A stretch of DNA of 64,000 nt, taken from positions 8,184,001 through 8,248,000 of the forward strand of contig OZ176056.1 in assembly GCA_964247055.1 (NCBI GenBank), in the 5' to 3' direction. This DNA is from Paragordius varius. Its lineage: Eukaryota > Animalia > Nematomorpha. The notes beneath the pieces were generated by a model. The model did no database searches. It saw nothing but the letters and a program-made list of their open reading frames with translations, and was not told the origin of the DNA. Below are positions 1-64,000 of this stretch, piece after piece. The position numbers were made by a program, and so were the translations under genes. How positions within the stretch are numbered: the stretch's first letter is position 1; every line of letters starts with the position of its first letter.

Positions 1-389
1 TTTGAGCTAAAACCGAAAGGTAAAAATTTCGTCAACGTGACATGTGTCAAATTTTAAAATTAAAAAATAATACAAAATAAACCTCTTTTTCTATTTCTAT
101 CAATGTAAGATGTAATTTATATAAAAAATTAGCCTCAATTTTAATCTTAAAATTAAATGAAAACGATATTTTGCAAAAATTTTGTAAAATAAAAATGGCG
201 TCGAAGTAGTTCGAGATGGAACTTTTTTTTCAAAACAAAATTTTATCAAGATATTTTGGCATATTTATATAATATTTATCAGGATAGAAGCATAAATTTA
301 AATTGGGACCATTTCCTTCAGTAGTTTTTTAAAAATTTTAATTTAAATTTAGTCTGGTGTATTTAGATACCCCAATTTGAATCGAAGTG
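1..389 (+). mobile_element. piggyBac-like TTAA MITE, right part (cut by window start)
   Basis: Ends GAATCGAAGTG followed by TTAA (390-393). Colinear with the complete copies at 36013-36574 and 37886-38431. Confidence 0.7.
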
Positions 390-429
390 TTAATTTTAAG
401 AGTATAATTAAAGCAAATTTTTAATTTTA

Positions 430-723
430 ATTATATCTAACATTGATAGATAAAAAGTGGTTTATTATGTATTATTCTTCAATTTTATCGTTGCACACAT
501 ATCACGTTGACTAAATTTTTACCTTTAGGTTTTACTTAAAATATAGGAAATCAAGTATTGCTGAATAATTTTTTATATATTTCGTTTATTAATGCTATAT
601 AAGTGCAACATTTTGCCATGGTCTTGATACCTTCCATATTTTTCAAAGAATTTAAATTTTAACTGTGGTCCAACTACCCCATTTTGAATTAAAAGACTAA
701 AATAAATGTGTTGTATCCAAGTG
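430..723 (-). mobile_element. piggyBac-like TTAA MITE, partial inverted copy
   Basis: Reverse complement of the left half of the family. Ends GTATCCAAGTG followed by TTAA (724-727). Inner boundary approximate. Confidence 0.6.
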
Positions 724-2084
724 TTAAACTAATATTTATAAAAGGTGTGCCAACTTTGCTTATGTTTAGATAAAACGGATCATATCTAATTTAAAGTAAT
801 TACGTCGACAGTCATAAAAGTCTAATAAGCCCTAAGTTGCGTTCCACCCTAGGTTAAAATGTTTTAAAAATAAGAGTCCTTAAAATTAGTTTTATTTCGA
901 AAAAATGTGTGGGTCCAAACTCTTTGAACATTAATTTTTATTGTTTTATAAATGCGCTAATAGTGACTAAGACTTTTTTAAATTAAGTTTAGCCCATACT
1001 TCTATAAATTTGGGTTTTTGGAAGAATTGTTGGCTTCAAAACACTATGTGCGTACAGCCTATTTCATCAAAACAATTTATTAGTTTTGCAAAGCCGAAGT
1101 GACTAAGATTTGAAATCGGCCCTTTATTTTAGCCCCACTTGGTGTGAAAATAAAGTTATTATAATATTTTATTAATGGTGAATCATTTCAAAAAACATGC
1201 AGGTTAATGTAAATTCAAAAATAGCTCAGTTTTATTAGAATGCGAGAAGGTGAAATAACCATTTTATTAATCCTCTGTCCAGTCTACCCGTGTACAAATA
1301 GTTTTTTTAGCAAATATTGATTTTAGGCACGTTTTCGAAACATGTATTGCCTATCGCTAATGGGTAAAAAAGTAGGTAATAGTTTAAATTTTAGTACAAT
1401 CGGTTGGCCTCTCCGAACCTTAAGTTCTGTATTTTCTCTTTCTCAACTATGGTCAGAACTATATTCTATATATTATATATGCATACGAATTCTTAAACCC
1501 GTTTTTTATGTACACTGTTTAAAAATTTATCATAAAGCCACCTATTGCTTGATTGAAGTACTATCACTTTTAATAATGTTAGACTAATAATCTCCATATA
1601 TATTTTAATTACATGATGGTCGTATTCTATCAGAAGTCTTCTTTGTCTTTAAGGCATTTGTTTGTAGGAATAGAACAATAAGCAAAGACAGGTGCCGGGA
1701 ACTCCGTCAACTCGGCGGCCATAACCTTTACTGCCCCCCATAAAACCATATTAAATTAAAAAAATACATTTTGAGCTGATATTGATTAGATAATGCTGTT
1801 AGATCTATATCTTATGCACTTGCTTAATTATTCATAAATTATTTATATACTTAATTTCTATTCTAAAATATTACCTATTTTTTTATAATTTAAAATCGTA
1901 ATATCATTTGAATACATTCAGCCTGTCAGAGTCGCTTTAGTCCCTCTACTTAGCTGCTAAATCACGTTATCTGCAAAATATTAAAAAAAAGTTATCGATT
2001 TTAGTTATATCAGGCTTAAAAATATTGCTGAGCGATTTTAGATCTGTAAATGCGCCTGTAGGTTAGGTTTGATCATTTCACCCA

Positions 2085-2155
2085 TTTTCTCTATTTACTG
2101 CAAAATTTTCACGGAATAAAAGACAAGCTACTGTGGAGCGTGACGGGGCAGCTAG
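2085..2155 (+). mobile_element. Helitron-like 3' terminus
   Basis: CTCTATTTACTGCAAA ... GCGTGACGGGGCAGCTAG followed by T. The same motifs recur at 49540-49614. A GC-rich stretch plus CTAG before a T is the Helitron 3' signature. The 5' end was not found. Confidence 0.45.
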
Positions 2156-4683
2156 TTTTACATAATTAAATTTCTAACAAATTTTAAAAATTCTTAGGTC
2201 CCCCATAATTATTTAAATATAAAAAATTTAATAATTTATAAATTGTTTTTCTACCGTTTTAACCGTCCTTTAAAATAGAATAAATATGATATAAGGTTTA
2301 ATGCTAAAATTTATTTTTGAGCAAGTGTGTATTTTTAATGAAAAATTTTTTTGATGCCATAAAATAACAGATATCTAAAAAAATCGTGATATCTCGGCAT
2401 TTTTACGTTTATTTTAAGAATACTAGCCCATTTTGTAAAGGGCAAAAATATGAAACCTTCGAGCTTATCCTAATAAAAAATATTTTTTAGCTTTCTAAAT
2501 AATATCTTTTGGAATGAATTTAGTTTGCAAAAAATATAAAGCATAATTTTTATGAATTTGGCGATTTTCGGTATGGAGCAGTAATCCATAAGTCCTAACT
2601 TTCTTAAATTACTAAGGCCCAAAATCAAAAGTTTGGAGGATACATTTGTCATGCGGCCCCACGATTTTATGCACATGTGATTAAAATATATTTAAAATTA
2701 ATTATCTGCTCTAAAATTCTGAAATTTTGGAATTACCCTAAAGATAGTCTATACCAAAACGGTCGAGATTGCGCGATAAAATTTTTAATATTGCGCAAAT
2801 TACATCAAAAAAATATTTAATATGCACACTCTGCTTAAATATTTTATTAGCGTATTTTGTATTTTGACGTATATTGAAAAGAGTATAAAACCGTTTTAAA
2901 ACATTATAGACTTCCCTCTAGACTTGATGAGGCTGCATATATCTATCACACCTCGAAATATTTATTAAATGATTTCGTCTTCAGATATATTTTGATATAA
3001 ACTGTGTTTATTATAAAAATCCACCTAAAAAACCCAGCGCCTCGTTAATAGGTGATAGTAGATTAGCATCATAGAATTAATATAGAAAATGCACATTACA
3101 GTGTTCTGTTTCACTTAAATATATGCCATAAAAAATGCTTCAGCAAGATTTTACCAAGAATTTTTTCACAAAGTATGCATTTTTTAATTAAATATATATT
3201 GTGCTAACATCTACTATTTTCGGTTTAAGCTGATTTATTTAAAAAAGTGTACACTTTTGTGGTATTTGCTCTGAATATCGAAAATATAACAAAATCACAT
3301 AATATTCTAAATAATTTTTTTGTGAAAGCTAAAAAAACATTATTATACACTGCGTCCAAAATAAAAAAAATTTTTGAATGCTTAAATTTTTTTCTAAATA
3401 TGATACGCTATATTCATAGTAAAACAATATTTTTTCAATTTTCTAAATATTAGAAAGTTTAATATACGCTATATGGCAAAAACATATTATTTCGTTCAAA
3501 TTATGTTGCAAAATTTTTTTTTTTAAAAAAAAACTTTTTTTGGTTGAAAATTTGTTTAAATTTTATCGCCTATCGCGGTTTATTTGAAGAGAAGTTGCCT
3601 ATTTCGGGCAGGTCTAAAAATTTGACACTCTCGGAGCCTATATCTGAAATTTTATAAAAATGTTGTTTTGCTTTTAATATGTGGTTTAATATTTTATACC
3701 TGATTTTTGGAATGCTATTCCCTTAAAAAATTATTTAACATTAAGTCAAATTTTGCCATTTTTGGGTATTGGCCATTTACCATACATATATTTATTTGAC
3801 ATTTTATATAAAAATTATACAAAAGCAAGTACATTAATTATAATATCTTTCAATTTATAGATGCGAACCCCGAAAGTTTCATTGGATACCTCTCAAAAAT
3901 ACAAGTTTTCTTAAAAGAAAACCAAAATTTTTCTAGATGGCGCGATAAACTTTATCCATATTTGGGAAATTACAAATATTTTTTTAAAAATTGCATAGTA
4001 TATAAACAATTTACAGGAAAAATTTAGTGTTACAAATTTTGGAATTTCGGAGCATGGTGGAGAAACGGAATAAGATTATGAGATCATAAATACATTTTTT
4101 TTATATTTCAATGAAGCGCTTATAGGTATATTTAAATTCTTTTTAGGGTAACTTTGTTTTAAATGGCGCAAAATCTGAAAAAATATATAATTTTATATCA
4201 ATTTTATTTTGATGTTTATATACTAATATATATTAAAAAATGCAAAAACACAATTTACTTAGAAATTTTGTGAATAAATCTTTGAATGGATATATTGTAA
4301 AATCTTTTAATAAATTAAAATTTTTATACATACTAATGCTATATAAAACAGAAAAGTTAAATAACATTAATCAGTAATAGATATTTAATTCTAATTGATA
4401 TATCATTATATTCTTCAACATAAATTAGTTGAGGTTTAATGGGTAAATAGGTTATTTTATAGAAACACACTCATATCCTTTGAAAAATTGATTATATCAT
4501 TAAAAAAATGGCAAAATACTGCTGAACGAAAAATGAAATAATGATAAAAGTGTGCATTTGTTTTATATTAAACGTTTTAATATATTTAATGTCAATCGTG
4601 TCAATTGATTGTGAAAATTCTCAAGTGCCCTATACTGACCATAAAATAAAGGTAGAATTTTAAATAATACATTTACATTTAAA

Positions 4684-5769
4684 ATGTTATTAACTTTTAA
4701 TTATTTTATAATTTTATTTGCCATATCAAGCTCAAATTGGTTGGACGCCACAAAAGCTGATAAAAATTCTAAAAATTTATTTCTAAATAATGACGGAAAA
4801 GCGACCCACTTACGGATTCTTCACTCTGGTATGTACCTTTTTATACTAATTCTAAGTAATTTTAAAAAAGTTTCTTTAAAAATTTGTTTAAATGTATAGG
4901 CCGAAAAACGCGACATATAACAAAAACTTATGTTCCTGGCTTACCAGAAGAGTGCCTTCAAGGATCATCGCCGCCTACCCAAGATCAATGGATATCTTAT
5001 ATAAGCAGTCTACTTTTTCGTATTAAGCAATCGATTATCACCACTGAAATGGCTGTTAATAAAATGGTTACCTAAAAATTTATTTCAATTATTTTTTATC
5101 ACATAAACTTTAATTATAAAAGTTTAAAATTAAATTCCTCATTTAGGATAAAGAAATGAGAATCAAGCAATATATGTCCACTTATAAAGTGATGCCAATG
5201 GACAAGATATTTTATTACATGAACAACAAACCTAAAACCGTAAGTATCTAGTTTAATATAATTTTATTTTTATTCCAAATTAAATAAACTTTTTCATTTG
5301 GTATTAGAGTAATGAAATGCTTTGTGCCATATTACGAACTCTTATGACGCTTAGAAATTTGTGGCAGGTTAGTCGAATGCCTGTAAAAAATGAAACTCCG
5401 TTACTAAAAGTCACCTCAGTCAATACAACTCAGCCAAATAGTAAGCAACCTTTGCAAAACAAAAGCCGGGCCAAGAAATTTGAAGTGATAGAAGAAAATA
5501 TGCCGCCATACTTTTCTCAAATGAAGGATAGCTTTATCTATGAGTTACATCAAACGTTTGTCGATTTAACTCACATTATATGCCATATGAAACGGGGTAT
5601 AAGCGGGCCCCTTCCAATGCTAAGCTCAAAAAAGTTCCATTCTTCCCTCCTTCCTTACGCTCACATTGAACAAGTTAGTCAAACTTCCATTCGTGATATC
5701 TTACTAATGTACCGATATCTGCAGTTGCTAAAATTTATTTTTACACAAATAACAGGTGTTAAAATATGA
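4684..5769 (+). CDS. Secreted 288-aa helical protein, putative Unpaired/IL-6-like four-helix cytokine (4 exons)
   Basis: Exons 4684-4828, 4900-5066, 5147-5239 and 5308-5769 are joined by GT-AG introns of 71, 80 and 68 nt with matching phases (1,0,0). The N-terminus is hydrophobic (MLLTFNYFIILFAISSS). The C-terminus reads LTHIICHMKRG...HSSLLP...IRDILLMYRYLQLLKFIF. The gene model is solid; the family assignment is inference. Confidence 0.8.
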
Positions 5770-6156
5770 ATTGCAGTATTGCTCATCAAAAACGCATTTT
5801 CATTATGTAAATATACTCGGATTTTTAATAAATGAGAATATTTTATTATTACAATCTCTTGTAATTCCGGACTCTTTGAAAATATTTTAAAAAGGTATTA
5901 GTGGCGGATAGTGGTAATTAGCAATATGTTTAACAAAAACATGTTAGTTTATTTTATATCTCAGCGTTTTAAAGCAATACAATCATCATGTGTAGATTTG
6001 ACAGATTCAAAATTAATTACAGTAAAAAATGAAATTATGCGGACAAAACGTAAAAATATAAAAATATTTTTCTAAAAAACAACCATACTTTTTGAATTAT
6101 GATATATTTCAATATAACTCATTTTTTTAAATGGCAAAGCATAAACAAGAGATATA

Positions 6157-7325
6157 CACTGTGTACAAAAAAAGAAGGTAATTTTTTTTTTCATGAGATA
6201 GCTTATGACCAGCGTATTTATTTGCCGTAAAATTTTTTTTTTGTTGACAACCTAGTTTTTGAAATATTGAGAGAGAATCGAAATTGGGCAAAGTGATTAA
6301 GGATAATGTAAAAAATAATGAAAATTTGACATATTATGGTTTATTATCATTTTAGGATATATTTTCAATATATAAATAGCCTAAAATCATATAATTAAGG
6401 TTTCTATAAAATTACAGCTCCAAAGATAGCGTTAACACACTTAAAAGACAAAAAAATTTAATGACTTTGTATTATAATAATTTTTTTTATTTATTACCTA
6501 ACCCCACTATTAAAATCTTAACTTTCATATTTTATTCAGTAAAAAAACTTATATATCAAAATAAAACCAAAAATATTGATTTTTATTTTTGCATTTTTTT
6601 GTCATATGGTTTATGAGTGTATAAAAAATTTATACTGTTTTATTTTGGAACTTATATGAGTAAGAATTATTATGTATATGCAAAAGATAGTGGAATATCT
6701 ATCAACAATCCGTACAAATCCCAATAAAAAATTGATTTGTCTTAAAACAGACTTGTTACAGGGATTTGTAAGGATTGTAGATTGATATTCCACTACTTTT
6801 GAATCCTATTTTGTATAAATTTTCCCACTCATGTAACTTCCAAGATAAAACAGTATAAATTTTTTATACACTCATAAACCAGAAGACAAAAAATGCAAAA
6901 ATAAAAATCACTATTTTGGTTTATTTTGATATATAAGTTTTTTTACTGATGTAAATGTGAATGTTAAGATTTTAATAGTGGTTTAGGTAGTAAATATTTA
7001 AAAAAAATTATTCTAATATAATATTTTTTTGTCTTTTAAGTGTGTTAAAAGAATAACGCCATCTTTTGAGCTGTAATTTTATAGAAACCCTAATATGATT
7101 TAAGGCTATTTATATATTAAATATATCCTAAAATTATATTAAACCATAATATCCCAATTTTATCTTTTCGAATACCCTTAATTATCCATAATTTTCACTT
7201 TTTGCCCAATTTTGATTTTCTTTTAATATTTCAAAAACTAGGTTGTCCACAAATAAACATTTTTACGGCAAATGAATACGCTGGTCATAAGCTATCTCAT
7301 GAAAAAAAATTTTTTGCACACAGTG
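6157..7325. mobile_element. Foldback DNA element with CACTG termini (CMC/EnSpm-like, non-autonomous)
   Basis: Starts CACTGTG and ends CACAGTG, with ATA on both sides (3-bp TSD candidate). Arms of about 550 bp are imperfect reverse complements around a centre near 6750. Confidence 0.75.
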
Positions 7326-8659
7326 ATATATTATCAACACAATCATTTCTATATTTTACAATTACAACTAAATAGCTTATATAAGAAAAAATAAGGTTTT
7401 AAGTATGGTTGTCTTTTAGAAAAAAAAATTGTCTTTATATTTTTACATTTAGTCTGTTTTTCAATTTTTACTGTAAATACCCTTATAATGTTTCAAAAAA
7501 ATTTACTAAAGGAGTATAAATTTTATTATTGATATGATTAAATCCTTTAACTTTTGATACGTTATAAAGAAGATTGTTAAACACATTACAACTAACCGCC
7601 AAAACTAATTATAGATATTTAAGATTATATAATTTATTTTCGTTTTAGTTACTCTTTTTAATAAATGTTTCATGTTGAATCCAAAATTATGCTATGAAAA
7701 ACCAAGAATAACCGTTTCTAGCTCAACAAAGGATCGTTTTTATAGCGGTTTTTTCTTTGTAAGCTGTGAAATATTAGGAATGAATATGAAAATATTTAGT
7801 CCGTAATTTTTAATAAAAGAACGCACTATAATTAACATTTTCTGATATTGGGATCTACACATAATCCAAAATATTTTAATTTTATAAAGTATCAAGACTT
7901 GATGGTGCGTTCTGTTTTAAGGTTTACGAACCATTTTAAAAGTTATGTGACTTTTTTTTATTTTTCGAAATCATATGATCAAAAATTTAGCGCATAATAT
8001 CCAAATAATTTTTTGATAGTAAATTCTTCAATCCGAAATATTTTGTTATAAAACTTTCTAGTCCAATAATTGCCACTTTTACGCCAGAATAGAGCGATAA
8101 AATTATTTTAAATCACAATCAAATCTAATTCATTAATTCGAAATAAAATACCGTTTAAAAATTAAATGTGATATTCAGTTATTGGTGCATTTAATTTTTT
8201 ATAATAGCATACATAAAAATTAAACTTTGGACATTATAAAATTTATGCGTTTTTGTTAAATTTTAAAATATGTGAAATTTTACAATATACAAACATTTTG
8301 TGTTTCTTAAATTTTTGAGCATTCTTCAAAAAAGTACTTTGAATAATATGCGTTAAAATTGCGATTTCGATTACCAAATGTTATTATTTTTCATTTCTTC
8401 TGTAAGAAGAATTTTTATTCATAAAATAATATATATAGAAAGTTATTTTAACCCAATTTTCACTTGTGGGAGGATTCTAATTTATAGTTTAAATGAATTT
8501 TTCTAAAAACATATATTTAAGAAAATTATACTTGATGACAATTTTATCCCTTTTACATACTGCTTTTTTTATTATCACATATAATGGGAAAAAAATCAAA
8601 ATTTTATTTATTTAATTTTATAATTTATTAATTAAATAAACACCAAAATAATGTCCATA

Positions 8660-11600
8660 TCATCTTTCATCTACATTAATTTCTCCTTGTTCCTCTATAT
8701 TAAAAGATCTCTAAATAAATAACTTGTTCAATGATTGGGAAATAAAATTCTTACCCAAAACATTCAAGACTATTTAAATTTATGATATGTCAAGTTAAAT
8801 TGATAATTACAATCATTAGTTTCCAATGCATCTAGACATATAAAGATATATATTCTTCAAAAAATGCCTGATATATATGATTAGCTTTATTTATAGTTAG
8901 GGAATTTTTGACGAAATGATCCAAAATACATCAAATTATTTTTTTACATATAAATTAACTATTTAAACCTTGACTTCATATAGCTAAAATTGATTCTTAA
9001 AACTAATCCTTGCATTAATTAAATTTCCGTAAAATATTTAGTTAATTACTGATTACATTTTCATTTTTTATACGAAATGACATCTTGGGGTACAGAGCCT
9101 AAAGTGATAAACAAGTTACTGTGAAAGTTGTTATGATGAAAATTTATTATGAAACTCTCTTCTCCTGTATTAGATAAACACTTAAAATATTTACAGTTTT
9201 TTTTCTATAATGCCGAATTCGCTAGCTCTATACATTTACAACTGTGCATTAAAGTTGACGATAATCAAAAATTTGTTTCAATTTCCAAAGCTGATTTTAT
9301 ACATTTTTTGCCTGTGTTATACATGATATAAAAAAATGGCGGCGGAAAAGTTTGAGATGAGGATTTTTGTACAATTTTACATTTATTTCAAAAAAATTAT
9401 CATGCACCTCAAGGCATAATATAAATTTGGCCTGGCCAAATGCTAAAAGTATTTTTTATGATATTTTAATTTCAGACGGTCCTCAAGTATAAACATAAAA
9501 TGTCATAACAAAATTTTTATCTTCCAAAAATAGGAAATTTTTGATTATTTTGAATTTCATAAACAGGGAGCAAATTTAGTGGGTCGAAAATGTGGATTTT
9601 GTCATTTTCCTTTAAGATTAATGAAAATCTTTTTAAAATTGGTGGTTCGCTTTGCGCATAATGATAAAACCAAAAAGTCAATTAAAAAACTATATTTTAT
9701 GAATCATTATGACTATTCTAACTAAATCTACATATGCATTACCAAGATTTAAAAAAAATATATGGACGTTTGATATAAAAATTTACGCTTTTATGTAATT
9801 ATATATGATAAATTAGAAAAAGTAAATCACATTCTGTTTCAAATTCGTAAATTTTCGGTACATGGAAAAAAGCAATTCAACAATATTGTAAATAGTATAT
9901 GTTCAAGCAATAACTTTAAAAATTAAATTAAACTAACTTTGGACAGCACTAGCAACCTCTAAAATTAGATATTAAAACCGTAAATTTTTATATATAATTT
10001 GTCAAAAAAGAGTTTTACCTACTATTTCCTCGTCAGGTGCTAAAATATAAGGTAAAATAAAATATTGAAAATTCACATTGGTAGCGATTAAATAGGAGAA
10101 GCACAAAATATTGTCCCTTGAAAATATGTTTAAATAATGGTATGTAAGCTAGGTTTTTTATATGGCTTAAAGGTTCAAATATCTTAAAATATTAGTTCAG
10201 AAAATTTCGTATCTTACTTTTTACCTTAAATGTTACTCAATTTTAATTTTTTCACCGCTGGCGATTAAAATTTTAACTCTTTTTTATTCACATTCAACCG
10301 TATTATTACAATAAAAATTACTTTTGTAAAAGATTTGTGATTATAATGCTTTTTTTACAAGTTTAGTTTTTACATAAAAATATGTGAACAATAAATTTTA
10401 AAATTATATGTTTATGTATTCTGAGTAGGGTGGTTAAGTATTACCAGTTTTATATGTATTTTCAATGTAACTGTAACCACTTTTAAAAATAACCAAAAGT
10501 TTTTTTAACATATGTTAATCAGGTAATATAAATATATTGGTACAAAATTATAGTAATGTAAATAAATAATTAGTTAACAATTAGTAGTATGAAATTTAGT
10601 TACCATAAGATTTTATATATTAAAATAGATTTAAAAGCACATAACTTAATTTGGATTGTTGATATATAACAGGTATGTCCATAATCACTTCATTTTTAAA
10701 GACAGTCAGACCGGTTTTTTTTATTAAATTTAAACCTAAAAATTGATTTTTAAATTAATTACTGATGGTCAGCCTAAAAATTGATTTTTAATTTCATTAC
10801 TGATATAAGTTAGTAACAAGTATTATAGTTTTAAAAACGATTATCTATAACTATAATAATTTAGAAAACAGATCCCATTTTTGTAACCCACAATGCAATT
10901 CAAAAATCAATGGTATTCTAAATGGAGTGAAAATATTTTTTAATCATATTATACCTTTCACATGTATTGAATCCTCTAATATTTTAAAATGTTATCCAAT
11001 AAATAATGCACAAACCTGCCACTCTTTGATTCAATACTTAAAAGTTTTTTAGAATAAAATCGAACCTTCTATTTTTTCTTCCATTTCTAAATAGAATTTT
11101 ACTAAGTATATTACCTTCTATATAATCCTTTAGATCTTACATGATTCTGTATTTAAATTACTTGTAAGCTGTTGTCTTAAAGCTATAATAATCAATTTTA
11201 TCAAAACTAAATAAAGTTACCACTCAATACATCTGGTAATTATGAAATGTAAATAAACTTGATTGCTTCAAATCTAATCGATAAAAAAATAAAATAGAGT
11301 TATTTTTCAAATTAATATAAGCACTTTGCCATTTAATTTTATTGATATCAATATTAAAATCATTATATGAATTTTAAAAACGATTCTTAGGTTATGTTTT
11401 AGCTGACATTTATGAGTGAATTTATTTTATAAATTCCAAAACACACAAAGTACACCTAAAATTTTAATATAATACAGTATATATAATAAATAATAAAATT
11501 AGACCAACACATTATAAAAGTTACATTCAAATTTATTTAAAATACACTCATAGTTTTTGACAGTTGTTTATTTATTTCTAACTCAATGGTAACCTTTAAG

Positions 11601-14600
11601 TATAAAATATATGTGAATTATATATATAATATATATATTTTACAAATTTTATTAAATAAAGGATAAATAAGGTTTTAAAAAAGTATGTTTGTTATTTTGA
11701 AAAAAATATTTGTCTTTTAGTTCTACGTTTTGTCTGAAAAATTTCAATTTTTACTGTATATTCTATTAAAACCTTTAAAAATCTGAGGAACGTTTGTTTC
11801 TGCTGCCCCAACCACTATTGATTATATTGTATATTTATGCCAAAAAATACTTCTGGTTAAATAAGATGCTCCTTTTATAATATAAAATGAATATAGAAAT
11901 TATTTAATTTACTGGTAGTCAGAAATTCGGTTTCTACATTAAAAATTTTGGTATATATTAATATTTAGGATGCTATTTACAAAAAGGCTTAAATTATGCA
12001 ACACTTTTATACATTTATTTTGTAAGTCTTTCAAATTTATATGATTTTTTAAGAAAACTTTGATTGATTAAAAGTTACCTTCATTTATCATACTTGCTCC
12101 TGAGTAGTAAAATATATTAAAAAAAATATATTTACCTTGTTCAACTTCATAGGCAGCTAATCCAAATGTAATATATAGTTTTAATAATCTATATTTATAA
12201 AATTGAAGAATATAAATTACTTTCGACACGTGAATAGTATAAAAATATAGAAATTTATTTAAAACGTATCATAGAATAAATAAAATTCGCGAAGGGTTTC
12301 GGACATTTTAACGTGTGTCCGTCCTCAGCGTAAAAAAATATATAAAAATTAGTATGGATAAAATCCTGATCGTAAACATGTCAAACATGATGCTTAATGA
12401 CCATATGATCTCAATTTTAAATAAAGGCCTAAAATTTGCTATTTCTCCCTCAGTTGTGCCAGTAGAACAAATTATTTCAAACGTTGAAGCAGGTCTCTCT
12501 CGTATAGATCCAAAAATAGCTGACATCATCAGAATGCAAGTCGTATCTATCCTTAAGAACAACAAAGATGAAAGAAGGCGATCAAACATATCACGTGAAC
12601 AATATATAGCATTAAAAGAGTTGAAAAATAATAATGATATTTTTATTTCAAACTCTGACAAAGGAAACCAAGTAGTTATAATGAACTTGTTAGACTATAA
12701 TCAAAAAATGCAACATATTTTAGAAGATACATCCAAATATAAAAAGATCACACGATACCCTTTTAACACATTACACATAAATGTTAAAAAAATGATAAAA
12801 TCATCTCCCATTCCCTCACATTTACACAATTCGTTAATTCCTCAATGCCCTATTAATCCCAGTATGTATGGTGTCCCAAAGACGCATAAAACGGATGTTC
12901 CACTGCGTCCAATTGTATCCACCAAAAATTCATCTTTATATGGTTTGGCACAGCATTTATCAGAATATTTGCAACCCTTCTTAAAAAACAAATTAAAAAA
13001 TTCGTTTGAATTTATAGATAAAATAAGAGATATACAAGTAGCTGAAACCGATTTATTAATAAGTTTAGATGTGGAAAGCCTCTTTACCAGTGTACCCCTC
13101 AAGGAGTTAACCCATCTTCTTAAAGATTTAAAGGTGGATGCGAAATATATTTCCCTGATTGAATTTTGTATAAATAATAATTTTTTTGAATTCAATGATA
13201 ATTTTTACTTGCAGAAAGACGGGTTACCGATGGGTTCCCCAATTTCCCCCATTCTAGCTGATCTTTTTATGGAAACATTTGAAAATCAATTTATATTAAA
13301 TTATTTTTTAAAACCAAAATTTTATACCCGGTATGTGGACGATATGTTTATCATTTGGCCACATACAAGAACTGATCTCTCCTTATTTTTAGATTATATA
13401 AATTCGAATCCTTTTAACATACGGTTAACCGTCGAATTTGAGGCTAACCGATCACTACCATTTTTAGATGTTCTAATTACTCGAAATGACACAACATTGT
13501 CATACAGTTTTTATCAAAAACCCACTCATTCCAATACCTATTTACATAAAAGTTCTTACCACAACTCGTTACAAAAAAAGAATGTTTTGAAAAATCAAAT
13601 CTTTCGCCGGCTTAAACTGACAGATAATGCAAATAAGAATATTATAACAGAGCGTTTTGTGGAAACCTTTTTAAAAAATGGATATTCTGAAAACGATATC
13701 CATCGAGCAATTTTATCACTAAATAATACCCAAGAAAACACAAAAAATTATAAGTTTTTTATTTCATTACCATATATACAGAACATCACCGATCGTAATA
13801 GCTCACACTTTAAAGCAATTTGACATTGGTGTGGGGTTTAAACCAGGTCTTAAATTAAAAACTTTTTTATCAAATAATAATAAATCCAAATTAAATTATC
13901 CAGGGGTGTATAAAGTTCCATGCGAGTGTGGCAAGGTATATATCGGCCAAACCGCAAGGAAAGTTAAAACACGCCTGAATGAACACAAGTATAACATAAA
14001 GAATGGAGATTTTAAGAGTTGTATTGCGGAACATTGTTGGAAGGAAAATCATAATGTTTCCTTTGACAATGTCAGTTGCATTACAATTTTCAATAATAAT
14101 CAAAGGCTTACGCGGGAATCATTAGAGATTCTCAAAGGAAACAACTTTAACCGAGAGGAGGGACAAAAGATGAGTGATATATGGAAAGTCATTCTTGATG
14201 ATTGATCCCATATGGACTCTTTTGTTTTCCACTCAAAGTTGTTGTCCATTATTTATTTTTTTTTAGTATATGGTTATAAATTTAATTAATTGTTTGTTGA
14301 CATGGTTTAAACCACTCTCAATGACAAATGGTTTTAACTTATCATTTGTTAAGAGAAAAGAAACATCAATAAACGTTTTTAAAAATTGTATATAAAGCAC
14401 CATTTTATCCATACTAATTTTTATATATTTTTTACGCTGAGGACGGACACACGTTAAAATGTCCGAAACCGTTCGCGAATTTTATTTATTCTATGATACG
14501 TTTTAAATAAATTTCTATATTTTTATATTTATAAAATTCGAAAACCCAAATTTAAAAAATTTGAAGCAAAAAAAGTCAACTTCCAAAATAATATTTTTAA

Positions 14601-17600
14601 GAATGTTATGGGTAATTTAGGAAAAAAACTAGGCTGACTTAAAGTGAAAAGTATATTGCAAGTTAAAACGCTGTCTTAGGTTAGGGTGATTTTTAGCACA
14701 ATCATAATAATTTTTGTTCATAAATAATATTGTTTAAAAAGTGCAGTTATGAACAAGTGTATCAAAAATTTAATTTTATATATCGTGATTTGACGAGCTT
14801 TAAGGTTTCATACCTGAATATTGGTTAACCGATTTAAACCCAAAACCTATTCAAATGTATGGTATTATAACAGAATTTTTTTTTGCCTTATAAGGTTATT
14901 TTTTACCCTTTAAGAGCGATAGACATAAATGAATTGATTTACCAGTTGACAATTTTTAGTAATAAATATCATTGGACTAGTGAGCATCAAAATCACTTTA
15001 AACGTTTGCCATAAATTATGCTAATATCTGGCTTGAGTTATACTAAGAAAGTTATTTCAGCGCAAAATATTTTAAATTAAAACATCTTTTTTTATTGATT
15101 TTTATCTTTTTTTGTATATTCTTAAAAATTATCAATATTTTTTTGAAGAAATGGCGGGAAAAGCAAAAAATTCCGTTCGGCATAACAAAAATATTTTTAT
15201 TCCAGAAAATAATGGCATTCCATAATAGTTTTTTGTCCTTTTTACCGCTGATATATTTATCATAAAATTTTAATAAGTATTAATATATTAGAAAAATCGG
15301 CAAAACTGGAAAAATGCCCTTTTTAGCGGAATTTCTTAAAATATTATTGAGTATATTATACCTGATCTTAATTGCATAGAAACTAGTTAATATTATAATT
15401 AAAAATTATAAACATTGGTTTTTTATGCCATAAAAATGATCAAGGCAATTCACACTTTTATCTTTAATTATATAATTAATACCTGATTCATGGAGGCTTG
15501 CTCTAGCTATTGTTGTAAAAATTGAAACATAATTAAATCAAACAGTAATTTAAATTATACAGACAAAATGTAATACTAAAAGACAATTTTTATAAAAATA
15601 AAACCATACTAAACCTTAATATTTTGAAAAAAAATAATTCATAATTTTGGTTTGCAAAATCAAAAGAACTCGATTATAATTCAAAATCGTAACTAAGTTA
15701 TGAGGGAAAAAGTAAAGGTTTGAAAAAATATTGTTTTCTGCAAAAAAATTTGTCCTTTAGTTTTTACATTTTGTCTATATAATTTTAATTTTTATGATAA
15801 AATACTAATTAAATGCATAGAATACCCGTAGCAATCTCTTCCGGGGAATAGGATTTTTTGGGCATATCTATAGATATCATAAGGTAATGCGCAAAAACCG
15901 TAATTGTCTTCATCAAGTTTCGACTGTTTGGCTGGAGTTAAATCTTTTAAAAAATAGATTTTTAACACGCGTAAATTTAAAAATCAATATTTTCTCAATT
16001 AATTTTTTGAATTTTCTAATTTGGGCAACTAAATAAGAAGACAACTGATTAGCCAGAATTTATTATTTGGTAATAAAAAATGGTTTAAATCAGTGATTTT
16101 AGCCTGTTCGCATATACTCTATAATATACGGAAAGGAGAGGGGTCAGGGTGTATGAGAGAAATTTAAAAATTGGCCTCAATAAATTTTTAAATTATGAAA
16201 ATTGATGTTTTTCATTATATTTGGATATAGAAGGCGCCTTAAAATTACTTATTCTTTTTTTGATAATATCTGATAATACATTTATATCATGTTAGGAATT
16301 AAAAAACGGCAGAGAGCGAATATCAATATATGATAAATGAATTGAAGTTCGGAAAGATATATGTATAAAATATAAGAAAATTAGGTAGAGAAAAAATTAT
16401 AATCTAAATATTATATATAAACGGTAGCGCTAGAAATGTTAAACCGTTATATACAAATAAACAGAGAAATATGTATAATTTTTAAATAAAAACCCAAAAG
16501 ATATTGAAAGGGCCAAAACTTATTGCAAATTAAATGTGGTTAATTATATTTTTTGATATAATATATTAATCATACCATCTTCAGGAGTTTCTAAAACAAA
16601 TTATATATAATATATTTTACCTTCAGGCGCTGGTCTTTTTACTAATAAATATAAATTATATTTTGAATCTGTAATAATGAATGAGTTTCCTACCAAAAAA
16701 CGGGAGGGGGAGTGAAAATAATAACCAAATAATTTTTACGTCCAATATAAATATATTTTAAATATGCATAGTGTCAAAGGAGTCCAAATGTGATTCGGTT
16801 CCAATTTGAAAAATAAACCTAAAAATTGATATTAAACATTCAAATGTGTTTTGGGAGTATATCAGAAATGATACTTGGTATTTTAACAGATAATTCGATA
16901 ATTTATAAAGCATGATTTAACAAAGTATTTCACAAATCTTGCAAAATTTGTTTAAAGTTAAAACGTGTTAAAAATATGAAGAATTATTGTTTAGTGTAAA
17001 AGCGCTTAATTTTATACAGTGACTCATTAATATTTTTTAAAAATATTAACTCTTCTGAACCGGCCGGAAAGAAATATTAATTAGGTTCCTAATTTATTAA
17101 TTATTATACATTCTCATTTTATATATCGTATCTGTTAAAATTCTAAAGTCATTTTCGAATATACGTCAAAAACATCAGACTGCTAAATCAGTTTCTGGGT
17201 TCATTTTGTTATATGCAACGTAATCCTCAAATTATATTTTCTAACTTGTAATTCTGCTTAATTTTGTCATCCAAAAGTATTAAAACTCATAATACAGTTT
17301 AGACTCTCCCTTTCCTGCTATAATTTAAGTTTAAGGACTCAAAGGTATTAAAAACCACTTATGGCTGACAGTGATTATAGAAAATAGCGCAGTTTCAGGA
17401 ATCGAACTCTGACATATGTATAAAGTCCGGCGTACATCACTATACCATCACAAAATTAAAAAAAATACATGCAGATATAAAATATGAAAGAAAGATGGCA
17501 ATACTTAATTTGTATATTTTTGTTTATAATGAATATTACCGAACCCTTGATTGGGAAACATATTAAAATATTAAAAAACTTTTAAACAGAATCCCTTACT

Positions 17601-20600
17601 CCAATTCCGTATTTTTTCCACCCATTTTGTCGGGTGAGCGAAATTCCAATAATCAATTAATTTAAATTATATATTTATTTATAAAAATTAAGATTTTTAT
17701 TGGGTTTAAAAATTCATACGTGTGCCAGACGGTCCAGGTTGGGGATCATTCATTGCTGTGTAAAATAAAAAAAATTGTTAAAAAATTTAAAAATATTAAA
17801 ACGTTTGATGGTTGGTAATGAATGTATTATTTTTCTTCAAAGTAAGAGAAATATTATTGGCTCGATATAGAGTCGTTAAGGGTGAAATTAAAGTAGTGTA
17901 TACTTTTATAAATAAAAAAAAATAGTTACAATAAAACCAAGGAAAAAATAATTTACGCTTTCTTAAATACATTTGCATTTATTTTTTTGTCATTTGGTGA
18001 CAAGCTGATAATTCTATGTAAAAAAAATTTTGTTGCAATAAAACCGAGTAGCTAAAACATATTAAAATCCGTAGAATTGTAGATTTGACATTATTTTGAA
18101 TTGTGCCAGGCATACAAATGTCGGTCGCTATTACTTTTCAAGTATCTTTTTCTCCTTTTTTCCGTAACTTTGCTATTGGCATACCATAGATTTGCAAAAA
18201 AAACTTGGAGATTTATTAATTTTTATTTATAGATCTTACAGGAAGATGCTGCTCCCTCCAAGACCTGCACTACTCTTGAAGCAGTATTTACAGTTTGGTC
18301 GAGTGTGTTTGCACTGTTGGCTGCGGATGATAGACCCACTAAGAATAAAAAAAACAGCAATTGCAATAAAAAATATAATTTTTTACTAATCTAAAATTGA
18401 TAAAGAATTATATTCTACCCATAAGCCACAAATTGAAATATGGTTTCTTAATTTATAAAGAGCTTAAGAATATTCGGATCGTGAGAATGGATTATTATGG
18501 GAAGGTAAGTTATAAACTTTGATTTTTATTGATTTAAAATTAATTTGCCTGTTAAATATTGGCGGAAATGATAAAGTTAGATTAAAATAAAATTTTTAGC
18601 GGTGTTAAATAACTTTAAAGGGTTTAAAATTTATTACCTCCAACGATGCCTAAACGAAAAATATATATATATATGTATATATAAATAAATAGGCATACTT
18701 TTCATAATTAATATATATGAAGATTATATACTTGAGGTAGCTATTGATACATTTATATTGTATTTAATTAAAATGGAATATAAAAATTGTTTTACCTGCA
18801 ACTCCGATGGCTAAACGCGCAACACTTTTTGGTAAATCATTCTTTATTTGTTTTCTTTGCGGTCGTGTTTTCTTTCGAGCATTGCTCGTTTTATGTTTCT
18901 GTTCTGGTTTCTGTAATCCAAATTATTAAAATGTAATAAAAATAATATTAACTTTTAAGATTTAAATAATATTTTTGGTTTCTGAACATAAGTAACATGT
19001 TTGGAAGGTATTAAATCCGCAAAAAATATATAAATAGAAAAAGTCAAACTTTTTTGTGGCATTGTAAGATAATTTTTTAAGGGATTATATGATATATTTA
19101 GTTAAAATATCCAATTTATGGTATAATTGATGAAAAGCGACATCCAATATATTATCACTCCATTACCTTTTAGGATAATCATATATCCCAGAGCGATTCG
19201 AAATTTGAATATCAAAAAAGTATTTAAGGTATCAATTCGATTTAAAAATATGCTTTTTTTATTCTTTAAGCGGATTATGCAAAAAAAATTTTTTAATACT
19301 CGAAAATTGTAAAAAAATCCTCATCTCAAACTGTTTTACCGCCATTTTTTTTCGCTAATGCAACAGACAAATAAATATATATTAAGGTTAAAATTTAAAC
19401 ATCTAGAAGTCAAGCAAAAAATATAAGTTTTTTTATTTAATGCATCAGAAATTTAAAAATTAATTTTAGCTAAAAACTTCCAAAAATGTAACGAAAAGAT
19501 CTCTGGGATAAAAGAAAGTTAATCTAGGACAAAAAAGTGAAAAGGTATTGAATTGTTTAAAACAATTTTGTATTTTAAATAACAATTTCAGGAGTTAAAT
19601 TGCATTTGGCATATTTTATAAGTTAGCGGAATAATTTTTTTTGGCTGATGTTATCATGCGCTACAAATAAATAAATTGAACAATATTTGTAATAATTATT
19701 ATACCAAAGAGGGCATCACATCTGCATTTATATGCTACATATATTATTAGTTGATAAATAAACTTTTCTAGCGATAAAATCCAAAACGTCCTGTTAATTA
19801 GTAGATAATAATATTTTTAAATGCTAACCTGAGTATCATTCGCTAAATCACAAAAATAATTCAATGGGCTTCGATTCAAAAGTTTTATAAAGGGTGCAAT
19901 TAACTTTATTACCTCGAGGAATGTAAAGGATGAATAATTTATGAATTAAAAATTTTTAATAGACTTTTATTTAATTCTTAAATTCCTATATATTTTATTA
20001 TAATCTTTTTCGAATCATCCTAAGGGTCAAAGAAAAATTTAATATACCCGAACAATTCAATTTATTATTTCTATAATCTTAATTATTTAGAGCTTGCCGT
20101 TTTCTAGCCGTTTTATACAACTAAATTTTATTGGCATAATTTTTCAATATTCCCAAATAGCATATACAGCAAAGGGCATGGCATATAGTTATTTTTTTAC
20201 TTAACATTATTAGCCAATAATAAAACTTTTTGCTGCATAAGCTATTTGGCATAATAAATGAAAAACTAGAAATGTATGCTTACTCATACTGTAATTTGAT
20301 GATAAAACCATGTAAAAAAAATTTACCATTGTGAAGTATAATGACTGTCTCGTTTCCATTAACCACTATTAATATTACATATATTCATAAGTATGCTAAA
20401 TTTAATTTAAATATATAGAATAGAGAATACCACCGAATTTCTCTAATATATTGACGTTTGCATTTGTGATTAAATCTAATCCGTAGCAGTTTTTTTATCG
20501 ATATTATATATTAAAACCTAGACTATTATAAACTAATAAATCCTTACGACTTGTGTTAAAACAGTTTAAAAATTAAAAGGCGCAATATTTTGATAATTAG

Positions 20601-21169
20601 CCAAATTTAAAAATGTTTATATAGGAAAACTTTGTCAACTAATATATTTCTGGGCGCTCTGCTAAAATTAATGATTAAAATTTTGCGATAAAATTTAATA
20701 TTGACCAAAACCTAGCTCTAATTTGGGGTATTTTATTAATCTGCATGATACCGAAATTCCTGCTTGAATACATTTAACAGTCATATAATTGGGTCTTTTG
20801 ATTTCTAAAAGAGTTTATTGTTATCAAACACTTTTCTAGGCTGTTTGATGGAATAACGTATAAATTTTAAATTAATAAATGTTTTGAACTGAGTACGAAT
20901 TTGGTGATATACTAATTTTGGCCTTAATCCAATGTCACAACTTTTTGAACCGAAAATCCCTTTTAAATCAATTCTAAGACTCAATTAATGGTTAAAATGA
21001 TTTTCTGATTTTTAATTATTTATGCTAAAAATTTTGTTTTAAAAATACGTATCAAAAATGTATAAAATGTACTAAAATATTAAAAAAAAGTCTTACTAGC
21101 TTGAGACTTGGCGATACAATTAGCAAAGGCTCCATATAATACAATGAGTAGTAGACGCATTAAAAACAT
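8660..21169 (-). CDS. Micro-exon gene MEG-A: secreted protein of about 330 aa with a coiled-coil segment
   Basis: Signal exon 21169-21097 (MFLMRLLLIVLYGAFANCIAKSQA, donor GTAAGA). Then AG/GT-bounded open exons: 20911-20897, 20804-20772, 20532-20518, 20442-20431, 20365-20327, 19842-19829, 18910-18796, 18338-18240, 17755-17720, 16641-16621, 16590-16576, 16269-16249, 15506-15483, 15382-15362, 14846-14814, 12156-12136, 12099-12079, 11933-11913, 11871-11851, 11814-11773, 11577-11548, 11232-11221, 11182-11162, 11135-11115, 11086-11066, 11036-11016, 10975-10955, 10257-10237, 10039-10019, 9958-9938, 8831-8811, 8769-8755, and terminal 8694-8660 (EEQGEINVDER*). Joined CDS is 993 nt with no junction stops. 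Single-gene linkage is inferred. Confidence 0.72.
12286..12334 (-). ncRNA. Inverted copy of the PLE hammerhead-like motif (CUU instead of GUU)
   Basis: Minus strand reads CUGAGGACGGAC...GUCCGAAACCCUUCGCGAA. It differs from the 3' copy at 12294 (equivalent to 14471). Confidence 0.55.
12354..14205 (+). pseudogene. PLE reverse transcriptase / GIY-YIG endonuclease ORF with one +1 frameshift
   Basis: RT motifs LDVESLFT, QKDGLPMGSP and RYVDD. Endonuclease GVYKVPCECGKVYIGQT...RLNEH. Removing one A at 13797-13798 joins the two ORFs as DRIAHTLKQFDIGVGFKP. Confidence 0.92.
14431..14479 (+). ncRNA. Minimal hammerhead-ribozyme-like motif in the PLE terminal repeat
   Basis: CUGAGGA-C-GGAC(loop)GUCC-GAAAC-C-GUU-CGCGAA: core boxes, a helix II and a GUU triplet. 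Helix III is vestigial, as in PLE minimal hammerheads. Confidence 0.65.
17387..17452 (-). pseudogene. Degenerate tRNA-like / SINE-head fragment
   Basis: A-box-like TGGTATAGTG and B-box GAGTTCGATTC are correctly spaced, and the 5' part resembles tRNA-His. No intact cloverleaf. Confidence 0.35.
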
Positions 21170-22204
21170 TATTTGTTTCGTATAATGAAAAATTAGTTAT
21201 TAAATTTAATGTTTAGTTCCTTTTGCTGTCAAAATTGTGAATATACAAAACTGTAAACAAACTTTAATAATTTTAATTATTAACGAACCTTTATTTTATT
21301 TAGTACAAAGGGTATTTCATAGATTTACCTATTTAAAATGCAAGGCTGTTATTATTGCAATTAAAACTTGAACTTTAAAATTAAATGATTGATTATAGTG
21401 TTAAATAATCATTTGATAGTATAAACAATTTCGAGTGAACTAATTACGAAAATGATTTGTGCTTGTTTTAAGGCAATCGTATAAATTAATTTATGAAATT
21501 TGGTATTTTTCCCATTTTATCAGTAAGAACTTTTAGACTGTAAAGTTATATCAATATAAGAATCTCTAAAAGTATATACCTTGGTTTTAAAAAAACTTTG
21601 CATGAAATTATTTAACATCAGATTTATTAATTGTGACATATTTTTGGTATTGATTAATTATATTCATTCTTTCATGAAAAAATAACAATATTGGTCATTG
21701 GTAAACTTGCTATTCGAGAAAATGGAAATATTATAGAAGAAAGAATATCTTTAGCATTGTTTTATAAATTTTAACTAATAGCGATAGAAATTCCTTTGCC
21801 TGCAAGCACCACATTATTTACTATATTGATATATATTGCATTTTTAACACAATTTCGAACAAAATGATATAAATTCGATTAATAGACTTATAGTTGGGTG
21901 TTAACGATTATTAAAGTTGTTACCCGTAAAAATTTAAAGCCAGAACAAATCCTTAAAAACGTTACCTCGATTTTTTAATATGCCCTATAATTTGTTTCAT
22001 TCTCAAACATGTTTTAGACAAGTTATAAACCTAAACGGGATATAAATTTTTTTAACATCTCTTGCATATTAGGTGTTGATTTCATGAATATCAATCAATA
22101 TTTAGACACCCAAATATACACGGTACCAAAATTCTTTCTCTGCCCATTTCAAAGAAATTGTAAAATATACTTCTAATTTAGGTCAAATTTCATTAAAAAG
22201 AATG

Positions 22205-25200
22205 TTATTTATTTAAACTTTTTTCAAGCTCCATAAATCCAGAATAATCAAACAACTCATTTAAATTTTTAAGTGGTGAATTATTATTTTCAGTCTTTAC
22301 CACTGTCGATTTGGGTGATATTGATGCTTTGGATTTTAAATCAGTTTTGCTGCTAATTATGCTTGGAGTAATGATACATGTCGGACAATAGAATTCTTTA
22401 CTTTGTTTTCTAAATATTATCATAAAAATCAAATCTTAGTCCATAAAAATCGGTTAAATTACATGAATGGGTAACTTTAGTTAATTATTAAATTGTTAAA
22501 ATTTATAACAGTGATGGATTTCGTTACACCATTTATCTTTATTTGATCGAAATCTAAATATCATAAAAATCAAATCTTAGTCCAAATTACATAAACGGGT
22601 AAGTTTATTATATTGCAATTATAATTCAGCTAAAATTATATGAATTTATTGTGAATTTTCGATTACTACTAGTAATCTTTGTCAAACGTTAGAAAATAAA
22701 ATTAAACTATAAACTAAAATTTAAAGTATAAAGTAAAAATGTTAATTATTAAATTGTTAAAATTATAACAGTGGATATCGTTACACCATTTATCCATATT
22801 AATCAAAATCATAAATAGAGGTATAGTTTTTTTATATTCTATTATAACCCGCAAAAATCCGACTATTTATAAATAGAAAAACGCGGCGGTCTAATATAGA
22901 CCATATTCAAATTTTTATGATGAAATCTTGAATTAAAGGTTTTGATACTTGATACACATCGATATTATTCAAGGGCTTTATGATTTATAAATTGAAAATA
23001 TATAATATACAATGTAAATTACTTGGTTTGATGCAGTAATTGTTTCTTGCTCTGTATGTATCCTAAATAAATTATAAAATACTCAAAGTAGATTTAAAAT
23101 AACTTTTAATGAATTCATTCGACCCATCAATTAAATATAGGCCTGCTTGACAAAAGTTTTTATTTAGCGATGATGAAAAGCTTTGGGTTAGAAAAAACAG
23201 GTATCAAGCGTCATATAACAGAAATAATTTTAAAAAATCGAATAAATAGTACCTTTAAAACACGAGAATTAATCAGAACATATGATAAATCGAACGACAG
23301 AGTTTTAAGTAGTAAACAACTATATTATTTAGCTCTTTTTGCTAAAATTTGATTTAGTTTTCTAAGTTTTATTTTGATTGCATCCAAATATATCTCAAAC
23401 GCCAGATTTTAAGATCATAAATAAATATCCAAATATCGTCAAAATACAATCAAATTACTAAGTTAATTTTATTTACCATAATATATGTTTGCCATTTTTT
23501 AGCGATGATTAAAACACAAAAAAATATGGTGCAAAAAGTGCTTTCCAATTTATGATTTAAAATCTATTTTACTATACAATGTATATTTTAATTACATTGT
23601 TAAATATTTTTAATAAATATAGTTTATCATATTTTTTATGAATTTCGAAATGATGCATTTAGGTTTTATTGAAATTTTTTTTAGCGTAATAAACGCAAAT
23701 TTTGCGATATTTTAATATGGAGCAGCTAGCAGGATAATGGTTATAACTTTGTTAAATATCCTTCGTATGGCTCAAACCAAAAGTACCAATAAAATTTCCA
23801 GAATATATATTTTTAACAATATGTTTTTTTATACCTTCTGATTGTGCATTGTGTATTTGCACCCTTTTTAATTTTTATAAGTTTAAAATGAATTCAATAT
23901 TATCGGCACACTAAAAATAATAGCAAAAGTCAGAAATAGAAAGTTATATCTATATAAACAAGTTTGGAGTCATAAGATAATCTTTTTTAGTAAATTTTGT
24001 TTTTTTCATGCATGAAACCATGTGATTGAAAGCGGCAAGATATTCAAGGATAGTATTATATTATTATATACTATAAATTTATTTAAAAAATATGTTTCCT
24101 TTTAGTAATTATTAATCTTTTTCTTTGTTTTGTAGAGTTTTTATTTTATTTGTATGCTAAGTATGTAATTTAAAGAGTAACATAATTCTTAAGTCATCAA
24201 AAATCATTGTTATACAGATCTCTTTTTTTTTCTCTACTCCTTGGTGCCTAATTATTTTATTTTTACTAGCCTAGCCATAATTTCTTTATATTTTTCCTTT
24301 ATGATTGCCAGACAGAGTAAAATATCAATATTTATAATTTATCCAAATTAACAACATTTATAAAGATTACTCTTTAATTTTAATTATTCTAGATATTTAT
24401 TTTTTGTAAAGAGGGTAAGTGAGAGGGAAGGCAATGGCAAACCACCCTCGTTTATTACTGCCAAAAAATAGTTTTACTATATGAACTTAACAAGACTTTT
24501 CAAAGTTGGATGCTGGAACGTACGTTCCTTAACATCAACCAAACAGGTGATAATTGAAAAGGAAATGGAAAGATTGAACATAGATATACTGGGTCTAACG
24601 GAAACCAAGCAAAAAGGTAGCGCGAAAGTACAAAACGAAAATTATACATTGTTAAGATCGGGGAGAGATGACCAGAAATCTGAAGGCGTTGCAGTATTAA
24701 TAAAAAACAAATTAAATAAAAGTCTCATTAGTTATACACCATATACACCCAGAATCATGAGTATTAGGCTGAATGCCAAGCCACTTAAATTTACATACAT
24801 AGTAGTCTATGCTCCTACGTCAAACGCTCCCAAAGAAGACATAGAGGACTTTTATGCAACGTTGCAAATAGTTTTGGATGAAACGAAGAAAGGAGATATG
24901 ATTATCATAGGAGGGAATTGGAACAGCAAAGTTGGTAGAGGTAGAGTAGATCAAATAGTCGGGCCATATGGATTGGGAGAACGAAACGAGGCCGGGGAAG
25001 CACTGATCAATTTTTGTCAAGAAAATGAGATGATGATAACCAACACATGGTTTCCACAACACAATAGGAGGTTATACACATGGACCTCTCCATGTGGTAA
25101 ATATAAGAATCAAATTGATTACATAATGTGTCCTCAAAAATGGAAAAGCTCTATAATCGATACCAAAACAAGCAAAAGCAGCGATTGCTCTAGCGATCAT

Positions 25201-28200
25201 GATCTTCTAATAACCAAAATCAAACTTAAAATAATTAAAAATAAGGTTAAACAGATATACAGATATAATTAGAACAGAAACCAAAGATAGATTAGGAAGA
25301 TTGGACAATGGATGTAGCTCAGAACAATTATGGGGAACGATAAAAAATGTTGTTAATGAAGTGGCAAAAGAAAAAGTGCAGAGAGTAAAGAGGAAAGATA
25401 ACAAATGGATATCAGAAAAGAGTATAGAGATAGCAGAAAAGAGGAGAAAAGCTAAATCAAGAGGTGATAATAAAATGGTAAAATTATATAACAAAGAATT
25501 TCAACGACAAACAAGGAAGGATTACGAAGATTTTCTTAATAAACAATGTCTGGAAGTGGAATTAAATAACAAAAAAGGATTAATGCAACCAATGTTCCAA
25601 AAACTGAAGCAAATGACTCATAAACCTTTTATATCATCACAAAAGATTAAAAAAGAGAATGGCACCATATTGTGCAAACAAACAGAAGTACGAGAAAGAT
25701 GGAAGGAATACACCCAAAAACTCTATCAGGCTCCTCAAGCAAAGGTGTTGCAATTAAAAGAAGAAGAACGTAATCCAGATATATTAAGAGAGGAGGTTGA
25801 ATTAGCCTTAAAACAAATTCCTAACAACAAAGCGATGGGATTAGACAATATCCCAATAGAGTTCATAAAAGCTATTCCCGTTGAAAAGTTACACCAGTTA
25901 TGTCAAAAGGTGTGGGAAACATGTGAGTGGCCAAACGATTGGGCATCATCTGTATATCTCCCAATATATAAAAAAGGAGATGTACTCCAATGCGAGAATT
26001 ATCGGAACATATCTCTTATTAGCCACGCTAGTAAGGTCTTACTAAAAGTAATACAAAACAGAATGCACAGTATCATACAGACAGAAATACCAGAAAATCA
26101 AGCCGGATTTATGAAGGGAAAAAGCACAAGAGACCATATCTCAAACATGAGAAGGATAATGGAAACATCAAAAGAGTTCCAGAAAGAATTATACATGTGT
26201 TTTATTGATTACAGACAAGCATTCGATTCAATTAACTATGACTCCTTATGGGAAACATTAAAGTTAGTAGGGGTATCGTCTCACTTAATAAGATTGATTA
26301 GCTCTCTGTATGTAAAACAAAGAGCGATTATTAGAACACCAGCGGGGGACACAGACGAAATACCAATCTTTAAAGGAGTCAGACAAGGGTGTTGCTTATC
26401 CCCTTATCTGTTCAATATGTGCACAGAAATTATAATGAGGAAGTTGGATGGTAAAAATATTGGAGTAAGAATAGGAGGGAGAACAATCAATAATTTAAGG
26501 TTTGCAGACGATACCACTCTTATAGCTGAAAGTGCAAATGATTTGAAGGAATTGATTGAAGAGATTCGAACGGAAAGTTTGAGGTATGGTCTTAGGCTTA
26601 ATCCTAACAAAACCAAAATATTATGTACAGGAAAAAAGCCTACAATTATAATAGAAGGGGTAGAAATAGAAATAGTTAAACAGTTAACGTTTTTGGGCGC
26701 AATAATTTCAGAGGATGGGTCTTCAACTCCTGACATCAGAAAGAGAATAGGATTGGGTAGAGAAGCGATGACCAAATTAATAAAGATTTGGAAAAACAAA
26801 AGCGTAGGAGTTGAAACCAAAAAAAGATTACTCTACTGTTTCGTTCTCCCGGTCACCACATATGGATGTGAGAGTTGGACTCTCAGAAAAAAGGACAAAG
26901 AAAGGCTCATGGCTTTTGAAAGGAGTTGCTGGCGTAGGATGCTAGGATACACTTGGAAGGATAAAATTAAGAATGAAAATCTAACTACAGAAATAAAACC
27001 TAAAACAAACATCATGGAGATAATTCTAAAAAGAAAGTTAACATATTTTGGTCATGTCATGCGATCGAATTCTCTGGAGAAAGATACAATGTTTGGGAAG
27101 GTAGAAGGGCAAAGGAAACGAGGCCGACCACCGATGAGGTGGTTGGATATGATAAAGGAAGAGACCAAAATGACACTGAAAGAGCTCAATATAGCGGTTA
27201 AAGATAGAAAAAAATGGAAAGAAATAGTTAAAACTATATCCAAAAAGTCGTTTACGACTTAGGAAAAATCAACCAACCAAATCCGACGCGCATCTATGCA
27301 GCTGCGTAACAAGCATCATTAAATAAAAGGCTTTATAAAAATTTTAAATAGGATTTTAATAGAGAATTTCGCAAAACGATCCCTCGCTATTTATTTTTAG
27401 AATTGGGTTAGATTACTGGTTTGAAAAAAAAGTATACCCTCTAGTAATATTTTACCTTTGAGAGGGTTCCTGTAATGCCATACCATAAAAGATATACAGG
27501 CAAGTAATAATATAAAGATGATAACACCAACTACGGCATTAACCCCAGATTTTTTATTTGATTCTTTATGATTGATTGCTTGTGCTTTTATAGGTAAGAT
27601 ATTTGATGTTTGAGAAACGCTGTTTTTATTATTGGTGTTTAGTTTTTCGGGTACATTGGCATTAGTTGTAAATTTGTTGTTCTGAGTCACATTACACAAT
27701 CGATTCAAGAATATATCGTTAACTATGTTTCTAATCTCAGTTTTATCGTATATGCCCTTTAAACTTTCTACTCGAAATTTTTCTGGAGATGTTAATGCCT
27801 TCAATTCTTCAGATGTTTTCGGTTTTATACAGGATACCTCGTCCCCGAAAGGTGATTTAAATTCATATAACAAAGGCGAGCTTGCCATCGATAGGATAGA
27901 ACAATCACAAGCAATAACACTATCTATCATAATTGTCAGTAGTAAAAATTTACGTAACGATGTTTTATTCTTTGCCAACGATGGGAAAACATCTTTGGAA
28001 AATGTTACCAAAGGATTTTGAGACAAAGTCAAGGTTTGCAATGTGTCTGGCAAATTGAAAGATATAACATGTATTTGATTATTGGTTAAATCCAAATTAT
28101 TCAATTTGGGTAGATTAACGCAACTAAAACAATCCTTGTCAATTAATTTAATGCGATTAGATCCCAGGGATAAGGTAGTAAGTATAGGCGCTTTGCTGAA

Positions 28201-31200
28201 AGCATTACCCATTAACTTCTCTATATAATTACCTTCGATAGCAAGAAAAGATAACGAAGTAGCAAAATTTAACAGAAAATTTTCACGAATTTCTTTCAAT
28301 CCACTATCCTTAATTGTGAGTTTTTGCAGCATGGTATATCCTTGTAAAAAATTGGTGGGGATTTGTGGTAACATCACATTTTGAAGCGTTAGAGTTGTGT
28401 TTGGCTCCAGTTTAAACTTGGAATTATCCAATTCCTTTATAATGGTATCATATTCGAATTCAATGCAAGTTATATGCCACAAATACGATTTAACATTGAT
28501 TGCTTCAAGATCCCAACAGTCGCAGGGCGGACCAACTGGACAAGCTTTTGGGTCAAACACTCCATTAGGTAAGCGGGGTTCTTGATTTGCAAAGGACGGA
28601 GATGTCGGTGCACAAAATATATCGTTGTTTTGAATCGCAATCTGTATGGCTGATTGTTGATTCAATGACACTGGCCATGTACAAATAAAGGAGTCGGTTA
28701 ATGCCCTAAAACAAAAAAAAAGGATCCTTTAAAAAATGATTTGTTACTGGTAATAAAGATCAGAATTTAGTACTACCTAGAACATCAATGATATTAACGG
28801 ATATAAATATTTTTAGAAAATGTTTTATCTCAAATTCTTTCAAATATGTTTATTTAGTTAGATTTTTATTGAAACTATCGGGATGATGCTAATCTTCAAC
28901 ATATAATATGATCATTAATTTAAGAGTGAGACCATAAAGCCTACTACTATTTGGCGGGATCTGGTGTTTTGCCTCACTAAAAAATACTTTTTTAAAAAAA
29001 TCTAAAAATGCCCAATCTTTTGTAATACATTAATTGTAAAAAAATACCTACCTTTTGTCATCAAACGACATGTTTTCACTACTTTGCACATAGTATAAAA
29101 TGATTGGGCTATTTTTACAACTACACACTAGGGAACTACCCATAAGACTGAGTTGGACTTTACCGATTTTATCTCTTTCTTGCACCAAAGATATAAGTTT
29201 CGGTTGGATCCAATAAAATGGGTTATTATCCAAAAGCAAGACTTTAAGTTTAGGAGGCAAGGCGCGCAATGAATCAAACGTATTATAACTCAATTGACAT
29301 TCAGATAAATCTAGAATTTCAAGGGCGGGAAAATAATTTTTTGGTGCAGATGGCAGACCCTCACCCAAATCGGATAAATAAGCAAAATTATTTCCACGCA
29401 AAAAGAGTTTCGTAAGGTGTTTAAGATTCTTAAACGCATCAAAGAATATGGCTTGAATTGCATTATTAGATAAATCCAATGATACTAACGCGGACAAAGT
29501 CGAAATCTGTGCATCATTAATGGTTGTAAATCTGTAATAACATAATGAATCTCATTAAAATATTTTTTCCTTTTGTCATTGATTTTTTATTTACAGTAAA
29601 AAATGTAATTATACGGACAGTTTTAAAAGACAAATATTTTCTAAAAAAGAATTCCATAGTTTTCAAGAAAGGGTATTTACAACAAGTTTTTTCATGTAAT
29701 TGTCTGCTTTTTTTCACTAGTTATATATACATTTACCACATTTTCTCTATTTGATATTTTCTCATTTTATTCTAATCTTGAGAAAGGTTAAACAATATAA
29801 CCGAAAATTAGAAACTCATTAAATAAATATTTATTTTTTAAAGATTATTTATGCGCGTTTTTTTGCCATTCATTTTAACTATTTTAATTTTGTTATCTAT
29901 TCACTTTGATATAAATTAAATTAACCTTTTATTTTTAAATAATAACGTTTTCGGTGTCAGATTACACAGTGTTACTAAAATTACTCAATGACATATATAT
30001 TTTGATAGAAAAATGTATCGGTATTATGAGGATGTTTTTGGTTTTGGCCCGAGTGATATAAGAAATACTATACTTTTGTGTCTGTGACCAAATGGCGAAT
30101 TTCCGCACATTTTGTTAAGTTATTTTTTTTGGTGAAAGCTAAATAAATGCTTGTCCAAAATAAATATTCTACACAAACTACATATGAAATGCAAAATAAA
30201 TTTTTATAAAATATAGTGAGCTACGAAAGTCTCAATTTTTAGAAGCGTTAATTGGCAATTTTTCGATTAAGATCAAGGCCAAGTCGAGACTATTCTATAG
30301 ATTTAAATATATGCCAAATTCAATAAAGTTTTTCTCAAAAAATGGATATTTTTAAAAATTCAATTTATAGCAAAATTTTGGTGAAGTGAGCTTTATGGTA
30401 AATTGACATAATGAAAACGGTATAACAACACTATAAGATATTATATTTATTGTAAATTCGATTATTCTAAACATTTCTATCACTATAAAATTTCTTTTGC
30501 TTTTAAATTTGGGTGAAATTTTGTTACAAAAAACAATTTATATTTTACCTAATTTTAAAAACGGAGGATTATTTTAATAGTAATTCCAAAGTGATAGTAA
30601 TGATCATCATTAACTTATATAAAAAAAGTGGTTTTTAATATAGCGCTTTTATACTGTTTCATCAGGCCTAGAATGAAGTATTCAAAAAAAATTGCTAAAA
30701 ATTTAATTTTACAGCAAGGTATGCTTTTTTCTAAAATTTTTGATGCTATAGATTATTTATTATCGTGATTTGGCATTTTTGTGACTTATAAATGTAATAA
30801 AAGCTAATTAGGGACAGTTGCTAATTTTGCGATCGATATTGATCGATTGCCACAAAAATGCAAATAACTTTCTAGATCGTAGCCTAAAAACGCACCATGG
30901 GAATCCTAATATATTTATCTATCAGGTTATGCTTCATTATGTATTTTTATAATCCTCGATTTCGGACATAGGGCAAATCGAAGCTTTTATTATTCATCCC
31001 ATACGCAATGTTATATATGAAAATTTAAATAAAAAAATAGCAAAATATATATTCGAAAAATTACGACATTTTAAAAATAAAATGGCATATTAGTTTTAAA
31101 AACAAACTTAAAACTAAGTAGTTCAATGTAAATGGTGTCAGAATTAAGTAAGTTCCAAAAATAACTTCCTAAGTTCTTTATATTTTGAACGGCTCCAAAC

Positions 31201-32246
31201 TGGATTTTACATATATTTATTTTTATTGACATTTTTATGTCGTATATACAAGGATTGCTTTCTGATATTAAAAATAATATGACATTCTGGATATAACAAA
31301 TCGTGAAATAAACTTATATGATGATAAATATTTGGGTTGATTTTAACACACAGTGAAATTAAATTTAAACGTACAAAAAAAACTAACAGACCTGATGATA
31401 ATCTCAATATATTATTCTTATTCTATCGAATACGGGAATATATCCAATTTAAATGTAGAATATTCCTAAAAGGTCCAATCAAAAATGTAAAAAATTTTTT
31501 TATATACACTTTAAATAATATTAATGCTCTTTAATGTTAAATCAATTAGTGTACATACTTGTTTCGACTTAAATCCAATTCCTGAATTCCATCCTGATAA
31601 TAGACAAAAAATTTGTTATTTAATTCTTCCAATCCATTAGAAGATAAATTTAGAAATTTTATTGGATGCTTAATTTTTGATGGCGTGGTGACCTTGGATG
31701 ATTTAATAACTCTAAGTTCTGGGAAAATTATCATTTCTTTAGTGGTTGGTTCAAAAAGTTTTTCTGATTCAACTATCGTTACTTTAAAGCCCCCAAAAAC
31801 ATTATTATCATTTTGTTTTTCGGTCAAACCGGCTTTATTTAACTTTTCATATATATAGGTGAAGGTTTCAGTTAAATCTTTTATATTGTTAAGCTTTTTA
31901 CATGTTATCTCATACTTTTTGGCATATAATAGGAATCCATACTGACATCTTGCCTGAGATGAGTTTCGAGTTGGAAAATCTGACCATAAAAAACAAATTA
32001 TACAATATTTTCTAAGGTTAACATGTTAACATATATTGATAAAAAATTTATTTTAAAGCCATTAGTCATAATTCGAAAAAAAAGCTTAAAAAATTAATCC
32101 CACAATTAAGAACGGTGCTTATTAAATGGCATTAGAAAAAGTTTTTGTTAAAAACGTATACCTAATATTTCATATATGGTTGAATAGACGGGTAAAAATA
32201 GTGAAAAATAATTTGCGATAATGAATAGTAAAGCCCCATTAACCAT
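22205..32246 (-). CDS. Type I membrane LRR protein (826 aa), multiple-cysteine-cluster Toll-like ectodomain, no TIR
   Basis: Exons 32246-32162 (signal MVNGALLFIIANYFSLFLPVYS), 31979-31559, 29531-29052, 28705-27456, 23062-23023 and 22409-22205, with phases 1,2,2,1,2 all matching. Contains LRRs (LDLSNNAI, LSLGSNRI, LDLTNNQI), LRRCT (VCSC...CTWP), LRRNT (CPVGPPCDC), a second LRRCT (ACDC...CIKP) and a TM helix (VVGVIIFILLLACISFMVW). The last two exons are less certain. Confidence 0.85.
24423..24462 (+). ncRNA. Compact nested pseudoknot at the RTE 5' end (HDV-like topology)
   Basis: P1 GAGGG/CCCUC, P2 GGCA/UGCC and P3 UGG/CCA with loop CAAA, in the order P1-P2-P3-P3'-P1'-P2'. Confidence 0.5.
24481..27262 (+). 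pseudogene. RTE APE-endonuclease / RT ORF with one frameshift near 25260
   Basis: EN motifs GCWNVRSL, LGLTET, NQIDYI and SDH. RT motifs FIDYRQAFD, GVRQGCCLSP and RFADD. C-terminal RGRP. Frame 1 stops at 25272 and frame 2 carries on (DIIRTETKDRLGRL). Confidence 0.92.
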
Positions 32247-33678
32247 GAGCACATTGCAAAAGCATTAAATTATTTTCATCACATTAAAAAATTACAACAA
32301 TCATTAATCCATGTTTGCTAAAATTATCTTTTTCCACAATAATGCAAGTTTTTGTCAAGGTTATTGTCAATATTTTTCGAAATTTGGATATCGCAGCAAG
32401 TCATTGAGAACAAATGGATTAAAAAGGAAGGTAAATAAAATAGATATATAATAAAAATTGTGTAATATCTTAATGGGTGTCCAACACGCCGCTCACGGGC
32501 CTCATGCGGACTTTTGAGCCATAATGAGTGGTCCACGAAAAGCTGAACCATAATTTGCAAATATATCCTTACAAGTAATGATAATTCATAAATAATTTTT
32601 CGAATAAGTCGATTCAATTGGCATAGTAAAATTGTTAAAATGTTTTTGCATCAGTCTAATGTTTGGAGCATAATAATAATTTATGATTGTTTGTATATAT
32701 TATAGATTTCCTTTTTATTAATTTAGGAAATATAATTATGTTTCGTAATAAGGGATTAATATAATGAGATTTGGCTTAACAAAATTTGTTTTAGTAATGT
32801 ATGAAAACTAAATAATTATTCGAAAACATTAATTACTATTATCAATTTATACATACCGTACTTTGCGACAAGACAAAAATATTCTAAACCCCATTTTTAT
32901 TAATATTTTGGTGAAATATAAATAAGTTTATTTGGTTGGCATATTAATGTATACAACAAAATTAGGCCCTTATTTGTTTTAGGGTACCACACATCTAGGC
33001 AAAACTTGTAGGCTAATTAGATGCCGTAACTGCAAAAGAAAAAAATTAAAAGCAATCATTGTTCATGCTACCCTACTTCTCCTGAATATAAAGCAAGTTT
33101 ATATCATTGAATTGAAAATACCACTATTTAATTATGTAATTCAAAATCATGTTAATTTTCGACCAAAATTTTTAAATTATGACATCTTAAAAAATATAGT
33201 AAAAATTTTGAGTTGCTTTTTTAAATTTAGCCAATCACAAAAGTTTATTTTTCGGAAACATGTATTCAGTTTTGTCCAAGAATATTTAGTGGAGCACAGT
33301 GCTTACAAATAATATCTTGATGAATATATATTTTTTGATAGAAAAATTAGAATTCTAGGGTGATTATGATTTTCGGACTTACGAATGATTTTAAGAAGTA
33401 TTTACTATTTTTGTGGATATAATTTGATTTGAATTCTACAGTAACGAATTCTACAATCGCGTAAGATAATAACAAATGGCTTAAAATGAATTTTTTCCTA
33501 TGATTATAATAATTTAAGACTTTTTACGGTACCCTACTGTATATCTCTAAAATATTTTAAGACTAGATTTTTTACCCCTTAATTTAAAAAAACACTATTT
33601 TGCCGAACAAATATAAGCATTATGAAATAATCATAAATTTATTTATCTTCTTTATACAACGATATGGTAGATATTATA

Positions 33679-34071
33679 CGATTTACAGTTCAAATTCACC
33701 CTTTAAACAATTCAAATTCACCCTTAAACAATTCAAATTCACCTTTGAACAATTCAAATTCACCCTCGAACAATTCAAATTCACCCTCAAATAAATAACA
33801 TGTTTTTTAAGATTAAAAATTATCTATATTTTAATATATTTTTGAAAAATAAAATTTTGTTTTAAATTAAAATAATACTGAAAAAAATAATTAATATTGC
33901 CATAAAGATATATTTTATATTAATAATGAGTTATATTAGTTCGAAAACACATAATTTATTTTTAGGGTGAATTTGAATCGTTCGAGGGTGAATTTGGATT
34001 GTTCAAGGGTGAATTTGAATTGTTCGAGGGTGAATTTGAATTGTTTAAGGGTGAATTTGAACTGTAAATGG
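33679..34071. mobile_element. TA-flanked MITE with subterminal 21-bp tandem arrays
   Basis: Termini C(C/G)ATTTACAGTTC / GAACTGTAAATGG with TA on both sides. About 5 copies of CAATTCAAATTCACCCTCGAA in each arm, in inverted orientation. Confidence 0.75.
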
Positions 34072-34278
34072 TATATCACTTTTGACAGAGTTTAATCTTT
34101 TTACTTTTTTAAATGTTTCTGATATAGTATGGTGTCACTAATTATTTATTTAGCTTTTATTACATGCACGAAAGACAAAATATATAATTGAATAATCCAT
34201 TTATGATAAATTTAGTTTTTCTCAAAAGGTCCACAGAAATAAAAATGTTGAAAATGCTTTCTAACAGTTTAGCTTAAC

Positions 34279-34782
34279 TTAAGATGGTAATGATATTTTA
34301 TGGATAGTTTTAGTTAATTTACCAATCTTAACAAACAATATATTATATAGAAAGCTGATGTGATCAATTTTTTGTTGTAGTTTATTTCGTAAAACTTCAA
34401 TTTTATTATATGTAATGCTATTAACTGCTTCAACATTGAATCTTATCATCATTAGTTCTTGTATTAACTCAAGTTTAGAACATTCTCGGACATATACGTT
34501 GCGCTGTAGTTTAAGTTGTCTCATAACGCATTTATATTCGAAGATGAGATTTCTTTTTTCACAACGATTCCAATATTTGTTTTGTGATAGTAATATTTTA
34601 TTGCAATCATTTTTCTTCGTATTTAGGGGTGGGCTTTGGAAAGAACCAAGAGTAGATTTATCAATATTTGACCCATTTAGCCCAAGTTTTAATGCTATTT
34701 TTATGGATTTAGCCCGTATTCGTTTGGCTTTTTTCCGTTTTTTCTTGTAAGCTAATAATTTTTGTTTCCGATTCATTAACAT
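34279..34782 (-). CDS. Orphan 167-aa basic protein, single exon
   Basis: A 504-nt ATG-to-TAA ORF in very AT-rich DNA. Lys/Arg-rich N-terminus (YKKKRKKAKRIRAK) and a helical C-terminal half. No family recognised. Confidence 0.5.
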   Translation of the reverse strand: MLMNRKQKLLAYKKKRKKAKRIRAKSIKIALKLGLNGSNIDKSTLGSFQSPPLNTKKNDCNKILLSQNKYWNRCEKRNLIFEYKCVMRQLKLQRNVYVRECSKLELIQELMMIRFNVEAVNSITYNKIEVLRNKLQQKIDHISFLYNILFVKIGKLTKTIHKISLPS

Positions 34783-36012
34783 ATATATGTCTAACGTCTA
34801 AAGGGCAGAAAATATAGATCTATAGTGTGTTATTAATATATATATATATATATATATATAATCATAAGTTTAACGGTAAATTGTTAGCAAATATACATAT
34901 ATATTTTTATAATTAGAGAATATTTTAACGTTTAATTTTAGATTTGGCAATTTAAATAGCCATTAATACGGTTTAAATTTGATGTGAGGTGGCCTTATGA
35001 ATAATAAGCTCAATGCAGGAATCTCAAATTTTACCCCATTTTTTGAATTATAATAAATATTTTTTAGCCCAAAAAATAATGATTCATAAAATTATCTCAT
35101 TATTAAATTATCGATTTTTAAAAGACTAACTCAGGGTTCATTCTCTCATGGTTTTAGTTACATTTATTAGGATTTAAGCGGGCACCGTTTTAAGTTCCGT
35201 TCTAAATAATTTTTTGGATTTTGTTTCTGCATATGTTTTTGCAAAAATGGTACCAGTTCTGGTTCCATTGTTCCACATGGTGGTTTTACTTCAGAAATAC
35301 ACATCTATAAATTTTAAATGTCGGTTTCAAAAAGGTTTCAATGCCTGATAATTTTTTTACTTTTAAAATTTTAGATTCAAATATTTTAACTTCTAAAATC
35401 GTACAATTCAATAGCTTTTTTTACATATGCACGAAAATATGTTAATTTACAGAAATTAATGTTTCTAAAGACACATAAATCAATAAAAACACTTGTGCAT
35501 ACTTTATAAAATTATAATAACAATAAATTTGTGGGGCTAACAAGTTAAAAAAATTCATGATTTTTATTTTGTAAAAGTATTTCGAGTGATTTAAATATAA
35601 AGATTATATTTGGCAAAAAGTTTAAGATTTGAGATTATTATATTTATTTGGCATACCTGGTTAATAATTGTGGGATAGGTAACCACCGAAAATTAAAAGA
35701 TTTATAAGTATGACAATTTTGTTTAAATTAAAAAAGTGATATTCAATAATTTTATGTTTAAAATGGTACATTAGAACGATATTAATGACTATCTAAAAAT
35801 TACCACATTGGTTGGTATTTAAATTTTGAATACCATATGAGTAAAAGATGAAATGCATTTACCACTTCATTATTTTCGACCTTTGATACATATTAAAAAA
35901 GAGTTATAAAAGTAATTTATTTTAAAGCTTATTAAAGAGTTTCTATTTTCTTGTAAGCGAAATCTAAAATTACAATATTTAATTGACACGCTATGACTTT
36001 TTCGACAATTAA

Positions 36013-36574
36013 CACTTGGATACAACACATTTATTTTAGTTAGATTCAAATTGGGGTAGTTGGATACCGGCCTGTTTAAAATTAAATAATTTAAAAAATA
36101 TGGAAGGAATATAAACCATGGCAATATTTTGCACTTATATAACATTAATAAACCGGAATATATAAAAAACCTTTTTTAAAAATACCTGATATTACTTATT
36201 TTAAGTTAAAACCCAAAGATAAAAATTTAGTTAACGTGGGAGTGCAATGGCTAAAATTGAAAAATACAAAATTAATCATTTTTCTATTTCTATCAATGTT
36301 TGCTGTTATTTAAATAAATTAGCTTTAATTATACCTTGAAATATATAAATGAAATCGATATTTTGCAAAAATTTTGCAAATTAAAAATGCCGTCCAAGCA
36401 GTTTGACATGGAACTTTTTTTTCGAAACTAAATTTTATTAAGATATATTGAATTAATAATATAATTAGGATAGAAGCATACATTTAAATTAGGACCGTTT
36501 CTTCAGTAGTTTTTTTAAAATTTTAACTTTTATTTGGTCTGGGGTTTTTAGATACCCCAAATTGAATCGAAGTG
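36013..36574 (+). mobile_element. piggyBac-like TTAA MITE, complete
   Basis: TTAA-CACTTGGATACAA ... TTGAATCGAAGTG-TTAA: imperfect TIR with TTAA on both sides. Confidence 0.8.
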
Positions 36575-37348
36575 TTAAATTACCATATTTTATAATAATC
36601 GATAAAGAAAATTAAATAAAAAAGATTAAAGGGTACAAAGGCACTCTGATGAAATAGAACTTTATCATGCATGGGCTTTAAGTTTGGCTTTTATGAATCA
36701 TTATACAAATTAATTTTCTAATAATTCGATAAATTTTACTAAATAAACCTATTTTAATGCACACCAGTATTCAGAAAAGAGTGATTAGCCTGTTCTCTGA
36801 CGTATGTGTCCACAGAAAGCGACTCTTACATTACTATGCCTTTATACGTTTCAGGGGAAATAAGTAATTCTTCCCTTTTTATTTTTCTGCAAAATTTGAT
36901 GAAAAAATGTAGTAATAATGTTGCTTTCTTAAGCTTATGAGTAAAAAAAATATTATCTTTGTAACCCCGTTTGTTAAATAGATTTATGAAAAAGCCAAAA
37001 TATTTTAAAAATATGATATTAATAAATCATTATCTATATAACAAAACATCCTTACAATTTTTTTTGATGTGGGCTTTAAAGAGCCAAATTTTTGACTATG
37101 CCCAAAATTCATAAAAATGCGAAAATTCAGATTTCATAATTAATGATAGTAGATATAACCATGTAATGAACAGGGAATTTTAAGTACATTTATTTAGTGT
37201 CAAAATAACACTTTAAGACCTAAGGACCTTGTTGTCCTCTATGACATACTAGGGGTAGTGTTCCGGGAGCTCAATTTTGTAACTACCATTATATATTAAT
37301 TAAACATTATTTCCTGGTACTCAAAGCATTATTATTTAGTTTTGTCAG

Positions 37349-37405
37349 AGGAAATTAGTCCAAAACATGATAGATCTAAACCAGGAATTGGAAACTTTTT
37401 TGGAG
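37349..37405 (+). other. Isolated candidate coding exon (57 nt, phase 1-1)
   Basis: TTTTGTCAG acceptor, GTAAGC donor and an open frame EISPKHDRSKPGIGNFFG. Partner exons were not confidently found. Confidence 0.35.
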
Positions 37406-37885
37406 GTAAGCCGTTTTAAAATAGTAATTCGAGCCTTACGCTTAAAAATATAATTAAAATAGTAATCTGTCAATATAATAGTATATATAAAATAGAAAAA
37501 AATTATCTATACCATTACATGCTACATAATAATAATAATAATATGACTATGTCAATTTTTCACTTTTAATTAAAAACCTAAAAGTATGAGATATAATTTT
37601 CTCATGACTATAATAATTTATTTATTTTATTCATTAAAAAGTTGATGTGATTTCTGCTCTTTAATATAAATTAATTCATTTAAATCTGTTGGTAGTTTCG
37701 ATACTAATATCTCAACAAGTTTTGTAAAGTTTATGGTTAAACTTTTATTTAATTTTTTTATATGCTTTGGCGAGCCATATAAAACCGACGAAACAAGCTC
37801 GGGTCGCGAGCCCTAGGTTGCCAATCCTGTAAGCGGCTAATTTTAATATCCTGGTAAAATACAACATGAAAGCTTACAAAGTTAA

Positions 37886-38431
37886 CACTTGGATACAACA
37901 CATTCATTTTAGTCCTTCGATTCGAATTGAGGTGGTTAAATACCCCAGGCCTGTTTAAAATTATATGGAAGGAATTAAAACCATGGCAAAATTTTCACTT
38001 ATATTACATTAATAAACCGAAATATATAAAAACTCTATTCAAAAATACTTGATATTAGTTATTTTAAGCTAAAACCGAAAGGTAAAATTTTAGTCAACCT
38101 GACATGTGTGCGATAGTAAAATTGAAAATACAAAAACCGCTTTGTCTATTTCTATCAATGTTAGATGTAATTTAAATAAAAATTAACTTTAATTTTACCC
38201 TTAAAATTAAATGAGGACGATATTTTGCAAAAATTTTGTAAAATAAAAATGGCGAAGTAGTTTGACATGGAATTCTTTCAAAACAAAATTTTATTTAGAT
38301 ATTTTGGCATATTTATACAATTTTTATTAGGATAGAAGTAAATTTAAATTGAGACCGTTTCCTTCGGTAATTTTAAAATATCCTAATTCAAATTTAGTAT
38401 GGGGTATATGGATCTAATTTGAATCGAAGTG
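37886..38431 (+). mobile_element. piggyBac-like TTAA MITE, complete
   Basis: Same TIRs and TTAA flanks as 36013-36574, with a colinear interior. Confidence 0.8.
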
Positions 38432-39338
38432 TTAAATATTGTTATAATATGGATATTTTTTAGATTTTAAAAAATATAAATATATAAAGATGGCGGCTTA
38501 CGATGAGATTTTTAAAAATTATTTAAAATTTTTTGTATTTAGAAAGAAAGCATAATTTCAACGGCCTAATACCTTAATTTTATTTAAAATTTGACGCTTT
38601 GGGATAATACTAACCTAAAAGATCATAAGGTGTTATGTTTGCGCTGTTGTTATGCAAATCTGAAAGATATAATTTGTTTTTATATCATAATTTTCTGTGT
38701 TACATGCAAATGTGAAATACATACCTTGGTTGTATATCATAACTTTCATCGTTATTTGAATTGTATTATTTTCTATATTTTTTGTGTACTATGTAAATAT
38801 TATATCCTTTGTTTTGAAATATTATTGATAAAATGCAAATTATGTACAACTAAAATTAGTATATATAAACCCTAAAAAAACCAAATAAATATTTCATTTC
38901 ACATTTCTTATATTATCTCCTCATCTTTACAAGTTAACAGCTATATATATACTTTTTGGTTATCATATTTACATGTTTACTAAGTTAGAATAATGTGTTC
39001 ATTTATAACAAACACACAAATTAGAGTATAATTGTCATTAGATGATTGAAGTTTAGCATAGATTTTTTCAAAAATAGTGTCTAACAATGATACGATTTAA
39101 TTTAATTCAAAAATAACTTAACAAATATCAAGTAAAATTCGAAAAATCTTATATTGTTTAAAACTGCCCTCGTAATAAGTTAAAGAATATATTTATATGT
39201 ATAATTTTAAATCCCAGAGTAAAAACTTGCAACTAATTTTTTGAAAAGTGTTTTGTTTATACATTTTTCTCATGTATGGATAAGTACATTTTTACCAAAT
39301 TTTTGACTCATTAAAGTTCAGAAAATTGCTCAAACAGT

Positions 39339-39895
39339 TTAATTTGAATTGGGGTATCTAAATACCCAGAATTAATTAAAATTAATATTTTAAAACTCAA
39401 GGAAACGGTCTCAATTTAGATTTATGCTTCTATCCTAATAAAAATTATATAAATAAGCCAAAATATCTAAATAAAATTTCGTTTGAAAAAAAGTTCCATG
39501 TCAAGCTCTTTCGACGCCATTATTATTTCGAAATTTTTTGCAAAACATCCTAATGTAATTTAAAAGGTGATATAAAAGCTAATTTTGTATTTAAATTACA
39601 TCTAACATTGATAAAAATAAAAAAGCGGGTTATTTTGTATTATTTATTTAATTATTGCACACGTGTCAGGTTAACTAAATTTTTATCTTTCGGTTTTAGC
39701 TTAAAATAATTAATATAAAGTTTTTAGATATATAATTTAAATATATTTCGGTTTCTTAATGTTATATAAGTGCAATTTCGCCATGGTTTCGGATTCATTC
39801 ATATTTTTTAAATAATTAAATTTTAAACAGGTCTGGGGTATCCAACTATTCCAATCTTAATCGAAGGATTAAAATTAATATGTTGTAATCAAGTG
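39339..39895 (-). mobile_element. piggyBac-like TTAA MITE, inverted copy
   Basis: Reverse-complement copy ending AATCAAGTG-TTAA. The opposite end is eroded. Confidence 0.7.
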
Positions 39896-41392
39896 TTAAA
39901 ACACTATAAACATCAGCTGATTTTAAATTAACTAAATTTCAATTATCAGCCGGTGTTACATAATTGGTAATAATTTACATTTATACCCATAAACAATTAT
40001 TTGCATGTTGTATTAACAATAAATACAAGAAAAAAATAACAGCTTAAAAGTTTGCAATATATGTTTTAAAAGCATATTAACAACTAAAAGCGTATTCTAA
40101 TATAGCTCAATTTGTTAATAATAAAATTTTGATGCGCTTTCATATAAATTAACCCAAAAAGTTTTAGTCAAAAATTCACCCCAATCATGCAACAAAGCCT
40201 TAATTAAAATCTGAATAGTAATGTCACCATCCTCAAATTATAGAAAAAGTGTTTTATCTTAAATTTTTTATATGGTTTCCGTTATGTTCAACAAAATATT
40301 GATATTAAAGAAATAGCTCCGTTTTTCAAAAAATTTCTTATTTGATGTCATAATCCACCATTGCGTTTTTCGCGCACGCCCGCACCCACCTTTTGCGTTT
40401 CTCATAAAATAGTCACCCTTTTAAAGTTTTATGATATTTTATGATTAATTTTGATAATAAAATGTGGCCTTCTCCAAAAAATATTATTTATCATAGAATT
40501 GAGTTTCATAAAAGCCAGCTTTTCATTGACATAGATCATAAATTATATTTAAAAAGCAGAACAATTTTTTATAATTTAATTTTTAAATGTAAAATCGGTC
40601 CGGTCACTAATTTTCGACGCTATCTAGCTTTATTTAAATAAATTGAAAGGTTTATCATATATATCAAATAATTTTTATGTGCACTATGTATACGCAAACT
40701 TTCCGATTTCCTAATTATGTTTTGTAAATATCATCATTCGCGTTTTAGGGTTTTAAAATTATCTGATGCTTCTCACCAATACGACTTCCTAACACCCCTT
40801 ATAGAACCTTTATAGATTTTAAAAATTTTGATTTTTGCATTTTTAAATTATATAAACAAATAGTTTGAAGAACATCGTCAGAGTATGGAGTTTAAATTTT
40901 AGGAATGATGGTGAGCTTTAATAAAGTCGGGGCTGAATACGCTTCTTGACTTTTTATATATATCGTTACCCTTATAATGGTAAAAAATAGAGGTTGATCA
41001 AATAATATATTTGACTAATACTTATAAATTTTTTACAAAATAATTTAATCGAAAAAACATTATTAATTAATAATTGGTTCTATGTAAAACAGGATACTTA
41101 AGAATTTGCAAAAAATTATTTTATTGCCATTTAAATAATACTAAAATTTGTTTAGAATATTGGGGCGGGTTTTTTAATATTACGATCCGCATATTTTTTC
41201 TAATTAAATTATATTAATGCCCGTGTTAAATACATTTTTTATATGCGGCAAAGGAAAATTAAAATATTCATCAAGGTAGTATTAGTACTTATTTATATTT
41301 TTGACAAAAAATTTAAAATCAAAAAATTCTCATCCGTTTCATAAAACAGTGTACTAAATCGGGGACCATCAAAAAATATCTTTATGAAATAA

Positions 41393-42527
41393 ATATATTC
41401 TGGTAGAAAGTATCAGGATTATCATGGTGCTTTTGATCTTGCCCCATACTAGAGATATAAAAAGTTATCACTTCTGAGCTAAGGGCTACATATCAGAAAA
41501 TGGCAAAATTTGACCACATTTTTTGTAAAAATTCTTTCTGATGAAAGCCAAATGGTTTATTTCAAAAAATATCACTAAAATATATCATAAACCACTTAAA
41601 GAAAAACAAATATATTAATTTTTAGATAAAAGCTTTGAAAGTCCCAAATTTTTTTGCTCTTCTAAAACGGCTAGTTCTTTTAAAATAAAAGCAAAATGCC
41701 GGAATTTTGGAAAACTTTTAAATGTTTGCTAAATTTTGATCAAATAATTTCTTTGAAAAAATGCATACTTTAAAAGAAATTTTGTTGAAAGCGTAGATCC
41801 TACTATTTTTCGGCATGATTGAAACGGTATAAAGCTTTTATATATTGTAAAAACACTTTGTTCATATACTTATGTGATTTTGATCAGTTATATCGCTTCA
41901 GAATTTTAAATTAAAGGTCGTTTGCTTTTATATTTTGGTGAATTTTTATAGAAAAACACAATTTTTATTTGGCATAAATCCAAAGACAAACGAATATTTT
42001 CAAAATTCAGAGATGATATAATGTTCAGCATCATATCATATGGAAAAAGTGTTATTTGATATATAAAAGCGTTTTATATCATTTTCATCATGGCTATAAA
42101 ATACGTTTCAACAAATTTTGTTAAAAATTAAATTTTATTAAAAGTATGCACTTTTTAAAAAATGTTTTTTTGATATTAGAATATAGCATACCTTTGAAGA
42201 TTTTATTTCGTGAATTCGACAGTTTTTGCGTTTATTTAAAAGAATTAGCCCGTATTAGAAGAGCAAAAAAATTTGTGATCTTAGAAGCTCACATCTAAAA
42301 ATTAGAATACTTAAAATTGATTTGCTTTATGTAAGTGGCTTGATGTATTTTAGTAATATTTTTTGCAATGAATTTTTATTAAAAAATTTATTAAAAAGTG
42401 TGCTTAAAATATGTCATTTTCTGATACGGAGCACTTATCACAAAAGTGTAAATAACTTTCTTATAGCACTCTTAAACCCCAAAACAAAAGCACAATGAGA
42501 TTTCTATTTTCTATCGGTATGTATATC
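41393..42527. mobile_element. Long foldback element, family E
   Basis: Left arm ATATTCTGGTAGAAAGTATCAGGATTATCATGGTGCTTTTG mirrors the right arm CAAAAGCACAATGAG...TTTCTATCGG. A related half-copy lies at about 49650-50124. Boundaries approximate. Confidence 0.6.
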
Positions 42528-43961
42528 ATCATGATATTTATACATTGTGTAAGTTGATACTCAAATTTTAGGCTTAACATAAATTAATGTGACCAGATAG
42601 GCTGTTTTTCGCAATACAGTACTGGATTTTCAGAAAAATCTGCGCCTGTACTGCGACCACTTTTGCACTGCTTTTTTAAATTAATAAAAAATTAATTTTT
42701 TATAAATATATATTAATTACCTTTTATTTATTTAAAAAAATTACTTCAATTTAATATAGTACCCTCAAATAACCTCATAATTTGTAACGAAACGGTTTAT
42801 TTTGCTCTAAAAAACTAAGATTGGCCAATTTTTAATTGGTTAATATTTTATTTTCAGCTTGAATTATTCATAAAACTTAGAATTGCAGCTTTTCGCCCAG
42901 TCGTGAAACTATAAATCTCGGACTCCAAACCGTAAGATTCATGCTAATGGCTCTTTCACTCCGGGCTTCCGCAAAAAGAGGTGCCTTAAAATTTAAAATT
43001 AACAAAATTAATTTATGATGTTTTAATAAATGTTTGAAGGTATGAGACCGTAAAAATTTATTGAGGATTCCAGATATTCTCTGTTAAAAGGCAATTGTCG
43101 TGCGTTTCTTTTATATGGGCTGCTGGGTAAGGAGATATCCTTTGAAACAGCTCCGTCATATCGATATAGCGTGCCTTTGGGGCTAAATTTCAGAAAACCT
43201 ATCAGGCCATACGGGTTCAATAGGTGCTTAAAATAATACCCATAAAAAGTCAAAATATAAGTCGTGCGGTTTTTAAAATACGCTGTTAATTAGACCCTTC
43301 ACGCCCTGAAAAATGCGCCACCTAGAATGATTTTTTAGTTTTAAGGCAATTTTCCAAAAAACTAATGAGAACATATGAAATCAATCATGATTCCATGTAT
43401 TCACCGTAAAAAGGCAAATATTTTAATCAAGCGCTTTTGTGTCTCAGCCTCTGGGTAGGGAACTACCCGCCTAAAACTGCGCCACCATATCGAAATTGCG
43501 TTGTTTAGGAGTTATAATCCAGAAAACTCCTTAGGTCAAATAGGATTAATAAGGGCCTAAAATATTACCCGTAAAAAGGCAACAATTTAAGTCGAGCGGT
43601 TTTTTTAAATTCGTTAATCAGGCCTTTTACGCCCTAAAAATGCGCTATCATTGAACTATTATTTAGTTTGGAAGCCATTCTTCCAAAGATTTTAAGAACA
43701 TAAGGAATGAATGATGATTCCAGGTATTCCCCTATCAAGGCAGCAATTTTTATCGAAAGTCTTTTTTATATTGGCCTTTCGGTAGGGGGCTACCCGCCAA
43801 CAACTGTGCCACCATATATATATACAGATTGACTTTAGAGGCAAATCGAAAACTTATCAGGTGATATGAGTTCGATAAGTGCTTGATATATTACTCGTAT
43901 AAAGGCAAAAATTTATGTAGAGCGGTTTTATTAAATTACCCCTTAATTAGGCCCTGCCCTG

Positions 43962-46900
43962 TGTAAGGTTATAATATTCTATTTTGTTAACACACTCAAT
44001 TCATGTTGCATCAGTTATTTTGTATTTGAATATTATATATATATTTCGTGTTAAAGCTTATCTGTTGTTGAGAATAACCATTGTGTAACGTCTACGCAAA
44101 TAAGGCATGCACACATAAAAAGAACTTGTGATATAATAGCCACTCACTTTTTTATTTTGGTTTTCTTTTTATCGCTCAACTCTATTTTAATATACCATAT
44201 TGCTATACGTGAATAAATCAACTTTACATTTGGCGTGTTAGCTTTCAATGAGCCAAGCGTTGGACATTTCAAAACTGATTTTGGAGCGTTTTAAGAAACC
44301 GATGAATTTTACGCAATATATACGTCACATCAGGAGAGTCTTAAATTCCAAAAATATCGAATCCAATGACACCACAATGAAACGCACTTTTCTCGCTTTC
44401 GGCGGTATTCAAGTAATAATGAAAATCGAAACGTTAGCATACCCAAAACTCATAGATGACATGGAATGGAAGGAAATTTCAACCTTGGCCACTCAGATAT
44501 ATTCACCAATCAGCAGCCTATGGTTAAATCGAGTTGAATTCTACCGATTAAAAAAATTGCCAGATGAATCAGTCATGGATTTCCTGGAACGTCTGAAAGC
44601 AAAGTGTGAAGCCGGGAAATTTGAAGGGGATATTCAGTCAAAATTACGCGATTTATTCCTGGTAGGTCTTGAAAATCCCAGAGTAGAACGCGAAATTCAA
44701 TCCAAATATCCAGATGGCAAAAAGGACAGGGGTCCGGTAACCCTTCAAGCGATTGTAGACATCGCTTATTCCTATGAACTAGAAGATAAAAAGGTTCACA
44801 ACATCAGAGATAATAATGATATGAACAATAATAATACCAGTGAACTTCCTTCAAGTATCCAACCAGTTGTTAATGATAATAATACAATCAATCAAATAAC
44901 CCGAAAGCTATGTAGTAATTGTGGGTATCGACATGGTTCCGCCACCTGTCCGGCAAAAGGAAAACGGTGTTTTAATTGCGACAAATGGAATCATTTCAGC
45001 ACAGTATGCAAGGCAACGTTCCGACGGCCGTCAATCCGCACCATGACTAGCCCGAACAACACCCCCCGGATTCAGGTATTAATAAATAATATACCAACAA
45101 CGTTTATCTACGATACGGGCGCCGAGGTATCCGTTATTGGCAAGCGCACTTGGGTAATTGGTCGACCTCGTTTGCTCCCAGCTCCAAATTTGCGAACCTA
45201 CAATGATGGCCCGATAAAAGTACTCGGAAAATCGATGATTTCAGTGGTTTTGAACGAAGAGGAGAAGTGCCTGCCCTGCGTGGTGACACAAACTAACCCG
45301 CCAGCCGTGTTTGGGATGAATTGGATGCGGGCGTTTCGGTTAAAATTCCCAAAAAATGTTTTTTCAGTTTTACATACGCAAGCACCTAATAATAAAATGT
45401 TATTTGATTATTTTGACAAATTGTTTTCAGACAAGTTAGGTACTTTCAAGGGGCCCCCAATAAAATTATTTATCGACCCCGGGGCCAAATCTAAAGTTTT
45501 TCCTTGTCGTAGGGTACCTTTAACTAAAACCTTTAGTAGAAAATGAAATTGATAGATTAGTTAAACTCAGAATACTCCGACCTATCGATCCGACCCAAAC
45601 CCCAATAACATGGGCCTCTCCCACAGTAAATATAGTTAAAGGAAATGGAGAAATTAGGATATGTGCCGATTTCCGAATTAGTATCAACCGTTATTTAGCA
45701 AAGGATTCTCATCTGAAACCTACTTTTGACGAGTTGGCCACCAAAGTGTCAAATGGGATAATTTTTTCCACTTTAGACCTGAAAGATGCTTACTTACAAT
45801 TTCCGATAGACCGGGCGTCACAGACGCTAGTAACCATCACAACTCACAAAGGGTTTTATGCTTACCAACGACTTCCATTCGGATTAACTTCAGCACCTAT
45901 GATCTTTCAAAGATGCATGGACAATCTTTTAAAGGACATACCTGGTATTTGTGTGTACCTGGATGATGTCTTAATTTCCGGAGCTACAAGGGAGGAACAT
46001 GATCAAAGATTAAGGGAGGTATTTAGAAGGTTACAAGAGGCGGGATTACGATTGCGCCGAGACAAATTGCAAATTGGTATCTCACGAGTCAAATACATGG
46101 GGTATGTAATTTCTGACCAAGGTATTGAGCCGTCCAATGAAAAATTAGAGGCCATTAAAAATTGTCCGACACCTACAAACAAAACTGAGCTACGTTCGTT
46201 CTTGGGCTTAATAAATTTTCATGAGCGGTTTATACCAAACTGTCACCCACACCTAGCAACCTTACACAAGTTAAGTGGAAAGAATACACCTTAACGGTGG
46301 ACCCCGGCAGATGATAGTGAATTCGCGAAAGCAAAAAGCTTGCTAACCAGGCCCCCCCCCCCCGCTTTAATGCCATTTAACGACCGTTTTCCCTTGTTGA
46401 TCGAAACAGATGCTTCCAACAAGGGGTTTGGGGCAATACTGTTTCATAAGACCCCACAGAGGAAACGCCCAATTTTTTACGCGTCACGAACTTGTTCAAT
46501 AGCAGAAAAGGTTATTCCACGATCGAAAAAGAGGCCAAGACCATAGTGTTTGCCCTAGAAAAATTTAAATACTTTATATATGGAAGACCGTTCGAGATAT
46601 ATACAGATCATAAACCGCTGGTGTCACTATTTGGGCGGAAGAGAGACATCAGCAACATTAATAATAGCAAACTGCTCAGGTGGATATCGAATACCATCGG
46701 GTACGAGTATGAAATATTTTACAAGAAAGGGGAAGAAAACTTAGCCGACGCGTTGTCGAGACTTCCAATAGAGCATAGCCAACCAGATGATGAAGATGAC
46801 GCGGCCACCAAGCAGGTACGATTTTTGGCTCTAAAAACGCTGGATGTAAATAAGGAAGTGGTCGAAGAGGCAACGATCACTGACCAACGGTTATCAAAAG

Positions 46901-48506
46901 TTAAAAATGCTCTCAGGACAAACAGTTGGATCGACGAAGATCTGAAACCTTTTTTAAAACATAAAAACGACTTGGAGTGTTGTTATAATCTGTTATACCT
47001 GAATGATCGCTTAGTGATACTACAAGCGATGCAGGAAACGATATTGAAACTTCTGCATACGGGACACAGCGGGCTAAAAACAATGAAAGTTCAAGCCCGG
47101 TGTTCGGTATTTTGGCCCGAATTAGACACCGATCTAGCGAATTATGTGGAAAGGTGCGAGGCTTGCCAAACCTATCAACCTAACGCACCTGAAAATCTTC
47201 CCTATCGATGGAATTTTAACACTTTGACATGGGAAAGGTTACATATAGATGTTGCTGGACCGGTGGACGGATATTATTGGTTAGTGACTATCGATAGCGC
47301 CTCACGGTGGGTAGAGATAGATCTTCTTAAATCAATAACGAGCCAAAGCGTTTTAAATTGCCTGGAAAAACACATCGCACGATTTGGTTTTCCCCGCCAA
47401 ATTGTGACCGATAACGCCACGTATTTTACTTCAAGAGAATTTACGACTCTCCTAAATCATATGAATATAAAGCACATCTGTGCAGCACCCTATCACCCCA
47501 AAACAAACGGTCTAGTAGAGAGAGTAATAAAGACATTAAAAACGAAATACGCCGCTATTAAGACCCAACAAATGCATGCATATGAAGCTATCAACACGGT
47601 CCTTTATTCGTATCGAACTAGCATGCATTCTTCGCTAAAAGAAACGCCTTCCGACATGTTCCTAAAACGGCGTGTACACAATCCTATCTCTTGGGTAAAA
47701 ACAACCCCTGTCGAATTTATAGAGCACGAAAATGAACCGAGACGCGAAATCCAACAAGACGATCCTGTCTATATTAAAAATGAAATGGCCGTAGGCTGGC
47801 GGCCAGGTCACATTCTGGAGAGAAGGGGGTTATTCTCGTATGAAGTGCAAGATGAGGATGGGATTCGAAAACGTAAACATGCAGATCAGTTACGACGTAG
47901 GTCAGGAGGGAATTCATACGAACTAATCCCTTAATAGAGCATAAATATCCCAGCGTCGAAAGTGTCCCAGGTCATGTCGAGGGAGCCCACTCCGAACAAA
48001 CCTTCCATCCCACCTCGGAATCTCAAATAGTCCATGCCCCAACTCCTGCTACCTCATGGCAAGACGTAGCCCCAGAATCGCTGACGCCTGTAGAGGCCAC
48101 ACCCGACGTGGTAAAGGAGGTTTCTGACGTACCCGAGCGTAGATATCCGCTAAGAAGACGGCAGCCTCCCGATCGTTTAAACTTATAGGTATAATGTACG
48201 AACACGACAGCCCCCGTGGTTAACTTAGGGGGAGAGTAATGTAAGGTTATAATATTCTATTTTGTTAACACACTCAATTCATGTTGCATCAGTTATTTTG
48301 TATTTGAATATTATATATATATTTCGTGTTAAAGCTTATCTGTTGTTGAGAATAACCATTGTGTAACGTCTACGCAAATAAGGCATGCACACATAAAAAG
48401 AACTTGTGATATAATAGCCACTCACTTTATTATTTTGGTTTTCTTTTTATCGCTCAACTCTATTTTAATATACCATATTGCTATACGTGAATAAATCAAC
48501 TTTACA
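43962..48506 (+). mobile_element. Ty3/Gypsy LTR retrotransposon (Mag-like), recent insertion
   Basis: 267-bp TG...CA LTRs (43962-44228 and 48240-48506) with one mismatch seen. 5-bp TSD CCCTG (43957-43961 and 48507-48511). PBS TGGCG at 44231. PPT AGGGGGAGAG at 48227-48236. Confidence 0.97.
44248..47934 (+). pseudogene. gag-pol polyprotein (NC, protease, RT, RNase H, integrase), interrupted
   Basis: CX2CX3HX4C and CX2CX4HX4C knuckles (Mag pattern), protease DTG, RT YLDD, RNase H TDAS and DHKPL, integrase HHCC and D-D-E. Frameshift near 45525, in-frame TAA at 46292-46294, frameshift near 46505. Confidence 0.93.
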
Positions 48507-49539
48507 CCCTGAAAAATGCGTTACCATAGAATGACTTTTTAATTTTGAGGCAATTTTTCGAAACACGAGAGCATATGTAATCAATCATGATTCCAGGTAT
48601 TACCCGAATCAAAGCAAAAATTTTAATCGAGAGTATTTTTGTTTCGCCCCTGGTTAGGGGGCTACCCGCGTACGTAAAACTGCGTCACCATATCGATACA
48701 GCATGCATTTGGAGCCAAATTTTAGAAAACCTATGAGACTAATAGGAACATATGGAATCCATGATAATTCCAGATATTCCCCATATAAAGGCAATTTTGC
48801 CCAACGCCTTTTATACTTGCCCCTGAGTAAGTAGCTACCCGCCAAAAACTGCGACTATATATAGAAATTGCGTTGTTTCGGAGCTATACAGAAATATGAA
48901 GCCATATAAGCTCATTAAAAGCTTGAAATAATACAACTAGGTTAAAATTAAGGTCAAAGGTTTTTTTTATTAGCCGTTAACTTGGGGCCTTTATGCCCTA
49001 ATAATACACCATCATATAACGATTATTGAAGGTTGAGGTATTTTTTCGAATAACCCATGAGACGATGGTAACAAAGATTCTTTCAAATATTTGCCCTATA
49101 AAGAAGAATTTACCTTAGCGCTTTTTCCATATAGGTCTATGGGTAGGGGTCTACCGGTTAAAAACTGAGACGCCATACAAAAATGGCGTGGTTTTGTAAT
49201 TTAAAAAAAACTTAAGAATCCATACGAGGGCAGTTGAACACATTTCTGGGAAATTTGTATATCTTTTTTTCCTATAAAAAGGGACCACAAATGATTTACT
49301 TTTTATATCCCTTGATCCTAGCTGTGTGACAATTTCAAAATAAAACTTTTGACCATGATTTCCTAAAACGAAAATCTTAAAATAAATCCAATGATAGTTG
49401 AATATTAACTTTAATAAGGACCAGTTTCAATATGATCCATTTCGAGTAATTTTTAAGCCTATGCAAAACCCGGTAAAAGAATATTTAAAAACATTCCTTC
49501 TATTAAATATGTTTTTTATTATTAATTTATCTCATTTAC

Positions 49540-49614
49540 CTCTATTTACTGCAAATTATTAGGAGTATTTATCGGTGAGACTACACCACAGCGAGGCGTG
49601 ACAGGGCCAGCTAG
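49540..49614 (+). mobile_element. Helitron-like 3' terminus
   Basis: CTCTATTTACTGCAAA ... GCGAGGCGTGACAGGGCCAGCTAG followed by T. Homologous to 2085-2155. Confidence 0.5.
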
Positions 49615-51098
49615 TTATATATATTATTTATATATATTATAGCATCTCAACCGTTTATATCGTTTCCATCATGATTAAATTAATATGAATTATACTTTAA
49701 CAAAATTTTGCTAAAAATTGAATTTTTGAAAGTGTGCATTTTTAAAAAAATTCATTCAGTTGATATCGAAATTTAATTTATATATAAAATTATTGCACAA
49801 TGTCGGAATTTTTGCGTTTATTTTAAGAGAATTGTCCATTTTAAAAGAGCCAAAAAATTTGGGACTTTCAGAGCTTACATCTAAGAATTTATAATTTTTA
49901 GAAATATTTTTTGGTTTTTATATGTAGTTTATGTTATATTTTAGTAATATTTTTTGAAATAAAGCATTTAGCTTTCACCAAAAATATATTTAAAAAATTC
50001 CGCACTTTTTGCAATTTTATACGGAGCACCTGCCACAAAAGTGTAAATAACTTTCTTTAATAATTCTTAAAGGTTAAAACCAAAAGCACCATGATAATCC
50101 TGATATTTTTCTATCAGAATATATCAGGATATTTTGTGGAAACTGTGTAATATACCACACGATGGTGAAAAAACAGACAAAGTATGTTTTAATTTTTGCG
50201 CTCAAATTCAAAATATCTGGTCACATTAACATAAATTGCTTTGCGGGCCGCATTTTTCACTAATTCAAACGGCGAGCGCATTTACATATTATTTTAATAA
50301 ATTTCACACAGACCAATTATTTGCAAGACTTTGCCAAAAACGGCTTTTAAAGTATTTTTATACCTTTTAAAAGCTTCAATTTGATCAAAGTTTAAAATGT
50401 GGTATATATTAATATGACAAAAAGTTATTCGATGGGACGCTCAACTTATTAAGTTCAAGAAATAAATTTTTGAGTAAATTAAGGAACCTATCCATTAAAA
50501 ATATTTTGATATATGATTTATTTTTAGATTTTATATAAATAGAATATTTTTGCCAATTTTTTATTAAATTTATTTCAAAATTTTGTATTATTGCAATTTT
50601 CGGGGGGCCAGTTTACCTGGCTTAATCCTTTAATAAAAGGCAAAAATATGCTATACAATCTGTCTGCATTTTTCTATTTTTAAACAAAATTTTAATACTT
50701 AAGGGTTTTTGTTTCATTAAATTTTAATTATATCTGCTAAAAATAAAATTTAATTTTTTTCAACACGAATGGGTTAACAATGAATATTTTCAGATTAAAA
50801 ATAGATTTTGTTTTGATCAAAACCACGAAGGTTAAACATTATTATAGCAATAACATATTTTATACAAGGAAAATATTATATTTTCGAACCAGCTCAGCAT
50901 TTACATTACCGTTTATGAACTTATTCAATTTAAAAACCATTTTTATACCATTTTGTTTATACTCTACTATACACTATCCATTTCATTTTATAAGGAAGTG
51001 TGTGTTGTTAGTTCGTAAAGTTAATTTTAAATTTTTTTCATCCCAACGCTTAACTCTAAATTTTTTGTTTTCAACCTAAATTTTTTTTTGGAATTACA

Positions 51099-51590
51099 AT
51101 GATGAATTTCAGTATGAAATATTTAGCTTGTTTCACATTAATTGCGCTAACAAGAATGAGCTTTGGGAGGGCAGAGGATTGTAAATCAAAAGCATTGATT
51201 GATTCCACCAATCAAAGTTTAAGTGAAACCTTTAAAAGTGAGTCTAATTTTAGGATTAAAATTACGAATTGAATATTGAAAATTGATATTTTTAATATAT
51301 TTTGATATGTATGACTTTAGATACCACAAGCCTCTTACTTTTCGGTATGTATTAAACTAAAAAATATAATTTGTGTGTGTTCACAAAAAATTTTGGTGAT
51401 TTTTTAAACAATTTCATTTCTTAGATTCACATTCGATAATAAGGGATGTTCATACCCTTCAAAGTAAATTTATGTGTCAACACTACATTTTAAAGACAAA
51501 TAAATCTTTGACAGCTTTTTCGTTATATGCATTATAATATTTTAATTACTTTTATAGATTACACAACGAAAATAAATTTTAGTATGTTAT

Positions 51591-51651
<61 letters not shown>

Positions 51652-54600
51652 ATTGGAATTTTTTAAATTATTAAAGAAAATCTCTTTTGATTAGATTACT
51701 ACAATATATTCTTAGAGTTTTTTCTATTCTTTTTATAAAATATATAAACTTTAAAATTTAAAAGTTGAAAATTAAGTATACTATTACAAATTTTATTTTA
51801 TAATTTATAGTTATTGATCAATTCAATAAATCAAGTAAAGACTTATCATAATAATTATAAACCATTTAGATTCAGCTAATAAAACCAGCAGAGACCTGGA
51901 ATGGAAAAAATGTAAATAAATTAATTAAAATATACAAATAACTGTGTGCAAAATAATAAAATAATTTTTTTCATGAGATAGCTTATGAATTCCTTTTCCG
52001 TAAAAATTTTAGCTGTTTACGACTTAGTTTTTGAAATTTTGAGAGAAAATCGAAATCGGTCAAAAAGTGAAAATTTAGGATAATTAAGTATAAATCAAAA
52101 AATAATGATGAAATTCGAAATTTTATGGTTTATTTATTTTAGGACATGTTTTCAATATATAAATGACCTTAATCTCAGTTCAAACGATGGCGTTTTCTCA
52201 AAATACTTAAAAGACGAAATTTTTTTTAATGAAACACTTTTAAAATAATTTTTATCAAATATTTGCTAAACTCATACTAAAATCTTAACAATCATATATT
52301 TAGTAAACCTTTATACATAAAAATAAAACTATAAAAATTGTTTTTAATTTTTTCATTATTTTGTCATCTGGGTTATGAGTGTATAAAAAATTATTGTTTT
52401 ATTTTGAAATTTTACATAGCGGGAAGCAATATAAGTTTATACAAAATAGGATTAGTAACTAAAAATCCATACACATTCCAGTTAAGATATAATATGTGTT
52501 AAAACAAACTTGTACATAAATTTATAAGGATTTCCACTACTTGTAAATCCTATTAATTAATTTATATACTTTATGCAAGATTCCAATATATAACAGTAAA
52601 TTTTTTATACATTCATAAACCGGAGTTGCAAAAAATGAAAAATATAAACAAAATTTCTTTGTTTTATTTTGATAGATAAATTTTTGTTTGTGAATAAAAT
52701 ATGGATGTTGAGATTTTAGTAGTGAGTTTAGCCAGTAACTAATTTAAAAAATTATTTTTATATAGTTAATATGTTAAAAGAAAAATTAAGATATTATACA
52801 CACCTTAACTATATGATTTTAGCCTATTTATGTATTGAAAATATCTCCTAAAATGTTAAAAAACCATAATATCTCAAGGTTTATCATTATTTTTTGAATT
52901 AGCCCTAATCTTCATTTTTTGCCCAATTTTGAATTTTTCTTAATACTTCAACTAGGTCGTCAACAAACTAAAATTTTTAAGGCAAATGAATTCGATGAAC
53001 ATAAGCTGCTTATCCTTTTAATATATATTTTAAATGCGGATCTGCCAAGTACTGGACTTTTTATTAAAATATTTTGCGTTAAATTACATATACCATCAAT
53101 TCGCCCAATATGCCAGATACAAATAAATAATTAAATTTTGGTATAGAATGGGTCCTAATTGTCAAAAAAATCAAGAAAAATACCATCAATTAAAATTGGA
53201 ATATGTTAACTTATTTGAAAGATTTAAAAACCCAAATATCTTAGATTAACAATAAGATACACTCGAACAGGTCTTAAACAAATGGCTTTGCTTTACGGGC
53301 CTAAATATTTGCGTAAAAAACCAACGGCTGCATTGAAAAATATATATATGGGCATTAAATGTTTTTTTTATATTTTTAACATAAACCGTTAAATGCAGAC
53401 ACAAGATACGGATTGATTTATAATTTGTTTAAGAAATATCAATTTTAGATTTAATCGGCATATTTTTGCAAATATGCATTTCCAAATTTGACGCGGACCG
53501 CAGAATTTCTTGTAAAAATTTTCTCAACTTCATATAATTTGGCGTTTATTTAACTAAATAAATATAAGCATAATATAAATTCATTATCTTGATCGTGATT
53601 TAATTGCTAAGTTGTTATGGCAAAAAACTTATGGTTAATATTAAAAATTATTAATATGTTCTTACTCAAAATTTAGTTAAAGCTGCGCTAAGTATGATTT
53701 AATATATTCATGAATTGTACTAAATTATATTTTGTTTCATTTTAAATGAATATTATTATGTTTTAAGATCAATCAACGAACAAAGTGTCGGAATTGGGTA
53801 AATACTTAGATTATTTGTTATATCCGTATAAAAGGCTCATTATATATCTACTTCAATATTTTATACGCAAATTTTGAATTTGATTTCATACCTTACTATC
53901 CAAAAAAATTTAATAGTACATTAATTTTAAATGCAAGAATTAAAATTTAGAGTATTTTTAATCATTATTTGGCTATAATTAGAATAATATGCTAAATTTT
54001 TTTTGATTTGTAAATATACCTTTTTTTCAATCAAAATCAAAACTTTGGCTAATAAACACACAATGCTTGTCTATTCAAACTCTACAATTATTTTTAATTA
54101 AGTTAATAATTTTAAAGAATTTGATGGTTATAAATCAGGATATCTTTAATTTGAAATTATAGGTATCGTATTTTTTAAAAATGTTAAAAAAATTTCTTTT
54201 AGTCGAAGTTTAAAAAAAGATGTATGAATTTACGGTTAACGCCTACAGAAAGATTTGCCTTATATTTTAGTTTATCATTTTGTTAAAATCATATTAAAAA
54301 TAGATGTAGATGCTTAGCTAAATCTTTGTCAATTTTAAATAAGGAGAATAAAATTTTAATAATATTTAAAATTTTATTTATTTTATTGGATCATATTAAA
54401 TTTTATTATACCATTTACAGTTCAAAGTCACCCTAATTTATATTATATGTTTTTTTAGATTAAAATTACCTTTATATTTTAATCTATATATTTATAAAAA
54501 GAGTTTTCGGTTAAAATTAGAATAATACTGGAAAAAAATAATGTAAGCCATAATGATATATTTATATTAATAATGCGTTATATTCCGAAAACACATAATT

Positions 54601-57600
54601 TTTTAGGGTGAATTTGAATTGTTCGAGGGTGAATTTGAATTATTCAAGGGTAATTTAAATTGTGAATGGTATATAATAGATTAAATCTTTTGTGGTACTA
54701 TAATTCGGAGAATATATTATAAAAAGTTTCATTTCAATATAAAAATAACCGAAATTCTGATGCATTTTGGTGAATTCCAATGTTCATGGGTTTTTTTAGC
54801 ACAAAATTTCAAATTCTTAGAGTTTCTTAAACCTTAGCAATATTTGATAAAAGAATTGCCTCAAATGCAAATAACCCTTTTAAAGCGTTTCACGAATAGT
54901 TTAATGCCAACCTATTTAATATTTTTTTGAAATAATATTTATACATTATAACTATTTTTTTATCTAGAAAAAAGTATGTAATTTTTTCTATGGCTTAAAA
55001 ATTTTTTGTTTAATTTTTAATGGAATTGTGAACGATTTCATGTCCTAAATATGGAATTTTACTGTACATAAATATATATGTGTGTAAAAATTACATTCCA
55101 AAAAATGTTATATTAAAGTTAAAATTGATATTAAATTGAAAAAACGTAAATATATAAAAACAAATTTTTTTTCTAAAATACTACTAAACTTTTTAAATCA
55201 TAATTTTTTTTAACTAGAACTCATTGTTCAATATTACAAAGTATAAAATAAATCTCCACATGGTAAAACAATCAATTTTATAGTTTACAGTGGTATTTAA
55301 GGTTTTAAAAAGTATAGTTGTCCTAAAAAAATTTGTCTTTATTCTTTTACGTTTTATCCATATAATTTCAATTTTTAGTGTAAATATTAGATCTATTTTT
55401 TAATTATTTTGCGTTTTAGTGTTTAATAGTGCAAACTATTCACGAGATTTTAAACGGGAAATGTCTATGCTTAGTATGAAACTTGCTTAATTGTGTTTTC
55501 ACAATCTTATTAGGCCTAATTAAATGATGACTAATATAATTATTTTACATTAGTTTTAATCAATAAAATGAAAGGTAATTATTTATTTATCTAAATAAAA
55601 AATAGACAGATATGTAGCTTTTTATTTTATAGGTTAATTAAGCCAAGTCTAAACCTTTAACGGTTTTTTTTGTAAAAACCTCGTAATTTCTAGAGAAAAT
55701 GATAATTTATATTGTTTAAATATTGTCATATTTCGCCCATCTCTCAGGTAATATATGAATGCTATGTCACAAAAACAGATTGTCTTTTGCGTTGAAGCAT
55801 TCTCATGTAGCAAAATTATTTTGCCATGTTTTCTGTACCATTCCGGTCATTTTTTAATCAAAGCATGGTTTATAAATTAATCATTGTTGGCCACTTTGTC
55901 CATTAACAATTTCTCCTGCTTGGAAAATGTATATCATACGGCTCTGGTCCCACTAGTCACCATAAAATCGCAGGAGGGATTTGGACTTGGTGTTGATGGT
56001 TAGTTTGCCAAGGTGAAAGCCATAAATTTTCCCGTCTTGATAATATATAATAAACCCCTCTTTCATTACAAAGTAAAAATGATATCCTTTCGCGACGTCA
56101 AGCCGAATTTTAGATACTTTGCGATTTCGTAATTGACGTTAATTCAAAGGTCGGACCCATTTACCAAATTTCCGTTGCACGTTGATGACCATTGATTGTG
56201 TTTTCTGATACATGTACATGTAACGCGTATCCGAATTGCCGTTTAATTTGAGGTGAGTTCTCCAACAATTTTGCAATTAAACGGCTTTGCAGGTATGTGG
56301 TCTACCAGAACACCTCTACTCTCTTTCACATTGAAATCATAACTTTAAAATTTTTGAAACCATGTTTTACAGTTGGAATTTAGAGACGACAATGGCTTTT
56401 AACAGCCTTTTTATTTACGAGACAAGCATTATTGAGTCGCGCAAATTTATTTTTTATACAAATTCGAAATGTTTACTGAATAAAGTGACTGTGTGTGTGT
56501 TTGTCGTTAAACAATAGATTGGCAGGATGTTTTCTGTAAAAAATCAATCGTCTGCGCATCATTGATTTTAAGTTAAACCTTTAATGGCTCGACTACACCT
56601 GATTTTTACCAGGAAAAATAAAACCAGCTGATATTCAAAATATACAATATTAACGATTAGCTATTTAACACTGATGCAAGAAAATGAGGCGCTTGAAAAT
56701 TATTTTCTTTAAAAACGCCTTATATTTAGAATTTAAATATTAATAATGAAGGGAAATATATATGAAAGAAACTACACTAAGAAATAAAAAATTTTGTGAA
56801 AAAGGATGATTTATTTCTCATATAAATAGATACGTTGAATATAGTTTAAATAGCCAAAAATATGTAATTTTTATAAAAAATATAATTATTATTCGAATAT
56901 CTTAATCTTTTGTATTTAATATTAGTTCTATCAAGGAAATTGCAATCATCTTTGAAATGTAAGTTATTATATTAAATCTAAATTTTTGTCAAAAAGTTAT
57001 TTGGGACGAATTTTCAAATCCGATAAAATCCCATTTTTAAATAATCATTTGCAACAAAAGTAGTCAAATAAATGGAAAGTTATTAAATCAACAATCATAT
57101 AAATAATATAAAACATTAATTACTGGCGATGCGTTTCTTTTGAGGGCGGAAAACCGGAGGGCATAACCATTTTTAAAATATGTAAAAATGACATTGGATG
57201 TTTTTAATATATTAAAGGAGAATGTTGATTTTAAATCTAAACAAATTTGTTAAATTTGAAATGCTTTTTAAATTTTTTATATCAAAATATTACTCGATAC
57301 TTAGTGTTACATGAGCTCAAAACTAGCCTATATATGGTTAGAAATTTAAAAAAAATATCTTAACTTGAATACCTATATATAAAATGTTAATTCCGAATAA
57401 TTTAAGTCTGCGTATTATAATAATTTAGCTAGAATGGGTTTTTTTAGGAATAGATTCTCTTTTTTATGTATTTTTTCTCTTTTTAGCAGGGCTCTAAACC
57501 TTAATGGTTTTTATAAAACATTTTTATTATTACAATTACAAAATAATAATTATAAACTAAATATCGACAAATTTTCATAATATAATCCGCAAATTAAATA

Positions 57601-58906
57601 GCTATATATAAGTACAAAGGTAGGTAATAAGTATATTTGATCAACTATCGTATCTTTGGAGGAAATCTTTATTTAACTTTAAAAATTAATGCACCCTTAT
57701 ATTTTCCGTTATGGGCAATTGTTTAAGGACGCTATTAATATATATATTTATATTTTTGTTAAAATTTAGGAATATTGTAAAATTATTTAACTTAGATACT
57801 TTGAAAGATAATAAGAATATCGTATTATATTACGGTTTTATTTTACCAGTTTATTTCAAAAGGTAAAAGTATTTAAAGTCGGCTTTAAAAGTCTATCTAT
57901 AGCTTAAAAAATCTACGTATATAATTATTTCTGAGGTTTTCTTCAAATGTTAAGCGTAGATCAGTAAAAATTGTCAACATTATACGATCCATTTATTTAA
58001 TAATAATAATATAATATAATATTTAAACGACAAATTTTAAAATTAAGATGGTTGTTACATTTTGATGGTAAACGCGAACACAAATGTACAATCAATTTTA
58101 AAATATTTTAAGCAAAAAGTTTCACTACTCTTTTGGCAAATAAAGTGCAACTGGAACTTGGCTGATTCCTAAGAGTTTGAAAATGAAACCATAGGAATAA
58201 TTTTAGAACCAAAATCAAAACGCCGTTCTTACGTACGTACGGTGGTGAAATAACTGAATTCTTGTTATACACCAATTTAAATATTTTATATATTTTAGCT
58301 GTAAATTGTACTCTTAAAGGTAAATTCCTTAAAATACAGTATGCATTTTAATGGTTGCTTATTTCACACTATACTATAGTAGAGCAATTTGCAACACAGT
58401 AGTGTATGGAAAAAACAAAAAAATTGAACAAAGAATTTCCTTTCTTTTTTTCCATACCCTCCTGTGTTGCAAACTACCATACTATAGTGTGAAATAAGCA
58501 ATCATAAATTAAAATTCTACGGACAAAACATAACAATATAAAGACTAATATTTATTTTCCAAAAGACAACCATACTTTTTCAAGCATATAATCTGTTTAA
58601 TCAAAATTCTAAAATATAAAATTGGTGTTAATAATATATATCTATGTTTCACACTTTGCCATTTTAAACAATGAATTATATTTAAAAAATTTAAAAGTAA
58701 TTATCCTTATATTGTCTTGCCCGTATAATTTTATTTACTAAATGATTTATACCATAAAAATTAACATTATAAGGAGGAAAAAACGTAATAATATAAAAAA
58801 TATTTTTTTTAAATAACCAACCATACTTCAAACTCTAATTATCGTAGATTGCAGGCAAAGAAATAGAAATTTTAATTGTTAACCACACTCAATATCTTTC
58901 AAATCC

Positions 58907-58939
<33 letters not shown>

Positions 58940-61900
58940 AAAAAAAAGTTTAGATTTAGAAAGTATGGTTGTCTCATGAAAAAAATATTTACTTTCTGAT
59001 TCTCTATTCTGTCTGTATTATTTCCATTTAAACTGTAATAATTTTATAATTAGATATGGATAAGATGATGTGTAAGTTTTATAAAAAAAATTTCTAACAT
59101 TTTTAGTTTATATTCCAAATAATATAAATTTTGTTTTTTAGATGTTCTTTTATACCAAAAACTTTTGACATATGCCGCTAATGGTAGTAATCTTATTATA
59201 TTTCTAAAAATATTGAATTGATATTTGCTTTAACCCTGATTTATAAATCCTAAATGTAACAAAAAAGCTAAATGACGGATTGAAAATATTTTGTAAGAAC
59301 AGTTATTAAATCCGTGAAATAAAGATATGAACGAAATTTAAACTGAAAAATAAATAGAAAATTATATTTTACACTGAAAATACTAAATGATTGTGAAACC
59401 GTTCGTCAACACAATATTGGAAAATTAATTTAAATTTGAATGCTTTTTAGAATGGTTTTTTTTACCTTAATCAATAATAAGTATCTAACTATCGATAACA
59501 TGATTTTTATCAAATGTGTCTATGGTTGGTTCAAAAATAGAAAAGTTTTTAATCATGCAGAACAGAAAATATGAAATTATACAGACAAAATGCAAAAAAA
59601 TAAAGACACATACTATTAGACAACCATATTTTTTCCTAACTAACTATATAATACCATGTGTAAAATATATACCTAAATGTGTTACCAAGTTATATTACTA
59701 ATTTTACATTTATAACATAAAACAATGAGTAAGTTATATTTAAAAAACCCCGAATTTTAGTAATGCAATTTTATAAATTGTAGTCTTTAATTTTCATTTT
59801 ATCCGTATAAATTCAATTCTTACTGTATAATATAAGCAAGCATATATCGTTTAATGACAATTTTTAAACTAGGTGGAAATGTGTCTTTCCTTCCCATTGA
59901 TTTACAATCTAGGATTATATCTCTCATTCCAGGTATCTTATAAATACTTAATTTTATAAAGTTTCAAGAGTGCAAAATATTTTTTGATATGTTATCTATT
60001 TTTAAAGAAAAAAACGCTTTCAGTTATTATAAAAATTTACTTCTATTTATACAACATTATTTTTAATTTTTTACATTTTAAACAGAGGTGTTCAATACAC
60101 GGCCCTTTGAGACTTTATGTGTGGACCTGAAAAAAATTTGGATATTTATAATAAAAAACTTAGCAAAATTTATATTTCTCTATAGTTACTCTAAATAATT
60201 CTATCCATTTGGCAAAAACAATAAAAAAATATTTTATTGTGTATGCTTTTTTAGTCTTATCTTTAAAACCTAAAGCATCATTTATAAATGTCCATATATT
60301 GTAAGTCAGGCCCAGCGGGTGTTTTGAGTTAAAAATGTGACCCGCAGAATTCATTTGTGTAAGAAACTCCTGTTTTAAAATAACTAAATTTATTTCAATC
60401 AAACCATATGTACTTATGAATTAAAAGTTATAGGCAAATAATTTTTAACTAATTAGTTTGATAAAATTTGATTTTTTGTCGATTCTAAAGCACGAAATTC
60501 ACCAAAATTATTTGAGTCTTTTAAATTGTAAAATCCGTCCTAATTACAGATATTTCATATTATTTTAGCAAATTTTACGGTGAATGCAAATTCTTCAGGT
60601 TCTTTTACATTATATGGATATCTATTATATAATAAAAATCCTTACAAAAAATTTATTCCAAATACACCTATATGAATTTAATCAAAATATTATATTTATA
60701 TGGTAAAAAATTATATTATGGAATTGATTGGGCGAGTTCTGCTGCAATTAGGGAGAGACAGGTCAAATATGTCTTTTTAGAAAAAACTATGCATTCAAGC
60801 AGTTTTATAAAGTTTCGACTTTTTTTAGACAAAGTGATTAAAAATTAAACATTCTTGTAACTTTTTATGATAGATTTGGTTGACACAATCAACATTATGC
60901 TTCTAAATTATCGGGACATTGATTAATATGTTGTATTTTACATTATTTTGAACTTGAATTATATTTAATATACCATTTAAAATTCAAAATCGCCCTTGAA
61001 TAATTCAAATTCACCCTCGTCAAATTCACCCTAAAATAAATTATGAAATTTCGGTCTCATTAAAATTTATATTTTTATGGCAATGTTTATTATTTTTTCA
61101 GTATTATTTTGATTACATACAAAAAAATTTTGAAAAAAAATTTAAAAATATAGGTAATATTTATTATTGAAAAACACAATTTATTTTATGGAGAACTTGA
61201 ATTGTTCGAATTGTTCTAGGGTGAATTTGAATTGTTTAAGGGTAATTTGAACTGTAAATGGTATTAGCGGACAAGTACAGCAAAGTTTTAGATCATATCT
61301 GTACTTTGAATGGCTTAAGGGTGTTTAATTTACATATCTGTTGGCATGTATGAAATTTTCCGCTTTTATCTTAAATATATGACTAATAAAATAAAAATCT
61401 CATACTTGGTAACAGACATGTATTAGAAACACAGGCTTAATAACTCTCGTTACTGTATATAAAACATTGTTTCATGACATTTTTCGTTCATTAGAAAAAT
61501 TGGATGTTTTATTTAAGAATCTAGGTGATATTTCACGCGCCCTCTATATATTTGACATTTTAACGCTTTACTGACTTTGGCATATCAATTTGTTATTGAT
61601 TTAATTATTATAATTCAAAATCATTTATAACAATTATTATACAATTTGTAAAAATCACTTGCAAAAATCCAATGAACTTTATAGGGATAAAAAAACTAGA
61701 CACTAGCTTTAAAAGAGGGATATCTTTTTTTTTCGTTGATATTCCACGTTGTCCAAAATAATTCATCAATCATGGTTATTGTTTAAGTACTGTTAATTAA
61801 AATTTAAAAGTTTAAAAAAATCTCTATCCTTGATTTTGTCTAAATAACCTACCTATATTCAATAACAATTAAAAAATTATATATATATATATGTATATAT

Positions 61901-62490
61901 ATATATTAAATATTAACATCTTTCTTTATAAAGATAATGAAACAATTCATTTGTTTGAGCGATTGAAACCATACCTGGGTAAATTTATATAATTTTATGA
62001 TGTAAAAGATTTAGCCAGACTTGTCTTTTTTTAAAATTTGGAAAATTGCTACATTGTAAGCTGATGTGGCCTTAATTCGTTTAATTGAATCAAATTGATA
62101 ATTAAAAAAATATAAAGACATATACTGATTTTTAAATCGAAATCGTTGTCAATTAGTTTTATTTAAATTTCCTCCAAAAAACATCACAGTTTGTAAACCA
62201 TTAATTCAATTGAGAAAATTTTTACCGTTTTTTCTTAGACTTTTGATACGATCTTAAATTTTATATAAATGCCTAATAGACAATATTACCCAATACATTC
62301 CGGTCAATGCTACTCAAGGTTGTATTTATGTTTCCTTTTGATTATAAATTTTTAAGTATGTCTATTTACTAAAAAACCAAATTAATGTTGGTTTTAATCT
62401 CAATACGCGGTATTAATTCAAATATTTTATTTGCAGATCACAGACAATTGGTAGCGAATTCAACAATGACACACTCAAACAAAGAGCTTA
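51099..62490 (+). CDS. Micro-exon gene MEG-B: secreted, N-glycan-rich protein (3' end unresolved)
   Basis: Signal exon 51099-51237 (MMNFSMKYLACFTLIALTRMSFG..., donor GTGAGT). Open phase-1 symmetric exons: 51321-51344, 51425-51463, 51558-51581, 51811-51834, 51870-51911, 53677-53691, 53768-53797, 54968-54973, 55420-55473, 55554-55574, 56926-56958, 58299-58319, 59054-59071, 59142-59183, 61495-61524, 61934-61978, 62280-62318, 62437-62490. Weaker candidates: 55618-55632, 57796-57821 with 57850-57862, 58207-58236, 60781-60801, 62735-62746. Confidence 0.68.
51599..51648. repeat. (AT)n microsatellite
   Basis: About 25 perfect AT units inside a MEG-B intron. Shorter arrays lie near 34835-34861 and 58907-58934. 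Confidence 0.95.
51940..53010. mobile_element. Second, more eroded copy of the CACTG foldback element
   Basis: Begins ACTGTGTGCAAAA...TTTCATGAGATAGCTTATGA and is colinear with 6157-7325. Lies in a MEG-B intron. Confidence 0.7.
54411..54669. mobile_element. TA-flanked 21-bp-array MITE, shorter copy
   Basis: TA-CCATTTACAGTTC ... GAATGG-TA, with GGGTGAATTTGAATT units. Confidence 0.7.
55735..56440 (-). pseudogene. Degenerate mariner transposase
   Basis: Minus-strand remnants SGRP (about 56300), GKWVRPL (about 56150; mariner WVPHEL), WDQSRMIY (about 55940; WDQKGVIY) and HGKIILLHENAS (about 55810; LLHDNA). Many stops. TIRs not identified. Confidence 0.75.
58351..58505. repeat. 155-bp imperfect foldback hairpin
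   Basis: Arm blocks GCTTATTTCACACTATA, TTTGCAACACAG and GTATGGAAAAAA are matched by exact reverse complements around a loop of about 30 nt. Confidence 0.85.
60083..60372. mobile_element. Degenerate hAT (Charlie/Buster-like) MITE
   Basis: CAGAGGTGTTCAATACACGGCCC ... AAACTCCTG termini. A similar end remnant lies near 32491-32520. Confidence 0.4.
60973..61261. mobile_element. TA-flanked 21-bp-array MITE, third copy
   Basis: TA-CCATTTAAAATTC ... GAACTGTAAATGG-TA, with AATTCACCC units. Confidence 0.7.
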
Positions 62491-64000
62491 GTAAGTTACT
62501 TTGGATAAATTTTATGTGAGAATCAATCTACCATACCAAATCAAATTTAAGTCAAAAATTATTTAAGACTTTGGCCCTACGCTTTTAAAATAATGTTGTG
62601 AATTAAGAATAGCAAAAAAATTTCATCCTTGAAAATAATTTGGATATATTTCCTTTCGATACGGTTCAATGCCTAAAATCTATTTTTGCCTTGTAAAGAT
62701 AATTAACAAAACCACAATAGTGCTGCATTCATAGGCAATCCGAGCGGTTATTAATTTAGGGTTATATAAATTTTATTATCTATTATCAAATTATATATAC
62801 AGTGAGATGTCCTTTTATGCGAAATCCCACAAATTTTATATATGCAAATTAAAATATTCTGTCAACTCAACCATTTTTAATAAATATAAAACGAACATTT
62901 TAAAAGCTTTGTATATCACTTTCTAAAAAACCGTACAGTCACAGGCTAAAACTAGATATTTATACATTATATTATCAAAAATATTTTTGAAAAATGCAAA
63001 TCGAAATCAATTATATGCCTGTTTACGTGATAAGTTTCAATTATTCAATCCGAATGACTCTTAATAAATCATGTTTACATTCTTGGCAAAATTTGTAAAA
63101 AATGTTTTGATAATTTGAAAGGAAAAAAAACAGAAAATTAATTTATTCGATCTAAATTGTTAAACTTTATAAATAACGGATATTTTACAACATTAAAACA
63201 GTAAGCAACCACAAAAAACTGTACAATACAGGGATATCTTTATGACGCACTCAAATAAATTTTTACTAAATTAATTGATATTAAATTTTTGACTATTGGA
63301 TATTGTTCCCCTCCTATTATTTATAATTCGATGAAAAAATAATTTAAAATACCTCTTAAAATTAGTAAATGACCTATAAAAAATTCATGCAATAAAAATA
63401 TAAATTATACGGGCGAAACGTAAAAATATACAATTTTGATAAAAAAATATTTTTACGTTTTGTCTCTGCATAATTTCAAATTTTACTGTAAATTATTAAA
63501 TTTTTATTTAATTTTTAGATCAAATCCAAGATTTTTTACCCGATACTATACAGTCTAATGTAGAGTCTAATGTGAGGCAAGGTTGTTTCATATATTAATT
63601 TTTAATATAAAAAAAAATTACTAATTATTTAAAATTAGAACAAATCCAAAAAATAAAAAGTATAAAATATATATGATATATTCTATAAAACATTTTTGAA
63701 AGAGTTATTGATTTATATTGAACACATAAAAATGTAGAGAAATACGGATGGGTAATTTAATTCTTCTGCTTGCAAATTTATACCGTTGTATTCGATTTAT
63801 TTATATTTTTAAAGTCTAAAAACAATTATAATGATATTTTATTTAATAATAGTTTAGTAACGCCTATATAAAATATTAATTTTTTTTCGATTCTTTTTTT
63901 TTGATAAATTTTAAAATTGTGGAATTCCATTACCCTGAAAATTTTATAATTAAAATCAAATACGGAAAAAATATTTTTTATACCATTAAATATATACCAT

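Follow-up and report, generated by a model that had tools for sequence, protein, structure and literature searches.

On the minus strand of the window (i.e., the whole stretch of 64,000 nucleotides that was analysed), AT-rich DNA without apparent genes probably holds one protein-coding gene of at least 21 exons, with its start at 21169 and its end near 8660 (alternatively at 9061). Its signal-peptide exon and the small AG/GT-bounded exons that follow it, proposed in the initial annotation, were found again over this whole range with good splice sites, and the suggestion that ORF finders miss the gene also held, tiny symmetric phase-1 exons being present. The small exons are flanked by sites of the ttag/gtaa type and their frame is continuous. 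They are also set apart by composition (41% GC and 22% T, versus 23% GC and 40% T in the introns), and the introns themselves fall into a long class, of 100 nt to 3.2 kb, and a very short class, of 26-40 nt. The chain would be spliced by an ordinary GT-AG spliceosome.

The defensible model has 20 exons plus a last exon that is ambiguous, as are several weak exons, with a CDS of 696-732 nt (232-243 aa); allowing for the possible further exons, the product would have about 232-268 aa. Eleven of its exons are exactly 21 nt long; the larger figures first given (about 30 exons, 16 of them of 21 nt, and 993 nt of joined CDS) could not be reproduced. The view that nearly all exons are of phase 1-1 stands for 17 of the 19 internal exons, which measure 12-99 nt and start at codon position 2, and falls for two asymmetric early exons, the 14-nt exon 2 (from phase 1 into phase 0) and the 115-nt exon 3 (from phase 0 back into phase 1). 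The latter is open in phase 0 only and must be preceded by one or more exons, since an in-frame stop lies 18 nt upstream and it has no Met. Joined, the 20-exon core is 661 nt long and stop-free, and either terminal option closes its frame, the end of option B being the one originally given. Exons of 36 nt or less hold 47-59% of the CDS, by model, and the 115- and 99-nt exons about 30%. About 4-6 further exons are possible, these weaker candidates scoring no better than background. As to the candidate at 19340..19354, chance alone is expected to give about 2 strong-site matches in the locus. A free dynamic-programming chain added dozens of weak exons, some of them inside the retroelement, and was left out of the model as overfit.

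Table. Features of the putative micro-exon gene and its surroundings (positions are those of the window)
Feature	Position	Strand	Description
Exon 1	21097..21169	minus	73 nt; ATG, signal peptide, phase-1 donor GTAAG
Exon 2	19829..19842	minus	14 nt, phase 1 to 0; joins exons 1 and 3; best bridging candidate, site score 14.0
Exon 3	18796..18910	minus	115 nt, phase 0 to 1; Lys/Arg-rich stretch and start of hydrophobic Gly-rich segment
Exon 4	18638..18649	minus	12 nt, phase 1-1; within hydrophobic segment; score 16.9
Exon 5	18240..18338	minus	99 nt, phase 1-1
Exon 6	17720..17755	minus	36 nt, phase 1-1; encodes linker rich in Pro and Gly; score 20.3; phase 1 is its sole open frame
Exons 7 and 8	16576..16641	minus	16641-16621 (21 nt) and 16590-16576 (15 nt); 30-nt intron between
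Exons 9 and 10	15362..15506	minus	15506-15483 (24 nt) and 15382-15362 (21 nt); 100-nt intron between
Mobile element	12238..14527	plus	reverse-transcriptase-encoding; terminal inverted repeats of about 130 nt, 99-100% alike
Exons 11 and 12	12079..12156	minus	12156-12136 and 12099-12079, 21 nt each; 36-nt intron between
Exon 13	11773..11814	minus	42 nt (two heptads), phase 1-1
Exons 14-18	10955..11182	minus	five consecutive 21-nt phase-1 exons, one heptad each
Exons 14-18, individually	11182-11162, 11135-11115, 11086-11066, 11036-11016, 10975-10955	minus	introns of 26, 28, 29 and 40 nt
Exons 19 and 20	9938..10039	minus	10039-10019 and 9958-9938, 21 nt each; 60-nt intron between
Terminal exon, option A	9061..9098	minus	38 nt including TGA; no AATAAA close downstream
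Terminal exon(s), option B	8660..8831	minus	candidate exons 8831-8811 (21 nt) and 8769-8755 (15 nt) before the last exon
Last exon of option B	8694-8660	minus	35 nt with the TGA; encodes an acidic peptide; AATAAA motifs within the next 30-60 nt
Possible extra exon	19340..19354	minus	15 nt, phase 0-0, basic peptide; score 14.1, at the level of core exons
Further candidate exons	20241-20227, 11933-11913, 10257-10237	minus	weak, unconfirmed

The exon chain is statistically real. The test proposed at first, which simply counts every AG-(21 nt, no stop)-GT, is too crude to discriminate (21 minus-strand and 18 plus-strand instances, compared to 12.6±3.6 in shuffles). Once strong sites are required, i.e., [TC]AG before the exon and GTA[AT] after it, the density is no longer equalled in shuffled or opposite-strand sequence, which had been named as the outcome that would speak against the gene: there are 12 such 21-nt exons on the minus strand, one on the plus strand and 1.7±1.3 (maximum 7) in 300 third-order Markov shuffles, and all other 4-kb bins on both strands of the window hold 0-2. 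All 12 are stop-free in phase 1, while phases 0 and 2 are open in only 3 and 6 of them, respectively, a rate at or below chance. The lengths of strong-site exons on the minus strand favor multiples of three (78, versus 31 and 40 for the other remainders), with 54 versus 44 and 47 on the plus strand, and phase-1-open exons divisible by three number 50 versus 25±5.8. Splice-site matrices built from one half of the gene also recover the other half (9 exons versus 2.1 expected, and 9 versus 3.6).

The predicted protein starts with a signal peptide that looks cleavable (residues 1-24, judged by hand-made hydrophobicity and -3/-1 rules), which has a basic n-region, a 10-residue hydrophobic core (Kyte-Doolittle 2.0 over 19 residues) and small residues at -3/-1, with S-Q-A preceding the phase-1 donor. 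Then come, in this order, a basic stretch of about 35 residues with a net charge of +8, a Gly-rich hydrophobic segment, a Pro/Gly linker and an acidic amphipathic coiled-coil-like helix. The hydrophobic segment (about 20 residues long, at residues 58-80, Kyte-Doolittle 1.73) is a borderline case of a membrane-spanning segment and may serve as a membrane anchor, the +8 charge on its N-terminal side being a poor fit to a cleaved signal peptide combined with a type I anchor. Only one cysteine occurs in the core model, within the signal peptide, leaving the mature protein without any. We infer that the gene is expressed and that its product enters the secretory pathway, to be then either anchored in a membrane or secreted.

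Each 21-nt exon corresponds to exactly one heptad of the acidic helix. In residues 144-220, all of them encoded by micro-exons, 15 of the 23 L/I/V/M/F occupy two positions of the heptad (shuffling test, p<5e-5), the hydrophobicity spectrum has its maximum power at a period of 3.5-3.6 residues (p=0.0008), and the heptad register is kept through 7-8 exons, across introns of 26-915 nt. The first heptad exons are poor in hydrophobic residues, i.e., a weak start of the helix. This symmetric layout of one heptad per exon most likely records a helix that was built and lengthened exon by exon, and would permit exons to be gained, lost or skipped with the frame and the helix register intact.

Searches for relatives consisted largely of single-exon queries, of limited power, and found no relationship to any family of micro-exon genes (MEGs): exons 1, 3 and 5 queried singly matched no Pfam family, and no protein among 1.84 billion representatives contains the exon-3 peptide. 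The spliced junction of exons 3, 4 and 5 had no match in metagenome contigs, tblastn found no paralogue within the window, Rfam and tRNA scans gave no matches, and the exons are not tandem DNA repeats of one another. Separately, an LRR ORF gave matches of only 27-28%, to a beetle and a nemertean.

Two RNA-labelled runs bearing the same species label, both very small (19-30 million letters), had no reads on the 115- or the 99-nt exon, and their lone match in the locus spans 33 nt (17463-17495). Both searches of sequencing runs for the gene brought up DNA-like runs, along with small RNA-labelled ones that had no matching words. One run first seemed exon-only and proved to be DNA, its reads covering introns identically. 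Among the approximately 42 differences listed in DNA runs none falls in an exon, a weak signal given that about 3 would be expected; exon 5 is free of listed polymorphism and the intron directly upstream of it has four.

Schistosoma micro-exon genes, as attributed to DeMarco et al. 2010, reportedly diversify secreted proteins by exon skipping. That the gene at this locus works in the same sense, with a secreted product and a regulated skipping of symmetric exons that generates a pool of variants (e.g., at a host-parasite interface), seems to us unlikely. It would agree with the signal-peptide exon followed by symmetric phase-1 micro-exons, and with the ending of all 21-nt exons in G or A, which leaves junctions stop-free for any combination of skipped exons. 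Such junctions are, however, no evidence of use, because the AG/GT splice consensus gives them automatically. The layout itself fits the published definition (PMC4350168, 10.1101/2023.06.21.545858), so that the likeness to these genes noted in the initial annotation stands as far as architecture goes. Against the functional reading, the isoforms it calls for are without RNA support (runs, protein representatives and metagenome contigs all being blank), family similarity is lacking for the exons queried in Pfam and for the exon-3 peptide, exons of 36 nt or less hold just about half of the CDS, the second hydrophobic segment may anchor the protein, and the part encoded by micro-exons is a regular heptad helix, unlike a variable low-complexity peptide. 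By analogy with the cytoplasmic tails of chicken BG, the helix and the possible anchor look more structural than like a variable antigen.

Another interpretation, which we hold to be improbable, is that a real chain survives in a micro-exon gene copy that is decaying or has fallen silent, nonfunctional or unexpressed. The RNA-labelled runs examined have no transcripts of it and no public protein has the exon-3 peptide, as would be the case for such a copy, and a retroelement with 99% identical terminal repeats recently inserted in the gene. These runs are, however, very small, and the element, which does not belong to the gene, sits in the 3.2-kb intron 10 and leaves 82 nt before the next exon. 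Moreover, 20 exons share one stop-free frame with their GT-AG sites intact, and the listed polymorphisms are all outside exons.

Still less probable is a split into two tandem genes at the retroelement-bearing 3.2-kb gap, with a 5′ gene between 21169 and about 15362 and a separate heptad gene between 12156 and about 8660. This largest of the gaps (3205 nt) does divide a portion with larger exons from one made almost wholly of 21-nt exons, and two or three tandem genes had been envisaged earlier, but a recent insertion accounts for 2.3 kb of the gap and exon 11, right after it, has a strong acceptor as well as a strong donor, as in an internal exon. One gene is likelier than two or three because the locus offers no signal-peptide-like start exon with a phase-1 donor besides exon 1 (21169-21097), nor any other convincing start exon, and the frame is unbroken throughout. 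The possibility that AG and GT are so common in DNA of 25% GC that stop-free chains can always be found is very remote: the crude counts are indeed similar on the two strands (21 and 18) and an unconstrained search readily takes in dozens of weak exons, but with the splice-site consensus there is a roughly sevenfold excess, which is particular to this strand and locus and survives cross-validation, and the significant heptad periodicity of the joined product is not what chance exons would yield.

If the single micro-exon gene modelled here is transcribed as such, a class of genes escapes standard annotation in this genome, and the micro-exon design, already described in blood flukes, aphids and chicken BG, would have emerged once more, in a further animal lineage. 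The alternation of 21-nt exons with introns of 26-40 nt is hard to explain in terms of splicing, because neither exon nor intron definition, in the usual sense of these terms, easily handles such spacing. At the protein level, one heptad per exon means that the length and surface of the helix could be altered by whole heptads, leaving frame and register undisturbed. It is tempting to speculate, although we think it doubtful, that the gene belongs to a genome-wide class in a non-flatworm parasite, made of secretory-pathway helical proteins with one heptad per 21-nt phase-1 exon and introns of 26-40 nt, in which regulated skipping would produce helices graded in length or varied in surface, a micro-exon variation system with an origin independent of the schistosome and aphid ones.

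In its predicted build the gene resembles the micro-exon genes of blood flukes, its exons being tiny and frame-neutral. By definition, the bulk of the coding sequence of these genes lies in very small symmetrical exons (PMC4350168), with a modal exon of 15 nt in S. mansoni and introns of 0.1-5 kb (PMC4350168, 10.1101/2023.06.21.545858). Their families are reported as restricted to platyhelminths; our literature searches brought up no description of micro-exon genes from Nematomorpha. Shared with them are the N-terminal signal-peptide exon, the many very small multiple-of-three exons spread over more than 10 kb, the orphan protein and the oversight of the gene by automatic annotation. Their functional hallmarks are alternative splicing and secretion, whereas the likeness here is one of gene layout alone. 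The present gene differs in having no sequence similarity to them, in belonging to a non-flatworm genome, in its modal exon of 21 nt and its many introns of 26-40 nt, in holding about half of its CDS in exons of 36 nt or less, and in its possible membrane anchor and regular heptad helix.

The bicycle and KQY/KHI cassette effector genes of aphids also combine a signal peptide with many micro-exons of a single phase (PMC9168663, PMC7495047), and are large genes for small orphan proteins as well; bicycle exons start at codon position 2 (PMC9168663), which corresponds to the intron phase 1 seen here. In contrast to bicycle genes, CYC motifs are absent here because the mature protein has no cysteine, and with neither group is there sequence similarity; an exon amounts here to a heptad, and the gland expression of the aphid genes has no support at this locus.

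Chicken BG, of the butyrophilin family, builds its cytoplasmic tail from many 21-nucleotide exons, one heptad each (PMC4046983, PMC5938342). Unlike BG, the gene described here belongs to an invertebrate, has no Ig-V ectodomain, no Pfam domain in the exons queried (1, 3 and 5) and no detectable homology, places only about 35 basic residues before its hydrophobic segment, and has exons that are not recognisable as DNA repeats, whereas the 21-nt repeats of BG cluster at 80% identity. Nevertheless, both have runs of 21-nt exons, with one heptad of an alpha-helical, coiled-coil-like tail in each exon, in both this tail comes after a signal peptide and a hydrophobic segment, and in both the first and last residues of the heptad are encoded jointly with the neighbouring exons.

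On the minus strand the locus opens with an ATG at 21169, followed by a 24-residue signal-peptide-like sequence and a phase-1 GTAAG donor at 21097, and downstream of this exon come short, comparatively GC-rich blocks bounded by ttag on one side and gtaa on the other. The initial annotation had read these blocks as a minus-strand chain of small splice-bounded exons, and this claim is borne out under a strong-site criterion ([TC]AG before the exon and GTA[AT] after it): the minus strand has 12 strong-site exons of 21 nt and the plus strand one, while 300 shuffles under a third-order Markov model average 1.7±1.3 (maximum 7), and all other 4-kb bins of the window hold 0-2 each on both strands. The control suggested earlier, shuffled or opposite-strand sequence with any AG...GT, does not discriminate, as the minus strand has 21 hits to the loose pattern AG-(21 nt, no phase-1 stop)-GT, the plus strand 18 and shuffled sequence 12.6±3.6. 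All 12 strong-site exons are stop-free in phase 1, compared with three in phase 0 and six in phase 2, the estimated chance of a stop-free 21-nt frame at local composition being roughly 0.57. Strong-site exon lengths on the minus strand are divisible by three in 78 cases versus 31 and 40 for the other remainders, a dominance not seen on the plus strand (54 versus 44 and 47). When, to guard against circularity, splice matrices were trained on the 5′ half and tested on the 3′ half, nine phase-1-open symmetric exons passed the threshold versus 2.1 expected; the reverse direction gave nine versus 3.6. The strong-site, bin and cross-validation counts thus place the exon chain far beyond chance and make it specific to this strand and locus, and that it is no product of chance is close to certain.

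Judging from sequence, this is very probably a genuine micro-exon gene that had not been annotated before, and our model of it, a core of 20 exons plus one of two terminal exons (see table), is probably correct as stated. The core exons measure, 5′ to 3′, 73, 14, 115, 12, 99, 36, 21, 15, 24, 21, 21, 21 and 42 nt, followed by seven of 21 nt; joined, they give 661 stop-free nt, and both candidate endings close the reading frame. The 993-nt CDS of the initial annotation was not reproduced. Exon 3 (18910-18796) is open in phase 0 only, lacks a Met and is preceded at 18 nt by an in-frame stop, and therefore requires upstream exons; exon 2 (19842-19829; 14 nt, excellent sites) takes the frame from phase 1, in which exon 1 ends, to phase 0, and from exon 4 onward all are phase 1-1. 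The predicted product has 232-243 aa, or 267 aa with four further candidates (20241, 19354, 11933, 10257), yet extra candidates are indistinguishable from noise, since chance alone should give about two strong-site hits within the locus. Earlier counts of 16 exons of 21 nt and about 30 in total come down to 11 (perhaps 13-15) and 21-27, respectively. An unconstrained chain search badly overfits.

The exons have 41% GC and 22% T, the introns 23% GC and 40% T. Introns between adjacent micro-exons measure 26, 28, 29, 30, 36, 40 and 60 nt, and elsewhere 100 nt to 3.2 kb. At 10955-11182, 12079-12156 and 16576-16641, introns of 26, 28, 29, 30, 36 and 40 nt are interleaved with 21-nt exons; exons and introns this small fall under the sizes usually deemed comfortable for exon or intron definition.

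Features of the gene, its predicted product and the surrounding window
Feature	Position	Strand	Remarks
Last exon, option A	9098-9061	-	38 nt
Last exon, option B	8694-8660	-	35 nt; AATAAA motifs behind; 3′ limit is that of the initial annotation
Optional exons ahead of option B	8831-8811, 8769-8755	-	
Reverse-transcriptase (RT)-encoding element	12238-14527	+	Opposite to gene, within largest intron
Non-LTR retrotransposon	24481-27262	+	Endonuclease and RT ORFs
Leucine-rich-repeat (LRR) ORF	27397-28671	-	Intronless, 424 aa; adjoins non-LTR retrotransposon
Ty3-like retroelement, pol region	44248-47934	+	Three ORFs; protease, RT, RNase H, integrase domains
Putative signal peptide	Residues 1-24		
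Strongly basic stretch	Residues 25-60		Net charge +8
Glycine-rich hydrophobic segment	Residues 58-80		Top 19-residue Kyte-Doolittle mean 1.73, borderline membrane span
Polar segment, then Pro/Gly linker	Between hydrophobic segment and residue 144		
Acidic C-terminal part	Residue 144 to end		Net charge -9; only 21- and 42-nt exons

The product is most likely a secretory-pathway protein with an acidic helix to which each exon would contribute one heptad. Of the 23 L/I/V/M/F residues of the acidic part, 15 occupy positions 2 and 6 of the heptads that the exons encode, a clustering equalled in none of 20,000 shuffles; hydrophobicity power has a sharp maximum at 3.5-3.6 residues (p=0.0008), and the register is kept over introns 26 to 915 nt long. 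Since this periodicity was not used in choosing the exons, the register is independent evidence that they are coding and belong together. The peak at 3.6 fits a strict coiled coil no better than an amphipathic alpha-helix. A cleaved signal peptide combined with an anchor would place the basic stretch outside the cell, contrary to the positive-inside rule; the protein may also form a hairpin of two spans with the acidic helix extracellular, or be wholly secreted.

A single gene is the economical reading of the chain. No start exon of the locus other than that at 21169 combines a signal-peptide-like sequence with a suitable donor; exon 11 (12156-12136), past the largest gap, has strong sites at both ends and resembles an internal exon; and the reading frame runs unbroken throughout, all of which disfavours the two or three tandem genes initially entertained, even if two genes divided at the 3.2-kb intron are possible.

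All matches to the locus in the run search span introns as well as exons, so those runs are DNA, and small RNA-labelled runs under the same species label share no words with the locus. Reads were compared over 15300-21250. The RNA-labelled runs X6 and X8 have nothing on the 73-, 115- and 99-nt exons, though at 19-30 million letters of contigs such runs are too small for blanks to indicate silence. About 42 substitutions and indels are listed in this stretch, none in exons, where about three would be expected (exons making up 7%), which is at most suggestive. Two runs labelled as other organisms, X5 and X11, are low-depth DNA (depth 2-5) with contigs identical to the window over the stretch, introns too, and DNA of the window's species is thus seemingly present in those samples; a host-parasite pair, contamination or mislabelling seems to be its source. 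A search of 1.84 billion representative proteins found none with the exon-3 peptide, metagenome contigs lack the spliced junction of exons 3-4-5, and tblastn with the predicted protein found no paralogue within the window, its right edge (62061-64000) included.

Outside transposon remnants the window has 23-30% GC, and it contains several retroelement ORFs; the GC-rich block at 44-48 kb is due to the Ty3-like retroelement. The RT element inside the gene has plus-strand ORFs at 12315-13823 and 13831-14205 and lies 82 nt from the next exon, leaving the exons intact. The near identity (99-100%) of its terminal inverted repeats, 100 nt with a further 32 nt adjoining, marks a recent insertion; inverted ends are unusual for an RT element. 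The stretch 17400-17495 looks tRNA-like to the eye and may be a tRNA-derived repeat: an X6 contig (depth about 104) matches 17463-17495 with three mismatches, and ARAGORN and Rfam make no call there, the tRNA and Rfam scans having come back without hits. Among 5.8 billion proteins, just two are related to the LRR ORF, and weakly so (27-28% identity).

A literature search found no paper tying horsehair worms, or Nematomorpha, to genes of the micro-exon type. Schistosome micro-exon genes (MEGs) have a signal-peptide exon, carry most of their CDS in symmetrical exons of very small size and, by alternative splicing, give rise to pools of variants that are secreted; platyhelminths are said to be the only group that has them (PMC4350168; 10.1101/2023.06.21.545858). 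The likeness drawn to MEGs by the initial annotation stands for the exon layout. However, only about half of the present CDS lies in exons of ≤36 nt, MEG introns measure 0.1-5 kb whereas many here are tiny, and searches with single exons show no sequence relationship. That exon skipping generates combinatorial protein variation here too, as was proposed by this analogy, is possible but seems unlikely.

In chicken BG genes the coiled-coil cytoplasmic tail, which comes after signal peptide, Ig-V domain and membrane span, is spread over many exons of 21 nucleotides that each encode a heptad (PMC4046983). The heptad per exon is shared with the present gene, which, however, has neither an Ig domain nor homology to them; compared with each other, its exons show no recognisable DNA repeats. 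In the bicycle and cassette-effector genes of aphids, a signal peptide goes with many micro-exons, all starting at codon position 2 (PMC9168663, PMC7495047), the same phase as here, but their CYC motifs are missing from the predicted protein. By its sequence, then, the predicted gene resembles the MEG, BG and aphid systems in layout and is a member of none of them.

Follow-up and report, generated by a model that had tools for sequence, protein, structure and literature searches.

Do hairworms possess micro-exon genes (MEGs), and, if so, where does such a gene begin and end? In blood flukes, exon skipping in these genes is believed to diversify the antigens that are secreted or displayed on the surface, and in aphids they are effector genes. 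The window analysed here is a 64,000-nucleotide stretch of the genome of Paragordius varius (Nematomorpha; contig OZ176056.1, positions 8,184,001 to 8,248,000), and all positions below refer to it. A first-pass annotation had placed two micro-exon genes in this window, MEG-A and MEG-B, the latter being a plus-strand gene of 19 or more exons running from 51099 to 62490. The head of that model, a signal exon followed by five phase-1 micro-exons, withstands our analysis, whereas the evidence for a continuous gene up to 62490 is weak. We consider it likely that a real single-copy gene restricted to this lineage begins at 51099, and that positions 51099-51911 most likely hold its entire coding part. 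The exons claimed between 51.9 and 58 kb are probably chance, and a second block of exons at ~58.2-65.8 kb is probable.

Anatomy of the locus

Direct reading of the plus strand gives six exons whose lengths, phase and donors are exactly those first proposed. Exon 1 (51099-51237, 139 nt) opens with ATG and ends in phase 1 at a GTGAGT donor. It is followed by exon 2 (51321-51344, 24 nt, acceptor TTTAG, donor GTATGT), exon 3 (51425-51463, 39 nt, CTTAG, GTAAAT), exon 4 (51558-51581, 24 nt, TATAG, GTATGT), exon 5 (51811-51834, 24 nt, TATAG, GTAAAG) and exon 6 (51870-51911, 42 nt, TTTAG), the last being either spliced at GTAAAT (51912) or terminal. The lengths of exons 2-6 are all divisible by 3, each of these exons is open in phase 1, and stops are absent from all six exons and from every junction codon. 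The predicted introns 1-5 measure 83, 80, 94, 229 and 35 nt. A (TA)n microsatellite lies within intron 4, after exon 4, and intron 5 is shorter than all of the ~17 introns that we reconstructed in the CCT genes of this genome (minimum 71 nt); its retention would lead to a stop at 51849-51851. If translation ends shortly after exon 6, micro-exons 2-6 contribute 153 of 292 coding nt (52%), so that small symmetric exons only just make up most of the coding sequence.

Inspection and a hydropathy scan agree with the signal peptide that had been assigned to exon 1. It consists of a basic n-region (MMNFSMK), an 11-residue hydrophobic core (YLACFTLIALT) and a c-region (RMSFG), with S-F-G at -3 to -1 and a likely cleavage before RAEDC. 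Within 50-66 kb, this is the sole clean signal-like phase-1 ATG exon, and only two other signal-like candidates occur in these 16 kb of plus strand. The signal peptide would route the product into the secretory pathway, and the five symmetric phase-1 micro-exons (24-42 nt) would add a polar tail with abundant Asn, Ser, Thr and Lys to the 23 mature residues encoded by exon 1 after the cleavage site.

The predicted mature protein could be heavily glycosylated, with five N-x-S/T sites, two of them created across splice junctions. Exon 1 carries an NQS sequon, the junction codon A/AT supplies the Asn of an NTT sequon on entry into exon 2 and that of an NYT sequon on entry into exon 4, and exons 5 and 6 carry NKS and NKT, respectively. 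These are five sequons in ~76 mature residues, against ~0.6 expected from a background of 15 in 1997 candidate codons. Cysteines are found only in LACF, in DCK and, with read-through past exon 6, in KCK. The last base of exons 1-5 is A or G and the first two bases of exons 2-6 are AT or TT, so that exons 2-5 could be skipped in any combination without frameshift or stop. As with the micro-exon genes of schistosomes, this would permit as many as 16 in-frame isoforms.

Departure of the exon chain from chance

When acceptors and donors are restricted to a strict set of motifs, the chain at MEG-B has a length of 6, made up of the five internal exons and a spurious acceptor inside exon 1. The longest chain among 2088 simulated strand-phase sets (348 simulated 94-kb sequences) had a length of 4, and other real loci reach at most 2. 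Between 51099 and 52000 on the plus strand, each of the seven acceptor-donor pairs with strict motifs encloses a symmetric segment that is open in phase 1, whereas the background of symmetric strict pairs is 1-4 per 12 kb. The strict set was picked after the exons had been seen, though it matches GTRAGT and YAG, the universal splice consensus. With looser motifs, 4.4% of the simulated 94-kb strand-phase sets contain a chain of at least 6, a result that is not significant alone. Log-odds of codon usage trained on the CCT genes do not favour the proposed frame, a measure without power on these exons. The nine CCT genes also served as splice-site training, and their ~17 introns with a unique solution have degenerate donors and yielded no useful weight matrix. 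The signal peptide in matching phase, the excess of sequons and the compact spacing of the exons are three independent features that count against a chance run.

The locus is single copy in the genome, DNA and protein searches having found no paralogue genome-wide. With exon 1 as the query, no relative was found by word search, in Pfam or in the Atlas, only a spurious repetitive ORF matched among 1.84 billion protein representatives, and no similarity to platyhelminth MEG protein families was detected. MEG-B resembles nothing else in the 94 kb compared, and the original view that it shares with MEG-A its architecture and not its sequence thus holds.

The 3' end and the downstream region

Read-through past exon 6 gives the codons TGT AAA TAA (51912-51920, plus strand), with a stop at 51917-51919 overlapped by AATAAA (51915-51920), and yields the 99-aa product suggested earlier. 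The terminal Cys codon of this short form is an automatic consequence of T followed by GT, and, given the base composition here, ~8% of 30-nt stretches are estimated to contain an AATAAA by chance. The two mature cysteines of the 99-aa product lie near its two ends. The product would most likely be a precursor of 99 aa, ~76 aa when mature, ending at the TAA at 51917-19 with AATAAA over the stop. The long form considered below is no more likely than this short form.

Some 15-30 nt past exon 6 begins a foldback transposon of ~1.1 kb (51927-53007, left edge uncertain within 51908-51941), which is present in hundreds of copies. It is followed by a MITE family of ~260 bp with many copies (54347-54697), by a repeat family (57503-57806) that abuts the signal-like phase-1 ATG candidate 57434-57506, by one or more palindromic MITEs (58335-58689) and by a MITE family of ~300 bp (60953-61267), a further copy of which begins directly beyond the window (64001-64338); all five are listed without strand. 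The MITEs reported initially are thus real. For the mariner fossil reported with them, a remnant at ~55650-56470 on the minus strand, Pfam returned no match on the short ORFs. Its frame translations, which are interrupted by stops, contain decayed motifs that look like those of a mariner-like transposase.

The first model extended MEG-B by at least 13 more symmetric exons of 6-54 nt up to 62490, a number that does not exceed chance by counts. Lenient motifs give 38 symmetric open phase-1 candidates on the plus strand downstream, against 29-43 in the other strand-phase classes, and strict motifs give 1 against 0-2. Counted in 2-kb bins, the region downstream of MEG-B has 17 candidates against 12, whereas the same measure at MEG-A gives 25 against 9. 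From 51912 to ~58000, the opposite strand and the other phases yield candidate exons just as often, and the plus-strand phase-1 candidates of 51.9-58 kb contain a single sequon in 257 codons. The exons claimed in this interval are probably chance.

The picture changes between 58 and 66 kb, where plus-strand phase-1 candidates contain 13 sequons in 392 codons (~3 expected), whereas the five other classes have 15 in 1997 codons (Fisher p = 1.8e-4 in a post-hoc test). Fixed 8-kb windows gave 9 and 10 sequons, the null averaging 2.3 and reaching 9 at most in 210 windows. Sequon-bearing phase-1 candidates on the plus strand include 58299-58319 (21 nt, NCT, strong sites TTTAG and GTAAAT), which is the sole downstream acceptor-donor pair with strict motifs, 59873-59932 (60 nt, NVS), 60569-60598 (30 nt, NFT and NSS, weak donor) and 61934-61978 (45 nt, NET at the first codon, donor GTAAAT, weak AAG acceptor). 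Two more, 62280-62321 (42 nt, NIT and NAT) and 62437-62490 (54 nt, NST), lie in single-copy DNA, which extends over 61940-63370, and the latter has the best-looking sites downstream, with a pyrimidine tract and CAG as acceptor and GTAAGT as donor. Another, 64089-64142, sits inside a MITE. Among the 58-66 kb candidates, the GC contrast between exon and flank (p = 0.19), pyrimidine tracts (p = 0.47) and hydrophobicity (p = 0.07) are all non-significant. As the excess of sequons falls on the right strand and in the right phase, a second sequon-rich block of real phase-1 micro-exons is plausible at ~58.2-65.8 kb, reaching past 62490 and the window end.

Discussion

This second block could belong either to the same gene as exons 1-6 or to a neighbouring one. 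In the long form, exon 6 would be spliced at GTAAAT (51912) over transposon-filled introns, producing one gene from 51099 to at least ~65800 that encodes a larger secreted glycoprotein. Such a gene is possible but doubtful. Exon 6 is symmetric too and shares its donor sequence with exon 3, the sequon excess at 58-66 kb has the matching strand and phase, and several of its sequons fall at the first codon of an exon, as at junctions 1/2 and 3/4. A convincing second signal exon is also absent, since the candidate at 57711 falls within a repeat, and the weak donor of 57434-57506 is located where a repeat begins. However, nothing rises above chance at 51.9-58 kb, introns would have to leap from 35-229 nt to several kb, and a stop with an overlapping AATAAA stands two codons past exon 6. 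Moreover, the downstream candidates lack GC and pyrimidine-tract contrast, and at least one that bears a sequon (64089-64142) is part of a MITE. The alternative of two genes, a six-exon gene at 51099-51919 and a separate micro-exon glycoprotein gene from 57434-57506 (MGFFRNRFSFLCIFSLFSRA/LNLN, phase 1) to ~65.8 kb, would account for an exon signal that is missing for 5.5 kb and returns ~670 nt past this signal-like exon, whose S-R-A motif fits the -3/-1 rule on inspection. We nevertheless find it unlikely: signal-like AT-rich ORFs arise by chance about once per 8 kb per strand, the GTTTTT donor of 57434-57506 is weak and placed at the edge of a repeat, and this exon has no paralogue.

It could be argued that there is no gene at all, and that exons 1-6 are a chance succession of open frames and motifs resembling splice sites in AT-rich DNA, or a decaying gene remnant that transposons are overrunning. 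The neighbourhood is indeed heavy with transposons, searches with exon 1 found no homologue, codon statistics are neutral for these exons, and, with loose motifs, chance yields a chain of 6 in a few per cent of cases per 94 kb. We regard this explanation as very improbable, as strict-motif simulations never exceeded 4, all six exons and their junction codons are free of stops, and the in-phase signal peptide, the sequon excess and the compact spacing coincide. A real gene beginning at 51099 therefore remains our preferred reading.

In its predicted architecture, this gene matches the MEGs of schistosomes and the bicycle genes of aphids, with which it shares no sequence homology. As described in PMC4350168, schistosome micro-exon genes carry a signal peptide in exon 1 and most of their other coding sequence in very small symmetric exons, and are said to be restricted to platyhelminths. 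MEG-B would resemble them in both respects, as well as in frame-keeping exon skipping (at MEG-B, as a capacity only), in a transposon-rich neighbourhood and in a small secreted product (predicted for MEG-B) without recognizable domain. It differs from them in belonging to a hairworm, in having only five secure micro-exons, in lacking similarity to the databases searched and in how strikingly dense its N-glycosylation sites are. Aphid bicycle genes have many small internal exons that all start at codon position 2, corresponding to phase 1, each gene having 5 or more exons, ~17 on average (PMC9168663). MEG-B likewise has small internal exons of a single phase, with six exons secure. It also shares with bicycle genes and the pea-aphid cassette effector families an N-terminal signal peptide and a product that cannot be placed by sequence search, these aphid families being fast-evolving (PMC9168663, PMC7495047). 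However, the aphid systems belong to another phylum, the paired CYC motifs of bicycle genes are absent on inspection from the six exon translations of MEG-B, and exon 1 is unique in the genome, with no conserved family of signal exons.

None of the papers found in our literature search linked MEGs to Nematomorpha, and they describe MEGs as restricted to flatworms. If transcripts confirm MEG-B and its neighbours, this architecture would have arisen independently in another parasite lineage. Hairworms alter the behaviour of their hosts, and their secreted proteins are of interest for this reason. It is tempting, if speculative, to suggest that, in convergence with schistosome MEGs and aphid bicycle genes, the P. 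varius genome contains a whole class of genes that encode secreted proteins in phase-1 micro-exons. Individual exons of these genes would bear a single N-glycosylation site apiece, frequently in the opening codon or formed by the junction, so that skipping would add or remove single glycans. Such a class would make hairworms a third parasitic lineage with micro-exon genes and would be a place to look for host-interaction factors. The first-pass annotation had already taken MEG-A and MEG-B to suggest a genome-wide gene class, and a third locus of the micro-exon kind just beyond the window agrees with this. Genes of the MEG-B type are likely to escape gene finders, and the ordinary splice donors of this genome, as seen in the introns of the CCT genes, are degenerate; RNA evidence is thus indispensable.

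Within the window, MEG-A resembles MEG-B in combining a signal exon with symmetric phase-1 micro-exons in AT-rich, transposon-laden DNA. It has a clear excess of candidate exons by count and no excess of sequons, whereas the region downstream of MEG-B shows the reverse.

MEG-B, a probable micro-exon gene

We consider it very probable that the first six exons of MEG-B, on the plus strand (51099-51237, 51321-51344, 51425-51463, 51558-51581, 51811-51834 and 51870-51911), form a real gene. On re-reading the sequence, all six were exactly where the first-pass annotation had placed them. Exon 1 translates as MMNFSMKYLACFTLIALTRMSFG followed by RAEDC and further residues, the likely cleavage point lying between the two. 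Its signal peptide combines a basic n-region and a hydrophobic core of 11 residues with small residues in positions -3 and -1. Between 51099 and 52000 (+), seven strict acceptor-donor pairs are spaced 6-63 nt, and all seven are symmetric (a multiple of 3) and open in phase 1; comparison stretches of 12 kb elsewhere hold 2-9 strict pairs each, 1-4 of them symmetric.

In a chain test scoring the longest same-phase run of strict-motif exons with introns of 30-400 nt, the strict motifs having been chosen after exons 1-6 had been seen, MEG-B reached a length of 6 (five real internal exons plus one spurious acceptor within exon 1). Chains did not exceed 2 across ~70 kb of other loci (L012 and the CCT chaperonin loci), and the maximum was 4 among 348 simulated 94-kb sequences (2088 strand-phase sets). 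With a looser motif set, chains of at least 6 appeared in 4.4% of simulated strand-phase sets. Despite the post hoc choice of motifs, the case is rescued by three independent features: a phase-matched signal exon, an excess of sequons (N-x-S/T) and compact spacing. The signal-like ATG exon lies immediately upstream of the micro-exons, and 16 kb of plus strand contain just two more candidates of this kind. Five sequons (NQS, NTT, NYT, NKS and NKT) fall in the ~76 residues of the mature part, two of them spanning splice junctions (1/2 and 3/4); only ~0.6 would be expected, since the background is 15 per 1997 candidate codons. A rough combined estimate puts chance at ~1e-5 per window. Codon statistics had no power on these exons.

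Ordinary splicing in this genome was reconstructed from ~17 uniquely placed introns of nine CCT chaperonin genes (L028-L036). Their acceptors are AT-rich and their donors degenerate (GTTTTT, GTATTT, GTAATA, GTAGAA, GTAAAT), so the splice consensus carries little information and motifs discriminate poorly. Beside these, MEG-B exons 1-6 are conspicuous for donors close to the consensus.

The signal peptide would direct the product into the ER, with cleavage before RAEDC, and the polar tail could be N-glycosylated at up to five sites before secretion. The last base of exons 1-5 is A or G, and the first two bases of exons 2-6 are AT or TT; whichever of exons 2-5 are skipped, each junction codon therefore encodes Asn, Asp, Ile or Val and no stop arises. 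Such skipping gives the gene a capacity for 16 in-frame isoforms, which would differ in glycan number. If the 35-nt intron 5 were retained, the protein would stop at 51849-51851. The end of exon 5 run into intron 5 (NKSSKDL, 51825-51845) resembles exon 6 (NKTSRDL, 51879-51899) at a non-significant E = 3.6, a likeness that may go back to a duplicated exon.

An architecture shared with known systems

No paralogue of exon 1 or of the 1-kb locus was found at the DNA or protein level in the whole assembly (110.6 Mb, 44 contigs), the matches being solely to a (TA)n microsatellite and a transposon end. The annotated lack of similarity to MEG-A, the other micro-exon gene of the window, held when each exon was searched by tblastn against 94 kb that include MEG-A (zero matches). 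For exon 1, in collections that may omit records of this genome, Pfam returned no family, a word search among proteins of 38-122 aa no candidate and an Atlas search no usable match. Among 1.84 billion representatives a single match emerged, P0001, a five-fold repetitive ORF that we regard as spurious because its score adds up five weak stretches.

Schistosome micro-exon genes are varied by alternative splicing and seem to be confined to platyhelminths (PMC4350168). In aphid bicycle genes, which also carry CYC motifs, the many tiny internal exons all begin at codon position 2 (PMC9168663), and pea-aphid cassette effector families are assembled from miniature exons (PMC7495047). The literature searched gave no link between micro-exon genes and Nematomorpha. 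MEG-B shares the exon phase of the bicycle genes but lacks CYC motifs and, compared with the aphid systems, a conserved signal-exon family. What it has in common with known systems is architecture, not sequence, and we file it under an architectural kind and under no homologous family.

Repeats and candidate exons downstream of exon 6

The window has ~25% G+C and is dense in retroelements (LINE-like, Gypsy-like and RVT domains). A palindromic foldback element of ~1.1 kb (~51927-53007) begins ~15-30 nt past exon 6. It has hundreds of copies genome-wide, with ~70% mutual identity and no coding capacity detected; three lie within 94 kb (6158-7327, 51927-53007 and 89668-90866, the last in the L015 region). 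Further repeats occupy 54347-54697, 55105-55408, 57503-57806, 58335-58689, 58746-59050, 59562-59747, 60953-61267 and 63380-63516, and a MITE lies at 64001-64338, positions beyond 64000 continuing the numbering past the window end. Of the proposed mariner fossil at 55650-56470 (-), decayed motifs are seen in translation (GRP; LLHENAS..), and its short ORFs gave no Pfam match. We take these motifs to be mariner-like, comparing LLHENAS.. with HDNARPH.

At least 13 more exons had been proposed here. Downstream candidates are plentiful yet not enriched, whether by lenient motifs, strict motifs or 2-kb bins, so by counts they are indistinguishable from chance; certain ones (e.g. 52450-52497 and 64089-64142) fall inside repeats. 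We also counted unique sequon positions within all symmetric open candidates, per strand and phase. In this test, devised post hoc from the sequon-rich exons 1-6, plus-strand phase 1 gave 1 sequon in 257 codons at 53008-58000 and 13 in 392 codons at 58000-66000, against 15 in 1997 in the five other classes (Fisher p = 1.8e-4). Counts in fixed 8-kb windows were 9 and 10 sequons, where the null mean was 2.3 and the null maximum 9 (210 windows). Ten sequon-bearing plus-strand candidates lie outside known repeats (58174-58224, 58299-58319, 59873-59932, 60569-60598, 61934-61978, 62280-62321, 62437-62490, 64536-64553, 65066-65113 and 65744-65797), and in four the sequon is at the first codon, as at MEG-B junctions 1/2 and 3/4. 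The stretch 61940-63370 is single-copy DNA. GC contrast, pyrimidine tracts and hydrophobicity added nothing significant for the 58-66 kb candidates. There is about an even chance that several real exons are among these; if so, the block extends past both 62490 and the window end.

One gene or two

The gene may end at 51919 with six exons, the 58-66 kb block being a second gene or noise, a reading to which we give roughly equal weight for and against. The 99-aa product suggested earlier would indeed result from read-through: reading past 51911 gives TGT AAA TAA, a stop two codons beyond exon 6 overlapped by AATAAA (51915-51920). The read-through codon supplies a second mature cysteine, although it arises automatically from T+GT. 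Introns of 35-229 nt give way suddenly to gaps of several kb, and 5.5 kb after exon 6 are without exon signal. That exon 6 is instead joined on to the 58-66 kb block in one gene is possible but rather unlikely; exon 6 is symmetric with the same donor as exon 3, the block matches exons 1-6 in strand and phase, and there is no convincing second signal exon. The remaining probability goes to other outcomes.

A signal exon candidate at 57711 lies inside a repeat. Another signal-like ATG exon, 57434-57506 (+), reads MGFFRNRFSFLCIFSLFSRA with a putative cleavage point before LNLN, and has a phase-1 end and a good S-R-A cleavage motif. Its donor is weak, at the edge of the 57503-57806 repeat, and the first candidate exon with a sequon follows ~670 nt further downstream. 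A separate gene may begin here, or the exon-like appearance may be due to chance.

Observations elsewhere in the genome

In phase 1 of the minus strand at 72000-90000, just past the window end (G000:C7:8256000-8274000, L011/L014), 27 unique sequons fall in 1160 candidate codons, against ~0.4% in other classes. This signal, stronger than that at 58-66 kb, served as a rough positive control, and the region looks like another phase-1 micro-exon locus. A 5-exon chain occurs there at 74408-75431 (-), as does a tandem duplication of 2.4-2.9 kb (L014:143-1106 and 2549-4063), with identity varying by segment from 75 to 94%. The mitochondrial contig (L037, G000:C44:5980-10320) carries a cox1 with six in-frame TGA sense codons, zero-spacer palindromes (131-nt and 97-nt arms) and, upstream of cox1, hairpin units of 49-52 nt arrayed in tandem.
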